From assembly GCA_002269645.1 (NCBI GenBank), contig NIVC01003752.1, positions 14,896 through 78,895 on the forward strand: a stretch of 64,000 nt of DNA. Direction: 5' to 3'. The DNA is from Macrostomum lignano. Taxonomy: Eukaryota. The translations under genes and the position numbers were made by a program. This document shows positions 1 through 64,000 of this stretch, in pieces. The notes beneath the pieces were generated by a model. It was not told where the DNA came from, did not search any database, and saw only the letters and a list, made by a program, of their open reading frames with translations. The first letter of the stretch is position 1. The number at the start of each line of letters is the position of its first letter.

Positions 1-224
1 CTCGCGACCTTCGTTAGACCGACTATTAACTTGTTGAATAGATGGCTTAGTATAGTGCGGAAATAATGACAGCAGACTGTGATGCACCGTGCCTCTTGGC
101 CGTTGCTGGCGCTGCTGCTGTACAGATCGTACCGGAGTCCAAGTCTCCGAGGTCAGTCGCAATGACCACAGCTGGTCTGTGGTCCGTTGGTCTCGAGTTT
201 CGCCGCCAAATATTAGCATGTGAC
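1..224 (-). CDS. Kelch-repeat protein, third visible exon (continues past window edge)
   Basis: Acceptor ccctgccag at 225-226; phase-1 join to the 2018 donor gives G-HMLIFGGETRDQRTTDQLWSL, a kelch GG/W blade; frame open to position 1. Confidence 0.8.
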
Positions 225-324
225 CTGGCAGGGTATAAAAGATTTTGTTTACAACCTGGCGCAACAAAGCATGTCGGGCATGTACACTCTGTGTCTTGGT
301 GGTTGGTTGCACATTATTATTATA

Positions 325-440
325 TTGCTGTTCAGTCCAAGGACTGGGGGGGGGGGCGCCACACACACACAGCCCCAATTACCCCAGCTAATGCTGGCAC
401 CCATTTTACAGCTGGGCAAACTGAAGCACTGCATCTATAA
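325..440 (-). mobile_element. SINE fragment (CORE-like domain)
   Basis: ccagctaatgctggcacccattttacagctggg core shared with copies at about 4190, 23740 and 62140. Confidence 0.7.
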
Positions 441-489
441 ATAAATAGAAAACGCTGTTCTTTATAAGAGAGCATTCCTCAATATCACC

Positions 490-570
490 GGAGGGGTTGT
501 AGCCTAGTGGTTAGAGCGTCGGAGTCACGACTTGAAGGTCGGTGGTTCGATTCTCGACCGAAAGTTGTAA
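490..570 (+). pseudogene. tRNA-derived SINE head or tRNA pseudogene
   Basis: A box TAGCCTAGTGG and B box GGTTCGATTC, but the acceptor stem does not pair. Confidence 0.6.
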
Positions 571-876
571 ATTATATGTCTGCCACTTTAAAGCAAATCC
601 AAACAATTCAATCTATTCTATATCATATTATAACGTATAATTAATTATATTCGGTAAAATATATAGTATTAAATTTAAAAGAAGTCCCATCAGGCTAGGC
701 ACAAAGTGCATTAGAATCATCATGCAGAATCAATGATATAGAAAAGTGCAACAGTGAAGTGTATATTCTTGACTCTCCCAGTTTTTTATTTAATAATTAT
801 ATTAACTATCCAATTCAGAATACAAATCAGATCAGTTTTTCTTATGCAAATTGAATTTCTGCTATTAGCAGAATTT

Positions 877-977
877 CAAATGATGTGAACTGCAGCAGAG
901 TGCCACAATCACAAATGATGTGAACTGCAGCAGAGTGCCACAATCACAAATGATGTGAACTGCAGCAGAGTGCCACT
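877..977. repeat. 35-bp tandem repeat, about 3 copies
   Basis: caaatgatgtgaactgcagcagagtgccacaatca at 877, 912, 947. Confidence 0.9.
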
Positions 978-1677
978 ATTCAACCCTTAAAATTATTTAT
1001 ATGACCACAAACAGCGTTTAAAAGCAGCTATTTTTTCGTTAAATCCGCTGACATAAAACAAAGGCAGACAGAATCATGGCTGCGAAAAGAAGCTTATAAA
1101 ATTTCAATTGAAATTTACCTAAACAGGTATCCTTGATCTCACAGTGGCATCAGTGTCAAAAGAGAGAAAAACTAATTTTCTCAACAAAAAGGACTGAAAC
1201 CTCGTTAATTTTAACAACTATAATTAAAGCTTTGAAATTGCAGTGCCAATAACAGATTAACAACGTTTTTAGAATATTTATTCGCTTTAAATCTTTTCTA
1301 AATTAAGATTCTTCTTTGTTGAGAGTTAGAGACAAAGCTTAAGAAGTGAATTTTTCGATTAAGGATCCAATCAAGGATTCAGGACACACATGTAGACACA
1401 CGCATAGGTGGCCATTTGACTTGAAAAGTGAAAATGGTGATTCTTTCATATCTCTATCAGCCAGGCTATCAAAAAGCATATGCTATGCATTGTATGATTT
1501 AAAAAATTGAATAATCATACTTGGATTCCATTATTATTAATCAGTTTGTTACTTTCTAATAAAAATGCTTCTTTCTATCACAAATCAAGAGATTTGAAAA
1601 GTAGAAGGAATCAATAACTTTAATTCCACCTCTTGTACTCGTAAATTGACACTAACTGAATGACTATCTAAGGAAGG

Positions 1678-2000
1678 CCGGCAGTGCGTAGCCCAGTGGT
1701 CTAGCTAGGCGCACTGATGTGCCAGCGGCCCAGGCTCGATTCCAAGTGCAGTCGCATTAATTTGAGGCTAAATTGGAATCTCGGCTTGGCTCTGCTCGTG
1801 CAATCAACGCCCAGCTGAGGGCCAACCACCAAGGCACAGTGAAGTGTACATGCCTAACGATAAATACAGTTAGGGCCGCTGTACACTCCTGTGTGAGTGT
1901 GTGCCTGTGTGTATGACTGCGTACGCATCCGCGCGCTTGTGCGCCTGCTCAGGGGAGTCGGCGGAATGGGCAGCAATGCCTCTCGCCAGCTATGAACGCT
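1678..2000 (+). mobile_element. tRNA-headed SINE in Kelch intron
   Basis: A box TAGCCCAGTGG and B-box-like GGCTCGATTCC followed by a non-tRNA body; 3' end approximate. Confidence 0.55.
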
Positions 2001-2017
2001 CTAAACAGCAGCCTCAC

Positions 2018-2575
2018 CCTGCACAATACAGGCCGAATGAAATGCAACAGCTTGAGGCCCTCCATTAGCCGTTAACTCGCTAACGTGACCGCTACTTGAC
2101 TGATTTCCATCCGTCGGGATTCGAATCCGGGACCACTGGCCAATACGAAAGCTCCAGCGCCACAGGTCGGGCTGGCAGAGGTACAGGCCGCCATAGCCGC
2201 CGAACACGTACATGCCGCAGTCGTGGGCGCAGGCCGTGTGTCCGAACCGAGCACTCGGACCGAAATAAGCGTCAGACGAACTATTCGAATCGCTATGGAT
2301 TGAAGTTAAACCAGTAGAACCGTGCGATCCGTCCGACCCGGTGTCGGACAGCTGGCCAGCCGGACAGCCCGGCCAGACCAGATGCCATTCCTCCGATTTC
2401 AGATCGAATCGCCACAGTTCTTGAGTAGGCTTGTCAGCGTAACCGCCAAAGATGTACAGGTAGCGGCTGTGAAGCACTGCGCTGTGATTGCGGCGGCTGC
2501 TTGGCTGGGGCTGATGCTGCTGCTGATGATGCTGCTGCAGGTGCTGCTGCACTGGCGACAGGCGGCCAGATGGAA
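2018..2575 (-). CDS. Kelch-repeat protein, second visible exon
   Basis: HSAVLHSRYLYIFGGY and ARFGHTACAHDCGMYVFGGY kelch blades; acceptor gaccgcag (2576-77), donor GTGAGG (2017); phases match neighbours. Confidence 0.85.
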
Positions 2576-2654
2576 CTGCGGTCAGTTTTTAAGGGGATTT
2601 TTTTAGCTGGGAATTGTTGTAAACACTGGTTACAGTTAGATTAATCATGTCATC

Positions 2655-3540
2655 TGAATTGAGATTCTTAAGGTGAGATGGACTGAGATTCTCCAGGTCA
2701 GATGGACTGAGATTCTCAAGGTGAGATGGACTGAGAGTCTCCAAGTCAGATGGACTGAAATTCTCAAGGTGAGATGGACTGAGATTCTCCAGGTCAGATG
2801 GACTGAGATTCTCAAGGTGAGATGGACTGAGATTCTCCAGGTCAGATGGACTGAGATTCTCAAGGTGAGATGGACTGAGATTCTCCAGGTGAGATGGAAT
2901 GAGAATCTCAAGGTGAGATGGACTGAGATTCTCAAGGTGAGATGGAATGAGAATCTCAAGGTGAGATGGACTGAGATTCTCCAGGTGAGATGGAATGAGA
3001 ATATCAAGGTGAGATGGACTGAAATTCTTAAAGTGAGATTGACTGAGAATCTAAAGGTGAGATGGACTGAGATTCTCGAGGTGAGATTGGCTGAGAATCT
3101 AAAATTGAGATGGACTGAGATTCTCAAAGTGAGATTGACTGAGAATCTCAAGGTGAGATGGACTGAGATTCTCAAGGTGAGATGGACTGAGATTCTCCAG
3201 GTGAGATGGACTGAGAATCTAAAGGTGAGATGGACTGAGATTCTCGAGGTGAGATTGGCTGAGAATCTAAAGGTGAGATGGACTGAGATTCTCGAGGTGA
3301 GATTGGCTGAAAATCTAAAAGTGAGATGGACTGAGATTCTCAAAGTGAGATTGACTGAGAATCTCAAGGTGAGATGGACTGAAATTCTCGAGGTGAGATT
3401 GGCTGAGGATCTCAAGGTGAGATGAACTGAGATTTTCAAAGTGAGATGGACTGAGATTCTCAAGGAGAGATTGACTAAGATTCCCTAGATATGATAGACT
3501 GGGAATCTCAAGGTGAGACGGACTGAGATTCCCAAGTTAA
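2655..3540. repeat. 24-bp intronic minisatellite, about 37 copies
   Basis: Unit aaggtgagatggactgagattctc; explains the 8-aa periodic ORFs 2645-3463 and 2673-3425. Confidence 0.95.
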
Positions 3541-3585
3541 GATTGGCTTACAATCTTTAGATGGAACAGGCATACAGACACTCAC

Positions 3586-4033
3586 CAGCAGCCGCAGGCG
3601 CAGTCAGTTGATCAACCACCGCTACCCCACCAGGCTGCCACTGCCTGCTAAGCCGCAGTCTCGGCGACACAATCCACAAAGGACAGTCCGGATAGCCTCC
3701 GTGGGTGCCGCCAAACAGGTACAGCCTGCCATTTGCGCCAGTCATTGTGTGACCGTCTAAATGAGGTGGCGCGCAACCAGTCAGGCTCAGCCGCTCCCAG
3801 CCTGCGTCCGAGCGCCAACGCCAAGTGTCTTTCAACGGTTGCCGACCTCGCCGACCGCCGTGTACATACAGCCAGCCATTTAACAGGGCGCAGGCCTGTT
3901 TCCAACGGCCCAATGGTTGAGGCTGATCGGCACTATCCAGAAGACTCTGCTCTTCATCAGAAACATCTGGAGCAAAGGTGCCGTTAAATGGTGTTGGCCC
4001 AGTCAGTTGAGACCATTGTACAGTGTTGTCGGT
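3586..4033 (-). CDS. Kelch-repeat protein, first visible coding exon (no start codon)
   Basis: Open frame TDNTVQWSQL...WLYVHGGRR...GHTMTGANGRLYLFGG; acceptor ttttaacacag at 4034-35; donor GTGAGT at 3585. Confidence 0.85.
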
Positions 4034-4186
4034 CTGTGTTAAAAGTAAATGATTAAAATAGCTTTATTAACTGTTTATGCTGCTAACAGTAGCAATAAAT
4101 GGAAATTTGATCTAAAATCGTTTATTTATTTTTCACTTTAATTTAATTGTTTATGATAAGAATAAAAAGTAATTAGACTTGCAACA

Positions 4187-4435
4187 ATGGGCAGATATGC
4201 AACCGACAGCTCAGCCGCAGCTATTGCGCGGTGCACCTGAAGGCTGCGTACAGCTGTTCAGTCCAAGGACTGGGGGGTCGCCACACAGCCTCAATTACCC
4301 CAGCTAATGCTGGCACCCATTTTACAGCTGGGTGAACTGAAGCAATGCAGAGTTAAGTATCTTGCTCAAATACACAAATTGCTCCAGTTGGGATCGGGAA
4401 TCGAACCCCCAACCCCCAGACCAATGTAGTCCACT
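4187..4435 (-). mobile_element. tRNA/CORE-type SINE, near full length
   Basis: On the minus strand: B box GGTTCGATTCCC, CORE-like ttcacccagctgtaaaatgggtgccagc, and a tail shared with 23735-23962. Confidence 0.75.
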
Positions 4436-5989
4436 TTGATAAAAGACAGCTAAAACAGTGGATTTTTCAAATTAGAAAGCTAAAAACTGGATTAAGCACA
4501 TCTTTGATTAGAAATTAGAAATGGTTGCCAGCAACAGGAATGCAAAATCATTGCATTTCTCTTATGACTGTGGTGTGACAGCCTTCACTCTCAAGCACCC
4601 TATTAGATACTATCAATACTACTATCAGAAGTAGCTATATTAATAATTAGGATTCTTTGATTCTTTTTGCTAAAAATATTAAATTATAAATTAAATAAAA
4701 TAACAGCACGAATGGCTCAATCAAAATAGTTTGAACATACAGACATTTTCTAAATAAATATTGTTATTCTATAATTATTGAGCAAAAGTAAGCAGACAAC
4801 TGCAAACAAAATAAATAAGTGACCATTACAATTCCAAAGTTAGTACACTTCATTGCCAAAAAAATAAATTCAGACACCAGTTTTATATCTATCTCTCACC
4901 TGCAACATCATTCTAGAATATTCAAAAGAGACATTTTCTCTTTCATTGCACATAAAAGCCTGTAGGCCAAAGGATTAAAAGTAGTTATGCAATAATTTTA
5001 CCAAAAAATTTATCAATCTATTTATGTCATTTTTTATTCAAAGCAGGAGCTTTAATTATGAAATTAAACAAATATCAATATATTGATTCCTACCTTTATT
5101 CTTGATGCAACAGCATTGCTATAATCAGCAATAGACATGTATTTTGTCTGGAAAATAGCAAGAAAAAAGATTTATAGCTAGTTGGCATAGGTAGATAGCC
5201 AAGAAAAAAAATCTATTTAAATTATGTCATGGCTTGTGTATTGTAGTTTATTAAAGACACACCATGAACATATCATGAGAATATTTTGATAAAAACATGG
5301 CATTACTATTCATTAAACTCTTGATTAAACAAAACATTTTTGATTTCTTAAAGATTAGACAATAACATTGTTTAACCACTAATTTTTTCAACATTTCTTT
5401 ATGAGCTTCCTTGCAAAGTACTATGATATCTGATTGCAAATTGTTTTTGAAATGCTATAAGTAGACAAGCAATGAAGTTCCAATGCTCTTTGAAATGTAT
5501 TGCTATGCTTCCACGTGCACAAGCTCTGTGCTTATCACCACACAAGAAAGGAAATCCAGTGCAAATGCATAGATTTTCAAAATATGACACTATAGCAAAG
5601 TGCTAGTAGCAGCTACTAGAGCTAGATATTCACTTGCAAACAAATATATCATAGGGCCTATATGTGTGCAGCTTGTACTTTATGGATGAGGCCTACAATT
5701 GCCTCAAGCCTGCAACCTGCCTTCTGCCACTACTGTGGCAGAGCAACAATAGCTACTAGATGCTGTGCCAAGAACAGCTATTGCAAGTGAGAGCTCTCAC
5801 CTTTGCAGCCAATTCTAAGTGCAAGAGGCAATAATAAAGTGGCTGCAGAGGCAATTATTGATGGTCAAGGCTAGTGCAATGCAGGTATGCATCCATGGCC
5901 ATGTGGCTGAGGTAGCTTCTACCAGTCAACTGAAGAGCAGCTGCACCACAAAAGTCTTGTTGCTTATTGGCTATTACAAAACCACTAGG

Positions 5990-6480
5990 CATTGCCTTTG
6001 CAAGATGACAATCATGCTGCAACTAGTCACCTAATACCATCAAATAAAGCCTCTAGCAGCAACTCCAATGAAGCAGCTATCATGCTATTGCACAAACTGA
6101 TAGAAGGCTTGATTGCTGACCAAGGCAATGCAGTACTAAACAAGGCCACTGAATATGTTGCTGGCTATGTGCTAAAATGAGTGGTGTGTAGGACTGCATT
6201 GACTGCAGTGTCAGATCTGTCTGGCTATCACATGCAACACAATAGTCATTATCTGGCTCACATAGTCATTAGCCTCATACACATTTTGCTTGTGGCTTTG
6301 GATGAGTTTTGCAAGATAGAGGCTGCTTTCATAGCATTATTTCCTAGTTTTACTTGTAGCTAAACAATTGGCTGCTATGTTCATAGCTGTAGCAGTTGCA
6401 TTGCTAGCATGCAGCTTACAACTACATATGTGTAGCATCAAATATGCAGCATGTTTGCATGGCTTCAACTGTATCATTGG
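5990..6480 (+). pseudogene. Possible decayed P-element/THAP9-like transposase C-terminus
   Basis: TEYVAGYVLK followed, after a frameshift, by a CxxC (CIDC); resembles the YIAGYV..CxxC motif; heavily decayed. Confidence 0.3.
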
Positions 6481-7345
6481 TGCCCTTACAAGATAAAAAG
6501 CCTATGAGCAGAGGCGAGCAAGAGCAGCACATTGAAAAAAGTTTCATAAACTGATAGACTGATTAATTGATAAGAAATCTTTCTGTTTAGTTATATAAAT
6601 ATAGAATATATAATAGAGCCGTCTATAGTTAACTACAATAACATAGCCTTCAATGCAATCTAAAGCATTTAAACTGCTGCTTTTAACTGTGGAAAATATA
6701 ATTATAAGTTTATACTTGCATATAAAATCATAATACAATTGCTACATTGTATTCATTGGTTCTGAATTTTTTTAAATATAAAAAACACTAAAATGTTTAT
6801 ATTACTACTAAGCAGAGAATAGAATAAACAAATTTATAATGAAAATTATTCAGAGTGGCCTGTCTACTGTTGTCTGTTGATAATATATATAGATAAAAAT
6901 AATCTATCAATTTTCTCTCTATGAAACTAAAATTTCTAAGTAGGCCCTTATAAAAATCTTTTTCAATAAAACTAAAAACCATAAAAAACATTTCTATGAA
7001 ACTGAAATCCATCAGTGCCAATTAGCACTGCACCTCAGTCTAGCCTTGCCAAGCCTCCAAATTCTATTAACATGTCAACCACATGTGTTTGCATTTGCAC
7101 TTTGTTGGTCACTGGCCTCACCTTGCACCCAGGTCAAGTTTCTAGACTTTTAACAGGTGGCACCAGGTGACTATAAACATACTGTTACAAAATTCTTTAG
7201 TTTTGCCAATCAAGTTTCAATAATAGGCAAACCTCAACTGCTAGACATGCTCAGCTAGTCGCTTAAGTATTCTATTATTAACCCAATGTCAATGCCAAAG
7301 GCATGCATCTATTACCTTGACAAAAAAGTTTATAGCACTTCTTTG

Positions 7346-8036
7346 TAGAGCTGTCACAAGATCTTGATGAGACAAGATTCAAGACAAGATCTTGACATTT
7401 TTTCTTGTCTCGAGAAATCTCAAATTTTGTCAAGAAATTCGAGACGAGATTCAAGAATTTTTCTGATACTTTTTTTCAAAAGCTTTTAAGTGATAAGATA
7501 TAAAAAGGGGAGCAAATTTTCATATAAATACAACTGTTTGTTGTAACACGCTTGATAGGGCAATTTTCAAATGGTAAAATCTAGCCAATGTCAAGCAGTT
7601 TTAGTTATTTAATGAACATTGTTATATATGAGTTTGCATTGCATATGCACTCTTTTAGTTATCATTTCAGTTCTGCGGCAAGGTGTATCATAGCAGACTC
7701 GAAGACAATCTACATAGGTCTTTTGATGAATTAGTAATAGACATAATAGGGTCAATGGCCTATATGCTACAAGCATAAATGCTTATGAATAAATAGCAAA
7801 GAATTAAAACTAGAATTAAGAAAGTATTCTGGAAAATTTAAAAAATATATTTTAGAATTGTATCTTATCAAGAAATTTAAGACAAGATAAGACAAGATAA
7901 GAGCAAGACAAGATGCAATTCTGAAATCTTTTTTTTTAGATTTACTTTGTCTTGTCTCGTCTTGAAATTCTCAACTTATAAGCCTGTCTCGTCTCAAATC
8001 TCGTCTTAAATAAAATCTCTAATTTTGACAGCTCTA
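7346..8036. mobile_element. hAT-type MITE, 691 bp
   Basis: TIR TAGAGCTGTCA/TGACAGCTCTA; 8-bp TSD CTTCTTTG (7338-45, 8037-44); subterminal gacaag/gacgag repeats. Confidence 0.9.
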
Positions 8037-9155
8037 CTTCTTTGCTAGATTTGCTCGTTTTGCAAGTAGCATTCCTATGAGGCACTGACAAGCTAAAGAA
8101 GACAAGACAAAAATAATGTATGGCAATCTTCAAGTTTCATTCGTTAAATTATTTTTTCAATGATTTCTAAATTATCTTGCTCTGAGATGATTATTTTTGA
8201 GCTCTCCAGTGTACCCAGCCCTTTCCTAGCTAAGAAAGTAGCAGCTTTGTTAATATTAACCTCTAACGTACCATAAAGCCAGAAATATAAGATGCAAACA
8301 AGCAAAGCTAACATGTAACGCTGAGTACAAACAGACAGAAATAGTAACACAGTGGGGTACAACAGGGGCAGTAGTAGCAGTCCAGTTCAGAAGCAACAGT
8401 TTAGCATATAGAACTCAATGCTTAGACATTATAGTAATGTGCGATCTAGTAGATGAGGTCCAGTAGCTGACATAGCTTGAGGGCAATTCCACAAATGGGT
8501 CACCACTAGGACAAAAATAAAAAAATTGTTGAATAATGACAACTTTATGTTTATAATATAGTTAAACATGTATATTTTTGTCCTTTTTATTTTTTTTAAT
8601 CTGCTGCCTTTTTTCATTTGATTTTTTGCTCCCAATGTACATACCCTTCACCCGGACCTAAATATAATGCTTTTCTTATAACAAATAATTTCATTCCCTG
8701 GCTGTTTGGAATTTCATTGAGCCATACTTTTTTCTATACGTTAAGTGTGTCTTTTGCAGCTTATTGCAATCTTTCTTTTTAATGTAAAGTTCATAGGACA
8801 AGGAATATTGGACTTCAAAGTTTAAAAACTGTAGTACAGCTACGACCGTCACAAAAAAATCTAAAAAGATTTTCCTTGGCTTTCCTGTAAGACCTACTAT
8901 TGTAAAAATGCACAAAAAATTAGTCTTTCATGTGTACTTTTATTTGGTATAATTTGGTTCACATAAGTCTTAAGGGCTAGTAGAAAAAAGTCTGCAAAGT
9001 TAGCTACGACCATCACAGGAATTTTGTATCTAATGACACTCTATAGTATACCAGCTGGTATACTTTCATATCATCTTCTTTTACGAATTGAAATCAAGTT
9101 AAAGGCATTATTAAACTTCCAATGTACCATATATTCAGTTTTGCAGCAATTCACA

Positions 9156-9575
9156 ATGAAGCCTTCCTCACAGCGTAGCAAGGACTATCGCATAAGACAT
9201 GCAGCTGTCCTTCGAGAAAAAGAGCGGCTGAAGAGTGAGCGGCGCCGAGCTTTGCAATCACCAACGCAGGTGAGGGATCAGAACCACCAGGCATGCATTC
9301 GGTTTCAGAAGTGTAAAGCCAAGCGTGCTGCTGCTGCCTCTGCTGAGCCTGCTGATGATCCTGCTCCATCATCATCTGTCGGGCCCCTATGCTGCACAAA
9401 GAATGGCGAGCCAGAGGCCAAGGTCAGTGTCATGGCTGAGTGCGGGCCAAACACCTACCGCTGGCCAAAGAAGCAGGACTGCATTTATTTTGCACTGTCA
9501 GACATCGTGCAGCATCTTCAGCCCCCCACGCCCAAGAACAATCGTGGGCACTTTGAGTTCCCCATCCCATTTTGA
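9156..9575 (+). CDS. 139-aa transposase N-/C-terminal fusion ORF
   Basis: ATG 9156 after a ttgcag acceptor; basic N-terminus plus WP..D..PP..RG.F C-terminus; no catalytic core. Confidence 0.5.
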   Translation: MKPSSQRSKDYRIRHAAVLREKERLKSERRRALQSPTQVRDQNHQACIRFQKCKAKRAAAASAEPADDPAPSSSVGPLCCTKNGEPEAKVSVMAECGPNTYRWPKKQDCIYFALSDIVQHLQPPTPKNNRGHFEFPIPF

Positions 9576-10324
9576 GTTTGACTATAATTTGTATCCTGAC
9601 TGGGTGGCTATATGTCTGCAGCTGTCTGATTAAATAACTGTTCAATATTGGTGTGTATCTGTCCCTGACTATGCGTGACTAAATGCCCTTGACTTTGTTC
9701 ACCTGGGCAAATGATTGTTCACCCCAACTACTGTTCATTTTGCTGCCAGCGTTTTGCTGTTCCCCCAGTTGCTCATAGCAGTTACTTTCCTAATAGCCAA
9801 TTTACCATTTTCTAATTCAAATGCATTGTCTAACTCATTTTATAGTTAAATTGCACACGTTTTAACATTGGATTAGCGCCATTTACCAGATGGATGCCAG
9901 GGGTCACTTGATGGGATAGCCAACTGGGGTCATTGTCTAGCAGCCTTCCATCAGAAGCTCCAATGATGACCCCCATAATAATGATTTTTTGTCACTTATA
10001 ATTACTGTTGAAATACGTAACATTGGTGTATAATTTGAATTATGACCTTTAGTAGTCTTTTTTTATTTGTGTTACATGCAGTTTTCAATTTTTCCGAGTT
10101 GGTTAGAGTGGGTAAATTGAAGGCTACGACTGTCACGCTACGACCATCACAACAAAAAATAATCATAAAAATTAATAAAAAAAGAGTACTACGCCTAGCT
10201 TTGTCTCTTTTTTCAAGGTGCTAGTGTTTTTTATCAGAAACAGACCAATTTAGATACCTAAGCAGTTGTAATTCTCAGGATTTAAAATTCTTTTTTTCCA
10301 ACTGCACCATGCTTGGGCACAACC

Positions 10325-10464
10325 TTGGGATTCCCTCGGCCGTTTCTATTGGCAACACACACATGTAAGTTGCTATTGGACGGAATAGTAGTCACGTGAC
10401 TGCTCTCAGCCAATAGCGACTTACATGTGTGTGTTGCCAATAGAAACGGCCGGGTGATTCCCAA
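10325..10464. repeat. About 140-bp near-perfect hairpin centred on GTCACGTGAC
   Basis: Arms cggccgtttctattggcaacacacacatgtaagt and acttacatgtgtgtgttgccaatagaaacggccg. Confidence 0.9.
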
Positions 10465-13400
10465 AGTTGCGCATGTATGAACTGCACCTGTGCTCAATTC
10501 TGTGGCTACGACTGTCACGCCCACTAAATCGTGTCTCATTTGTTTAAAATAAATTTCTGTGTGCAGAAATGTTTGTTTTCCCTAGACTGCATTACAGAAT
10601 TGTTCTTTTGAGACAAAAAACTCTGGTATAAGTATTTTTTTGTGTCAGAATTAAAGTTCAAAGTCATCAAGCTACAACCGTCACACTCATGGAATTGCCC
10701 TTGAGGTGACTCTGTTCAAAAAAGGACCCCTTTCGGATGGACACCTGCGCATGGCAGTTGGTGCAAGCCCAAGCGTAGCCATCAGTAAAGCGGTCACCTT
10801 GACGGAGCTGCAGCCGAAGTTGAGTGGCCGGACAATTGGCACACACTTGCTGGTTGGCAATTAGATGGTATTTGGCTATCTAATTCATGGTATCCCTTGT
10901 TGCTGCCATAATCACAGCCAGTTCCCGCATTGTCAAGGTGATGTCACACAAAGCTGCAGCTGGTTGCACTTGTGCTACTGGTACAATAAAAGTGGGTGCC
11001 GCTGGTCATCCTGCCATAGTGTATTAGTCTTATAGTGTGTTTGCCTACTTTTGCCTACCAACCTTTGCCTACCAACACTACAGCTTTACGGTACATTAGA
11101 TATATAATATTAACAAAGCTGCTACTTTCTCAGCTAGGAAAGGGCTGGGTACACTGGAGAGCTCGAAAATAATCATCTCAGAGCAAGATAGTTCAGAAAT
11201 AATTGAAAAAATAATTTAACAAACGAAACTTGAAGATTGCCTAATGTATCTCAATATACTACCCTCTTAGGCTCTTACTGACAAATTTCTAATATAAACT
11301 GCAAAAAATTCTATACAAAGCATCGAACAAATAAAACTCTAATGCCAAATAAAACTTAAAAAGGATGTTGGTATTGAACTATCAAAAAATGCAAGAAATG
11401 CTTATTAAAAAACAATCAATAATATTTACAAAAACAAAAAATCTGTAGCCTATCTATAGCAACAGTAAACTTAGCTAATTAGAGCTGTTTGCAAGCATCT
11501 AGAATTTTTATTATATCCCCCAGATTGAGATAGGGTTACACAAGCTAAATAGAGTAATTATCTCTGCTAGTAAGGCACAGACAGTGAGTTTTCTTATCAG
11601 TTGGCTCTGGTGCAATCATTAAAATTGGCTATAAAGTCTCTTGCTATATACAGGTTAATAAGAAATACATCATTAAGAAAGCCCATTTAAAGTAGTTTTT
11701 AAATATTTAATCCTTTTAGCAATGAGCTAAAGCCTAATAAAAATATATACTGTCATAGGCACATTTGACATCTTCAAATATTAGAGGCGACAATCATTAC
11801 TAAAGAAGGTCTTTTTTGAAGTGTGTTGTCGAGTTTTATTCGCCGTTATAGGCAACTTAGAGAATTCAATAGAGGGCGTATAGTAAGAAAAGCTAGTGAG
11901 GTGGGGCGGAGAAAAGAAAAAAATACTTCTTGGGGGTGTTTGGCCGGTTTCTTGTAATATATCTGCGGATCTAATTTAAAAGTAAACAATTTCATATTTA
12001 CTTTATATCTGCTGTATGTGTTATAATATCTCTGTTGTATTTATCTTTTACTGTACTCTTTACTGTATGTACTAATATAATTTTGCGTAATTGTTTTATA
12101 ATGTAGTTTGTTTTATTGCTCAATAATAACTTATATATAATAAATTGTCACATCGCTCGTAAGAGTTCGCTGCTCTAATTAGGCACTTTAGACTGAGAAT
12201 TCAAGTGTTAGCTTCGGCCATTCATTTCGGGCACCTTTCGTTACATTCTAGAACTTTGAATTCCTGCCTTCGTTAGCTCGGCACTCGTAAAGCCGGAAAG
12301 TTGCACGGATTTGTTCAAGTCGCTTTTCTCCTTTGGTACTCCGTCTGCCGGGTCCTCAATTCCGGGGGAGGGTAGTCGTAATCGCAGTCGAGCGGTCTTG
12401 AGCAGGCACGGTCGTTCATATTGTAGACACAGAGGTCTTGACACTGTAAATTTCACTGTTCGCCGATTTGCTTAACTTGCATGATTACTATCAGTAAGAG
12501 TAGCGCTGCCACCACCGTAATGATCGTATTACGGAACGTTGAGATCTCAGAGCTCGTTCGGAGTTGAGTTAAATTCGGTTGTTTTACGCCCCATCGGCAA
12601 ATAACTCAAGAAAAACTATTAAGGGCTTCGATTATTTAATGAAAATAGTTATTAAGCTGGGATTTATTATTAATTGTTATTTTCAGCCGACAAAATTATA
12701 TTAATGTTGCTAGCGATCGAGATTACCACGGCGGTGCCGGGTGCGGAATAATATATTGAGCAACTGGTTAAACTATTAAGACTGCAAGCAAATCAATTAA
12801 TTTAAAACTGTGACGCACGAAACGTATTAGGACGAACACGAAGGGACAAACACGGATCACTGAACCAATTAAACAAAGAAAGGGGGGGGAAGGTCTGGCT
12901 TTGGTGCGACACAAACTGGCCGTATAAATATAAAAAATAGAACAATCCTGCGACAGATGGGGCAGCGAATGGGACAGGAATGGGCAAGGAGATGGGGTAA
13001 AGGATGGGGCATAGGATGGGGCAGCGGACGGAACTACAGAAAACGCACGGGAACACAAAAACAAAAATTATTAACGCCAAACGATGGGGCAAGGGATGGG
13101 GCGACCATAGAGGCTTCTCTGGGGCAGCGGATGACGGGAAAGGGCCATCATCGGGTCACGTTAAATTGAGTCATTCGTCAAACAGTGGTAGTTTCGCCCT
13201 ACCACACTAGAAAGTTAAATACGGGGAGCTCTGCGGTTGAGTTCAAATCGGTGCTGTAAATTCTAGGAGTCTAAGTCAATTTAACCAAACTAAGGGTGCG
13301 TAGGGAGTTCCTTCGGCTCAAGGGGGTAGCTGTGTCATAGCTGACTGATTGAATTAAGATGATGCCGTAGAATGCTTTTAGAATGCCGGACAGACAGGGT

Positions 13401-15820
13401 TTCATATGAGCCGATACGGAGACTAAGTCTAAAAATGAACGAATATATATTCACTGCCACCAAACGCGGTAATACACGAAGAAACACCCTAAGACTTGAT
13501 TAGCTAGAATAAGTCTGAGAACTCTCCTTGATTCAAATAAATCGCTGAGGATCAGATGGGTGCAGTGCAGTAATCCGAGGTCGATCGCAACGTCTTGCAG
13601 GAAAAGAGTCCATGAGAATTGCCCGCAATTAACGATCGGATTTCCCGCCGAGCTTTTCCCGCCGAGATTTGCCCGCAGTGCATTTTGCCCGTGAGTGAAC
13701 TGTCCGTGAACGAGTTTTTTCCCGCCGAGGTTTGCCTGAAATGCTTTTTCCTGCAGCGCATTTAGCCACGCTGCAGATTTTGTCTGCATGCACCCAATGC
13801 TTAATAACCCCTAGTAATGATGGGTTTCGGCCTTTTCGGCCCCTTTCGGGAAGCCTTCGGGCCTCAGGTCTCAGAAATAAATCAATTAGAGTCCTGGCCC
13901 CCCACTCCTGTCAGATGGTCAGCCCCATGGTAGCTTGATCTTGTGGCGAGCAGTCTAGGTCCTATAGCTAAGAGAGGGACAGCGAGAGACAAGCAGGGAG
14001 AATTTTGAAGGTAGAGATCAGCTAATCCGCAGATTAACTAACCCGCTGCCACCAGCCCGTGCGTCCTGGCTCACCAAACCTGCTGACGACCGGGGGGTTC
14101 GTCCTTGATGATGATGATGATGATGGGGGAGTCGCGATCCGGGGATCAAGAGACGACGGTCGAGCTCCGGGAGGTCTAAGTTAGGCCAAAGTCCCAGGAG
14201 GCGGAGCAGGAGGTTGAGTCCGAGCGGGCCAAAAACACTGGTTTTAAATAGCCGCCAACTGGACCGCAATTTGTTATAATGGAACATCTCGAACAGCCGA
14301 TTTGTTATAACGCACGTCGAATTTTTTGATTGGCTGAGCTTGTTGCCACCCAAACTCGCGTGACCAGAAGATCCTATCAGTTCCCTCGGGGCCATAGAAA
14401 TACGACAGGTGCGGTCATAAATCACTCAAAATAGCGACATAATGATTTATGACCTTTCGCGTAGGAATGACAAAAATTAATGAAAAAAATATACATTGGA
14501 AAGCTCTTGTTAAGTAGAAAGTGAAGATAATGAAGAGAAATCGCTAATCGTTAATCTCAACGTACTTTTAGGGGTAAAACGCATAGCTTTCAAAGCTGTC
14601 ACACGCTTGAGTAAACAAAAACAGTAAGCCCTGACCTCATAAATCTTGATGGCCTGTCAAAATGATGAGAAAAAAAGCTACCGCCCGCATCCTCTCAGAT
14701 CATCTGGCGCCAGTCTCAGCATTGAGTGAGGCGCAGGTGGCTGTCAGACCAGCTCGAAAGCAATGATTTATGGCCCAAAAGCCGCACCTATGTTATTATA
14801 AATACAAGTATGGCAAAAATCATATAACTAGTATGGATTCTTGGAAAATTACATACAGAGAAGAAAAAACGCCCATAGCCTGTTGTTAGTAGGCTAGTAA
14901 GTTTGGAGCCCATGTGCGAGCGTGAAGTTTGGAAAAAAGTGCGTCCTCATCAGTAATAAGATAATAAGATTAATGTGCTGCAGGAAAAAAGCATTTCGGG
15001 CAAACTTTGGCGAGAAAAAAACTCGACGGGCAACTCGTCGTCGAGCACCGCAGGTGGATTCCCTATTTACATATGTATTAAGATGCAGAGGGGAGGCCCC
15101 AATTGCGCGCACGCGCTCGCGATGAGGCAGTGCGGGCCTGGCCGCGGCGCAATTGCTCGGTCGGCCGGTGCAGCATGGCCAGGGCCAGAGGGACGGGCGC
15201 ACCGCGACCCAGGGTCCATATAGGCAGTGTCCCAGCAGCATCTGACGGCGCCGGCGCAGGGTAGCGCTCAGGGGCGGAGTTCCAGCGCGGAGCCATCAGA
15301 GCGTTGGTCGCAGGCAATCCGGGTAGTGCACGCCCAGCGCGTAGCGCAGCAGCGATCGGTAAAGCGCATCCAAGGCTCGCTATCGTGTTTCGGTCAGCGG
15401 CACAGCCTCCATGCCGTACAGCAGGATCGGCTCGACGGCCGCGCGGAACAGGCGCACCTTCAGGTCGTCTCTGGCAGCTGAATTAAAAACGTTCCTGAGG
15501 AGGTGCGCGGCGCGCCAGGCCTGGTTCCTCCTGTCGGAGACAATCGCATCGAGGTCCATCCGAGGTAGAGGTCAGACGCGTCGCCACGGATTTTCGGATA
15601 GGGGGGACAAGATTGATTAAACGATTAGTTAAGATAAACATAGAGCATAGACATAGGGAATCACCAATTCACCATAGCTCATAAGCATAGTGCTTTTGTA
15701 ATTAGTTATCATTGTCTGAATCAATAGTAATTTCAGAATAAGTCACAATATATTCATCATATAAGCTAATATACGAGCAGAATTTCAGTTAGGCGAAAAA
15801 CAATCCTTAGTTTAGTCAAA

Positions 15821-18545
15821 CTAGAGCAGACCAAAAATAGCTCGTCTACGATCATTAAGACTGATGAATTCGCGGCAGATCTGCGTCAAGTTGAGGGCGT
15901 CTGTGTCTTCTTGGTGTACGTGGAGCAGCGCGCAATGATTAAGAAGCTCCTGTGTCATTGTTGATCAAAGCCATGTCTTCAATCTGCGAAGCATTGAGAA
16001 ACTTCTTTCCGCAGATGCTACGGATGTTGGCAGAACAAGTAGAAGATGCAGTAGCCGTTCAAATTCTTAAAACAGAGCCTTCATTTCTGTCGAAATTTTC
16101 ACGAACTCAAATGCTGCCATCTCCACTGACGTAGCTGTGTTTAGTGACGATATGCCACTTAACATCCGAATCTGCAATTCTAGCCGTTCGAGATTTAACT
16201 CTGGATAGTTAGAAAGCACAGTCTGGCATTCTTCTTGACGAAACGCTGACAAAGCATTCCGATCAGATGTCAGAGAGCTGAGTACTGGTCCTTCTAGTAC
16301 TGATAGCTGGTGAAAGCTCCGCTGTTCAAAGCGCCTGCTCAATTCAGAAAGAGCCGAGTCGATAAATGAGAAAAAAGTTTGTTGGTAAAATTCCTCTGGA
16401 GAGACTTGGTTTGACTGCGTGAATACAGAGACGTTGGCGTACTCCTGCTCAAACATTAATCTCCTGATAGGTCGACGAGAGTGCGAGGAGCTGCGGGCTG
16501 AACCAGTTCGAATTCATGGCATTTAGCCTGTACTACTTCCCAGAGACGCTGAAAAGTTGCCTCTGTCCGCATTGACTCCAGCTGAGACTTCACATGATTT
16601 ACTGCACGTAGAGTGCCAGTTACAGTCTCTGATGCTTTTTGAATTGAAGTGCTGAGCATGTCTAGGGGACCTAGAACTTTCAGACTCATGAGCATGCCCA
16701 AGTAAATTCCGCCTTTTTCGAGTTGATCGTGGAGACCTTTAGCTGTTGTTGCTGCCTGAACCGAAAAGCTGTTTGCAATCTGAGAAAGTGCAGCAAGAAT
16801 GACAGGATATTTTAGTAATAGTCTATTCAGTGCAGCTGCTCTGACAGTCCATCTAGTAGGGCAAATTGTCCTCAACTTCGATGAATTCTGGTTTGAATTT
16901 GAGCAAATAGCCGTGAACTCGTACTCAGTGAGCATTTCGGCAAAAACGCTGCTTCTGACGCGAGAGTCCCGGAAGAAAAGCGCACATTGATGAGCATATT
17001 CAAGGCAGTCTCGAATCAGTGGGATTTCCTTGCAACATTCCTGAGCTGCAAGATTGATGCAGTGATTGCTGCAATGGACGTAGACAGCTCGAGGATTCGA
17101 CTGAAGCAGACGAGCTTGTACGCCAGTGTATGCTCCACGCATGTTTGCCGCACCATCGTAGCATTGACCACGCAGATTGTCAAGGGACAAATTACAGCGA
17201 GTCAAAACATCCTTGATCACGTTTTCGATAACCTCAGCTGTCGAGGAGGGACAGTCGAACAAACCGAGGAATTTTTCCTCAGGAATGAGGCTTCTGCCTA
17301 CATACCGGATGCAAATTGACAGCTGATCTTTTTAGCTGCTGTCTGTCGTACCATCGACAATGAGAGAAAAGTACTTAAAAGTCGATTCCCTTGCATTGGC
17401 CAGGATGTTACGGAGAACGTCTTTTGCCATTAAACTAAGCATTTCATTTTGTATCTCTGCATGAGTAAACGATGCTTTTGGGCGGTTCAACCAATTTTTT
17501 AACTGACGACAAGATTCAGACAGCAAATTCAGTAGTTGAAGATAGTTCGACTCTTCAGGCGTGTGCCCACGAATTGCTAGTCCCTGCCTGGCCAAGAAAC
17601 GAAGAGCAGAGAACAATTGAGAAAGTGCTTCCTGAGCTTCTTTCTGATCCTTAAGCTTTGCTGTCTCCAATAGGCTTACTATTGATTGCTGTTGCTGAGT
17701 TTGCGCCAGCAATGCGTTAACTCTTGAAGCAGATTCAACATGGCCCTGACTGCTTTCATGAGCCTGAAACTTCTCCTTTGCTTTTTTCCAGTTGCTGAAA
17801 CCGTCCATAGTAAAAGCAGATTCGGTGCCTTTAGCATAGATCTTCAAACCCATTAGTTCAGCCTTGGCACAAAAGAAGCATACAACTTTTTGAAGACTGG
17901 TTGACCAATGTATCCAAGGAAAGTTTTGAAACCAGCCTACCTGAAAGTAGTATTTCCGTCCACGCTCTTCTTGAACAGGAAATTTATACTGAGTAGTGTC
18001 TGGTTGGAAAGGTTTCAACAGATCTTCAACCGTTTCATTGTTCGATTGCTTCCAACGTTTTGCTTCTGGTTCTTTCAACTCCAGCAATTTTCTCTGTTCG
18101 ATTCGCTGGCCGCCCGATTCATAACAGCTCCACCACATACCGTCGCAGCAGCAGCTCCTTCGCTCACCGTCGCAGCAGCAGCTCCTTCGCTCACCGTCGC
18201 AGCAGCAGCTCCTTCGCTCACCGTCGCAGCAGCAGCTCCTTCGCTCACCGTCGCAGCAGCAGCTCCTTCGCTCACCGTCGCAGCAGCAGCTCCTTCGCTC
18301 ACCGTCGCAGCAGCAGCTCCTTCGCTCACCGTCGCAGCAGCAGCTCCTTCGCTCACCGTCGGAGAAGCAGCTCCTTCGCTGTGTTCTTTCCTTGGACCTT
18401 GTTTAATACTGCCGGTCCTAAATAAAAAGAAAAACAATGAAATTTTAAAAGTAAGCAGTGCCCATGTGCCCTTGAATAAAAAAATCGCTGGTATTGAAAT
18501 CTTCAACGCTAAACTTACGAAAGAAACTGCCAATTGCTTCTTCAT
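15821..18545 (-). pseudogene. ZMYM1-like hAT transposase pseudogene
   Basis: WIHWSTSLQKVVCFFC, DGTTDSS*KDQLSICIRYV, GQCYDGAANMRG, YVHCSNHCINL, CPTRW, LPTSVASAERSFSMLRRLKTWL*STMTQ; stops at 17332, 16067 and about 15959; frameshifts near 16470 and 18100. Confidence 0.9.
18140..18380. repeat. 27-bp tandem repeat, about 9 copies, in the transposase 5' region
   Basis: accgtcgcagcagcagctccttcgctc repeated; reads TVSEGAAAA on the minus strand. Confidence 0.95.
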
Positions 18546-19476
18546 CTGATTTCCAGGACCAGACGATCTTACTTTGTTCTTCATTGTTGATCTTTAGTTG
18601 TCAAGCCACATTTAAGCACAGTCGAATAATGGTTTACAAGGAGAATTAGCTACTTTTGTTGATTTTTTTTACTTTTTGTTGACTAAACCTTATTTTAAGT
18701 CAGTATAGTAATTTTCTTCCTAATTTCTTTCTTCTTCGATTAGTATTAGTTGAAATTTCAGCAAAGCAAAGCAAGGCAGGCCTATATAATCGTGTAGCAA
18801 ACGAGATTATCTCCCTTCTTTTTAGGGTGCGATATCTTTTTATAGAGGGGCTTGGCCAGAGCTTTGGCGGGGCCCGTGGGGGGGGGGTTGGCCTGTCTGC
18901 CCCTCCTGCCCCTTCTCGCCCGCTGTACAGTGCTGCAATTCAATGTACATTACTAATATCCAGTCCGCGTCTTAAATATCACATCTTGGGCTTGGTTAGT
19001 GCCCAGCCTATCAACACACAGCAAATAAAACTGCGTGAGAGCCCTTATTGGCTGACTGGCAAGGCGCGCCGTTTTCACCAACCTACTAACATAACAACAA
19101 AAAGTGCAGTTACTTACTGCAGTGCTCTGGTAGGAAAGACTGGTAAAGGTTGACGACTGAAAAAACGTAAAATAACACTTCTTCACTTCCCCTATTACTT
19201 ATTCAGTGGAAGCTTGTTGTGACATAGTGGGGGGGACAGAAAATAGGCTTGTCCCCCTCAACCATTTCGGTGGGGGGGACATGTCCCCCCTGTCCCCCCC
19301 CGGTGGCGACGCGCCTGGTAGAGGTCCATCACCTCGCTCACCAGCGCAGCAGGTACTCCATAATACGATAAAAGCCACGCGATCGCAGGCCTAGACACCG
19401 AGTCAAACGCCCTGCGAAAATCGACGAAGATGATTGACACGGAGCGCTATTTACATCTATATACATATGAAATTTG

Positions 19477-19953
<477 letters not shown>

Positions 19954-20239
19954 CTAGACTCTTATATGTACACATTTTTGCACACATGTACATAGAATGC
20001 AGGCCTGGAAATTCCTAATATACGCATGTTTGGAAGAGACTCCTTGAGGCTGTACGCTACAGTTTAGATTCGAGGTAGAGAATGAGGCCTGACAATTCTC
20101 AGCAATTCGACAAGCAAGGTAAGTGAGGAATCGCAGTCCTGATTGGTTTTGATGACCAAGGGGAAGCATTTTAAATAAACACGCAAGGCAAAATTTACAA
20201 AATTTCCGGCTCATCATTCGCGTCCGCATTAAAGCACTC

Positions 20240-21442
20240 ATGGACCAAGCGACGACTCCGTCATCGGTAACCAGCGGCAGCTTTGGCCTTGACCGCTTTT
20301 TCCACAGACTGATGCTTTGCTTGCTAGGCCTTACCGGACTGGTCTCAATTGCTGGGAACAGTCTGCTGATGAAGGCCATTCTGGCTACTCGCAGAGAGCG
20401 CCGTAGTCAAATCGCTTCGTTGCTAATGAATTTTTGCGGCTGCGACTTAGCCATTGGTGCCCTGGTAGTTCCGATCACAGCCTACCCGTTTATTCAGTTC
20501 AACTGGAGTCTTGGCGAGCCAGCCTGCATGTTTGCCTGCTTTGGCAGCGTCTGGCTGATGTTCGCCTCTGTCTTTACCTTGACGGCCATCAGTATGCGAC
20601 GATGCCATGGCGTCGTGCGTGTAGCTCGAGGCGATGCAGCGGATGCTCAAGAGTCCGGCTTGCGAAGCTTGGCGCTCATCTGGATCCTGGCCGCTCTCTC
20701 AGCCCTGCCCAATGCCGTCAACTACCGCCTGGTGCCTTGCCAGGGCCTTGAAGCCAACGATTCAAATCTTAACGATAGTATCATCTTTTGCTGCGAGGAC
20801 AGCTGGAAACGCAGCCTGGAGTTGCTTGGTTTCGGCAACAACCCTCGTCCGGAAGTTGAGCTGGCAGCTCGAACTATTTATTCAATCTTTATCGTACTCG
20901 CAATGCTGCTGACACCGTTGAGCATCATTACAACAGCTTACCGACGCATCTGTCGTCAAGTGTCCAGTATTGGCCAGAATCTGCGCGCGCTTGATCAACC
21001 AAGGTGTCGCAACAATCGTCTTAGACAAGATCGGATCGCCCGGTCAAGACGAATTTTTCGACTGTCCGTTGTGCTGACCGGCCTGTTTGCTGTCTGCTGG
21101 GCGCCGGCTCATCTTTGGAATTTTGCAGCCGATCTCTGCCTCCTGGTGATGGTTCTTGGACCTGACCAGCAGCTGCTGCTGCAGCAGCAGTGGCACCTAT
21201 CGTTTGCCAAGGACGTTTATCTTGTGATCATGTGGCTAGCTCTGACCAATTCAGCTATTAATCCAGCTTTCCTATTCACCACCGACTCTACATATCGAGC
21301 TTGGCTACTGCGTCAGTTTCGTCGTAACCGCCGTAACCATGGTAACAATGACAGGCACGTCGTTAGTTTCAGCCTGGACCGGGACGCAGCTGGGACGCCA
21401 ATACGGCTGCAAGTACTGCGGCGGGCCACAGTGGTAGAATAG
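20240..21442 (+). CDS. Intronless rhodopsin-family (peptide-receptor-like) GPCR, 400 aa
   Basis: Seven hydrophobic segments; GN in TM1, D in TM2, W.LG..AC, CWAP in TM6, NSAINP in TM7. Confidence 0.88.
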   Translation: MDQATTPSSVTSGSFGLDRFFHRLMLCLLGLTGLVSIAGNSLLMKAILATRRERRSQIASLLMNFCGCDLAIGALVVPITAYPFIQFNWSLGEPACMFACFGSVWLMFASVFTLTAISMRRCHGVVRVARGDAADAQESGLRSLALIWILAALSALPNAVNYRLVPCQGLEANDSNLNDSIIFCCEDSWKRSLELLGFGNNPRPEVELAARTIYSIFIVLAMLLTPLSIITTAYRRICRQVSSIGQNLRALDQPRCRNNRLRQDRIARSRRIFRLSVVLTGLFAVCWAPAHLWNFAADLCLLVMVLGPDQQLLLQQQWHLSFAKDVYLVIMWLALTNSAINPAFLFTTDSTYRAWLLRQFRRNRRNHGNNDRHVVSFSLDRDAAGTPIRLQVLRRATVVE

Positions 21443-23734
21443 TTGGATTGTTTGAACTTTGGTAAAATACAATGACCATATCATCAATTGTGTTCACCCG
21501 ACGAACCCGAGAAACAAACACAAAGACAAATCAATAATGAAATTCTTGCAAAATTATGTACGTACTTTTGAGTGCATATAACTTTTTCTGTCCCATTATG
21601 CGAGCGCAATCTAGTTTGGTTGACCTATAAAATCACAATTTTATACCCTGTTGTTGCAGTTGCTTTGTCAAATTGTCAAATAAGTTTTTTTGCGGCTTAT
21701 TTACGACGTACAGTTCTAATATGACTTTTATATATTAATCTGCCCTCAAATGAAATCCTCTTAACCATGCGTCATGTTATATATAATCAAAATTTAATAT
21801 GTATAGATGTGTATTACTTATTTATATGTATAGCTAATTAAGTTTCTGGGCCAGCCTCCCAGATCCCCAGTTGTTGACGTGTAAATGCAATGTAGTGCTT
21901 GCTGTTATCACAGTGTCAGCTATGGCACCGTTCATACTGTTGCGAAACATAGTACGAGCCATAATCGCATGAGAGTGAGCTAGTATACTGATGCTACCAA
22001 CTTTTTGCAAATGTTGTCACTTGAAATGTGTCGAGAAAATATTAAAAAAAACTTTTGTGTTTAGTTTGTAACACTGAAGTCGGAAGTAGTCCGTATAGTG
22101 CGTTGTGATTAATCCAAAAACACAAATATATACGCTCGTACCAACAACATGATCTCCCTCGTGTTTTTATTTTGGTAATTGTTATGTGCAAATTTAACTC
22201 AGTCTCGTGCTCGATATTAATCTTGATATTCATATTTTTTAACATTCGAGATAATACGGTGTAGTTGGCCATGTGGATAAAGAAATTAATCCCGTGCAAA
22301 CGTTCTGACGTCCAAGCGAGTGCCAAAAGTACCCAACATCAATGGACGTCGCTGCCAAGTACAGCTAGTGTAGGTTTTTAACACTATATACACCGGTTGC
22401 GGTCGTTGTTTTATAGAAGCACTTACATATAGTAGCAATACTTGTAACTTTGCGAATGGATGGGGCTGTAGCTAGCAAGTAGAGGACGCATTTCAAATTG
22501 TCACCTTCTAGCATCTCCATATGGCGAATTTCGGTAAACCTGCATGAGAACAATATAATTAGCCTAAAAATTTCAAGTCACGAGCTCGCATTCACACTAA
22601 GTGAATGACGTTTAAGCATTCACGTGACTATGATCTAGTGCAAATTTCTGCTTCGAATCTGTTAGAAATACGTGTTAACGACTGATTTTGGCAAATATAC
22701 ATAAAATTTTAGTGACAGCTTGAGTCCTGAGCGCGTCAAGGTTAGTTCATGGACAATTGAAGTGGAACGCTACAGAAAGAATTTCTTAGAAATTTGACAC
22801 CGGTAAGAAACGTATTTATTTGTCGTATCGCCAGGTGCATGCATTTGGTACTCGTATGCTTTTGAGTAATCGGATTATACCAATACCATAGACATTCTTC
22901 GTTCAGAGAGAGGGAAATCCTCTGACCGCTTTGAGCCTCGGGATTCTTTCTCTTTCTGCCCTCAGAGGGTCTATGGTACGCGTATAGTCCATTCCCATCC
23001 GATTTGCATGAGGCGGGCAAAAAAGTCATTTCTCTGCCTTGGAGCCAATAGTCTATGGTCGAAGTTCAAATTCATTTACAGTTAAGGTGAGAGAGGCATC
23101 TTCTTTAGGATCGTGTTGCAATATTTCTCTGCGCTGTATGTTCGACGCAAGTTACCCCGCCTCTGCTCGGCATGAAATTCATACTTGATGGCACGATATC
23201 AGCAGCTTGTTTCTGGAAGAGATGAACTTTCTATCTTTGTTATACGCTCGTACTGACAAAGACAGACTATAGTAGTCCAATGGACTGGATTCGTTCCTAG
23301 CGTTGGATGCATGCAGATACGCCTTGGATCCAGAATCGGACAACTCCCTTGAAGATCTTGCCGATCTTGTGGCTGAACTATCGGCTGAACGGGAGTAATT
23401 CAGTCTCTTCCACCCTGCCGGTCCAATCGTGTCAGAAGCTACAGCAGGAGCCGTTGACAGGCGAGTCTCAACAGCTGGTCGGGCGTTAAAACCACTGTAC
23501 CTTCAACTTCTATTGACAAGTGCCAGACCAACTCCTCAAGAATTTATAGTTGGCTGAGTTCACGTGACGCAAGAAAGTCAGAAACATGTGCCTTTTTTAT
23601 ACACTTAAAACAACCAATATTATTCGAGTAGCTTGGTTTGTTGTTGTTGCTGCTGTCATTAAAGTCTAACAGCCGTTGTTAAAATAAACCTATTGTAATT
23701 ATGTAATAATAAACATTTATTACACCTGCCCCAG

Positions 23735-23962
23735 TTGGGCCATGCAGATGCGCAACTGACAGCTCAGCCGCAGCTATTGCGTGGCGCATCTGAAGGCTGC
23801 GTACGGCTGTTCAGTCCAAGGACTGGGGGGTCGGCACACACCCTCAATTACCCCAGCTGATGCTGGCACCCATTTTACAGCTGGGTGAGCTGAAGCAATG
23901 CAGAGTTAAGTGTCTTGCTCAAGGACACCAATTGTTCCAGTGGGATCAGGAATTGAATCCCC
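23735..23962 (-). mobile_element. tRNA/CORE-type SINE
   Basis: Highly similar to 4187-4435, including the gtgtccttgagcaagacacttaac linker and CORE-like block. Confidence 0.78.
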
Positions 23963-24624
23963 CCGGTGGGGGTTCGGTGGGAGAAGCTCGGTGGGAGAAT
24001 GGTCTTGTCATTTTTTTAAACGTTTTTTTCAAGTGACAGACCAATTTAACATGAAAAATCGATTAATGCGTCGTTAGAGCAGCATGTGAGGCACAAAATA
24101 GTGTGATAGGACTTTCTCTGACACTGTTAAGAGACCCAATCACTGTTTTAGTGTTGAAAATCGTGAAATTTCCTATCCCGTAGTGTATTTTTCCGGTGAA
24201 ACCTGCCTTTAAAACTATTTCTGAACGACAAGCTTTATGAATAACGATAGAGCAATAAGAAAGGCACAACATATCAAAAGATGAACATTGGGTCTTTCTC
24301 CTATCGAAAGCAATAACAATTTCTGTGCTGAAAAAAAATAAAACCTCCTATCTCTGTAGTGTATTTTTCGGCGAAAAGTTGCCTTCAAAACATTTACCAT
24401 AGATTTCGAGTGTTGCGTCCTTCTACTTAAGTTGTCCTTGTAAGATTTCTGTAAATCTTAAGTCACATGTCGGCTGAACGTCGGTGTAATCTAAAAGTAC
24501 ATATCTGTCATCGATTTCGATAAGCGTCGGATTGCTGTGCGGATATGCATGTACATGTAACTCCTGTAAAAAGCTACATGTAAAAAGGAGAATGAAGTAT
24601 GGATACACTGTAGCATAATTTATT

Positions 24625-25740
24625 GACCATTTTCATTTTCTTCTCATTTCTCTCTGCTCGCTCCTCTCTCTCTCTCTCTCTCTCTCTGCTCTCTCCTGTC
24701 TCATCTCTCTTCTCCTCTCAATCTTTCCCCTCTTTCCCCTGTCCTCTCGATTCTCTCCCCCCTCCTCTCTCCTCACTCACTTCTCTCTCCCTTTGTCTCA
24801 CCTCTCAACTCTCATCCCTCATCTCTTATTTCTTATCTCTCCTCTTTTCCCTCTCATCTCTCCTCTCTCATCTGTCATCTTTACTCTCTAATACTCGTAT
24901 GCTCTCTCACTTCTCTCCTTTGTACTCTTCTCTTTCTCCTCTTTTAACTCCTCTCTTTCCTTCATTCTCCTTTCTTCTCTTCTTTTCTCTTCTCTCCCCT
25001 CTTCTATACTCTCTCCCTCTCTTGTCTTCTCTCTTCTCTCTCCACTCTCCTCTCTCCTCTCATATATCGTCTGTTCACTCTCATCTTTGCTCTCTCATCC
25101 CCCTCTCTCTTCTGTCATCTCTACTCTCCTCTCTCCTGTGTACTCTTCTCTTTTCCCTCTTCTGACTCCTCTCTTTCCTTACTCCTCTCTTCTTTTCCCT
25201 CTTCTGTACTCTCTCGCTCTATTATCTTCTCTCGTCTCTCTGCACTCTGCTCTCTCTTCCTTCATCTCTCATCTTTACTCTCTCATCTCTCCTTTCATAT
25301 CTCTCATCTCTCTCATCTCATCTCTTTCCTCCCCCATCGTCCCTTTACTCTATCATCTCTCTTTTCTCCTCTCTTCTTTCTCAACTCTCTCTCATCTCTA
25401 TCTCCTCTCTTATCACTCTTCCCCCCCTCGCTCCCCCTCTTATCTCCTCTCTTCTCTATCCTTTCTAATCTCTCCTCTGGATCATCTCTCATCTCCTCTC
25501 TATTCTCTCATCTCTACTCTCTTCTCACTCTTCTCTACTCTCCTCTCTCATCGATCCTCTGTCTCATCTCTCCCCTCTTCTCTCTCCCTCCTCTCACCTC
25601 TACTCTTTCCTCTCCCTCCTCTCTCCCCTCCTCTCGCTTCTTCCTCCCATATTCTCTGCTCTCTCCTCACCCCCTCGTCTCTCCTGTTATCTTTTATCTT
25701 TTCTCTTATCCCCCTCTCGCCCCTCCGCTCTTTCTAATAG
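24625..25740. repeat. About 1.1-kb CT-rich polypyrimidine tract
   Basis: Almost exclusively C/T on the plus strand; source of the S/L/P-rich ORFs. Confidence 0.95.
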
Positions 25741-25759
25741 TCTATTCCTTCTCCTTTTC

Positions 25760-25832
25760 ACTCTCATATGGCCCGCAGCCATGAGCTTGATTCTTTATCT
25801 GGCCTTTGACGTAAAAAATCTGCCGATCCCTG
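25760..25832. mobile_element. 3' end of a hAT-like MITE
   Basis: tggcccgc..tggcc..aaaaaatctgccgatccctg resembles hAT MITE ends; other end not found. Confidence 0.4.
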
Positions 25833-26928
25833 CTTCGAAAGCCCGTTTGTGGGACGTAGTACTATCATGGTTGTTATCATTTCTCATGCTTTAATCACGT
25901 CATCTTTCTGGCCAATTAGCAGCCCTAAGAGGAATTTGTGTATCTCCAGCTCCACCACCACAACCTCTGCAGCAGTCTAACAATTAGCTAACCAAGGAAA
26001 TACGCATTTCTTTAGGAGCCATTTAAATTTTAAAGAAACCCTATGCGAATCTTAGTGTTAAAATTTGTAATCAGTTATTCATTAATTTTTCGCTATTTTT
26101 GCAAACCATCCCACATCGCCTTGTTGATTTGCCATCCACTGTTAAACTGCTGCAGACTTGTCTATACAGAGGACAGTAGTTTGAATCTCTCACTAAACTG
26201 TCTCTCCTCTCCACGCCTCTCCACTCGTGGGGGTACAGAGAAGGCTATATTGAAAAGTTATTCCAAAACACTGTAATTCGCTATGCACATTGAGCCCTAT
26301 CGCCTGACCTTTCGTCTGGGCTGGGGGAAATGAGTGAGTGAGCGGCACAAACAACAGAAAAAGCAGACAAACTTCACATGCTTAAAGTTTCTGTTCTAAT
26401 TGATTTACAGAGTTGAGACTTTATATTTAGACAGTGAATACAGGCTGCAAGGCCGGGGCTGTTGCCCCCAGGACCCCGGGTCCTGCACGTAATGGCGTGG
26501 TGAACTATCTGTGCAGTATGAGACTGGTATGGCCTTTATCCCAGCCAGCGATGCTCACACCTGCCTCCCCTGGCGGGCTGATAGCTCAAGAGACTCTGTC
26601 TCCTGATTTTCACCTTGCAAGGCGCACTTCGAAGGGTACTCGTCCCGTGGGTGTTAAGGCAGGCCCCCTTTGGGCCCTGCCGAGCTGATTCGTTGGCGCC
26701 GGGTCCTGGTGTGACCATAAACGCACCCTCTAATGTCCCAGTGTAACTCCGTGCTGATGGACGCTTGGCCAGGGAGTAGTCTGGTCGCTAACGGTTCCCC
26801 TTGCGCTTTTGGGTCCCCCCGCAGGGTGGTATTTCGCTTTTTGGGGGCCTGCCGCTTGGTTTGGGGTTGCGGCCTTGCGGCTCTTTGCCTGTGTTCTACA
26901 GGAAGTCCCACCTTTTTACTTCCAGCCA

Positions 26929-28441
26929 ATGGCTTCTAACCGAAGTAACAATCCGGATGTGGATGACACAGTGCCTCCGGCCTCGGCTGGGGCCGTGGAC
27001 TCCTCGGCCATACCACCTGCTACCATCGGGGACGCCTCGGCGAGACCCGTGGAGCCAACTCTGAGCGGTGCCTCCGAGAAGACACCTGCTACTCCAGCTG
27101 CTAAGCAACGCAGCACCACCTCTGGAGCTGCCCGCCGTCGACTTAACAAGGCGAGGCGGGCCAAGGAGGGCGGAAGCCAAACCGGTGCCAGGGGCCAACG
27201 GCCCGCGGCAGCGGAAGCTTCCCAGTCTGGGGCGGTGGCGGAAGAGGGCCTCGAGCCCACGGAAGCCCCTGCCCAGGATAGGGAGGCCGATGCAGCCGGG
27301 AGGGTGGACAGCCCACCTGAAGAAAGCTCCACTGACCCCCGGGCCTCCTACGCTGATGCGGCAAAGAGGCAACCGGCGGTTGTCATCCTGGGAAAGGACG
27401 CGCGCCTGTCTCCCGATCAGCTGAAGCAGGTGAGAAGTGCCGTTGATGGCCTCCTGTGGAAGCTTACTCTGAAGGGCACGCCTCTGAACATTCATTCGAA
27501 TGCGACGAGGGACTCGTGCCTTCTCATTTGGCCCAGTGATGCTGACTCGGGTCGGCGGCTCCTTGAGCTGCTGCCCGAGCAGAGCTGGGACCTCAACCTA
27601 GCCTTCTGCAGAGAGGACGAGCGCCCCCGGACCAAGAGGCATCGAATCTGGGTCCCGGCCAGGAGCGTTGTTACCTCTGCTGACGAGCTCCGGAAAGGAC
27701 TGCTAGCAGTCAACCGAGAGCTTCCCGCCGCGGGCCTAGTGGTGCATGACACCCTTAAGCGCACCGACGGCACTGGCTTCACAGCCATCCTGGGGCTGTC
27801 GGACGCCTGGATGAGGCGTTATCCACACGGCAGCTTCATCAACGTCGGCCTTTGGAAGCTGCGCATCCGCTCCTACGAGGCCGACCCTCCCCGTGGCAGT
27901 GAGCAGGGATGCGGAGGCGGCCGGGGCCGAGGCGCAAGCCTCTGCTCAGGCTGCCAAACCAAACCGCCCTGCCCGGCAGCACGGCCGCGCGGGCAAAGCT
28001 GAGCGCGCTGCTGAGGGCGGAGGCGACCGACGCCCGGTGCGCAGCACCAAGCGGCGCGGCCTGTACCAGCGCGCAGCTGAGGCGGTCCGCACCGCTAAAA
28101 TCACCCAGCTGAGGCGAGAGGTCGCCGGGACGCCCAGGCGCACCAGTTCGTCCAGGGAGGGTGGGGACGTCCCAGCTGGGCCCAACCCCTTGGAGCAGGG
28201 CCGACTGGAGACGGACCCGCCTGCCCAGGCGGCTGGCTGCTCCAGGGCATTGGGCCAATCTGAGGCGGAGGACCCCATGGATGGTGGGCAAAGGGCGGCG
28301 AACGCTGCCTATTGCCTTCCGGCCAGTCGGGGGCCTTTCGCTGAAGAAGAGCCCATGGACACCGGCGACCCCGACCCGAAGCTGGTGAGCGCCGAGGAGG
28401 AGGAGGAACTCCTGGCGACTGCAACACCCGATCTGCACTGA
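26929..28441 (+). CDS. LINE ORF1 (DUF4780-like), one frameshift near 27890
   Basis: ATG 26929; ORFs 26809-28002 and 27893-28441 join by a 1-nt indel in a C run; RIWVP..LLAVN..GFTAILG..VGLWKL resembles LOA-clade ORF1; no CCHC knuckle. Confidence 0.7.
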
Positions 28442-31400
28442 TGCCAGCGGCTACCTGGTGTCTGCAGATTAACACCCAGCACTGCGTGGCGGCGTCGGTC
28501 AACCTGATGCGCACGGCAGAGCAACAGCTTCCGGGCCTGGTCTTCGTGCAGGAGCCCTGGATGACTAAAGGTAAGCCAAATAATGTGCCATCTGGCTACC
28601 ACTGTTTTTGCATGGCGGGCTCTCAGCCTCGCCCAAGATCTCTGAGCTTTTGAGGCATGGATGAGACCTGATCTCTCGTCTGGGGACATCTGTGTTGTTC
28701 AAATCAATAACCTCATTCCCAATAAACCTGTGCTGGTAGCATCTGCCTATTTCCCGGGCGATGCCCCAGTTGTCTGCGACGCGCTAGTCAACCTTATTGA
28801 CTATGCTGCGTCCCATCGGTTCGAGCTGCTCATTGCAGGGGATGTGAACGCACACCACCTGCATTGGGGCAGCAAGAACATCAATAGCAGAGGCGAGGAG
28901 CTGCTGGCCTATGTCAGCAGCACTAACCTCAATTTCTGTAACGTGGGCAATGCACCAACGTTCAATAATGGGCGGTGGGCCGAAGTCATCGACACCACCA
29001 TCGCCTCACCCGGACTGCTTTCCGCAGTTACGGGCTGGCGAGTGTGGGGACGAGGACTCACTCTCGGACCACCGCTTTATCCGCTTTTGCATTGGGCCGA
29101 CCAAGCAAAAGCCTAAGGTCACTTGGAGTCGGAACGTCAGAAACACCGATTGGGCCACCTTTGGCTCGAAGCTGAGCCGCGGCCTTCGGGATCTTGACCC
29201 CCCCAGTGACCTCTCTGACTGCCAGGTGGTGGATGATCTCGCCTCCTCCCTGAGTGGGGCGATCACCACTGCCTTCGAAGCAGCCTGCCCTCTAAAAGCC
29301 TATAAAGGCAAGAAATCTGCTCCCTGGTGGAACCCAGAGCTCGGGGCCCTTCGGCGCCGAGCCAGGACCCTCCAAAGGCGAGCGCTCAAAACCAAAGACC
29401 CATCTGACAGAGAGGCTTATACCCGTGCGATCCACGAGTTTAAGGGCCAAGTCAGAAGGGCCAAGACGGCCAAGTGGCGCCAATACTGCGAAGGGCTTGA
29501 GGGCTCTCGCCCCGTAGCCCGCGTGGTTAAGGCACTCACGAATGACCGTTTTTCTAAACTCTCTGTTGTGAAGAGACCTGACGGCTCGGTCACAGGGAGC
29601 TCTGAAGAGACTCTGGAGCTAATGCTCAACAGTTTCTTCCCTAAATCTCCGACTCAGCAGGGCCCGCCTGACCACACAGTGGGAGGGCAAGGCCTAGCAA
29701 AGTCTATAATCACCAAAGACCGCATTATTAGAGCGGCAAGGTCCTTTAACCCGTTCAAGGCGCCTGGGCCCGACGGCATCTACCCAGCGTTCTTGCACGA
29801 GGCGGCGAAAAACCACCGCTTTCTGGACCTCCTCTGTCGTCTCCTCCGAGCTTGTGTGGAACTGGGCTATGTACCAGTTGCGTGGAGAGAGGCCCGGGTG
29901 GTCTTTATCCCCAAGCCTGGAAAGAGCGATTACCAATCGGTGAAGGCCTTCAGGCCTATCAGCCTCACTTCTTTCTGCCTCAAGCTCCTCGAGAGACTGG
30001 TGCTCTGGCGCCTACTTTCAGTCGAGCTGAAGCGCTTCCCACTCTCGCAGAACCAGCACGCCTTCCGCGCGGGCAGGTCTACCGAGAGTGCCCTCCATGT
30101 CATTGTTGACTTCCTGGAGAGGGCCGTTCTTGGCAGCGGCTTTGCCCTCTCGCTTTTCTGGACATTGAGGGGGCCTTCGATAACGTCATCTTCGAGGCCT
30201 TTTGCAGAGCCCTGGAATCCAGGGCCACGCACCCTCACCTTGTCCGGTGGATCATGTTCATGATCCGGAACCGCACTGTTGTGGCCCACCTGAACGGCAG
30301 CTCTCTTTCGGCGCCTGTCCAAAAAGGGGGCCCCCAGGGCGGAGTTCTCACCCCCGTTCTCTGGAACATGGTCATGGATGAGCTGCTTTGCAGTGATCTT
30401 CACGACCCCATTCTCAAGGTGGGCTATGCCGATGACGTGACCGCGGTCTGCGCGGGCCCCTCGGTTGACACCATCAGAGATCTTCTGCAGGGCTTTCTGG
30501 GACGAGCGGAGCGTTGGGCAAACCAATGTGGCCTCAGACTCTCAGAGTCGAAAACCACAGCGGTCATGTTTACCAACAAACTGCTCTGGACCATTAAGCC
30601 CCTCACCCTCTATGGAAAGAACATTTCCATGGAGAAGCAGGTCCGCTGCCTGGGCCTCACTCTGGACCACAGGCTCAACTGGACTCCGCACATTCAAACT
30701 AAAGCCAAAAAAGCCCTGGCTGTCCTGGCTCAGATCAGGCGCGCCGTGGGCACCACCTGGGGGCTCACCCCAGGAAGCTGTGGTGGATTTACACTGCAAT
30801 CATCCGCCCCTCGATCAGTTACGCCAGCCTCGTGTGGGCTAGCGGTCCGGGCGTCAAGAGTAACCTCGACGCTCTCTACAAAATCCAGGGCAGAGCCTGC
30901 CGCATGACTATGGGCGCTCCACCCTCTACTCCTTTTGAAGGCATGAATGCCTTCCTCTGCACCCCTCCTCTGGATATTTATATCAAAGGAGAGGCGGCGA
31001 AGAGCACCCGGCGTCTTCTGGATGCTGGGGTGGCCTTCAAGAAAGTGCGGGCCTTTAAGAAGCGGTCGCTTATCCCGCACTCTGACCTCTGCCTCAAGGC
31101 TTTAGAAGAATGTGGCGGGCTCAACATCCTCACGGACTCGATCCCAGCCACCCTTCTCCTGAGCCAAAGGTATAAGGTCACTATTCAGCCTCGACATGAG
31201 GCGAGTGACAGCTGGAGCGATTCTGTAGTCCACTGTTACACTGACGGCTCTATGAAGCATGATCTTTCAGGCTTCGGAGCGTGCGTCTTCTTCAAGGGAG
31301 AAGTGGCGTGGAGCTACTCCCAGCACACTGGGCTCAACTCCAGTGTTTTTCTCAGAGCGAGGTGCTTGCCATCAGCTCCTGCGCGGCAGAACTGCGCCGA

Positions 31401-32129
31401 AGGCAGCTTAGCGGTCGGAAGCTTATTTTTCACTCTGACAGCCAAGCAGCCCTTCGGGCCCTCTGCCGCTGCACCACCAGCTCCAGGTCCGTCCTGGACT
31501 GCAACACCCAGCTCAACGGGCTTGCGCTAGGCAACCAGGTAGAGCTCAGATGGATCCCGGGCCACGCCGGTTTCCTCGGCAACGAGCGCGCCGACCTGCT
31601 GGCCAAGGCTGGCTCCGCCGGCGCGCTGCTGGGGCCGGGCCCGGGGGCCCCCATCCCCGCCTCGGTGATCAACTCCCGCGTAAAGCGTTGGACTGACTCC
31701 GAGCATCTCCGCAGGTGGCACGACACCCGGAATTGTAGGCAATCCCGGGCGGCCGTCCCCTGCCCCTCCCCTCTCCTGCGTAGAGCCCTCCTCAGGCTCA
31801 ACCGCAGAGACCTCAGAGCAGTTAGCATGGCCCTCTCCGGCCATGGCTGCTTCTCTCGCCACCGCTTCCTTCAGGGCCAAGTACTCGAGGAGCGGTGCCC
31901 CTTCTGCCGCTCAGGCAGTGAAAACGCCGAGCATTTTATCTGCCACTGCCCGGTTTTCACCAGGGCCAGGCTCACTCACCTCGGGCCAAACCCGGTTCTC
32001 TCCGACGTTTGCAGGCCCGAGAGCATCCCGCTGCTCGCCCGGTACCTTAGGGACACGGGACGAGTCGATTTCTTCCCCACTGTCGGTGAGGAGGACCGCG
32101 CTGCAGGCGAGACCGACGGGTCCCCCTGA
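28441..32129 (+). CDS. LINE ORF2: endonuclease, RT, RNase H, CCHC (about 5 frameshifts)
   Basis: QINTQH, VQEPW, GDVNAH, SDH; APGPDG, FRPISL, LDIEGAFD, PQGGVL, YADD; YTDGS, SDSQAAL, WIPGH..GNERAD; CPFC..ENAEHFICHC. Confidence 0.9.
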
Positions 32130-32399
32130 GCGACTTCACTTCAACGGAAGTCATTGGTCGCCTGGGGCTAGCGGAATGGGCGGTCTCCTCCGCCTCCCCG
32201 CTGCATCCGCCGGACGCCCCCTGCAGCTAAGTCAAGACAGGCTGCAAGTCAAAGAAGAATTGTGTCAAGTTTCAAGTCAATGGCCTCACGTGTAGGAAAC
32301 GTATGGCAGCCGAAAGTTAGTGAATTTTAAAACCCCCCGTTTACACATCAGGCCCAGTTCGGGAAAAAGAGGCAGGCGGAGGTTGGGGTGGCTTCCTCG

Positions 32400-32775
32400 C
32401 TGACAAAAAACAGCCTAACTTAAAAAGTGCACAGCGCTGTTCAGATTTAACTTTGAGACTTGTAATTTTACACGATTGTGTCAAAATAGTTGAAAATTAA
32501 TTGTGTTAAATTTGAAGAGGACCCGTACAATTGGAGCGACGCTATGAAGGATTTACTGAAAAAATCGCACATTTTGAGCAGTTTTTTGCACTTTTACGTA
32601 GGAAGACTCAAATTTAGGAAATTTTAAGGTAGCATGTGACACTTTCCGTAGTGAATTTAGGGTGGGTGCAAAATTTGATGTAGTTTGGTTAAGCGGTTTG
32701 GTAGTCCATAGCGAAGTATCAATAATTTGTACACACACACTACACAGACAGAGTTTTGATTTTTATATGTAGATG
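32400..32775 (+). mobile_element. Possible DINE-1/HINE-like non-autonomous element end
   Basis: gcaaaatttgatg..ggttaagcggtttg..acacacacactacacagacaga..ttttatatgtagat layout; recognised by resemblance only. Confidence 0.35.
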
Positions 32776-33133
32776 TTTTGTTATATCGAGTTAATATCGT
32801 TCACTATATTAAAATTTACCTTTTCTCTGAATTCATATGACAATTTCGCTTGCAAGCGTCGCTGCTTGGCTACTTCTAGAAGGTCCGCGTTCTGCTGGCA
32901 CCGCCAACAACACGCTGCCTACCAACGTCGACAAAACATAGAGCCTACTGATTGGCTCTGAGTAGCCTAGCCTTGTCTTTAATCACCACACGGTTCGACT
33001 AAGATTAGAGATACGCTTAGCTATACGAAACGTGTTAGGCCTAGTCTAAACTTTATTCTAAAAGCTTAATTCTACGTGTAACTTCAAAAAACGTAACTTT
33101 TATAACTTTGGAGTATTCTTTCACTAGGTCTCA

Positions 33134-33247
33134 ATGGCGGCAATAAAGCTCTACAAAGAGATTGTACGCACTCTCATTTCTAAAAAGAGTGCATCTGTAT
33201 TAAATCAGCAATTAACACACTCTGCTAACCCTATTTCGCCAATTTCG
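33134..33247 (+). CDS. FMC1: FMC1 (LYR-family complex V assembly factor), exon 1
   Basis: MAAIKLYKEIVRTL (LYR-like); phase-0 donor TCG|GTATGT; acceptor ttctttcactag upstream of ATG. Confidence 0.7.
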
Positions 33248-35729
33248 GTATGTTACAGGATTTTTAATCTTATGACGTTATGCTGACGTGTGTAAGACTA
33301 TAAGAATAAGTTTTATGTCCTGAGGTGTACATTTGTTTTGTATAATGAAATATAAAATAAAATTTAATTTTAGACTAGGCCCTACAAAATATCTTTGAGT
33401 CTAGAGTACAAGCCATAGTCAGGAAGGTGTCCAGTGAACGCAGGAACTAATTCTGGGCAAAATTAAGCCTGAACGCCAATGTACGCCAATTTTTTTAGCT
33501 TCATTTCAAACATTACGCTGTACGCTGAAGTCCTTTTTCTGTATTTAAAATTGGATTTTACGAAAGAATGGACTACTTTATTGCTCGCAACAATTTGAGA
33601 AAAATTGAAAACAGAAACAAATAAAACAATTCTTTTTTCACAAAAGTGCAAAATAACAATCTTTAGAAATAGTTTTCTATTATCTGCTTACTTTTTATTA
33701 TTCTTTAATTTTTTCAATGGCCATAAATCAGCAAAGACATACAATACAACGCAAATGAGATTGAATATGATTTGTAAAAAAAGTCACAGTGATTGCTTGC
33801 TTACATATGCGGACAGTGGTTATGATACCACCAGTAAAATTGGTATGCCGATTTTGTCGTTCTGTTGTATGTGTACACAGATACGCAGATATGCCAGTTT
33901 TCTAAAGATCTAGGCCTATATGCTGAAACTGATTCTAACAGCCAAGTGTACATGGGAATATTCCTGCGTACGGACACCTTCCTGACTATGGAGTACAAGT
34001 ACAAGACAAAAAACAAAGCTTCTTTTAAAATGAAATTTTAGGCCTATCAGTTTTCTTCCAGCGTAACTCCATGCATAAAACAGACTATGGGCATAAGCTA
34101 GTCCTACAATATAAATTCATGCAATTTTTTGGCATATAAATTTTTGGTATAATAATTCATGCCAAATTTTTGGCATAGGCCCTACAAATTTTGATATACA
34201 AATTCATGCCAACTTTTTGGCATACAAATTTTGGTAAATAAATTCATGCCATGCAGTGCATGAAAATTTAATTATAAGTTATTGTTTTTACATAAAATGA
34301 AGGAAAGCTAGTATACCTTAGAAAGTCCGTGATAGCCTAAGCTTTTTGGTTCCTTTAAATTAACAATAGAATGAGATATATATAGATTTTTTGGTAGCAA
34401 TTGCATAAGTTGAAGCCAAGTAGCCAATATGTCTATATTGTCATTATATCCTTTTGTATGAAATTTATTGTTGCAGGATTTTTAGTCAATTCTACTATCT
34501 ATGGTACTTTGACAAAGCAGTAAAGCTAATAGTTGTCTATAACTATAGTAGTTAGAAAGGACAATGAAGATGACTCACCTATCTATCATAAATAAATCTC
34601 TAATAGATTTTTTAGCTTTTAATTAAATTACCAATAATAGAATAAAGAGCTATATATATACAAAAACCCTGGCAGAGAAAATATAGATTTCTATGAACAA
34701 GTTGGCTTTTGTCAACCAAGAGTCGAGCAGTTACTTATTTTTTGGAAATTAATAGTTTAGACTAGCAATAGTCTAAAATTTTGGCTAAAAATTTGAGTAC
34801 CTAAAATTTTGGGCATTTTCATTGCAAATTTTTGGGTATAGTTTCAATTTTGAGTATTACACTTTTGAGTACATTGATACCTGAAATTTCAAGCTCATTG
34901 TCTTATATCTAAAGCTGAGTGGATCAATTGATTGACTGGCCAGGTTTAATGCGTATCTCCTCCTAGATGGCTGCCAACTCAAATGCAGAACTTATATGTA
35001 TGAATGTAGAATTTTCGTAACCTTTGGCCAGTCTGCCTCTCTAGTAGAAAGGTTGCAGTAGCCTGATGTAAAAATAGCCACCCTAACCTCTGCCCATGGG
35101 TTGCTATATATTGGAAGGGTGGGTATATTCAATGCAAATAAAACTCTTGCATGTTAGAGGTTCAATTAAATTTAATGATTCCCCTGGAATGGGAGGTTGG
35201 GCTTAGGCTAAGTATACATAGCAGTTGTATCAGTAAGCAGATAGCTAAGGCTGTGCTGAGATTCAATTGGTTTTATTATTGGCACCTTTCCCTGTGTATT
35301 AGCTGAATAGTGAAATTATCACCTTAACATTAGAGTCTAGACTAGGCACTGCTAGGGCATGGACAGGATACCAGACATACCATAGTCATAATTAGTGAAT
35401 TGATCTATATAAATCAATAATAAGACCATAAAATTAATATAGAAAACATCAAAAATCTAAATCTGCCCCCATTTAACTCCCCACTTCTCTGTATATTTGT
35501 CACTTTAGCCACCCCTCCTCCTCTCTCCTCAGTCCCTCAATATTTGCCACTTTAAACCCTCTTTCTCTCTCCCTCCTCACAATGGAGTTTTATGGGTTTG
35601 CTCACCATCTAAACTTGTGGGCTCTACCAATCATCCTCTCCTTTCATTATTTGACTCCAAACCCCCAAGTTGGCAATGGAAATCCCCAAACACCAAAACC
35701 AAAAGCCTAGTCTTGTGCACAGCTTTATA

Positions 35730-35860
35730 TTGATTAATGAAATTGAAAAGCTTGCTGGGGGCATTCTTGTTGTGCTTGCCTCTAGCGCAGATTCTGAATG
35801 TCTCTTCACTGTCTTTAGTGCTGAGGGACTCATTGTGACTGAGAAGCTAGAACTTCACAA
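35730..35860 (+). pseudogene. Decayed hAT dimerisation-domain remnant in FMC1 intron 1
   Basis: LASSADSECLF..SAEGLIVTEK resembles PASSA.SERLFS.AG.IVT.KR. Confidence 0.4.
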
Positions 35861-38566
35861 TAGCTTTTGTTCATTGAAGCTAATTTGAACTTGAAGCTCT
35901 AAATATGCTTAAGGAATAACGAAATTCTTGAATATTTTGAACAAATATGAATGAAATATAAACTGTATCTCAATTGCATGTTTGATTGCTTTGTTGGCTT
36001 TAAAATTTTGGGTCAGTTTCGGGTTTTGAGTTTTGGGTATATATCAAATTTCAATTTCGGGTTTTGGTCAGTAGCAAAAAATCATTTTTGGGCTATCTCT
36101 AATCATACATGCCCAACACTTGTCCAACCTATCCAAACTAGACAGGTGAAATAGCTGCTGGCCAAGGTAAGTCGCAAAATCGAAAATGCAAAAAACAAAA
36201 ATTAGGGGAGGAAAGAAAGGAGAAGAGAAAAGGAAAAGAAAGGAGGGAGAAGAGAAAGAGGGGAAGAGGAGAGAGAAAGAGAAAGAGAAAAAAAAGACAA
36301 AAAGGCAAGAAAAGTCATATACAAAGTGAAAATTAAATTGCAATTGGGGGAACTAAGTTGCAATCAGGAGGAACTAAGTTGAAAATCTAGACAAAACTAA
36401 ATTGCACTGGACAGGTGAAATTTTGAGGTTGGGCATGTATGTCTCTAATTTAGATGCATTGTTTAATACCAAAGTGCTATCTAAGCTGACTAGTGAAGAT
36501 CTACAAATGCTGCACTGGATTGAGAATGAGTCTGCGCCAAAATTGACTGACTTAAAAAAATTGACTGACTCAACAAAAACTTAATGTGGCAAGGTTCTAA
36601 CAGTTCTTCAACAAGAAGGGGCTCATTAGGAGTCTAAAGCATATGCCAGGTTGATTCCTGATTGATGGTCTGAGGCTTTTCTATTTCTCTTCAAAAGTAG
36701 GATGAAGCATACTACGTGCCAAAGTCTTATCTGTTTTCGTGTGGCATTCAACAGCACTTGCACTGGAACCCATCCATCAATTGCCAGGTGAATATCATTA
36801 CTAGGTAGTAGAGAATTATTCAAGTGTTGCAACCAAGTTCTTGTCAAACTTATTTGTGATAGAAAAAATAATATTACTCCTTTTATTGTTTTTGTTGTTA
36901 TGTCATTATCATGTTTACATTCTTTTATATAGCCAAATGCCTATTAATTTTATGGCAACAATATAAATCAGCTAGCAAACAACTGAATTGTTGCCAAGAG
37001 GATCATTACTGAAAACCATAGACAAAAGGATATAGTAAATAAAATTAGGCCTAGTGAAATTGTTGCTAAAATGTAAATTTTGCTTTATTATTTTTAAGTT
37101 ATAATTTTTATTTTGTTTAAAATATTAAACAAAAAATTAAAATAATAAATATTAAAATATTAAAATATTAAAATATTAAAAATTTGTTAGATTTTTGCAC
37201 AATTTTTTTTGTATAAAAACCTTTCATAGACAACTCTACTCATGAAAACCACATGAATTTTTTAAGAAAAATTTTTGGTATACATTTTAGGGAATTTTTT
37301 TGTTTTTTGTATACATTGGCATACATTTAGCTAAAATAAGATTCTTGTTCTGGCATAACTGGCATAATGTTCTGGCACCTATACAATCTGGACCCTAGCC
37401 TAGTCATTTTCTTTTTATGTAATACTCTATTAGTATTTAATTAACTTGTGATATTATTGAATTTATGATAAAAAAGAGTTGAAAAAAGCAAGTGCAAATG
37501 TACAAAATAGCCTAGGGCCTAGCATCAAAATGTGTGGGGGGGCATAGCCACATTCAACCCATAGTCATGATCATAGCATGCATCCTGCATTATATTGTGT
37601 CAGATTTCCACCCTCTTTAGTCCCCCCTCCCCTACCTGCTGTTGCTCTAGAATAGGCTGATATAATGCATGTTCAATGTCTTTTTATGCTAGAATTTTTT
37701 ATGAAAAGGTCATCTTCTAGACTATGGTTTATAATCTCTATTTTTAGTGGGAGGGCCAAGGTCAGGAATGTATACTAGTGTAAGCCCAAGTGAAAATTGC
37801 TTTCCTAGTTCATATATGCTAATATATGCTAATGGACTTTTATCACACAAAATCTTAAATATTTAAAAAAATTAGTAAAAACTGATTAAGTTTTTTAAAG
37901 AACCCTAAAGAACTAGTTTATTTTACCTGATCGTGACTATGGCTTTGCTATTTATATTGTTTAAATAATGAAATGTTATTTATAATCTGTTTCTACAAGC
38001 TAATATAACAAGAGTTATATTCAAAAAAGTAGTATAGCATACATTAACATATCTTTTTGGAAAAGCATTTTCTATGTGTTATTTGTTATGTTTTTATGCC
38101 TTATATCATAAAAGTTATATTAAATATATTTAAAAATTAACATTTAAAAATGAAGTTGGAAGTTGAAGTTGAAGTGAGATTAACCAATTTGCTACAAAAA
38201 TTTGTATGTCATGCACCAAAGACCCTAATATGTATTATTATATTATGTTATATCATTATACTATATTATCATAATAGAATAATTATAGACTGAATGATAA
38301 GAGACACCAAGAATTTTCTGTGGCAAAAGCCACTTTCTTATTATATTGTAGGGTCATTAGGCCTATTTAGCAAAAAATCCTAAGGAAAATTTTAGGATAA
38401 ATACCAAGCATATTAAGAGCCAAAGACATGCTAAATTAGGCATAAACAGATGCTATGCAGCAGCAGATCTAGGTAGTTACGTCTTTTAGCTAAGGTCATG
38501 TTTATTAAATCTTGCTCTTGTATGTTTCAACTTTTTAAAAATATCATTCAGGCTTCTTAAACTAAA

Positions 38567-38710
38567 TAGGTGCAACAATAACAATAGGTGCAACAATAAC
38601 AATAGGTGCAACAATAACAATAGGTGCAACAATAACAATAGGTGCAACAATAACAATAGGTGCAACAATAACAATAGGTGCAACAATAACAATAGGTGCA
38701 ACAATAACAA
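38567..38710. repeat. 18-bp tandem repeat, about 8 copies
   Basis: aggtgcaacaataacaat repeated. Confidence 0.95.
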
Positions 38711-38834
38711 TATAAACCATATTAGAAATCCTGCTAAAAATGCAGGATAACATTGACTCTGCTGATAGTTTTTTCTCATAAACTTTTATCCTAATTTACA
38801 GCTCTGTTAATGACTTCATTACATTCCATTTTAG

Positions 38835-38984
38835 ACTGTCCAACAAGATCCACTGATTCGTTACATTGCTAATGAGTTCAAGCGGCATCAGGCTACTCAA
38901 GAAATTAATTGCAAAGCTCAAAATGAGGCTTCTTATTTAGCTAGCACATATTTGTCCTACCTGACTAGTTGTCAGAAGCATCAG
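38835..38984 (+). CDS. FMC1: FMC1, exon 2
   Basis: ttttag|..150 nt..|gttagt; YIANEFKRHQATQEINCKAQNEASYLASTYL aligns with the human YLVKAFRAHRVTSEKLCRAQHELHFQAATYL as recalled. Not in the ORF track. Confidence 0.85.
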
Positions 38985-39406
38985 GTTAGTTGAGCTGATT
39001 TTCTATTAAACCATAAAAAATGTTTCAATGGGAAGATTCGCTAAACAGAACTCACAATGGCAACTGTTGGAGAGGCGACTGTTGAGTCACGAGTTCATCG
39101 CGTGAGTTGCAGAATCGTAGAAAACGATTGCAAAAAAGTTGACCAAAAGTCGCTTTGTTAGCGCTTAACTTTCTACTGACTCAAGTAGACTAAATAGAGT
39201 TTTTACAAATGCAAAATGCGATTCTAATTCATAGAGTGACGCAGATGCGCAACTCAAGTGATTCCACAGCGACCATTTTCATCGGGTGAACAGTAAAAGC
39301 AAGCCTCTCCATCAAACACAATACTAATTTGTATTTTAGATAGATAGGCAAATTACTTTCAACCTTAAATCCAAATTCAAATCCAATTATATATTAACTA
39401 TTGCAG

Positions 39407-39502
39407 TCGCTGATTGACACCTACGGCGCCAAAGGTGAACGCACGACCAAGCAGGCTGCTCGATTAGTTGGTCTAGACGTTCCTGACACACCTGGCCAGT
39501 GA
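39407..39502 (+). CDS. FMC1: FMC1, exon 3
   Basis: ttgcag|SLIDTYGAKGERTTKQAARLVGLDVP..*, matching the KGERS.EE.A.LVGL.LP motif. Confidence 0.88.
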   Translation, partial: SLIDTYGAKGERTTKQAARLVGLDVPDTPGQ

Positions 39503-39701
39503 TTCGCCAGGACTTCTGGTCTATCTTGTTGAAGAAACTGACTTATTACTAAATAATTAGCCTGTTAAAAGTTAGAAGACTGTATTATTTAACCGAAATA
39601 TCAAATAAAACTGTTAGTATCGATACCGACTGTCATTTTTTGTTTTGTGTTTCAAACTTGACGAATTCTGTTTTCAATTATTCTTAGTCGCATTTCTGTT
39701 T

Positions 39702-39798
39702 ACCCAGTTGTTAGCTGAACTTTGCTTTTGTGTGTAACATTGGAAGGTCACCCAGTTGTTAGCTGAACTTTGCTTTTGTGTGTAACATTGGAAGGTCA
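39702..39798. repeat. 48-bp direct duplication
   Basis: acccagttgttagctgaactttgcttttgtgtgtaacattggaaggtc at 39702 and 39750. Confidence 0.9.
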
Positions 39799-39944
39799 AA
39801 ATCTACCCGTGCACTTCCATCTGTCTATTAGTTGATAACAGACTGTGTTACATTGTTCAAGTTGTAACTGGCCCCTTTGTTTACAATTGTTTAAAATAAT
39901 AGTTTAAGCTAAGATAGGTAGATTCATAGTTAGATGGAAGAATG

Positions 39945-40002
<58 letters not shown>

Positions 40003-40110
40003 CAAATAGATAGATAGATAGATAGATAGATGGATAGACAAATAGATAGATAGATAGACAGATAGATAGACAGTTAGATAGGTAGATAGATAGACAGACA
40101 GGTAGATGGA
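39945..40110. repeat. (GATA)n microsatellite
   Basis: GATA run with GACA/GGTA variants. Confidence 0.95.
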
Positions 40111-40252
40111 TGGATTGATGGAAATAGAGAACTCGTGCTCATTTACGCTAAAAGCTATAGGGCTTAAAGTTCTAATGGGCGCTACTATGAGTAGAAATGC
40201 ACGCTCAAATCGCTAATTTCTCATTGACCCTACTGAACCTGCAGCCACAGCC

Positions 40253-40576
40253 ATGGACGTTGACAGCCCAGCCTCCGCCTCCGCGTCATCTGCCGCTGCC
40301 AGTCGCAAGCGCTTCGAAGTGAAAAAGTGGAACGCCGTAGCGTTGTGGGCCTGGGACATTCAAGTTGACACGTGCGCCATCTGCCGCAACCACATCATGG
40401 ACCTGTGCATCGAGTGCCAGGCCAACCAGGCCTCAGCTACCAGCGAAGAGTGCACAGTGGCCTGGGGCGTCTGCAATCACGCCTTCCATTTTCATTGCAT
40501 CTCGCGTTGGCTGAAAACTCGCCAAGTTTGCCCGCTGGACAATCGCGAGTGGGAGTTCCAGAAGTACGGGCACTAG
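40253..40576 (+). CDS. RBX1: RING-box protein 1 (cullin-RING E3 subunit), intronless
   Basis: [73 protein letters not shown]. Confidence 0.99.
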
Positions 40577-40911
40577 AGTGTCGCGTTGTTGGGGATTAAC
40601 TGCGATGTTTTTTGGAGGGTTGATTCGCTTAAAAAACCATTTCTTAATTGTTGTTTTATTCAGTAGTCTTGATTTCTTTTCTAAGAAATCCAAGTGTCCC
40701 GTATACGTTTACTAAAGTACTCGATAAGTTTGTAAACATAATTCATTTGATAATGTTTAAAAAATAACTTCTTACGCAAGCTTATAATGTTTGTGTAATT
40801 GGCAGATTGAATTCGCGTGGTTCTTTTTCTGTTTCAAATTATAAAAGCTTTGACGACTGTTATATATCTTTATAATATGTTTGTTTGTTTACTCATATTG
40901 ATAGTAATATG

Positions 40912-41510
40912 GCTTAGAGTTCAGGTATTCCATTGAGTAGATTAGAGATGATTGGATGAGGTATTCGATTCTGAGTAGATTAGAGTTCAGGTATTCCATT
41001 GAGTAGATTAGAGATGATTGGATGAGGTATTCGATTCTGAGTAGATTAGAGTTCAGGTATTCCATTGAGTAGATTAGAGATGATTGGATGAGGTATTCGA
41101 TTCTGAGTAGATTAGAGTTCAGGTATTCGATTCTTAGTAGATTAGAGTTCAGGTGTTCGATTCTGAGTAGATTAGAGTTCAGGTGTTCGATTCTGAGTAG
41201 ATTAGAGTTCAGGTATTCGATTATGAGTAGATTAGAGTTTAGGTATTCGATTCTGAGTAGATTAGAGTTCAGGTGTTCGATTCTGAGTAGATTAGAGTTC
41301 AGGTATTCGATTCTGTGTAGATTAGAGTTCAGTTATTCGATTATGAGTAGATTAGAGTTCAGGTATTCGATTATGAGTAGATTAGAGTTTAGGTATTCGA
41401 TTCTGAGTAGATTAAAGTTCAGGTATTCGATTCTGAATAGATTTGCGTTCAGGTATTCGATTCTGAGTAGATTAGAGTTCAGGTATTCGATTCTGAGTAG
41501 ATTAGAGTAT
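40912..41510. repeat. Minisatellite: 66-bp unit x3, then 30-bp unit x about 14
   Basis: 30-mer gagtagattagagttcaggtattcgattct; the 66-mer is a composite of variant units. Confidence 0.92.
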
Positions 41511-41602
41511 TTTCAATTCATTCCGACGTCGATTTCTGCTCTAATCGCCCCAGCTTAGCTGGGAAACCAGTCAGCGAGTTTAATCTCCCCATTTCTATCA
41601 GC

Positions 41603-42529
41603 ATGACATTCACCGTAGTAGATCTCAAAGTGACGCTTCTGTCACTAATGGCAACGACAGTTCTAGCAGTCTGCTTAGGCCCAGTGTACGCACTGCACAG
41701 GATTCGCAACTCAGAATTGGCATCTAGATTTGCTCGCGGTCGCGTTGAAGAACGTCGCAGGCGTCGACTCCGCGAACTGTGGGTGTCGCGTATGTCGGTA
41801 TTCGCCGCTGGCGTGTTCGTGTCGGTCGGCCTGATGGACCTGTTCCCCGACGCCTACGGCGATCTCAGCGAAGCAGCTGACGTTTATCGTTGGCGAATGC
41901 GAAGGTTTCCGCTGTCTTATTTTTTAATGCTGTGCGGCTTCTTCATGGTGCTAGTGCTGGAGCAGGTTGTGCTCAGCTGCCGAGAGCGTCAGATGTTGAG
42001 CCAGTCGGGTCGGTCCCAGAAACGGAGAGATAAGCGAATGAAGGAAAGAGAACCTGCAGCTGTCAACAACTCGGTAGAAACCGACGCCTTGCTTGGCCAG
42101 CCAATCAGAACAGGCCGCGCTAATGTACCGGCCGCTCTGATTGGCTACGGCACTTCGCATATGATAGCTAATAGTAGTAGTCAATCAATTTCAGTTGCTA
42201 GGCGAGCCAGGTCTCTGTCGGACATCGCCGCGTCCTGGCGTCAGGCCGGGGAGTTCGACGAATTCCCATCGATTGTTGGCATCCGGGCTGAGCCTGTGCT
42301 GCCGCCGCCGCCCGCCCCCTGGAGTGCCGGGGCCGGGGCAGCGCGTCGATATGGCGGAGTCGATGATGACAATGATGACGTCATCATATCGACGAGTCAG
42401 GCCGAGGCGGCGGCAGCCGTGGCCGAGATTGAAGCCGCTCTGTCCGAGGAGGACACAGCGTCGAGTATGGCGCACGAGTGCGACCACCGAAGTCATAGGG
42501 ATCATAATAATTTTGTTAGCGGCAGTCAG
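41603..42529 (+). CDS. ZIP1/2/3-type (SLC39 subfamily II) zinc transporter, exon 1
   Basis: TM1-3 (FAAGVFVSVGLMDLFPD; FPLSYFLMLCGFFMVLVLEQ), long loop with HECDHRSH; phase-0 donor CAG|GTGAGA. Confidence 0.9.
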
Positions 42530-42539
42530 GTGAGATCAT

Positions 42540-42790
42540 ATTGCCTGTGTGTCAGTAGGGAATTTCTCAGATTGCCTGTGTGTCAGTGGGGAATTTCTCA
42601 GATTGCCTGTGTGTCAGTGGGGAATTTCTCAGACTACCTGTGTATCAGTGGGAAATTTTTCAGACTGCCTGTGTGTCAGGTAATTTCTCAGACTGCCTGT
42701 GTTAAAGGGGAATTTCTCAGACTGCCTGTGTTAAAGGGGAATTTCTCAGACTGCCTGTGTTAAAGGGGAATTTCTCACGTTGCCAAGACC
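42540..42790. repeat. About 31-bp minisatellite at the start of the ZIP intron
   Basis: ttgcctgtgtgtcagtggggaatttctcaga-like units, about 8 copies. Confidence 0.88.
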
Positions 42791-43240
42791 ACTAAAGTAG
42801 TAAATCGGCCCAGAAGCCAAAGCGACTCATGAGGGCGGCGGTTGATCGAGGTCCGAAAAATGGCTCAAAAGGCTCTAATAGAGTAAGGAGTCTTTCGGGT
42901 TTCCATCGCGTGTTGAAAATTTATGCTTTTTCACTGGCGTATTCTGTGAATCGCCATCATTTGTGAATTGGACTGTAAAGTAGCCAGCCTGAACGACTTT
43001 CAATATCTAGAAAGAAATCGCTTTTTAACACTTCAACTACTTTTACTTTGACCTGTGGAGCTTTGAATGTTGTAGCATTTTTGTCCTGTTACAAATGGGA
43101 ATTTGTGGCTGTGTTTTCAAAGTAAATACGAGTCTTCTCGTGTGTCAATGTGTTTTGAAATAATTAGTCTCAATCTGCCTTTAAATGAGTCTCACTGTGT
43201 CTCAAAATGAGTCTTAATCTGCCTTCAAATCAGTCTCAAT

Positions 43241-46200
43241 ACTACTATACGTGCAGTTTTCCGGGCGTTTTGGAGGTGGGGTGGGTGTCAACCCTCCTCG
43301 CCTCTCATTGGCTGGCGACCCGATCACTAGGTGATCGATACGCGTATCGATATCGGCGCTCGGCGCGCGCACAGTGAGACTCATTTCGAGACACAGTGAG
43401 ACTCATTTCGAGACACAGTGAGACTCATTTCGAGACACAGTGAGACTCATTTAGAGACACAGTGAGACTCATTTAGAGACACAGTGAGACTCATTTAGAG
43501 ACACAGTGAGAATCATTTCGAGACACAGTGAGACTCATTTAGAGACACAGTGAGACTCATTTAGAGACACAGTGAGACTCATTTAGAGACACAGTGAGAA
43601 TCATTTCGAGACACAGTGACACTCATTTAGAGACACAGTGAGACTCATTTAGAGACACAGTGAGAATCATTTCAAGACACAGTGAGACTCATTTTGAGAC
43701 ACAGTGAGAATCATTTTGAGACACAGTGAGAATCATTTTGAGACACAGTGAGACTCATTTTGAGACACAGTGAGAATCATTTCGAGACACAGTGAGAATC
43801 ATTTTGATGCATAGTGAGACTCATTTTGAGACACAGTGAGACTCATTTTGAGACACAGTGAGAATCATTTCGAGACACAGTGAGAATCATTTTGATGCAT
43901 AGTGAGACTCATTTTGATGCATAGTGAGACTCATTTCAAGACACAGTGAGACTCATTTCAAGACACAGTGAGACTCATATGAAGAAACATTGAGACTACT
44001 ATACGTGCAGTTTTCCGGGCGTTTTGGAGGTGGGGTGGGTGTCAACCCTCCTCGCCTCTCATTGGCTGGCGACCCGATCACTAGGTGATCGATACGCGTA
44101 TCGATATCGGCGCTCGGCGCGCGCGCGCCGCAGGCGCGTGGCGCCAAGCGCCGCAGGCGCACCCTCCCGATATGTACCCCGATATGTATGCCCTCCCTCC
44201 TGATATGTATGCCCTCCCGAGTCGCAGGCGCCCATGCAGCAGGCGCCCCCCCTCCCCGCCGCACGCGCCCTCCCCCGACATGTATGCCGCAGGCGCCCTC
44301 CCCGCCTCAGGCGCCCCTCCCGATATGTATGCGCACTCTCCCTATATGTACACCGATATGTATGCAGCAGGCGCCCCGAGTGTACACTCTCCCGATATGT
44401 GTGTACACCGATATGTAGTCATCGATACGGGCCTCTTCCCCTCTCTCACCTACATCTCAACTAGCGAAATCGAACCCAGGTCGCGCCCATACTAGGACAC
44501 TACACGGTTGTGGGGTATAGGGAGCGAGAAGTTTCAACCCTAACGCTGACGCAGCCCTGTACAGTGAGAGTGTACGGGCAGAGAGGGGTGGGGCGGACAG
44601 AGAACCAGCCACTAGGTTGTTATACTGTTGAAGCATAGGGAGCGAGAAGTTTTAACCCCGATGCTGACGCAGCCCTGTACACTGAGCGTGTACGGGCAGA
44701 GGGTGGGTGGAAAGAGATGTGAATAACACAGCCTGCTGCAGGAGCCGGATAGAGAGGCGCATGCTAGGACAGAGAGGTAGTGTGAGTCACACACACCCCA
44801 CAGAGAAAGCCATACAGAGGATAGAGAGCTCCCTCCCCAGTTGCAGGGGACAGAGAGGCAGGCAGGGTATGCAGGGGCATGCGAACCGTCAAGGGGCCAC
44901 GCGAGGATAGAGTGGAGGAGCAGAGATGTGTTTGGACAGAGAGCCAGCCACGTGTGCGTAGTGTGAGGGAACAGAAACATATGGAGCAGGAGGGAGATAG
45001 GAAGCAAACGCGCAGGGTAAGGGAGCCACACAGGACGGTACAGTGAGACACGGGCAGGGGTGGAGCCGTGCGTGGACAGAGCTGAACGGCACGGTCAGCT
45101 GCAGGAATAGGATGATAGAGAGGCGCGGAGGGGGACAGAGAGCAGTGTGCAGGGGTAGGCAGCCACGCAGGCTGGGGAACAGAGAGGCGCGTGTCAGCCA
45201 GTTGCAGCCCGGGACAGAGAAGTATGAAGGGGGGCCTGGGACAGAGTTCCGAGCAAGGCACAGAGGTAGGGTCTGTTCCGGACTGTTCTGTCCGGCATGT
45301 GGAAAAGTATTTGCCCCGCCTTCGCTTACTCATACTGCACACAGACAAAGCTTATCTCTATTAGCAATCTGTTCGTGGTGGTTTAGAAGGATACTGTCTT
45401 CCTGTATATAGCTCTCTATCCCTTCATCACTCGTAATAACTTCATAAATGCTCGCTTGACCAATGGCTGGTACTGAACTAATAATTCATACGATACATAA
45501 TGGTTAATACTTTCTAACTCCGTACAGCTCACAAGTTTCTACTCTCTACCTTATCAGTAACATTAAAATAAAAAGGTAAAATTTGCTGGTTTTGTGCCTT
45601 GTTTGCTTACTTTTCTATTAAAATACTTGCGGTTTATAATTGAAAATGTCTGCTTTTTATTCAATTTTATGTGGTTTGAAGGTTTATTTTTGCTAAAATG
45701 CCTGGTTTCTTATAAAAATTTCTACTCTCGACAATGATTGTGTCAGCTATTTCATTAAAATAACCTACTTTTGAATAAAACGTTGTATTTAAGCCCCTAG
45801 TTTTTTTTTCAAAACATAATGGAAACCCTCACAACGCCCTTGGAACCTCCTCAAGCAGCTTACATAGAGCATGCAGACCCCGAAACCCCCTCTAGTGTGC
45901 CCTGATTTCAGCGGTCTGACGGTTAAGATCTGTATTTTTACACTATATTTTCCTTCATGCAGCAATACAGGAGGGTTTGGTAGAGTGAGTCTGGCGGGAG
46001 AGGGGCTTGTGGGGTGATGAGGATGCGTACACACAGTTTAGCCTGTTTTAGTCTACCCTTTGGGCTAATATGCTTACTATTATTACTACTATTATACCTA
46101 CTATGTACATACTATTATACTACCCGCTATTAAACATGTTGCACTAAAACCAACTTTTGAAAATACATAGCGTGTTTTGGTCGATTCTCCCTCACGTCTC

Positions 46201-47720
46201 TGTCCCTACACATGTGCTCTGCTCGCTTTGGTCTCTGCTTGTGTACCTCTCTGTAACGTCTCTGTATGCTCTGACTGGTTTCTCCGTCCCCGCACGCGCC
46301 GCTACTAAAGTTTGCTGTTACCTACCCCTACACACTGCTCTCTGTCTCCCTCCGCGCACACCTCTCTGGCCTTGCATGCAACTTGCATGTCTGCTCCCCT
46401 GTCCTGCCCTCGCGTGGCTCCCTGCCTATACATAGCTACAGGACCCTACCTCTGTGCCTTGCTCGGAACTCTGTCCCAGGCCCCCCTTCATACTTCTCTG
46501 TCCCGGGCTGCAACTGGCTGACACGCGCCTCTCTGTTCCCCAGCCTGCGTGGCTGCCTACCCCTGCACACTGCTCTCTGTCCCCCTCCGCGCCTCTCTAT
46601 CATCCTATTCCTGCAGCTGACCGTGCCGTTCAGCTCTGTCCACGCACGGCTCCACCCCTGCCCGTGTCTCACTGTACCGTCCTGTGTGGCTCCCTTACCC
46701 TGCGCGTTTGCTTCCTATCTCCCTCCTGCTCCATATGTTTCTGTTCCCTCACACTACGCACACGTGGCTGGCTCTCTGTCCAAACACATCTCTGCTCCTC
46801 CACTCTATCCTCGCGTGGCCCCTTGACGGTTCGCATGCCCCTGCATACCCTGCCTGCCTCTCTGTCCCCTGCAACTGGGGAGGGAGCTCTCTATCCTCTG
46901 TATGGCTTTCTCTGTGGGGTGTGTGTGACTCACACTACCTCTCTGTCCTAGCATGCGCCTCTCTATCCGGCTCCTGCAGCAGGCTGTGTTATTCACATCT
47001 CTTTCCACCCACCCTCTGCCCGTACACGCTCAGTGTACAGGGCTGCGTCAGCATCGGGGTTAAAACTTCTCGCTCCCTATGCTTCAACAGTATAACAACC
47101 TAGTGGCTGGTTCTCTGTCCGCCCCACCCCTCTCTGCCCGTACACTCTCACTGTACAGGGCTGCGTCAGCGTTAGGGTTGAAACTTCTCGCTCCCTATAC
47201 CCCACAACCGTGTAGTGTCCTAGTATGGGCGCGACCTGGGTTCGATTTCGCTAGTTGAGATGTAGGTGAGAGAGGGGAAGAGGCCCGTATCGATGACTAC
47301 ATATCGGTGTACACACATATCGGGAGAGTGTACACTCGGGGCGCCTGCTGCATACATATCGGTGTACATATAGGGAGAGTGCGCATACATATCGGGAGGG
47401 GCGCCTGAGGCGGGGAGGGCGCCTGCGGCATACATGTCGGGGGAGGGCGCGTGCGGCGGGGAGGGGGGGCGCCTGCTGCATGGGCGCCTGCGACTCGGGA
47501 GGGCATACATATCAGGAGGGAGGGCATACATATCGGGGTACATATCGGGAGGGTGCGCCTGCGGCGCTTGGCGCCACGCGCCTGCGGCGCGCGCGCGCCG
47601 AGCGCCGATATCGATACGCGTATCGATCACCTAGTGATCGGGTCGCCAGCCAATGAGAGGCGAGGAGGGTTGACACCCACCCCACCTCCAAAACGCCCGG
47701 AAAACTGCACGTATAGTAGT
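43241..47720. mobile_element. Non-coding giant-TIR element (Polinton/Maverick-like hallmarks)
   Basis: Termini ACTACTATAC..GTATAGTAGT; 6-bp TSD CTCAAT (43235-40, 47721-26); arms 43995-45273 and 46442-47720 mirror exactly (coordinates sum to 91715; mirrored ORF translations identical); 1168-bp core. Confidence 0.8.
43371..43977 (-). repeat. 22-bp minisatellite, inverted copy of the 47738 array
   Basis: acacagtgagactcatttcgag units; order of variants mirrors the right array. Confidence 0.95.
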
Positions 47721-47737
47721 CTCAATGTTTCTTCATA

Positions 47738-48573
47738 TGAGTCTCACTGTGTCTTGAAATGAGTCTCACTGTGTCTTGAAATGAGTCTCACTGTGTCTTG
47801 AAATGAGTCTCACTATGCATCAAAATGAGTCTCACTATGCATCAAAATGATTCTCACTGTGTCTCGAAATGATTCTCACTGTGTCTCAAAATGAGTCTCA
47901 CTGTGTCTCAAAATGAGTCTCACTATGCATCAAAATGATTCTCACTGTGTCTCGAAATGATTCTCACTGTGTCTCAAAATGAGTCTCACTGTGTCTCAAA
48001 ATGATTCTCACTGTGTCTCAAAATGATTCTCACTGTGTCTCAAAATGAGTCTCACTGTGTCTTGAAATGATTCTCACTGTGTCTCTAAATGAGTCTCACT
48101 GTGTCTCTAAATGAGTGTCACTGTGTCTCGAAATGATTCTCACTGTGTCTCTAAATGAGTCTCACTGTGTCTCTAAATGAGTCTCACTGTGTCTCTAAAT
48201 GAGTCTCACTGTGTCTCGAAATGATTCTCACTGTGTCTCTAAATGAGTCTCACTGTGTCTCTAAATGAGTCTCACTGTGTCTCTAAATGAGTCTCACTGT
48301 GTCTCGAAATGAGTCTCACTGTGTCTCGAAATGAGTCTCACTGTGTCTCGAAATGAGTCTCACTGTGTCTCAAAATGAGTCTCACTGTGTCTCTAAATGA
48401 GTCTCACTGTGTCTCGAAATGAGTCTCACTGTGTCTCGAAATGAGTCTCACTGTGTCTCGAAATGAGTCTCACTGTGTCTCGAAATGAGTCTCACTGTGT
48501 CTCGAAATGAGTCTCACTGTGTCTCGAAATGAGTCTTACTGTGTCTCGAAATGAGTCTCACTGTGTCTCGAAA
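47738..48573 (+). repeat. 22-bp minisatellite, about 38 copies
   Basis: aaatgagtctcactgtgtctcg units; degenerate units continue left of the element at about 43160-43240. Confidence 0.95.
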
Positions 48574-48652
48574 TAGGTCGTGTCCTTAAACAACGAGTCT
48601 CAATATCTCCAAGACTGCTCATTATTCTACCTGTAATTATAACCGCTGACAG

Positions 48653-49114
48653 ATTCGCACGGTACTACTTGTGGCCGCAATGTCCGTGCACTCCCTATTC
48701 GAGGGTCTGTCACTCGGCCTCATACCAGCCGTAGGCAATGCGGCCAGTTTATTTGCTGCCATACTACTGCACAAGCTAGTAGTAGCATTCAGCATTGGAA
48801 TGCAGCTGAGCTCATCTGGCCTGTCAGTTTGTACAGTGATCGCCTGCGGCTGCGTGTTTGCTCTGATGAGCCCGGCTGGCTGTGGCCTGGGCATGCTGGT
48901 GATTGAGTTTGTCAATCACTCGGCTGCAAAGCTGGTTAGCGGCGTGCTTCAATCCATCACATCCGGCACGTTTCTCTATGTTGCATTCTTTGAAGTGTTG
49001 CCGCACGAGTTCAACACTGGCCGGGACCGGCAGGGCAAACTGCTGGCTCTGGTGCTGGGTTTTGCTGCCGTTTGCATCTACGTGTTTATCGACTCGCTGA
49101 AGGATGCCGACTAG
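48653..49114 (+). CDS. ZIP1/2/3-type zinc transporter, exon 2
   Basis: gctgacag|IRTVLL..SVHSLFEG (TM4), LLHK (TM5), GTFLYVAFFEVLPHE; stop at 49114. Confidence 0.93.
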   Translation: MRTVLLVAAMSVHSLFEGLSLGLIPAVGNAASLFAAILLHKLVVAFSIGMQLSSSGLSVCTVIACGCVFALMSPAGCGLGMLVIEFVNHSAAKLVSGVLQSITSGTFLYVAFFEVLPHEFNTGRDRQGKLLALVLGFAAVCIYVFIDSLKDAD

Positions 49115-49134
49115 ACAGTAGACAGTCTTACCCT

Positions 49135-49435
49135 AGTTCTCACCCTTCATGTTCTTAATCAGCTTCCCTGCATCTCATCCTTAGTGTTCTCAATCACCTT
49201 CCCTACATCTCACCCTTCGTGTTCTCAATCAGCTTCCCTACATCTCGTCCTTAGTGTTCTCAATCACCTTCCCTACATCTCACCCTTCATGTTCTCAATC
49301 ACCTTCCCTACATCTCACCCTTCGTGTTCTCAATCAGCTTCCCTACATCTCATCCTTAGTGTTCTCAATCACCTTCCCTACATCTCACCCTTCATGTTCT
49401 CAATCACCTTCCCTACTTCTCACCCTTCATGCTCC
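49135..49435. repeat. 35-bp minisatellite after the ZIP stop codon
   Basis: tgttctcaatcaccttccctacatctcacccttca, about 8 copies. Confidence 0.92.
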
Positions 49436-49889
49436 CTGTCTGTCTCCCCTACAAGTGTTACTTGATTTCCGTCAATAACTTCATTATTTTATTTACGCAG
49501 TTGGTAATTTTCGCTGACATTCAAGTGTCATTACAGCTTTGATTTTATATGATTAACGTCTTCCGTGTGCTTATACATGCTACAGAGCTGATTCTACTAT
49601 GCCATTAGTATTTACATGATTTGCATGATTAGCCACTATTCGCACATCTTTGCATTCGTTTCACGTTCTTAAAGTCTTTCGTATATGCTAGTTATTTAAT
49701 GTTTATAATGTTTTTACCTTCGTGGAAACAATTCAAGGAGATTTTACAAATGTGCTTCAAGAGTCGTCAAGAGTCAAGGATTGTCTTGGTTGACTTGCAT
49801 TGCAATGCTGATAATCTAGTGGGAAAAGTGCAATGGACTGCTAACCACTGCATTGGGTTCTTAGCCCACCTAATGTTAAAGTTTGGGTT

Positions 49890-50741
49890 TAAGACTCTGG
49901 CCACATGCGGCCCGCGAAGCCTCTCTATCCGGCCATCGGGTCCTTTGAAACTTCACAATAGCAATCCGGCCCGCTTAAGGCTTGTCTCTTCTCAGCTCTC
50001 TTCTCTCCTCTCCTCTCCTCCTCCCTCTACTCTCCACTTCTCTCCTCCTCCCTCTACTCTCCACTTCTCTCCTCTCTTATGTTCTCTCCTCTCCCCTTCC
50101 CTTCCCTCTCCTCTCCTCTCCTCTCCTCTCCTCTCCTCTCCTCTCCTCTCCCCTTCCCTTCCCTCTCCTCTCCTCTCCTCTCCTCTCTTCCCTCTCCTCT
50201 CCTCTCCTCTCCTCTCCTCTCCTCTCCTCTCCTCTCCTCTCCTCTCCTCTCCTCTCCTCTCCTCTCTCCTCTCCTCTCCTCTTCTCTCCTCTTCCCTCTC
50301 CTCTCCTCTCCTCTCCTCTCCTCTCCTCTCCTCTCCTGTCCCCTTCCCTTCCCTCTCCTCTCCTCTCCTCTCCTCTCTTCCCTCTCCTCTCCTCTCCTCT
50401 CCTCTCCTCTCCTCTCCTCTCCTCTCCTCTCCTCTCCTCTCCTCTGCTCTCCTCTCTCCTCTCCTCTTCTCTCCTCTTCCCTCTCCTCTCCTCTCCTCTC
50501 CTCTCCTCTCCTCTCCTCTCATCTCCTCTCCTCTCCTCTCTCCTCTCCTCTCCTCTCCTCTCCTCTCTTCCCTCTCCTCCTCTTCTCGTCTCCTCTGGCC
50601 TCTCTATCCGGCCCTCGGGTCCTTTGAAACCTCACAATAGCAATCCGACCCCGTTCAAGGCTTGTGTCTTCTCAGCTCTCTTCTGTTTGATCTCCTCTGG
50701 CTAGATTCTCTATCTGGCCCTGAAAAAATGTTGCCCACCCC
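49890..50741. mobile_element. Degenerate hAT-like MITE containing a (CTCCT)n expansion
   Basis: ggccacatgcggcccgcg start, tggccc..aaaaatgttgcccacccc end; about 84-bp direct repeats (49921, 50600) flank the (CTCCT)n tract 49985-50590. Confidence 0.55.
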
Positions 50742-51308
50742 AAGTTTAAAAATAGCCTTGTAGATTTTGGTTAGGGTTAGGTTTGGCAGTCAATTGTTGT
50801 AGACCCTGCGTCTGGTGCACTTTGTGGTCGGCCTAAGTAACGCCTACCGATTTAAATATTTATACAGTATTACAGTGTACGTATATCACACAGTGATTCG
50901 AGGACACCCAAATCGATTTTTTCTGTCTGTACAGTTTATTTTTTTTAATTAAACATCTCTCAGATTGATCATCCGTGCATACCTTTTTCTATGCTTATAA
51001 ATATTAGTTTTACTACTATTATTCAGAACCTGAGAAATTTTAAAGAGAAAATTCTCGAAGTTGCCTCGGTAAAATGTTTCTTATTTAATTTTAACAAAGT
51101 GTTTAATTTTTGTGCTGCTATATTTATTATTGGCTGTATGTTGTCTAATTATAATAGAGCATTATATCGTCTCAAAATTAAACACGAATATGAATAATGA
51201 TGATTTAAAAATTATTTTATTAAACCTTTTTATTCTGTAGCTACTAAGCAGCTGCGCTATGATTATTAAAATTCTTGCTATTCTCTCGTTGTATTCTAAT
51301 CCTTTTTG

Positions 51309-51720
51309 GGTGAAGTAGGGTGAGATTGGGAGAGGTAGGGTGAGATTGGGAGAGGTAGGGTGAGATTGAGAGAGGTAGGGTGAGATTGGAGAGGTAGGGT
51401 GAGATTGGGTGAAGTAGGGTGAGATTGGGAGAGGTAGGGTGATATTGGGAGAGGTAGGGTGAGATTGGGAGAGGTAGGGTGAGATTGGAGAGGTAGGGTG
51501 ATATTGGGAGAGGTAGGGTGAGATTGGGAGAGGTAGGGTGAGATTGGGAGAGGTAGGGTGAGATTGGAGAGGTAGGGTGATGTTAGGAGAGGTAGGGTGA
51601 GATTGGAGAGGTAGGGTGAGATTGGGAGAGGTAGGGTGAGATTGGAGAGGTAGGGTGAGATTGGAGAGGTAGGGTGAGATTGGAGAGGTAGGGTGAGATT
51701 GGGAGAGGTAGGGTGAGATT
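51309..51720. repeat. 19/20-bp G-rich minisatellite, about 21 copies
   Basis: gggtgagattgggagaggta repeated. Confidence 0.95.
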
Positions 51721-52467
51721 AAAGAGTTGTTGGCACTTTTGAATGCAAATCTAGTGTTTTAACCTTGCACTGTACTTTTAGTCAATTAATTAAGCTTTGA
51801 TGGAATGAAACCTTTCGCTGGAATAACGTTTTTGTGAGGTCAATGTTTGTTCAGGCACGACGCATTAAGTCCACGAGGTTGCCTCAGGTTATCAAGGCTA
51901 CACTCGAATTATTTTGCGGCTTCTAAGGCGAATTCGAAGCTGTTTACTCTTGGCAAGTTTATTGCAAACACATTTGAAGGTAAAATTTAAAGAAATTGTT
52001 TTCTGGTGACGGATCACGTCACTTCCTAACTTGATGTCAGGAATTGCTTAGCTGGCGTGTCAGAAAAGTATGTTGAGGATAACGCTTGTGCTGTGCTCTA
52101 TTTGCAAGGCCGCTACAATAACAAATTTAAGAACTCTTAGCGACGCGATTCAAAACCGAGAAAGATCCTGTTTCCCTATGCATAGTCACGTGGTCACGGG
52201 ACTACTGGACCGCCTCTTAAGCGCTTTGATCAGTTCTCAAACGCGGCTGAGCCAATGGCTGAAAACAGAAAAGGGAATCTCAGACTGGCTAAAAGCAACT
52301 GGTCAAGACTGCTGCGCTTGCCAGACGCAGCTAAAAATTGCCGAATTCGCGATAGTCCTTTTGCAATCGTCTTGCGAGCGTATTCACAGAAACTGAAAGG
52401 TAAGTCGTTTTTTCTTATTTCATGACTGATTTTCAGCAATTGTATTCAGTATTGTTATCAGTGCTGC

Positions 52468-53106
52468 CTCATATTCTTATCACCCCACCACCCCACATTC
52501 TTATCGCGCCACCACCCCACACTTTTATAAACCCACCACCCCACATTCTTATAACCCCACCACCCCACTTTCTTATAACCCCACCACCCCACTTTCTTAT
52601 CACCCCACCACCCCACTTTCTTATAACCCCACCACCCCACTTTCTTATCACCCCACCACCCCACATTCTTATAACCCCACCACCCCACATTCTAATAAAC
52701 CCACCACCCCACATTCTTATAACCCCACTATCCCAAATTCTTATAAACCCACCACCGCACATTCTTATCATCCCACCACCCCACATTCTTATAACCCCAC
52801 CATCCCACACTCTTATAAACCCACCACCCCACACTCTTATCGCCCCACCAACCCACATTCTTATCATCCTATCACCCCACATTCTTATAACCCCACCACC
52901 CCACATTCTAATAAACCCACCACCCCACATTCTTATAACCCCACTATCCCAAATTCTTATAAACCCACCACCGCACATTCTTATCATCCCACCACCCCAC
53001 ATTCTTATAACCCCACCATCCCACACTCTTATAAACCCACCACCCCACACTCTTATCGCCCCACCAACCCACGTTCTTATCATCCTATCACCCCACATTC
53101 TTATCG
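52468..53106. repeat. 24-bp C-rich minisatellite, array 1
   Basis: ccccaccaccccacattcttataa units. Confidence 0.95.
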
Positions 53107-53635
53107 TCAGATACACAAGCAGATATACGGCTGATAAATGCGTAGTCGAAAAGATGCATTTATTGAAATGAAAGCCAGGAAACTCCAGTTTCTTGTGAAG
53201 ATTTACCCGTAAAGATCTAAGCAGAAGACAAGCAGGCTGAAAACTGGCTGAAAAAGGAGTTGCCTAATTCCACTTGGCTTCCTCCTTCCCAGTTCAATAG
53301 GGAAGTGTGCATAAAGGAATCGAGATCCGGGGGAAACAATGCAAGCAGGAAATTACAGCTCTCAAAGTCTAATTATTCAGTCATAATTAATTAGAAGACC
53401 TTCAATTGCCAGGTTTTTCTCGGCTCGCTTTTCTGCTTTCCTTCCTTTATCTATTTATTAGTCGCTGAAGGCGAATGATAATTAGTAGCCGGCGATCAGG
53501 TGCGATTCAACCCTCGAATCCAAAAAATCATGCCCCGATGACTCACGTCAACTTTAGTGATAGAAAAAATTAATAGCATAATAATAATGTAGTTGGTTAT
53601 GCCTATGCATTCCTAAATGCTGAAATTAACCTTTA

Positions 53636-53960
53636 CACTTTTATACCAACTGACTGACTGACTGACTGCCTGACTGACTGACTGACTGACTGACTGACTG
53701 ACTGTCGGAAACAACTGTCTAATGGTTTATATCTAGGATTCTTGAATTCTGTTTATGAGTTCGGCTTCATGTCTATGCCACATATTGCAATTTTTTTTGC
53801 CGTTTTGTCACGATCAAGTTAGGAGTGCAGGGTTTAGTTATCTCTGCACGTGTAAAACTTAGCTAAATGTCTAGTCAATATAAAAAATACAAGTCAGGAA
53901 GTGTCCTGACCTTAACTTTAGAGCATAAGTTCCTTTCAAATAAATAGTATATACATTTTT
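53636..53960 (+). mobile_element. Possible HINE/DINE-like element with (ACTG)n
   Basis: ttttatac start followed by (ACTG)n at 53648-53704; resemblance only. Confidence 0.3.
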
Positions 53961-53995
53961 ACCAATAATATACTTTGATAATTCATAAGCCTGCA

Positions 53996-54503
53996 GCACC
54001 CAGCATTCTTATCGCCCCACCACCCCACATTATTAACGCCCACCACCCCACATTCTTATCGCCCCACAACCCCACATTCTTATCGCCCCACCAACCCACA
54101 TTCTTATCGCCCCACCACCCCACATTCTTATCGCCCCACCAACCCACATTCTTATCGCCCCACCAACCCACATTCTTATCGCCCCACCACCCCACATTCT
54201 TATCGCCCCGCCACCCCACATTCTTATCGCCCACCACCCCACATTCTTATCACCCACCACCCCCACCACCCCACATTCTTATAACCCCACCACCCCACAT
54301 TCTTATCGCCCCACCACCCCACATTCTTATCACCCCACCACCCACATTCTTATCGCCCACCACCCACACTCTTATCGCCCCACCACCCCACACTCTTATC
54401 ACCCCACCACCCACATTCTTATCGCCCACCACCCCACACTCTTATAACCCCACCACCCCACATTCTTATCGCCCCACCACCCCACACTCTTATCGCCCAC
54501 CCC
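53996..54503. repeat. 24-bp C-rich minisatellite, array 2 (same family)
   Basis: ccccaccaccccacattcttatcg units. Confidence 0.95.
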
Positions 54504-54597
54504 GCGGTCACGGACATCTCATTAAAAGAAAGTCTACAGTAAATCTCCTAATTAAGCTGTTCCATATTTCCTCACTTCGCTTCAGATTTAACTACTA

Positions 54598-55715
54598 ATG
54601 CAGCCAGCGGTTATCAAGACCGACTGCGATGATAGCTTTTTCAACGCCACGCATCACCCAAGCAGAGCTCTGCTGGCTGTCACAGGCAGTCTGGCAATTC
54701 TTCAGGGCATCCTGCTGCTCTGCGGAGTTTGCTGCAACACAATCGGCTACTTGGCTCTGCGATCGAGCCCGCTGTCAGCTGACTTAGCCAGCCAGTTCCG
54801 GGCTCTGGTCATTGGCGATCAGTTCTTTCTATTGTTCAACCTGTTGGACACGTTGATTCACCTGGTGGAAAATCTCGGCCCGGTAGAGTCGCCAATACCT
54901 CTCCTGATTGCGGCCTGGTCGCATCCCATTGTCTGGGCTTTGCGCACCAGCGTGTTCAGCTTCCACAGCTGGACAATGGCTTTGCTGAGCCTCATCAAGT
55001 GCGTTAAAGTGACGCAACCCTGGCGCAGAGGGAATCAGCCTCGGTTGATGCGTCTGCTAACGTCGGCGGCTTTGATCTACAGTTTCTCTAGCAACTGCCC
55101 GGCCATAGCGCTGTTCACGAACTTCAGCGTCACCTACATGGCCAGGTGCGACGATGGCTTCAGACTGGCCAGCAAGGCCTACCTAATCAAGGAAACTAAC
55201 GACAGCACCACCGACCGCTTGGATCTGAAATCGATGGCTTCGCCAATATTCTTAGCCGTGAATGTGACAGCGCTACCAGTGCTGCTCACCCTGGTCTGCA
55301 ATCTCATCACTCTGTGCCGGCTTCGCGAACGATCTGGCGGTCTGAGAGGGCCCGGCAGCGGCCGGGTGATGCTGGCGCTGCTGCAGCAGAGAAGCGCCCA
55401 GGCCACGCGAACTATTCTAATCCGCACTAATACGTTCTTGGCTTTTCAAGCGCCCGTGCTCATTTGGACGCTGATGGACACGTGGTCTGGGCCCAGCTGG
55501 AGCCGTCAACCTTTTGCTGCCTGGTGGTAATCAGCAACACGCTCAGTCAGGCCTTCTTCGCCACCAGCTTCTTGGTCTGCGTTCGATGCGACCGCGGCCT
55601 TCGGCGTCGTTTCGTCCAGACAGCATCAGCTTGCGTTCCGGCCTCCGCCGTCGCCTGCCTCGACAGAAACAGGCCGGCGCCGAACCAGTTGCCAATGACA
55701 ACAAACGGTCGCTAG
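54598..55715 (+). CDS. Divergent rhodopsin-type GPCR with one frameshift near 55480
   Basis: TM1-6 in ORF 54598-55530; a TM7-like LVVISNTLSQAFFATSFLVC..LRRRF lies in the next frame (55464-55715). Confidence 0.65.
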
Positions 55716-57239
55716 GCGTTGCCTAATGCTCGGCGCAAGGTAAAACACCGAATATTGAAACGTCATGGAAAATAATACAAAAAACAATTTGACGACTTTC
55801 ATTTTTGTCGGCACGATCGAAAAAGACCTTGGATATTTTTAGCTACTTCTTCGTGCTGCTCTTGGAATTTTGAATTATCTCATTTTTTGCTTTCAGTTAA
55901 TTGCATAATTATTTTATTACTCTACTTTATGTTATTTATAAAGATTACATTTAACATCGTCTATTACTAAGAAGCGCCCTTGATTGATTTACATATATAG
56001 CCAGGATAAATGCTTAATTTGTAAGTCTCATTGATCGGAACTGACATTTACGTTTCTTTCGTTACTCGTTGGACTTTGATGATAATTTAAACTCAAAGTT
56101 TGCTTACATCTAGCTATTGCCCTTGCAATGAACATGTAGGAGCGTAAGATATTTAATATCTGAATTTTTATTCATTGTTAATCGTTTAGAAAGATTTGGC
56201 CACGCCCTTTCACCTACTCGCTATCCACAGGAATCGCGGCTCCTGTTACAGTTCGCAAACTCTATACGTACACAACTCAAAAAGGAAGTTCGCTGACAAA
56301 CTATTGAGTTATAACTTATGTAGTATAATGTAGCCAGCGTTTTAATTACAATACATACCTGGCCAACTTGCACAACGGAGCAGGGAACGCAGGAAATGAA
56401 TAGCTGGCCTTGGACACTCCCTCGAGAGCAAGGTTCATTTCCCTTCTCGAGTCGCAGCAGTTCTCAGCGCGGGACACGCTGACACATTTGTAGGCAGACA
56501 CCCGTGCATGCAGCTCGCCAAAGATGAAGCCTTGCAGCATCCCTAATATGGTCGGACATCCTTTTTGAAGATATTTTTCAGCGCCAAAGCAGCCGGAGAG
56601 TCGATGAGGACAGAGTGCCAGCTAGTTCAGCAGGAACACGTCAGACTCTCTGACCATTTATTCTTGATTGATTTATGCTGATGAAGGTTTGTGAAAATGA
56701 GTAAGTCAGGGCCGCTGTACACCCGTGTAAATCGTGCGCAAGCTCCTCTACGAACTGACTAACCGGGAAATGCATACACGAGCTTGCAGCTGAGCACACA
56801 AACAAAAGCTTAGTTGAGTATACTCTGCTTGAACATCGGCTTTCGTCGATTTTATACATGCAAACATCCTGATGCCTAAATTGAATTCCTCTGTCCAACC
56901 GTTCTAGTACATAGTTTTTTCTCGTTTTTCCCCAGGATCGCGATCGGGAAGTAATAAATTTCTAATACCGGAACATTTTCATTTGATTTCGCGAAGAATG
57001 AATGGCCTGATTAAAAAAAAGGTTTTGAGTATACAGCTATCAAACATGTACTATAGAATTTTAAGTAAGAAAAAATATGTGCAAAAAAGTGAATTTAGAA
57101 CTCATTCAGTGGGCGCGACCCATGCGATGAGTCGCATGGACAAAAAAATGAAACAGGTAGCCAAGCTCGACAAATGAGCTCAAACTTTTGTCGCCACCCT
57201 CAATTAAACGTGGCATTCACCGGCTTAGGTGACAGGGAC

Positions 57240-57905
57240 ATAGGGACACCCTCCATGAGACAGTGACGCACACCAAGAGACAGGGCGCTTGGTGGGCAAA
57301 AAGACCTCCAAAAGACACTAAGTGACAGGGGCACCTTTCAAGAGAGGGGAGTGCTCACCAAGAGATAGGGGTGCCCTCCAAGAGACAGGGGCACCCACCA
57401 AGAGACAGGGTGCCCACAAGAGACAGGGGCACCCACCAGAGACAGGGGCCCTCCAAGAGACAGGGGCACCCACCAAGAGACAGGGGCGCCCACCAAGAGA
57501 CAGGGGTGCCCACCAAGAGACAGGGGTGCCCTCCAAGAGACAGGGGCACCCACCAAGAGGACAGGGGCGCCCACAAAGACAGGGGTGCCCACCAAGAGAC
57601 AGGGAGCCCACCAAGAGACAGGGGCGCCCACCAAAGACAGGGGAGCCCACCAAGAGACAGGGGAGCCCTCCAAGAGACAGGTGGCGCCCACCAAGAGACA
57701 GGGGTGCCCACCAAGAGACAGGGAGCCCACCAAGAGACAGGGTGTGCCCACCAAGAGACAGGGGTGCCCACCAAGAGACAGTGCCCACCAAGAGACAGGG
57801 TGCCCACCAAGAGACAGTGGCCCCACCAAGAGACAGTGGCACCCACCAAGAGACAGTGGCACCCACCAAAAGACAGTGGCACCCACCAAGAGACAGTGGC
57901 GCTTA
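57240..57905. repeat. About 20-bp minisatellite
   Basis: caccaagagacaggggtgcc units with length variants. Confidence 0.93.
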
Positions 57906-59690
57906 CCAAGCCAGCAACATCGGCGCCTTTAGAGTTTCGGCCCCTTCCAGTAAACATTCCTGGGACGAAACTCAACTGATATCTTCACTAGAGCGTCATA
58001 AAGGTTTTAAGAAGGCTTCTAAAGTGGAACAGTAATTATCTTTATTACCTTGTGTCTTCAGTTCATAAAAGCTGAAACTTTCTGGGTACGCGTAAAGCCA
58101 TGCAACTTCAAAAGCATCGTTGAGTGACGAAATCTTTGCGTGAATTAGTCTCACACTGCTCAGTGCCGAGCGAGCAACGCTAATTACTGCTTAAAACCCA
58201 AACGATTTTCTTAGTTCAAAGCAATTCAGCTTGCATTCTAGACTTTTTATAGGCGTTCCATGAGACACAACGAGGTCGTAAATGGATTTCGACTTTGTAA
58301 TTGTTCGCTATATAAAAAGTACTTAAAAGCTGAATATGACTAGAGGATTAGAGAGGATTATAGATCAATATCTTAATGTACTTTGCGTTAGCGAGGTCAC
58401 CCACTGACATCATCAAAGCTAAAAATAAATCGATAAATAATCAAGAAGATCCCAAAAGCGTACAATTTCTTTTCAGCAAATGTTGTAGTATAGTAGCCGT
58501 GGCTAAATACCATTCACCCTTGAAGTTCAAGTGACGGCGGGCAGTTCTACTTGAAGCAAATATATGTAAAAAATATCGCTAAACAGCACAGAAACAGGCA
58601 GAGTACATATTTAGCCAAACCAACACTTGACGGTAAGAAAATTTAAACAAATAAACTCATCCATCTATCGCAGAAATGTTTAGCTATTGGGCGCTTATAT
58701 AAAATGAAAACAAAAGTGTAACTTTATTAACAGAATATACATAATGTATTAGTAGATAATATTATGCAAAGTCTCCAGCAGCATAAAGTGCTTTCTTTAG
58801 CCGACTATTTTGTACACATTTTTACACCTGTATTTATGCGGGAACTGACTAATTAGGAAGCAGCCGCGATCACGGGAAAGACAGAATATTTGTGTTGAAT
58901 TTTTCAAATCGAACGCGTACTCAAAACAAAATAAAAAAACAAAATTCCAAGCAATCTTCTCTCTAATTGAGCTTTGAGAACTATACTCATAGGTTGCGTG
59001 CAAATATTGACTTGTTGACTTGAGACATCGGAGCATCTTAATGCAATATGCTTTACTTGATAAACGAAACAATCATGCATTGCTTGGCACCACAGTAAGT
59101 ACATTTAATGTTTGGTACATATTGTAGGAACAGGAATATGAGATCATCTCTCGCACGATATTAAGCGTTTGAAAGAATCTATTTTTCTTATTCCTGCCTT
59201 TATTGCTACAGATTTTCTATAGAATAAATCAAACTTTTTAACTCCCACTGACGACAATTGTTTCAAAAACTTCGTTGATTATAACCTTTCTTTGATAGGT
59301 AATATTTTAAATATAGCAATTATTTGGGCAATTAGAAATACTAAACTAAGTACGCTACTAGTAGTAATACTACTGGCGCACTTGGTAGAGGTGCAGTGGG
59401 TTTGATATACTGCCTGCTATTAGGGGAGAGAGAAAGCAACAATAGTAAGGACTGAGTATAGGGATCAACGCTTTTTGAAAGACTTCCATTGTTTCTTCAT
59501 TTTTTATGGAATTTTCCATAATTCCATGGGATAACGCTTTCACCTCTTAGGAAAGTTAATTTTTTTGACCAACCTGCCCAACACTGTAAACCGTATATGA
59601 ATTCAGAAATACTGTCAATAGACAATAATACTATTCATGATCGCAATCTTGTACTGTTAGTAGACTAAGCTGGAAATATACGCCTTTTCT

Positions 59691-59973
59691 TCAAGCCGGC
59701 CCGTCGTGCCGGTGCTCGGATTTCAATCGGACAAATTCGGCCGCCACTTCGTCGTTGGGTCGCTGCGACAGAATCCTGAGCACCGTCCAGCCGATCTCGT
59801 TGATGTGCAGCTTCCGGCCCAGGCCGCACCAGCAGGAGCAGCTGCCCTGCTCGATAATGTCGCGAATCTGCAGCACCGTGACGCCGATCAGGTGGTCCTC
59901 GCGGGCGAAGCAATAGTCTTTGCAGCTCAGCTGCAGCTCGTAGGCTTCTGGCTCCTCCGCTGAACCAATCAGG
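59691..59973 (-). CDS. unc-13: UNC-13/Munc13, last exon (C2C end)
   Basis: [46 protein letters not shown]; acceptor ccgcccag. Confidence 0.95.
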
Positions 59974-60029
59974 CTGGGCGGATGTGCGATGGTGAAAAAT
60001 ACAGTGTATAGTGATAATAGTAGCGACAG

Positions 60030-60745
60030 GCACAAGTCAGAAGAGTGACACACCTGAGACAGTCGGGAATGACACAAGTCAGGATAATGACACACCTGAG
60101 ACAGTCAGGACTGTCACAAGTCAGAAGAATGACACACCTGAGACAGTCGGGACTGTCACAAGTCAGAAGAATGACACACCTGAGACAGTCGGGACTGTCA
60201 CAAGTCAGAAGAATGACACACCTGAGACAGTCGGGACTGTCACAAGTCAGAAGAATGACACACTTGAGACAGTCAGGACTGTCACAAGTCAGAAGAATGA
60301 CACACCTGGGACAGTCGGGACTGTCACAAGTCAGAAGAATGACACACTTGAGACAGACAGGACTGTCAAAAGTCAGAAGAGTGACACATCTGAGACAGTC
60401 GAGACTGTCACAAGTCAGAAGAATGACACACCTGAGACAGTCAGGACTGTCACAAGTCAGAAGAATGACACACTTGAGACAGTCAGGACTGTCACAAGTC
60501 AGAAGAATGACACACCTGGGACAGTCGGGACTGTCACAAGTCAGAAGAATGACACACTTGAGACAGACAGGACTGTCAAAAGTCAGAAGAGTGACACATC
60601 TGAGACAGTCGAGACTGTCACAAGTCAGAAGAATGACACACCTGAGACAGTCAGGACTGTCACAAGTCAGAAGAATGACACACCTGGGACAGTCGGGACT
60701 GTCACAAGTCAGAAGAATGACACACTTGAGACAGACAGAACAGTC
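60030..60745. repeat. 42-bp intronic minisatellite, about 17 copies
   Basis: 14-aa periodic ORFs (TVTSQKNDTPETVG). Confidence 0.95.
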
Positions 60746-60777
60746 ACTACACGAAATGACTGGCATTTCAAACTCAC

Positions 60778-61033
60778 AAGCTAAACGATTCGTTGTACTT
60801 TGGCGACGTTGTGCCGCTCTTGGATTTAGTTGCAAACTTTCGCTTCTTGCCAGTCAATTTCGGCCCGATCAGATTGACTTCAACGAACGGACGAAACATT
60901 GATACGTTTTTCCATTTCAGTTTGCTGGCCAGAATAATTTTCACATTCACTTTCACGTCTCCAGTGCCGGGATGGCGGAACAGATCGATTTGAACGGACA
61001 CTTCGCCAACCTGGTCTTCGGTTGCAGGTTTGT
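60778..61033 (-). CDS. unc-13: UNC-13 exon (C2C domain)
   Basis: [44 protein letters not shown]; AG and GT sites in phase. Confidence 0.95.
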
Positions 61034-61181
61034 CTGCAATAATCATATTCGAACATATCTTTGGTTTGTATTGTCGCTTTCCTGGGTACTTAGGTCTTAA
61101 ACAAATGTGGCTTTGCTGTATCAATACTAGTCCCAAGTCTGAGAGAAAGAGTGATTCTTTTAATTACAAAATGCGACTAAC

Positions 61182-61412
61182 CTTGACAGTTTTGCGTAGC
61201 AACGAAAGTTTTAATCAACGAGTCGGTCGACTGCGAATACAACGACAGAGCGTGTCGCAGCGACTGCAACTCGGTGCTCTTCTCCAAATAGGCCATCTTC
61301 AGGCCGTTGCCGCCGGCGTGAAAATACTGCGAATGGTTTCCAGGGCGATGAGAATGACGCCGCACTGTCTGGGCGTCATTGTCTTGGCCTCGGTGTCTTT
61401 CGACAGGGTGTC
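61182..61412 (-). CDS. unc-13: UNC-13 exon (MUN domain end), 1-nt indel
   Basis: [52 protein letters not shown]. Confidence 0.9.
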
Positions 61413-61495
61413 CTTTGAAGAAGGTTTTTATAAAGAGATTTTCCGTGTTTAAGAAGAATCTTCACAATCAAACTAAGTAACCGTTAAAACCATAC

Positions 61496-61627
61496 CTGCA
61501 ACAGGTGCGAAACATTGGATATATTCGGCACACTGACATTCGAGGAAATGTTGGAGATGTTGCTTAGCAGGCCGTGGCTCACGCCGGACACTGACGCTTT
61601 TGACGAAATTGACAGCGTTGAAAACAG
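61496..61627 (-). CDS. unc-13: UNC-13 low-complexity linker exon
   Basis: tttacag|132 nt open|gtatgg, phase 0 at both ends. Confidence 0.7.
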
Positions 61628-61802
61628 CTGTAAATTTAACAGAAAATACTTGAGATGAAAATTGAAATTAATTTAGTACTCAGGAGTTTGAAAACTGAGC
61701 AGAATTTTTGTCAGCGCTGGGGTGGGACGATGTCGCTTATAATCTTTCAAAGAATATTTATGAATACTAAACATTAATGAATCACATTACGCTCGTAAAT
61801 AC

Positions 61803-62041
61803 CTGTCTCGGATCGCTCACAGGCGGTAGCACGACTCGTTTCTCAAGATTGCTGATAGTTAATCGCCAGACCTCTCTAAGCAGCCTCTTCAAGATGGCTT
61901 TCTCACACTCGGAGGCGAATAGCGACAGCTCGGCGTCTAGTAGCTCCATCAACGGTCTCAGCACAGCGTCAGCCTCCTCCGCTTGAGCAGCGGCAGTTGC
62001 GGCAGCTGCCGCCGATGTTGTGGCACCGAAGGCTGCGGACC
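61803..62041 (-). CDS. unc-13: UNC-13 exon (MUN domain)
   Basis: [42 protein letters not shown]. Confidence 0.9.
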
Positions 62042-62250
62042 CTGCAAAGAGAATCGAGTGTGCAGTAGACGTCTGTTGAGTTGATGTTTAACAGATTGGA
62101 GACAACCAAACTACTTGTACGAGCGTAGAAGGGCGCAACACACACCCTCAATTACCCTCAACTAATGCTGGCACCAGTTTTACAGCTGAGTGAACTGAAG
62201 CAACGCTAAATTCAACAGTTAAAAGCTAGCAAGCAATCGCTCGCATTTAC

Positions 62251-62870
62251 CTTGACAACTCGATGCAGCAATCTGCCAACCTCGTTAACCACTTCCACAA
62301 TGGCCGCCTCCTGGGAAGCCACAAACCGGGCTGCAAGATTATCCAAAGCTGCATTCAATTCGTCCTGCAGATTCTGCAGATAGTCTTGCGTCTCCTGCTG
62401 CATCGCTGTACCGCCCATTGCTTCGTACAGCTTCTCAAGTTGTACTCTGGCCTGCTGGATGTTGTTCATAAGTACGCACGCCTTCTGCGGCTTGTCAGTA
62501 AAACTTCCGTAGTCTTTAGCAACAATATCGGCGTACGCGAATAGCACCTTGGCTACTGTGCGGCTAAACCGACTTAGGAACGTGGCTTCAACCTCGGGGT
62601 CTGGACATTCCAACTTTTTGACAACATCTAAACACTGGTTGAGATGAGTGAAGATGTCAACTACGGAGGTGCTGAACAGGCCGTGTTCAGAGGACTTCTG
62701 GAAATTGTCCTTCCTGTCCCGGGCATAGGCGCTATGCAGATACTCCATGGAGACTTCGTCATTTTCACTGAGCCAACGGAGTACAAACTGTTCGAACCAG
62801 CGTGGATAGTCCGGCACTGAGCCTTTGTGCGCCGGCGCATCCGCGACGTACTGTTGTAAAACCACTTGAT
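62251..62870 (-). CDS. unc-13: UNC-13 exon (MUN domain)
   Basis: VPDYPRWFEQFV..FSTSVVDIFTHLNQ..KKLECPDP..LMNNIQQARVQLEKLYEAMGG. Confidence 0.95.
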
Positions 62871-63383
62871 CTGTTTGGTGTTGAGAGATCGGCCAAAGCA
62901 GCCTTAAGCTTCGCAAAACTTTGAAATGATTCAGCAAACAAAATTTTTATTTAGCTGTGTCAATTTTGAATTCAAGTTTTTCGAGATGTCCTGCTGCGAT
63001 CTTTACAATCTATAATGTTGTCTAACAACATAAAACTACTTTTTAACACATGAAGCGGGAGAAATTCTTTACAAACTCTTTTCTCGCTACTCATCAGTAA
63101 GCGACTTGAATAAACTACTAGATTTAAATCTGGATTTTGGCCTATATTATGATATGGACAGTTTCTGATGAACAATGCGTATCATTGAGTTTAGCCAAGG
63201 TCAGGTCACTGCATTCAGTGAATCAGAACATTGTCTGTGCCAACAACCCGATTTTGTACAAAGCTTTCTAAGAAACATACAAATCCCTTTGGTTATTTCC
63301 AAGCTGATTGAGCAAACAATACAGTTTTTAGACTTAAAGGTCTTCACAACATGGGTGCCTGAAATAAAACTTTGACCACTCAC

Positions 63384-63752
63384 CTTAAACAGCAGATTCA
63401 TATAGTCGGACATTTTCACGGTTGGCTTCTCGCTATGCTCCTGCAGTTGCCAGTTGAACATCCTGACTAAAGTGCTCCACATCGATGACGCACTCAACTG
63501 TCCAATGTTTGACATCCAGCTGCAGAGATGACAGCACAGGCCGTGTAATTGACTCGATCCTCTCGATCACCGACACCATCAGTTCAACTAGGCGATGCCA
63601 AAACTCCAGACGTCTGGCGACTGGCGATCGACGTCGTTTGACTGCAGTTCGTTGCAGTTGTCGAACAGGAACTGATAAGTTGTCTTCATGCAGTTAAGGG
63701 CGCATTCCTTCAGCACGGTGGCAGCACGTGGAGCACTGCTGAGATTCTGGAC
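63384..63752 (-). CDS. unc-13: UNC-13 exon (MUN domain start), several indels; gene continues past the window
   Basis: VLKECALNCMKTTYQFLFDNC, LEFWHRLVELMVSVIE, SDYMNLLFK in shifting frames. Confidence 0.85.
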
Positions 63753-63869
63753 CTGCGGAGAGAAATGATATCATATTCGCCACGATATTCGCACTGAGGA
63801 CTTTGCGGCCACCCTGACAAAAACGCCCTCAGTGACATCGGCTCAAAACCAGAGCTGAGGGCAATTCTG

Positions 63870-63992
63870 CCCATTCCGCTCATACACACGAGGTTTGGGG
63901 GGGGGTTGTCCTCAATGGCTGCGAATTTGGGCTGCGCACGGAATCGAACCCGGGGTCATAGGGTGAGAGTCAAATGCATCTACCGCGAGAGT
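63870..63992 (-). mobile_element. tRNA-headed SINE in unc-13 intron
   Basis: Minus strand: cggtagatgcatttgactctc..GGGTTCGATTCCG B box, then a non-tRNA body. Confidence 0.55.
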
Positions 63993-64000
63993 TGCTTCTG

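What the first reader, a model, noticed from the sequence alone, without database searches (positions are those of the whole stretch)
43241..47720. Giant palindromic element with about 1.28-kb TIRs, ACTACT termini and a 6-bp TSD in the ZIP intron
Seen: arms 43995-45273 and 46442-47720 mirror without indels around a 1168-bp core with no long ORF. TSD CTCAAT flanks 43241 and 47720. Removing the element and one TSD restores an in-register 22-bp minisatellite (aaatcagtctcaatgtttcttc-atatgagtctcactgtgtcttg), which fixes the boundaries. Known: a 6-bp TSD, very long TIRs and short terminal tandem repeats typify Polinton/Maverick elements, where terminal repeats support protein-primed slide-back initiation, but described termini are usually AG-. 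Inference: a young non-autonomous derivative of a possibly uncharacterised ACT-terminated Polinton-like family, about 69% TIR.
Basis: partly seen in the sequence, partly recalled or inferred. Interest (0 to 1): 0.82.

Follow-up and report, generated by a model that had tools for sequence, protein, structure and literature searches.

The report
Transposon rearranged into a DNA palindrome
A gene-less transposon in a flatworm zinc-transporter intron has copied its own right end plus neighbouring host DNA into its left end, so the giant palindrome is partly a repair scar; its end sequence may mark an undescribed type of Polinton, but that is unproven.

Summary
The coordinates are right, but the anatomy was misread. 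The host is Macrostomum lignano. Arms 43995-45273 and 46442-47720 match at 1279 of 1279 bases.

That stretch is a 130-bp end piece followed by an inverted copy of the host minisatellite lying right of the element. All 27 of 27 repeat units are in order once one unit is dropped. The mirror therefore runs 1904 bp into host DNA, most likely made after insertion by template-switch gap filling.

Consequences: arm identity cannot date the element, and the native TIR is only known to be at least 130 bp. The flanking repeat is 9 bp. All 21 boundary readings restore the same empty site, but only the 6-bp TSD gives symmetric ACTACT...AGTAGT ends.

A 6-bp TSD with A-initial repeated ends fits Polintons, and (ACT)2 is not among the three vertebrate motifs of PMC8097293. 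No gene, second copy or autonomous partner was found. Polinton origin is about 50%. An assembly artefact for the extra piece is about 15%.

The parts
41603..42529 (+). ZIP zinc transporter, coding exon 1 (host gene)
   Evidence: Pfam Zip E 1.1e-14; 41603-42499 is 100% identical to M. lignano BOX15_Mlig021309g2; exon end from tblastn and the GT donor at 42530
48650..49114 (+). ZIP coding exon 2; the intron is 42530-48649 (6120 bp, of which 4486 is insertion)
   Evidence: Pfam Zip E 2.7e-35
43162..43240 (+). Left part of the host 22-bp minisatellite (insertion target)
   Evidence: TRF 3.6 copies; in register with the right part after removal
43235..43240 (+). Left TSD CTCAAT (part of the 9-bp direct repeat AGTCTCAAT, 43232-43240)
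43241..43370 (+). Original left end of the element: 130 bp starting ACTACT, broken off inside a (GC)n palindrome
   Evidence: 130 of 130 identical to the other two ends; 16-bp perfect palindrome at arm positions 121-136
43371..43994 (-). Inverted copy of the right host flank (47721-48367): 22-bp minisatellite plus inverted TSD at 43989-43994, one unit shorter than its template; 1-nt microhomology at the joint 43370/43371
   Evidence: no substitutions, one 22-bp gap; 27 of 27 unit variants in order, best of 20,000 shuffles 15 mismatches; joint
43995..45273 (+). Left arm, 1279 bp: GC-rich tip with an 18-bp palindrome (44088-44105), a block of 7 GATATGT repeats, then 12 ACAGAG motifs
45274..45302 (+). 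Inner left joint with a 6-bp hairpin and a 6-bp direct repeat; possible repair scar (weak, post hoc)
   Evidence: both features occur in 46 of 2358 30-nt windows away from the joint
45274..46441 (.). Core, 1168 bp, non-coding; A+T-rich middle (27-38% GC at about 45395-45794)
46204..46426 (-). Extra diverged unit of the arm's inner repeat, present on the right side only
   Evidence: 156 of 196 aligned columns identical to 46444-46662; alignment score 113 against shuffles 75.7+/-7.6, max 100 of 200; the left equivalent scores 26 against 27.0+/-4.1
46442..47720 (-). Right arm, 1279 bp, ending AGTAGT
47721..47726 (+). Right TSD CTCAAT
47727..48574 (+). Right part of the host 22-bp minisatellite; the stretch up to 48367 is the template of the inverted copy

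Best explanation
Two events. (1) A DNA element with inverted ends 5'-ACTACT...AGTAGT-3' integrated into a 22-bp minisatellite in the ZIP intron and duplicated 6 bp. The insertion is shown. The 6-bp length is inferred from end symmetry (about 85%). A Polinton/Maverick source, with a retroviral-like integrase making the TSD and the (ACT)2 repeat serving jump-back priming, is inferred (about 50%). It encodes nothing, so any further movement would need a partner in trans. (2) Later the left end broke or stalled at position 130, inside a (GC)n palindrome. Repair synthesis switched template to the nearby right end and copied outward through the terminus, the TSD and about 640 bp of host flank, slipping one 22-bp unit. 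It then joined the 130-bp stub at a 1-nt microhomology. The copy is shown; the mechanism is inferred (gap filling or fold-back template switch). The switch onto the right end was either primed by native TIR homology, in which case 1279-bp arms are a family trait, or it was a second non-homologous joint at 45273/45274, in which case the whole 1904-bp arm is a patch that also replaced the interior. The window cannot separate these (about 50:50). The ZIP pre-mRNA would carry a 1.9-kb near-perfect stem (inferred, not tested).
For: The mirror extends past the terminus into host DNA with no substitution and one unit fewer. Unit-variant order matches 27 of 27; best shuffle 15 mismatches. All three element ends abut the same target hexamer, so no second integration site exists. 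The break lies in a 16-bp perfect palindrome with 1-nt microhomology. This matches the animal Pack-TIR gap-filling pattern of cis bias, internal breakpoints and microhomology of median 2 bp (PMC8277862, passages). The arm's inner repeat continues about 240 bp into the core on the right only, so 45273 looks like a cut, not a natural TIR edge. Only the 6-bp reading of 21 gives symmetric ends. A 6-bp TSD, TIR size and tandem A-initial end motifs fit Mavericks (PMC8097293; PMC8969392). TIR-only Polinton remnants occur in C. elegans (10.1101/2024.01.15.575659, passages).
Against: There is one copy only and no reads. No Polinton gene remnant was found in 12 frames by Pfam or in 6 core frames by PHROGs. 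(ACT)2 matches none of the three vertebrate motifs. It also differs from (AGT)2 at 2 of 6 positions, where Repbase allows 1 mismatch in 11 for superfamily assignment (PMC4455052). The 6-bp reading needs AGT to precede the target by coincidence (AGT frequency in the array 0.036). No paper or supplement I searched links Macrostomum to Polintons, and the polymerase search named no Macrostomum protein. The scar at 45274 is weak evidence (2.0% of other windows). An assembly origin of the 43370/43371 joint is not excluded.
Confidence: 0.6

Rival explanations
1. One reading: the inner 3726-bp unit with 1279-bp arms is the mobile family form, a non-autonomous derivative. Flank capture was a later, homology-primed accident at this locus. 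This is compatible with the best explanation and differs only on native TIR length.
For: Maverick TIRs reach 1447 bp. A long perfect inverted repeat is an efficient primer for a switch (general knowledge). There is no clean microhomology at 45273/45274.
Against: The arm stops inside a repeat array that continues on the right only. Arm and flank copy are contiguous and equally free of substitutions.
Confidence: 0.45
2. The element belongs to an unclassified cut-and-paste family with a 6-bp TSD, not to Polintons. The repeated ACAGAG and GATATGT motifs are transposase-binding arrays.
For: No Polinton gene trace. The end motif is unmatched. The arms are modular and repeat-rich.
Against: The 3-nt tandem end starting with A is a Maverick hallmark. 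From recall, not from a call, the other 6-bp groups (IS3EU with TAY..RTA ends, hAT6 with short TIRs, LTR elements with TG..CA) do not fit these ends.
Confidence: 0.3
3. The extra 754 bp is an assembly or read-chimera artefact, and the real allele is a plain 3726-bp element.
For: The published assembly that holds the identical ZIP protein was built with Canu from PacBio data and polished with Pilon, in a genome described as hard to assemble (PMC5730564, passages). Which assembly the window comes from was not established. None of 10 element ORFs, two of them spanning this joint, is in the protein collection; absence there says little.
Against: The ZIP exons are collinear across the site and the window has no N. 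The spacer is 1168 bp rather than adapter-sized, and 0 of 4 short adapter-like motifs (recalled) occur in 43200-47800. The joint falls in a hairpin-prone palindrome. The copy differs from its template by a whole unit.
Confidence: 0.15
4. A MULE/Foldback-like element with a 9-bp TSD (AGTCTCAAT) and ends that differ by 3 nt.
For: The 9-bp direct repeat is exact. Long modular arms with internal repeats and frequent rearrangement are Foldback-like (FB4 passages in PMC8277862; the 9-bp TSD of MULE/FB is recalled).
Against: It needs an extra ACT on the left tip that is by chance the exact complement of the first three TSD bases. The terminal match drops from 130 to 4 bp.
Confidence: 0.1
5. Alternative transposition (composite insertion, as for maize Ac/Ds) made the inverted duplication.
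For: It is known to yield inverted duplications of element ends (10.1101/2020.01.07.897926, passages).
Against: Composite insertions have a new target with its own TSD. Here all three ends touch the same CTCAAT site, and the novel joint is internal, at position 130.
Confidence: 0.04

Closest known systems
Polinton/Maverick elements (vertebrate survey PMC8097293; nematode survey 10.1101/2023.08.22.554363)
   Same: 6-bp TSD on the favoured reading; arm length within 46-1447 bp and 100-1500 bp; end made of a short tandem repeat starting with A.
   Different: The end is 5'-(ACT)2//(AGT)2-3', not (AGT)2//(ACT)2, (AG)3//(CT)3 or (AC)3A//T(GT)3. Size is 3.7-4.5 kb against 12.7-24.6 kb for intact elements. 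No genes.
Single-copy Pack-TIRs made by transposition-independent gap filling (PMC8277862)
   Same: Nearby host DNA is copied into a TIR element after insertion, at an internal breakpoint with minimal microhomology.
   Different: The filler is the element's own right end plus adjacent flank, inverted, so a third terminus and a 1.9-kb palindrome result. The cargo is minisatellite, not gene.
Mu killer and Ac killer inverted duplications (10.1101/2020.01.07.897926)
   Same: A kilobase inverted duplication of element ends lies under a host promoter and could make dsRNA.
   Different: Transcription of the stem, siRNAs and silencing were not tested here, and the origin is not alternative transposition.
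Foldback/MULE-type elements such as Drosophila FB4
   Same: Long, internally repetitive, rearrangement-prone arms.
   Different: A 9-bp TSD reading gives asymmetric ends; no transposase was seen.

Membership tests
Polinton/Maverick | 6-bp TSD | tested here: inconclusive
   Best reading is 6 bp (only symmetric one of 21), but the direct repeat is 9 bp and there is one copy
Polinton/Maverick | Long TIRs (about 46-1500 bp) | tested here: inconclusive
   1279-bp arms are present, but the independent left end is only 130 bp; still within the published range
Polinton/Maverick | Termini made of a short tandem repeat beginning with A | tested here: met
   ACTACT at all three ends
Polinton/Maverick | A described end motif ((AGT)2, (AG)3, (AC)3A), or Repbase rule of at most 1 mismatch in positions 1-11 | tested here: not met
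   Compared with the 6-7-nt motifs only: 2 mismatches in 6 to (AGT)2; Repbase/Dfam invertebrate ends not available
Polinton/Maverick | pPolB, retroviral-like integrase, ATPase, protease, capsid genes | tested here: not met
   No Pfam hit above cut-off in 12 frames, none in PHROGs in 6 core frames; expected for a deleted derivative
Polinton/Maverick | Autonomous copy with the same ends in the host genome | not testable with these tools
   No host genome on hand; protein probes gave nothing usable
MULE/Foldback | About 9-bp TSD with matching TIR tips (recalled) | tested here: not met
   The 9-bp reading leaves a terminal match of 4 bp
MULE/Foldback | MULE-type transposase in the element or a partner | not testable with these tools
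   None in the element; genome not searchable
Pack-TIR by gap filling | Host DNA from nearby, copied inside the element at internal breakpoints with short microhomology | tested here: met
Pack-TIR by gap filling | Unrearranged element or empty site at the orthologous or homeologous locus | not testable with these tools
   Two further ZIP copies exist as proteins (PAA84353.1, PAA54021.1) but their introns could not be fetched

The most novel reading that the evidence does not exclude
M. lignano carries a recently active Polinton lineage with a fourth end-motif type, (ACT)2//(AGT)2, which stands to (AGT)2 as (AC)3A stands to (AG)3. Its GC-palindromic ends provoke fold-back copying that captures flanking minisatellite into a still-mobile unit. 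At this locus that turned an intron into a 1.9-kb dsRNA hairpin able to silence the family.
Probability: 0.25. Interest if true: 0.65.

Novelty: new variant of a known kind. Interest (0 to 1): 0.4.

Why it matters
If the family is a Polinton, an ACT-type end widens the known rules for protein-primed initiation and integrase recognition. Screens seeded on AG/AGT ends (as in PMC8097293) could miss such elements. The locus is also a clean snapshot of how long inverted repeats copy themselves outward into host DNA. It warns that perfect kilobase 'TIRs' in a single copy may be repair products that say nothing about family structure or age. M. lignano is a transgenic model, so the hairpin's effect on ZIP splicing and small RNAs is testable. 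Without a second copy it remains one rearranged, unclassified insertion, hence a moderate score.

Tried and rejected
Other copies in the window: none. BLASTN of the element found only its own parts, and the terminal 11-mer matches exactly only at the three ends.

Coding capacity: 6 element ORFs gave one sub-threshold Pfam match (FYVE, E 0.069). Twelve read-through frames gave one (FeoB_C, E 0.14). Six core frames gave none in PHROGs. Rfam gave 0 matches at E 0.5. Plasmids gave no match.

Boundary-crossing ORFs as probes for other genomic copies: 0 of 216 candidates; 0 of 10 exact look-ups; one weak unnamed hit (P0011, E 1.9e-4, 47-residue stretch), treated as noise and not used.

phi29 polymerase against longer proteins, to see a Macrostomum pPolB: 5 of 6891 candidates, none named Macrostomum; weak test.

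Literature. Macrostomum with Maverick gave 2 papers, both off topic by listing. None of the 20 listed of 242 mentions Macrostomum. Supplements of PMC8502044 and PMC5730564 had no hits. ACTACT with Polinton gave 4 papers; I checked one, and it was a primer; the other three I saw as listings only. In the PMC8097293 supplement the first 13 of 712 ACTACT entries are all 3' motifs; my phrase test failed its own control, so the rest is unchecked. A review of termini and TSD lengths was not held, so IS3EU, hAT6 and MULE features are recalled.

Rejected: missed-adapter mirror and alternative transposition (see rivals).

Unchecked: the host genome, raw reads, Repbase/Dfam, and the viral and metagenome contig collections. 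The genome-contig scan was not used because it holds prokaryotes only. bioRxiv supplements were not seen.
Full report
Setting. The window has no N. The feature lies in the single intron (42530-48649) of a ZIP zinc-transporter gene. Exon 1 is 100% identical over 299 aa to Macrostomum lignano BOX15_Mlig021309g2. The same cluster holds two further Mlig gene models; the species is described as a hidden allotetraploid with a redundant assembly (PMC12801592, passages). Which assembly the window comes from was not established.

What is confirmed. Arms 43995-45273 and 46442-47720 are exact reverse complements at 1279 of 1279 positions around a 1168-bp core. CTCAAT precedes 43241 and follows 47720, and removing 4486 bp restores the 22-bp minisatellite register. 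The core encodes nothing recognisable: no Pfam family above cut-off in 12 read-through frames of core and arm, none in PHROGs for 6 core frames, no Rfam match.

What was missed. The stated element begins 754 bp left of the left arm. Those bases are a 130-bp copy of the end, identical to the other two ends, followed by 624 bp of minisatellite in inverted orientation that ends in the inverted TSD. Compared without gaps they show 41 mismatches to the right flank. With one 22-bp gap they show none. Coding units by variant, the right flank reads ABBCCDEFCDEFEEBGHIGHHJGHHJJJF and the inverted copy ABCCDEFCDEFEEBGHIGHHJGHHJJJ. That is 27 of 27 in order after one unit is dropped; the best of 20,000 shuffles had 15 mismatches, with the deletion tried at every third position. 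So this is a templated copy of this flank, and the mirror spans 43370-45273 against 46442-48367. The 69% TIR figure applies to the inner 3726 bp; for 4480 bp it is 57%.

Boundaries. The flanking direct repeat is 9 bp, AGTCTCAAT, because the element's last three bases equal the three bases before the left hexamer. All 21 readings with a TSD of at least 4 bp remove the same 4486 bp. Only the 6-bp reading gives matching ends (130 bp, against at most 5 bp). It needs one coincidence (AGT frequency in the array 0.036). The 9-bp reading needs asymmetric tips and a complementary extra ACT. I put 6 bp at about 85% (inference).

Mechanism. All three ends touch the same target hexamer, so there was one integration. 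The new joint is internal, at position 130, inside a 16-bp (GC)n palindrome, with 1 nt of microhomology. That points to repair, not to a transposase. A strand running outward through the left arm, or a broken end there, switched to the right end, copied through terminus, TSD and about 640 bp of flank, and was joined to the stub. This is the transposition-independent gap-filling route described for single-copy Pack-TIRs in animals, with cis bias, internal breakpoints and median 2-bp microhomology (PMC8277862, passages). Composite insertion by alternative transposition predicts a new target with its own TSD (10.1101/2020.01.07.897926, passages) and does not fit.

Native TIR length is open. The arm's inner ACAGAG motif occurs 12 times in each arm and 4 more times in the right end of the core, but not in that orientation in the left end. 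The right extension aligns to the arm above all 200 shuffles (113 against 75.7+/-7.6); the left does not (26 against 27.0+/-4.1). It is a diverged unit, 156 of 196 columns identical. So the mirror ends inside an array that continues on one side only. Just inside the joint lie a 6-bp hairpin and a 6-bp direct repeat, like snap-back and loop-out scars (PMC5728401, passages). The same pair occurs in 46 of 2358 other windows, so this is weak. Either an earlier deletion made a non-autonomous family with 1279-bp arms, or one repair event replaced the interior with a 1904-bp patch. Only the 130-bp stub is an independent left end; 0 of 130 mismatches bounds divergence at 2.3%.

Family. Vertebrate Mavericks have 6-bp TSDs, TIRs of 46-1447 bp and three end motifs, (AGT)2, (AG)3 and (AC)3A, tied to jump-back priming (PMC8097293, passages). 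Nematode Polintons are given 5-8-bp TSDs and 100-1500-bp TIRs (10.1101/2023.08.22.554363, passages). (ACT)2 would be a natural fourth type, but it differs from (AGT)2 at 2 of 6 positions, beyond Repbase's rule of one mismatch in 11 (PMC4455052, passages). I found no description of ACT ends, nor a Macrostomum Polinton. These searches cover open-access text only, not Repbase or Dfam, and in the one table of motifs I saw 13 of 712 ACTACT entries, all at the 3' end. Protein probes for other copies or a partner gave nothing usable. The element therefore has Polinton-like ends, but it is not filed as a member; probability about 50%.

Artefact risk. The published assembly with the identical protein used Canu on PacBio data with Pilon polishing (PMC5730564, passages). 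The insertion itself is hard to fake, given the TSD and restored register. The extra 754 bp could be a chimera (about 15%). Against that stand collinear exons, a 1168-bp spacer, no adapter-like motif (0 of 4 recalled motifs) and a one-unit difference from the template.

Verdict. A real, unclassified, probably Polinton-derived gene-less insertion, secondarily turned into a larger palindrome by a known kind of repair. The possible new end motif is the part worth following. Interest 0.4; new variant of a known kind.

Noticed in passing
window 15720-18080, minus strand: hAT-type transposase remnant (DUF4371 E 8.5e-21 and Dimer_Tnp_hAT E 4e-06, in different frames), next to a 27-bp minisatellite at 18139-18380.
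   Followed up: partly
window about 26900-32130, plus strand: GC-rich non-LTR retrotransposon with endonuclease (E 8.5e-15) and reverse transcriptase (E 2.1e-05) domains in different frames within 28441-30200; outer limits judged by eye.
   Followed up: partly
window 8122-8279 and 11083-11241: Inverted pair, 159 bp at 92%: probably a second, older 3.1-kb TIR element, unrelated to the one studied.
   Followed up: no
window 13711-13762 and 14972-15025: Short inverted pair, 54 bp at 87%, possibly the ends of a 1.3-kb element.
   Followed up: no
window 327-433, 4146-4410, 23692-23962, 62131-62206: Four copies of a short interspersed repeat, 82-90% alike.
   Followed up: no
window 40253-40576, plus strand: Intronless RBX1/ROC1 RING gene (zf-rbx1 E 2.9e-25) about 1 kb upstream of ZIP.
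   Followed up: no
window 20237-21442, plus strand: Intronless rhodopsin-family GPCR ORF (7tm_1 E 1.2e-31).
   Followed up: no
window 44088-44105 (also 43334-43351, 47610-47627): Perfect 18-bp palindrome in the element's end, 94-111 bp from the tip; a possible protein-binding site or origin element, unexplained.
   Followed up: no
window 44517-44591 and 44635-44710: 76-bp direct repeat (89%) inside each arm, between the two motif blocks.
   Followed up: no
whole window: Very dense minisatellites with periods of 18-48 bp, 48 TRF rows in all; the 24-bp arrays at 52473-53104 and 53999-54498 are related to each other.
   Followed up: no
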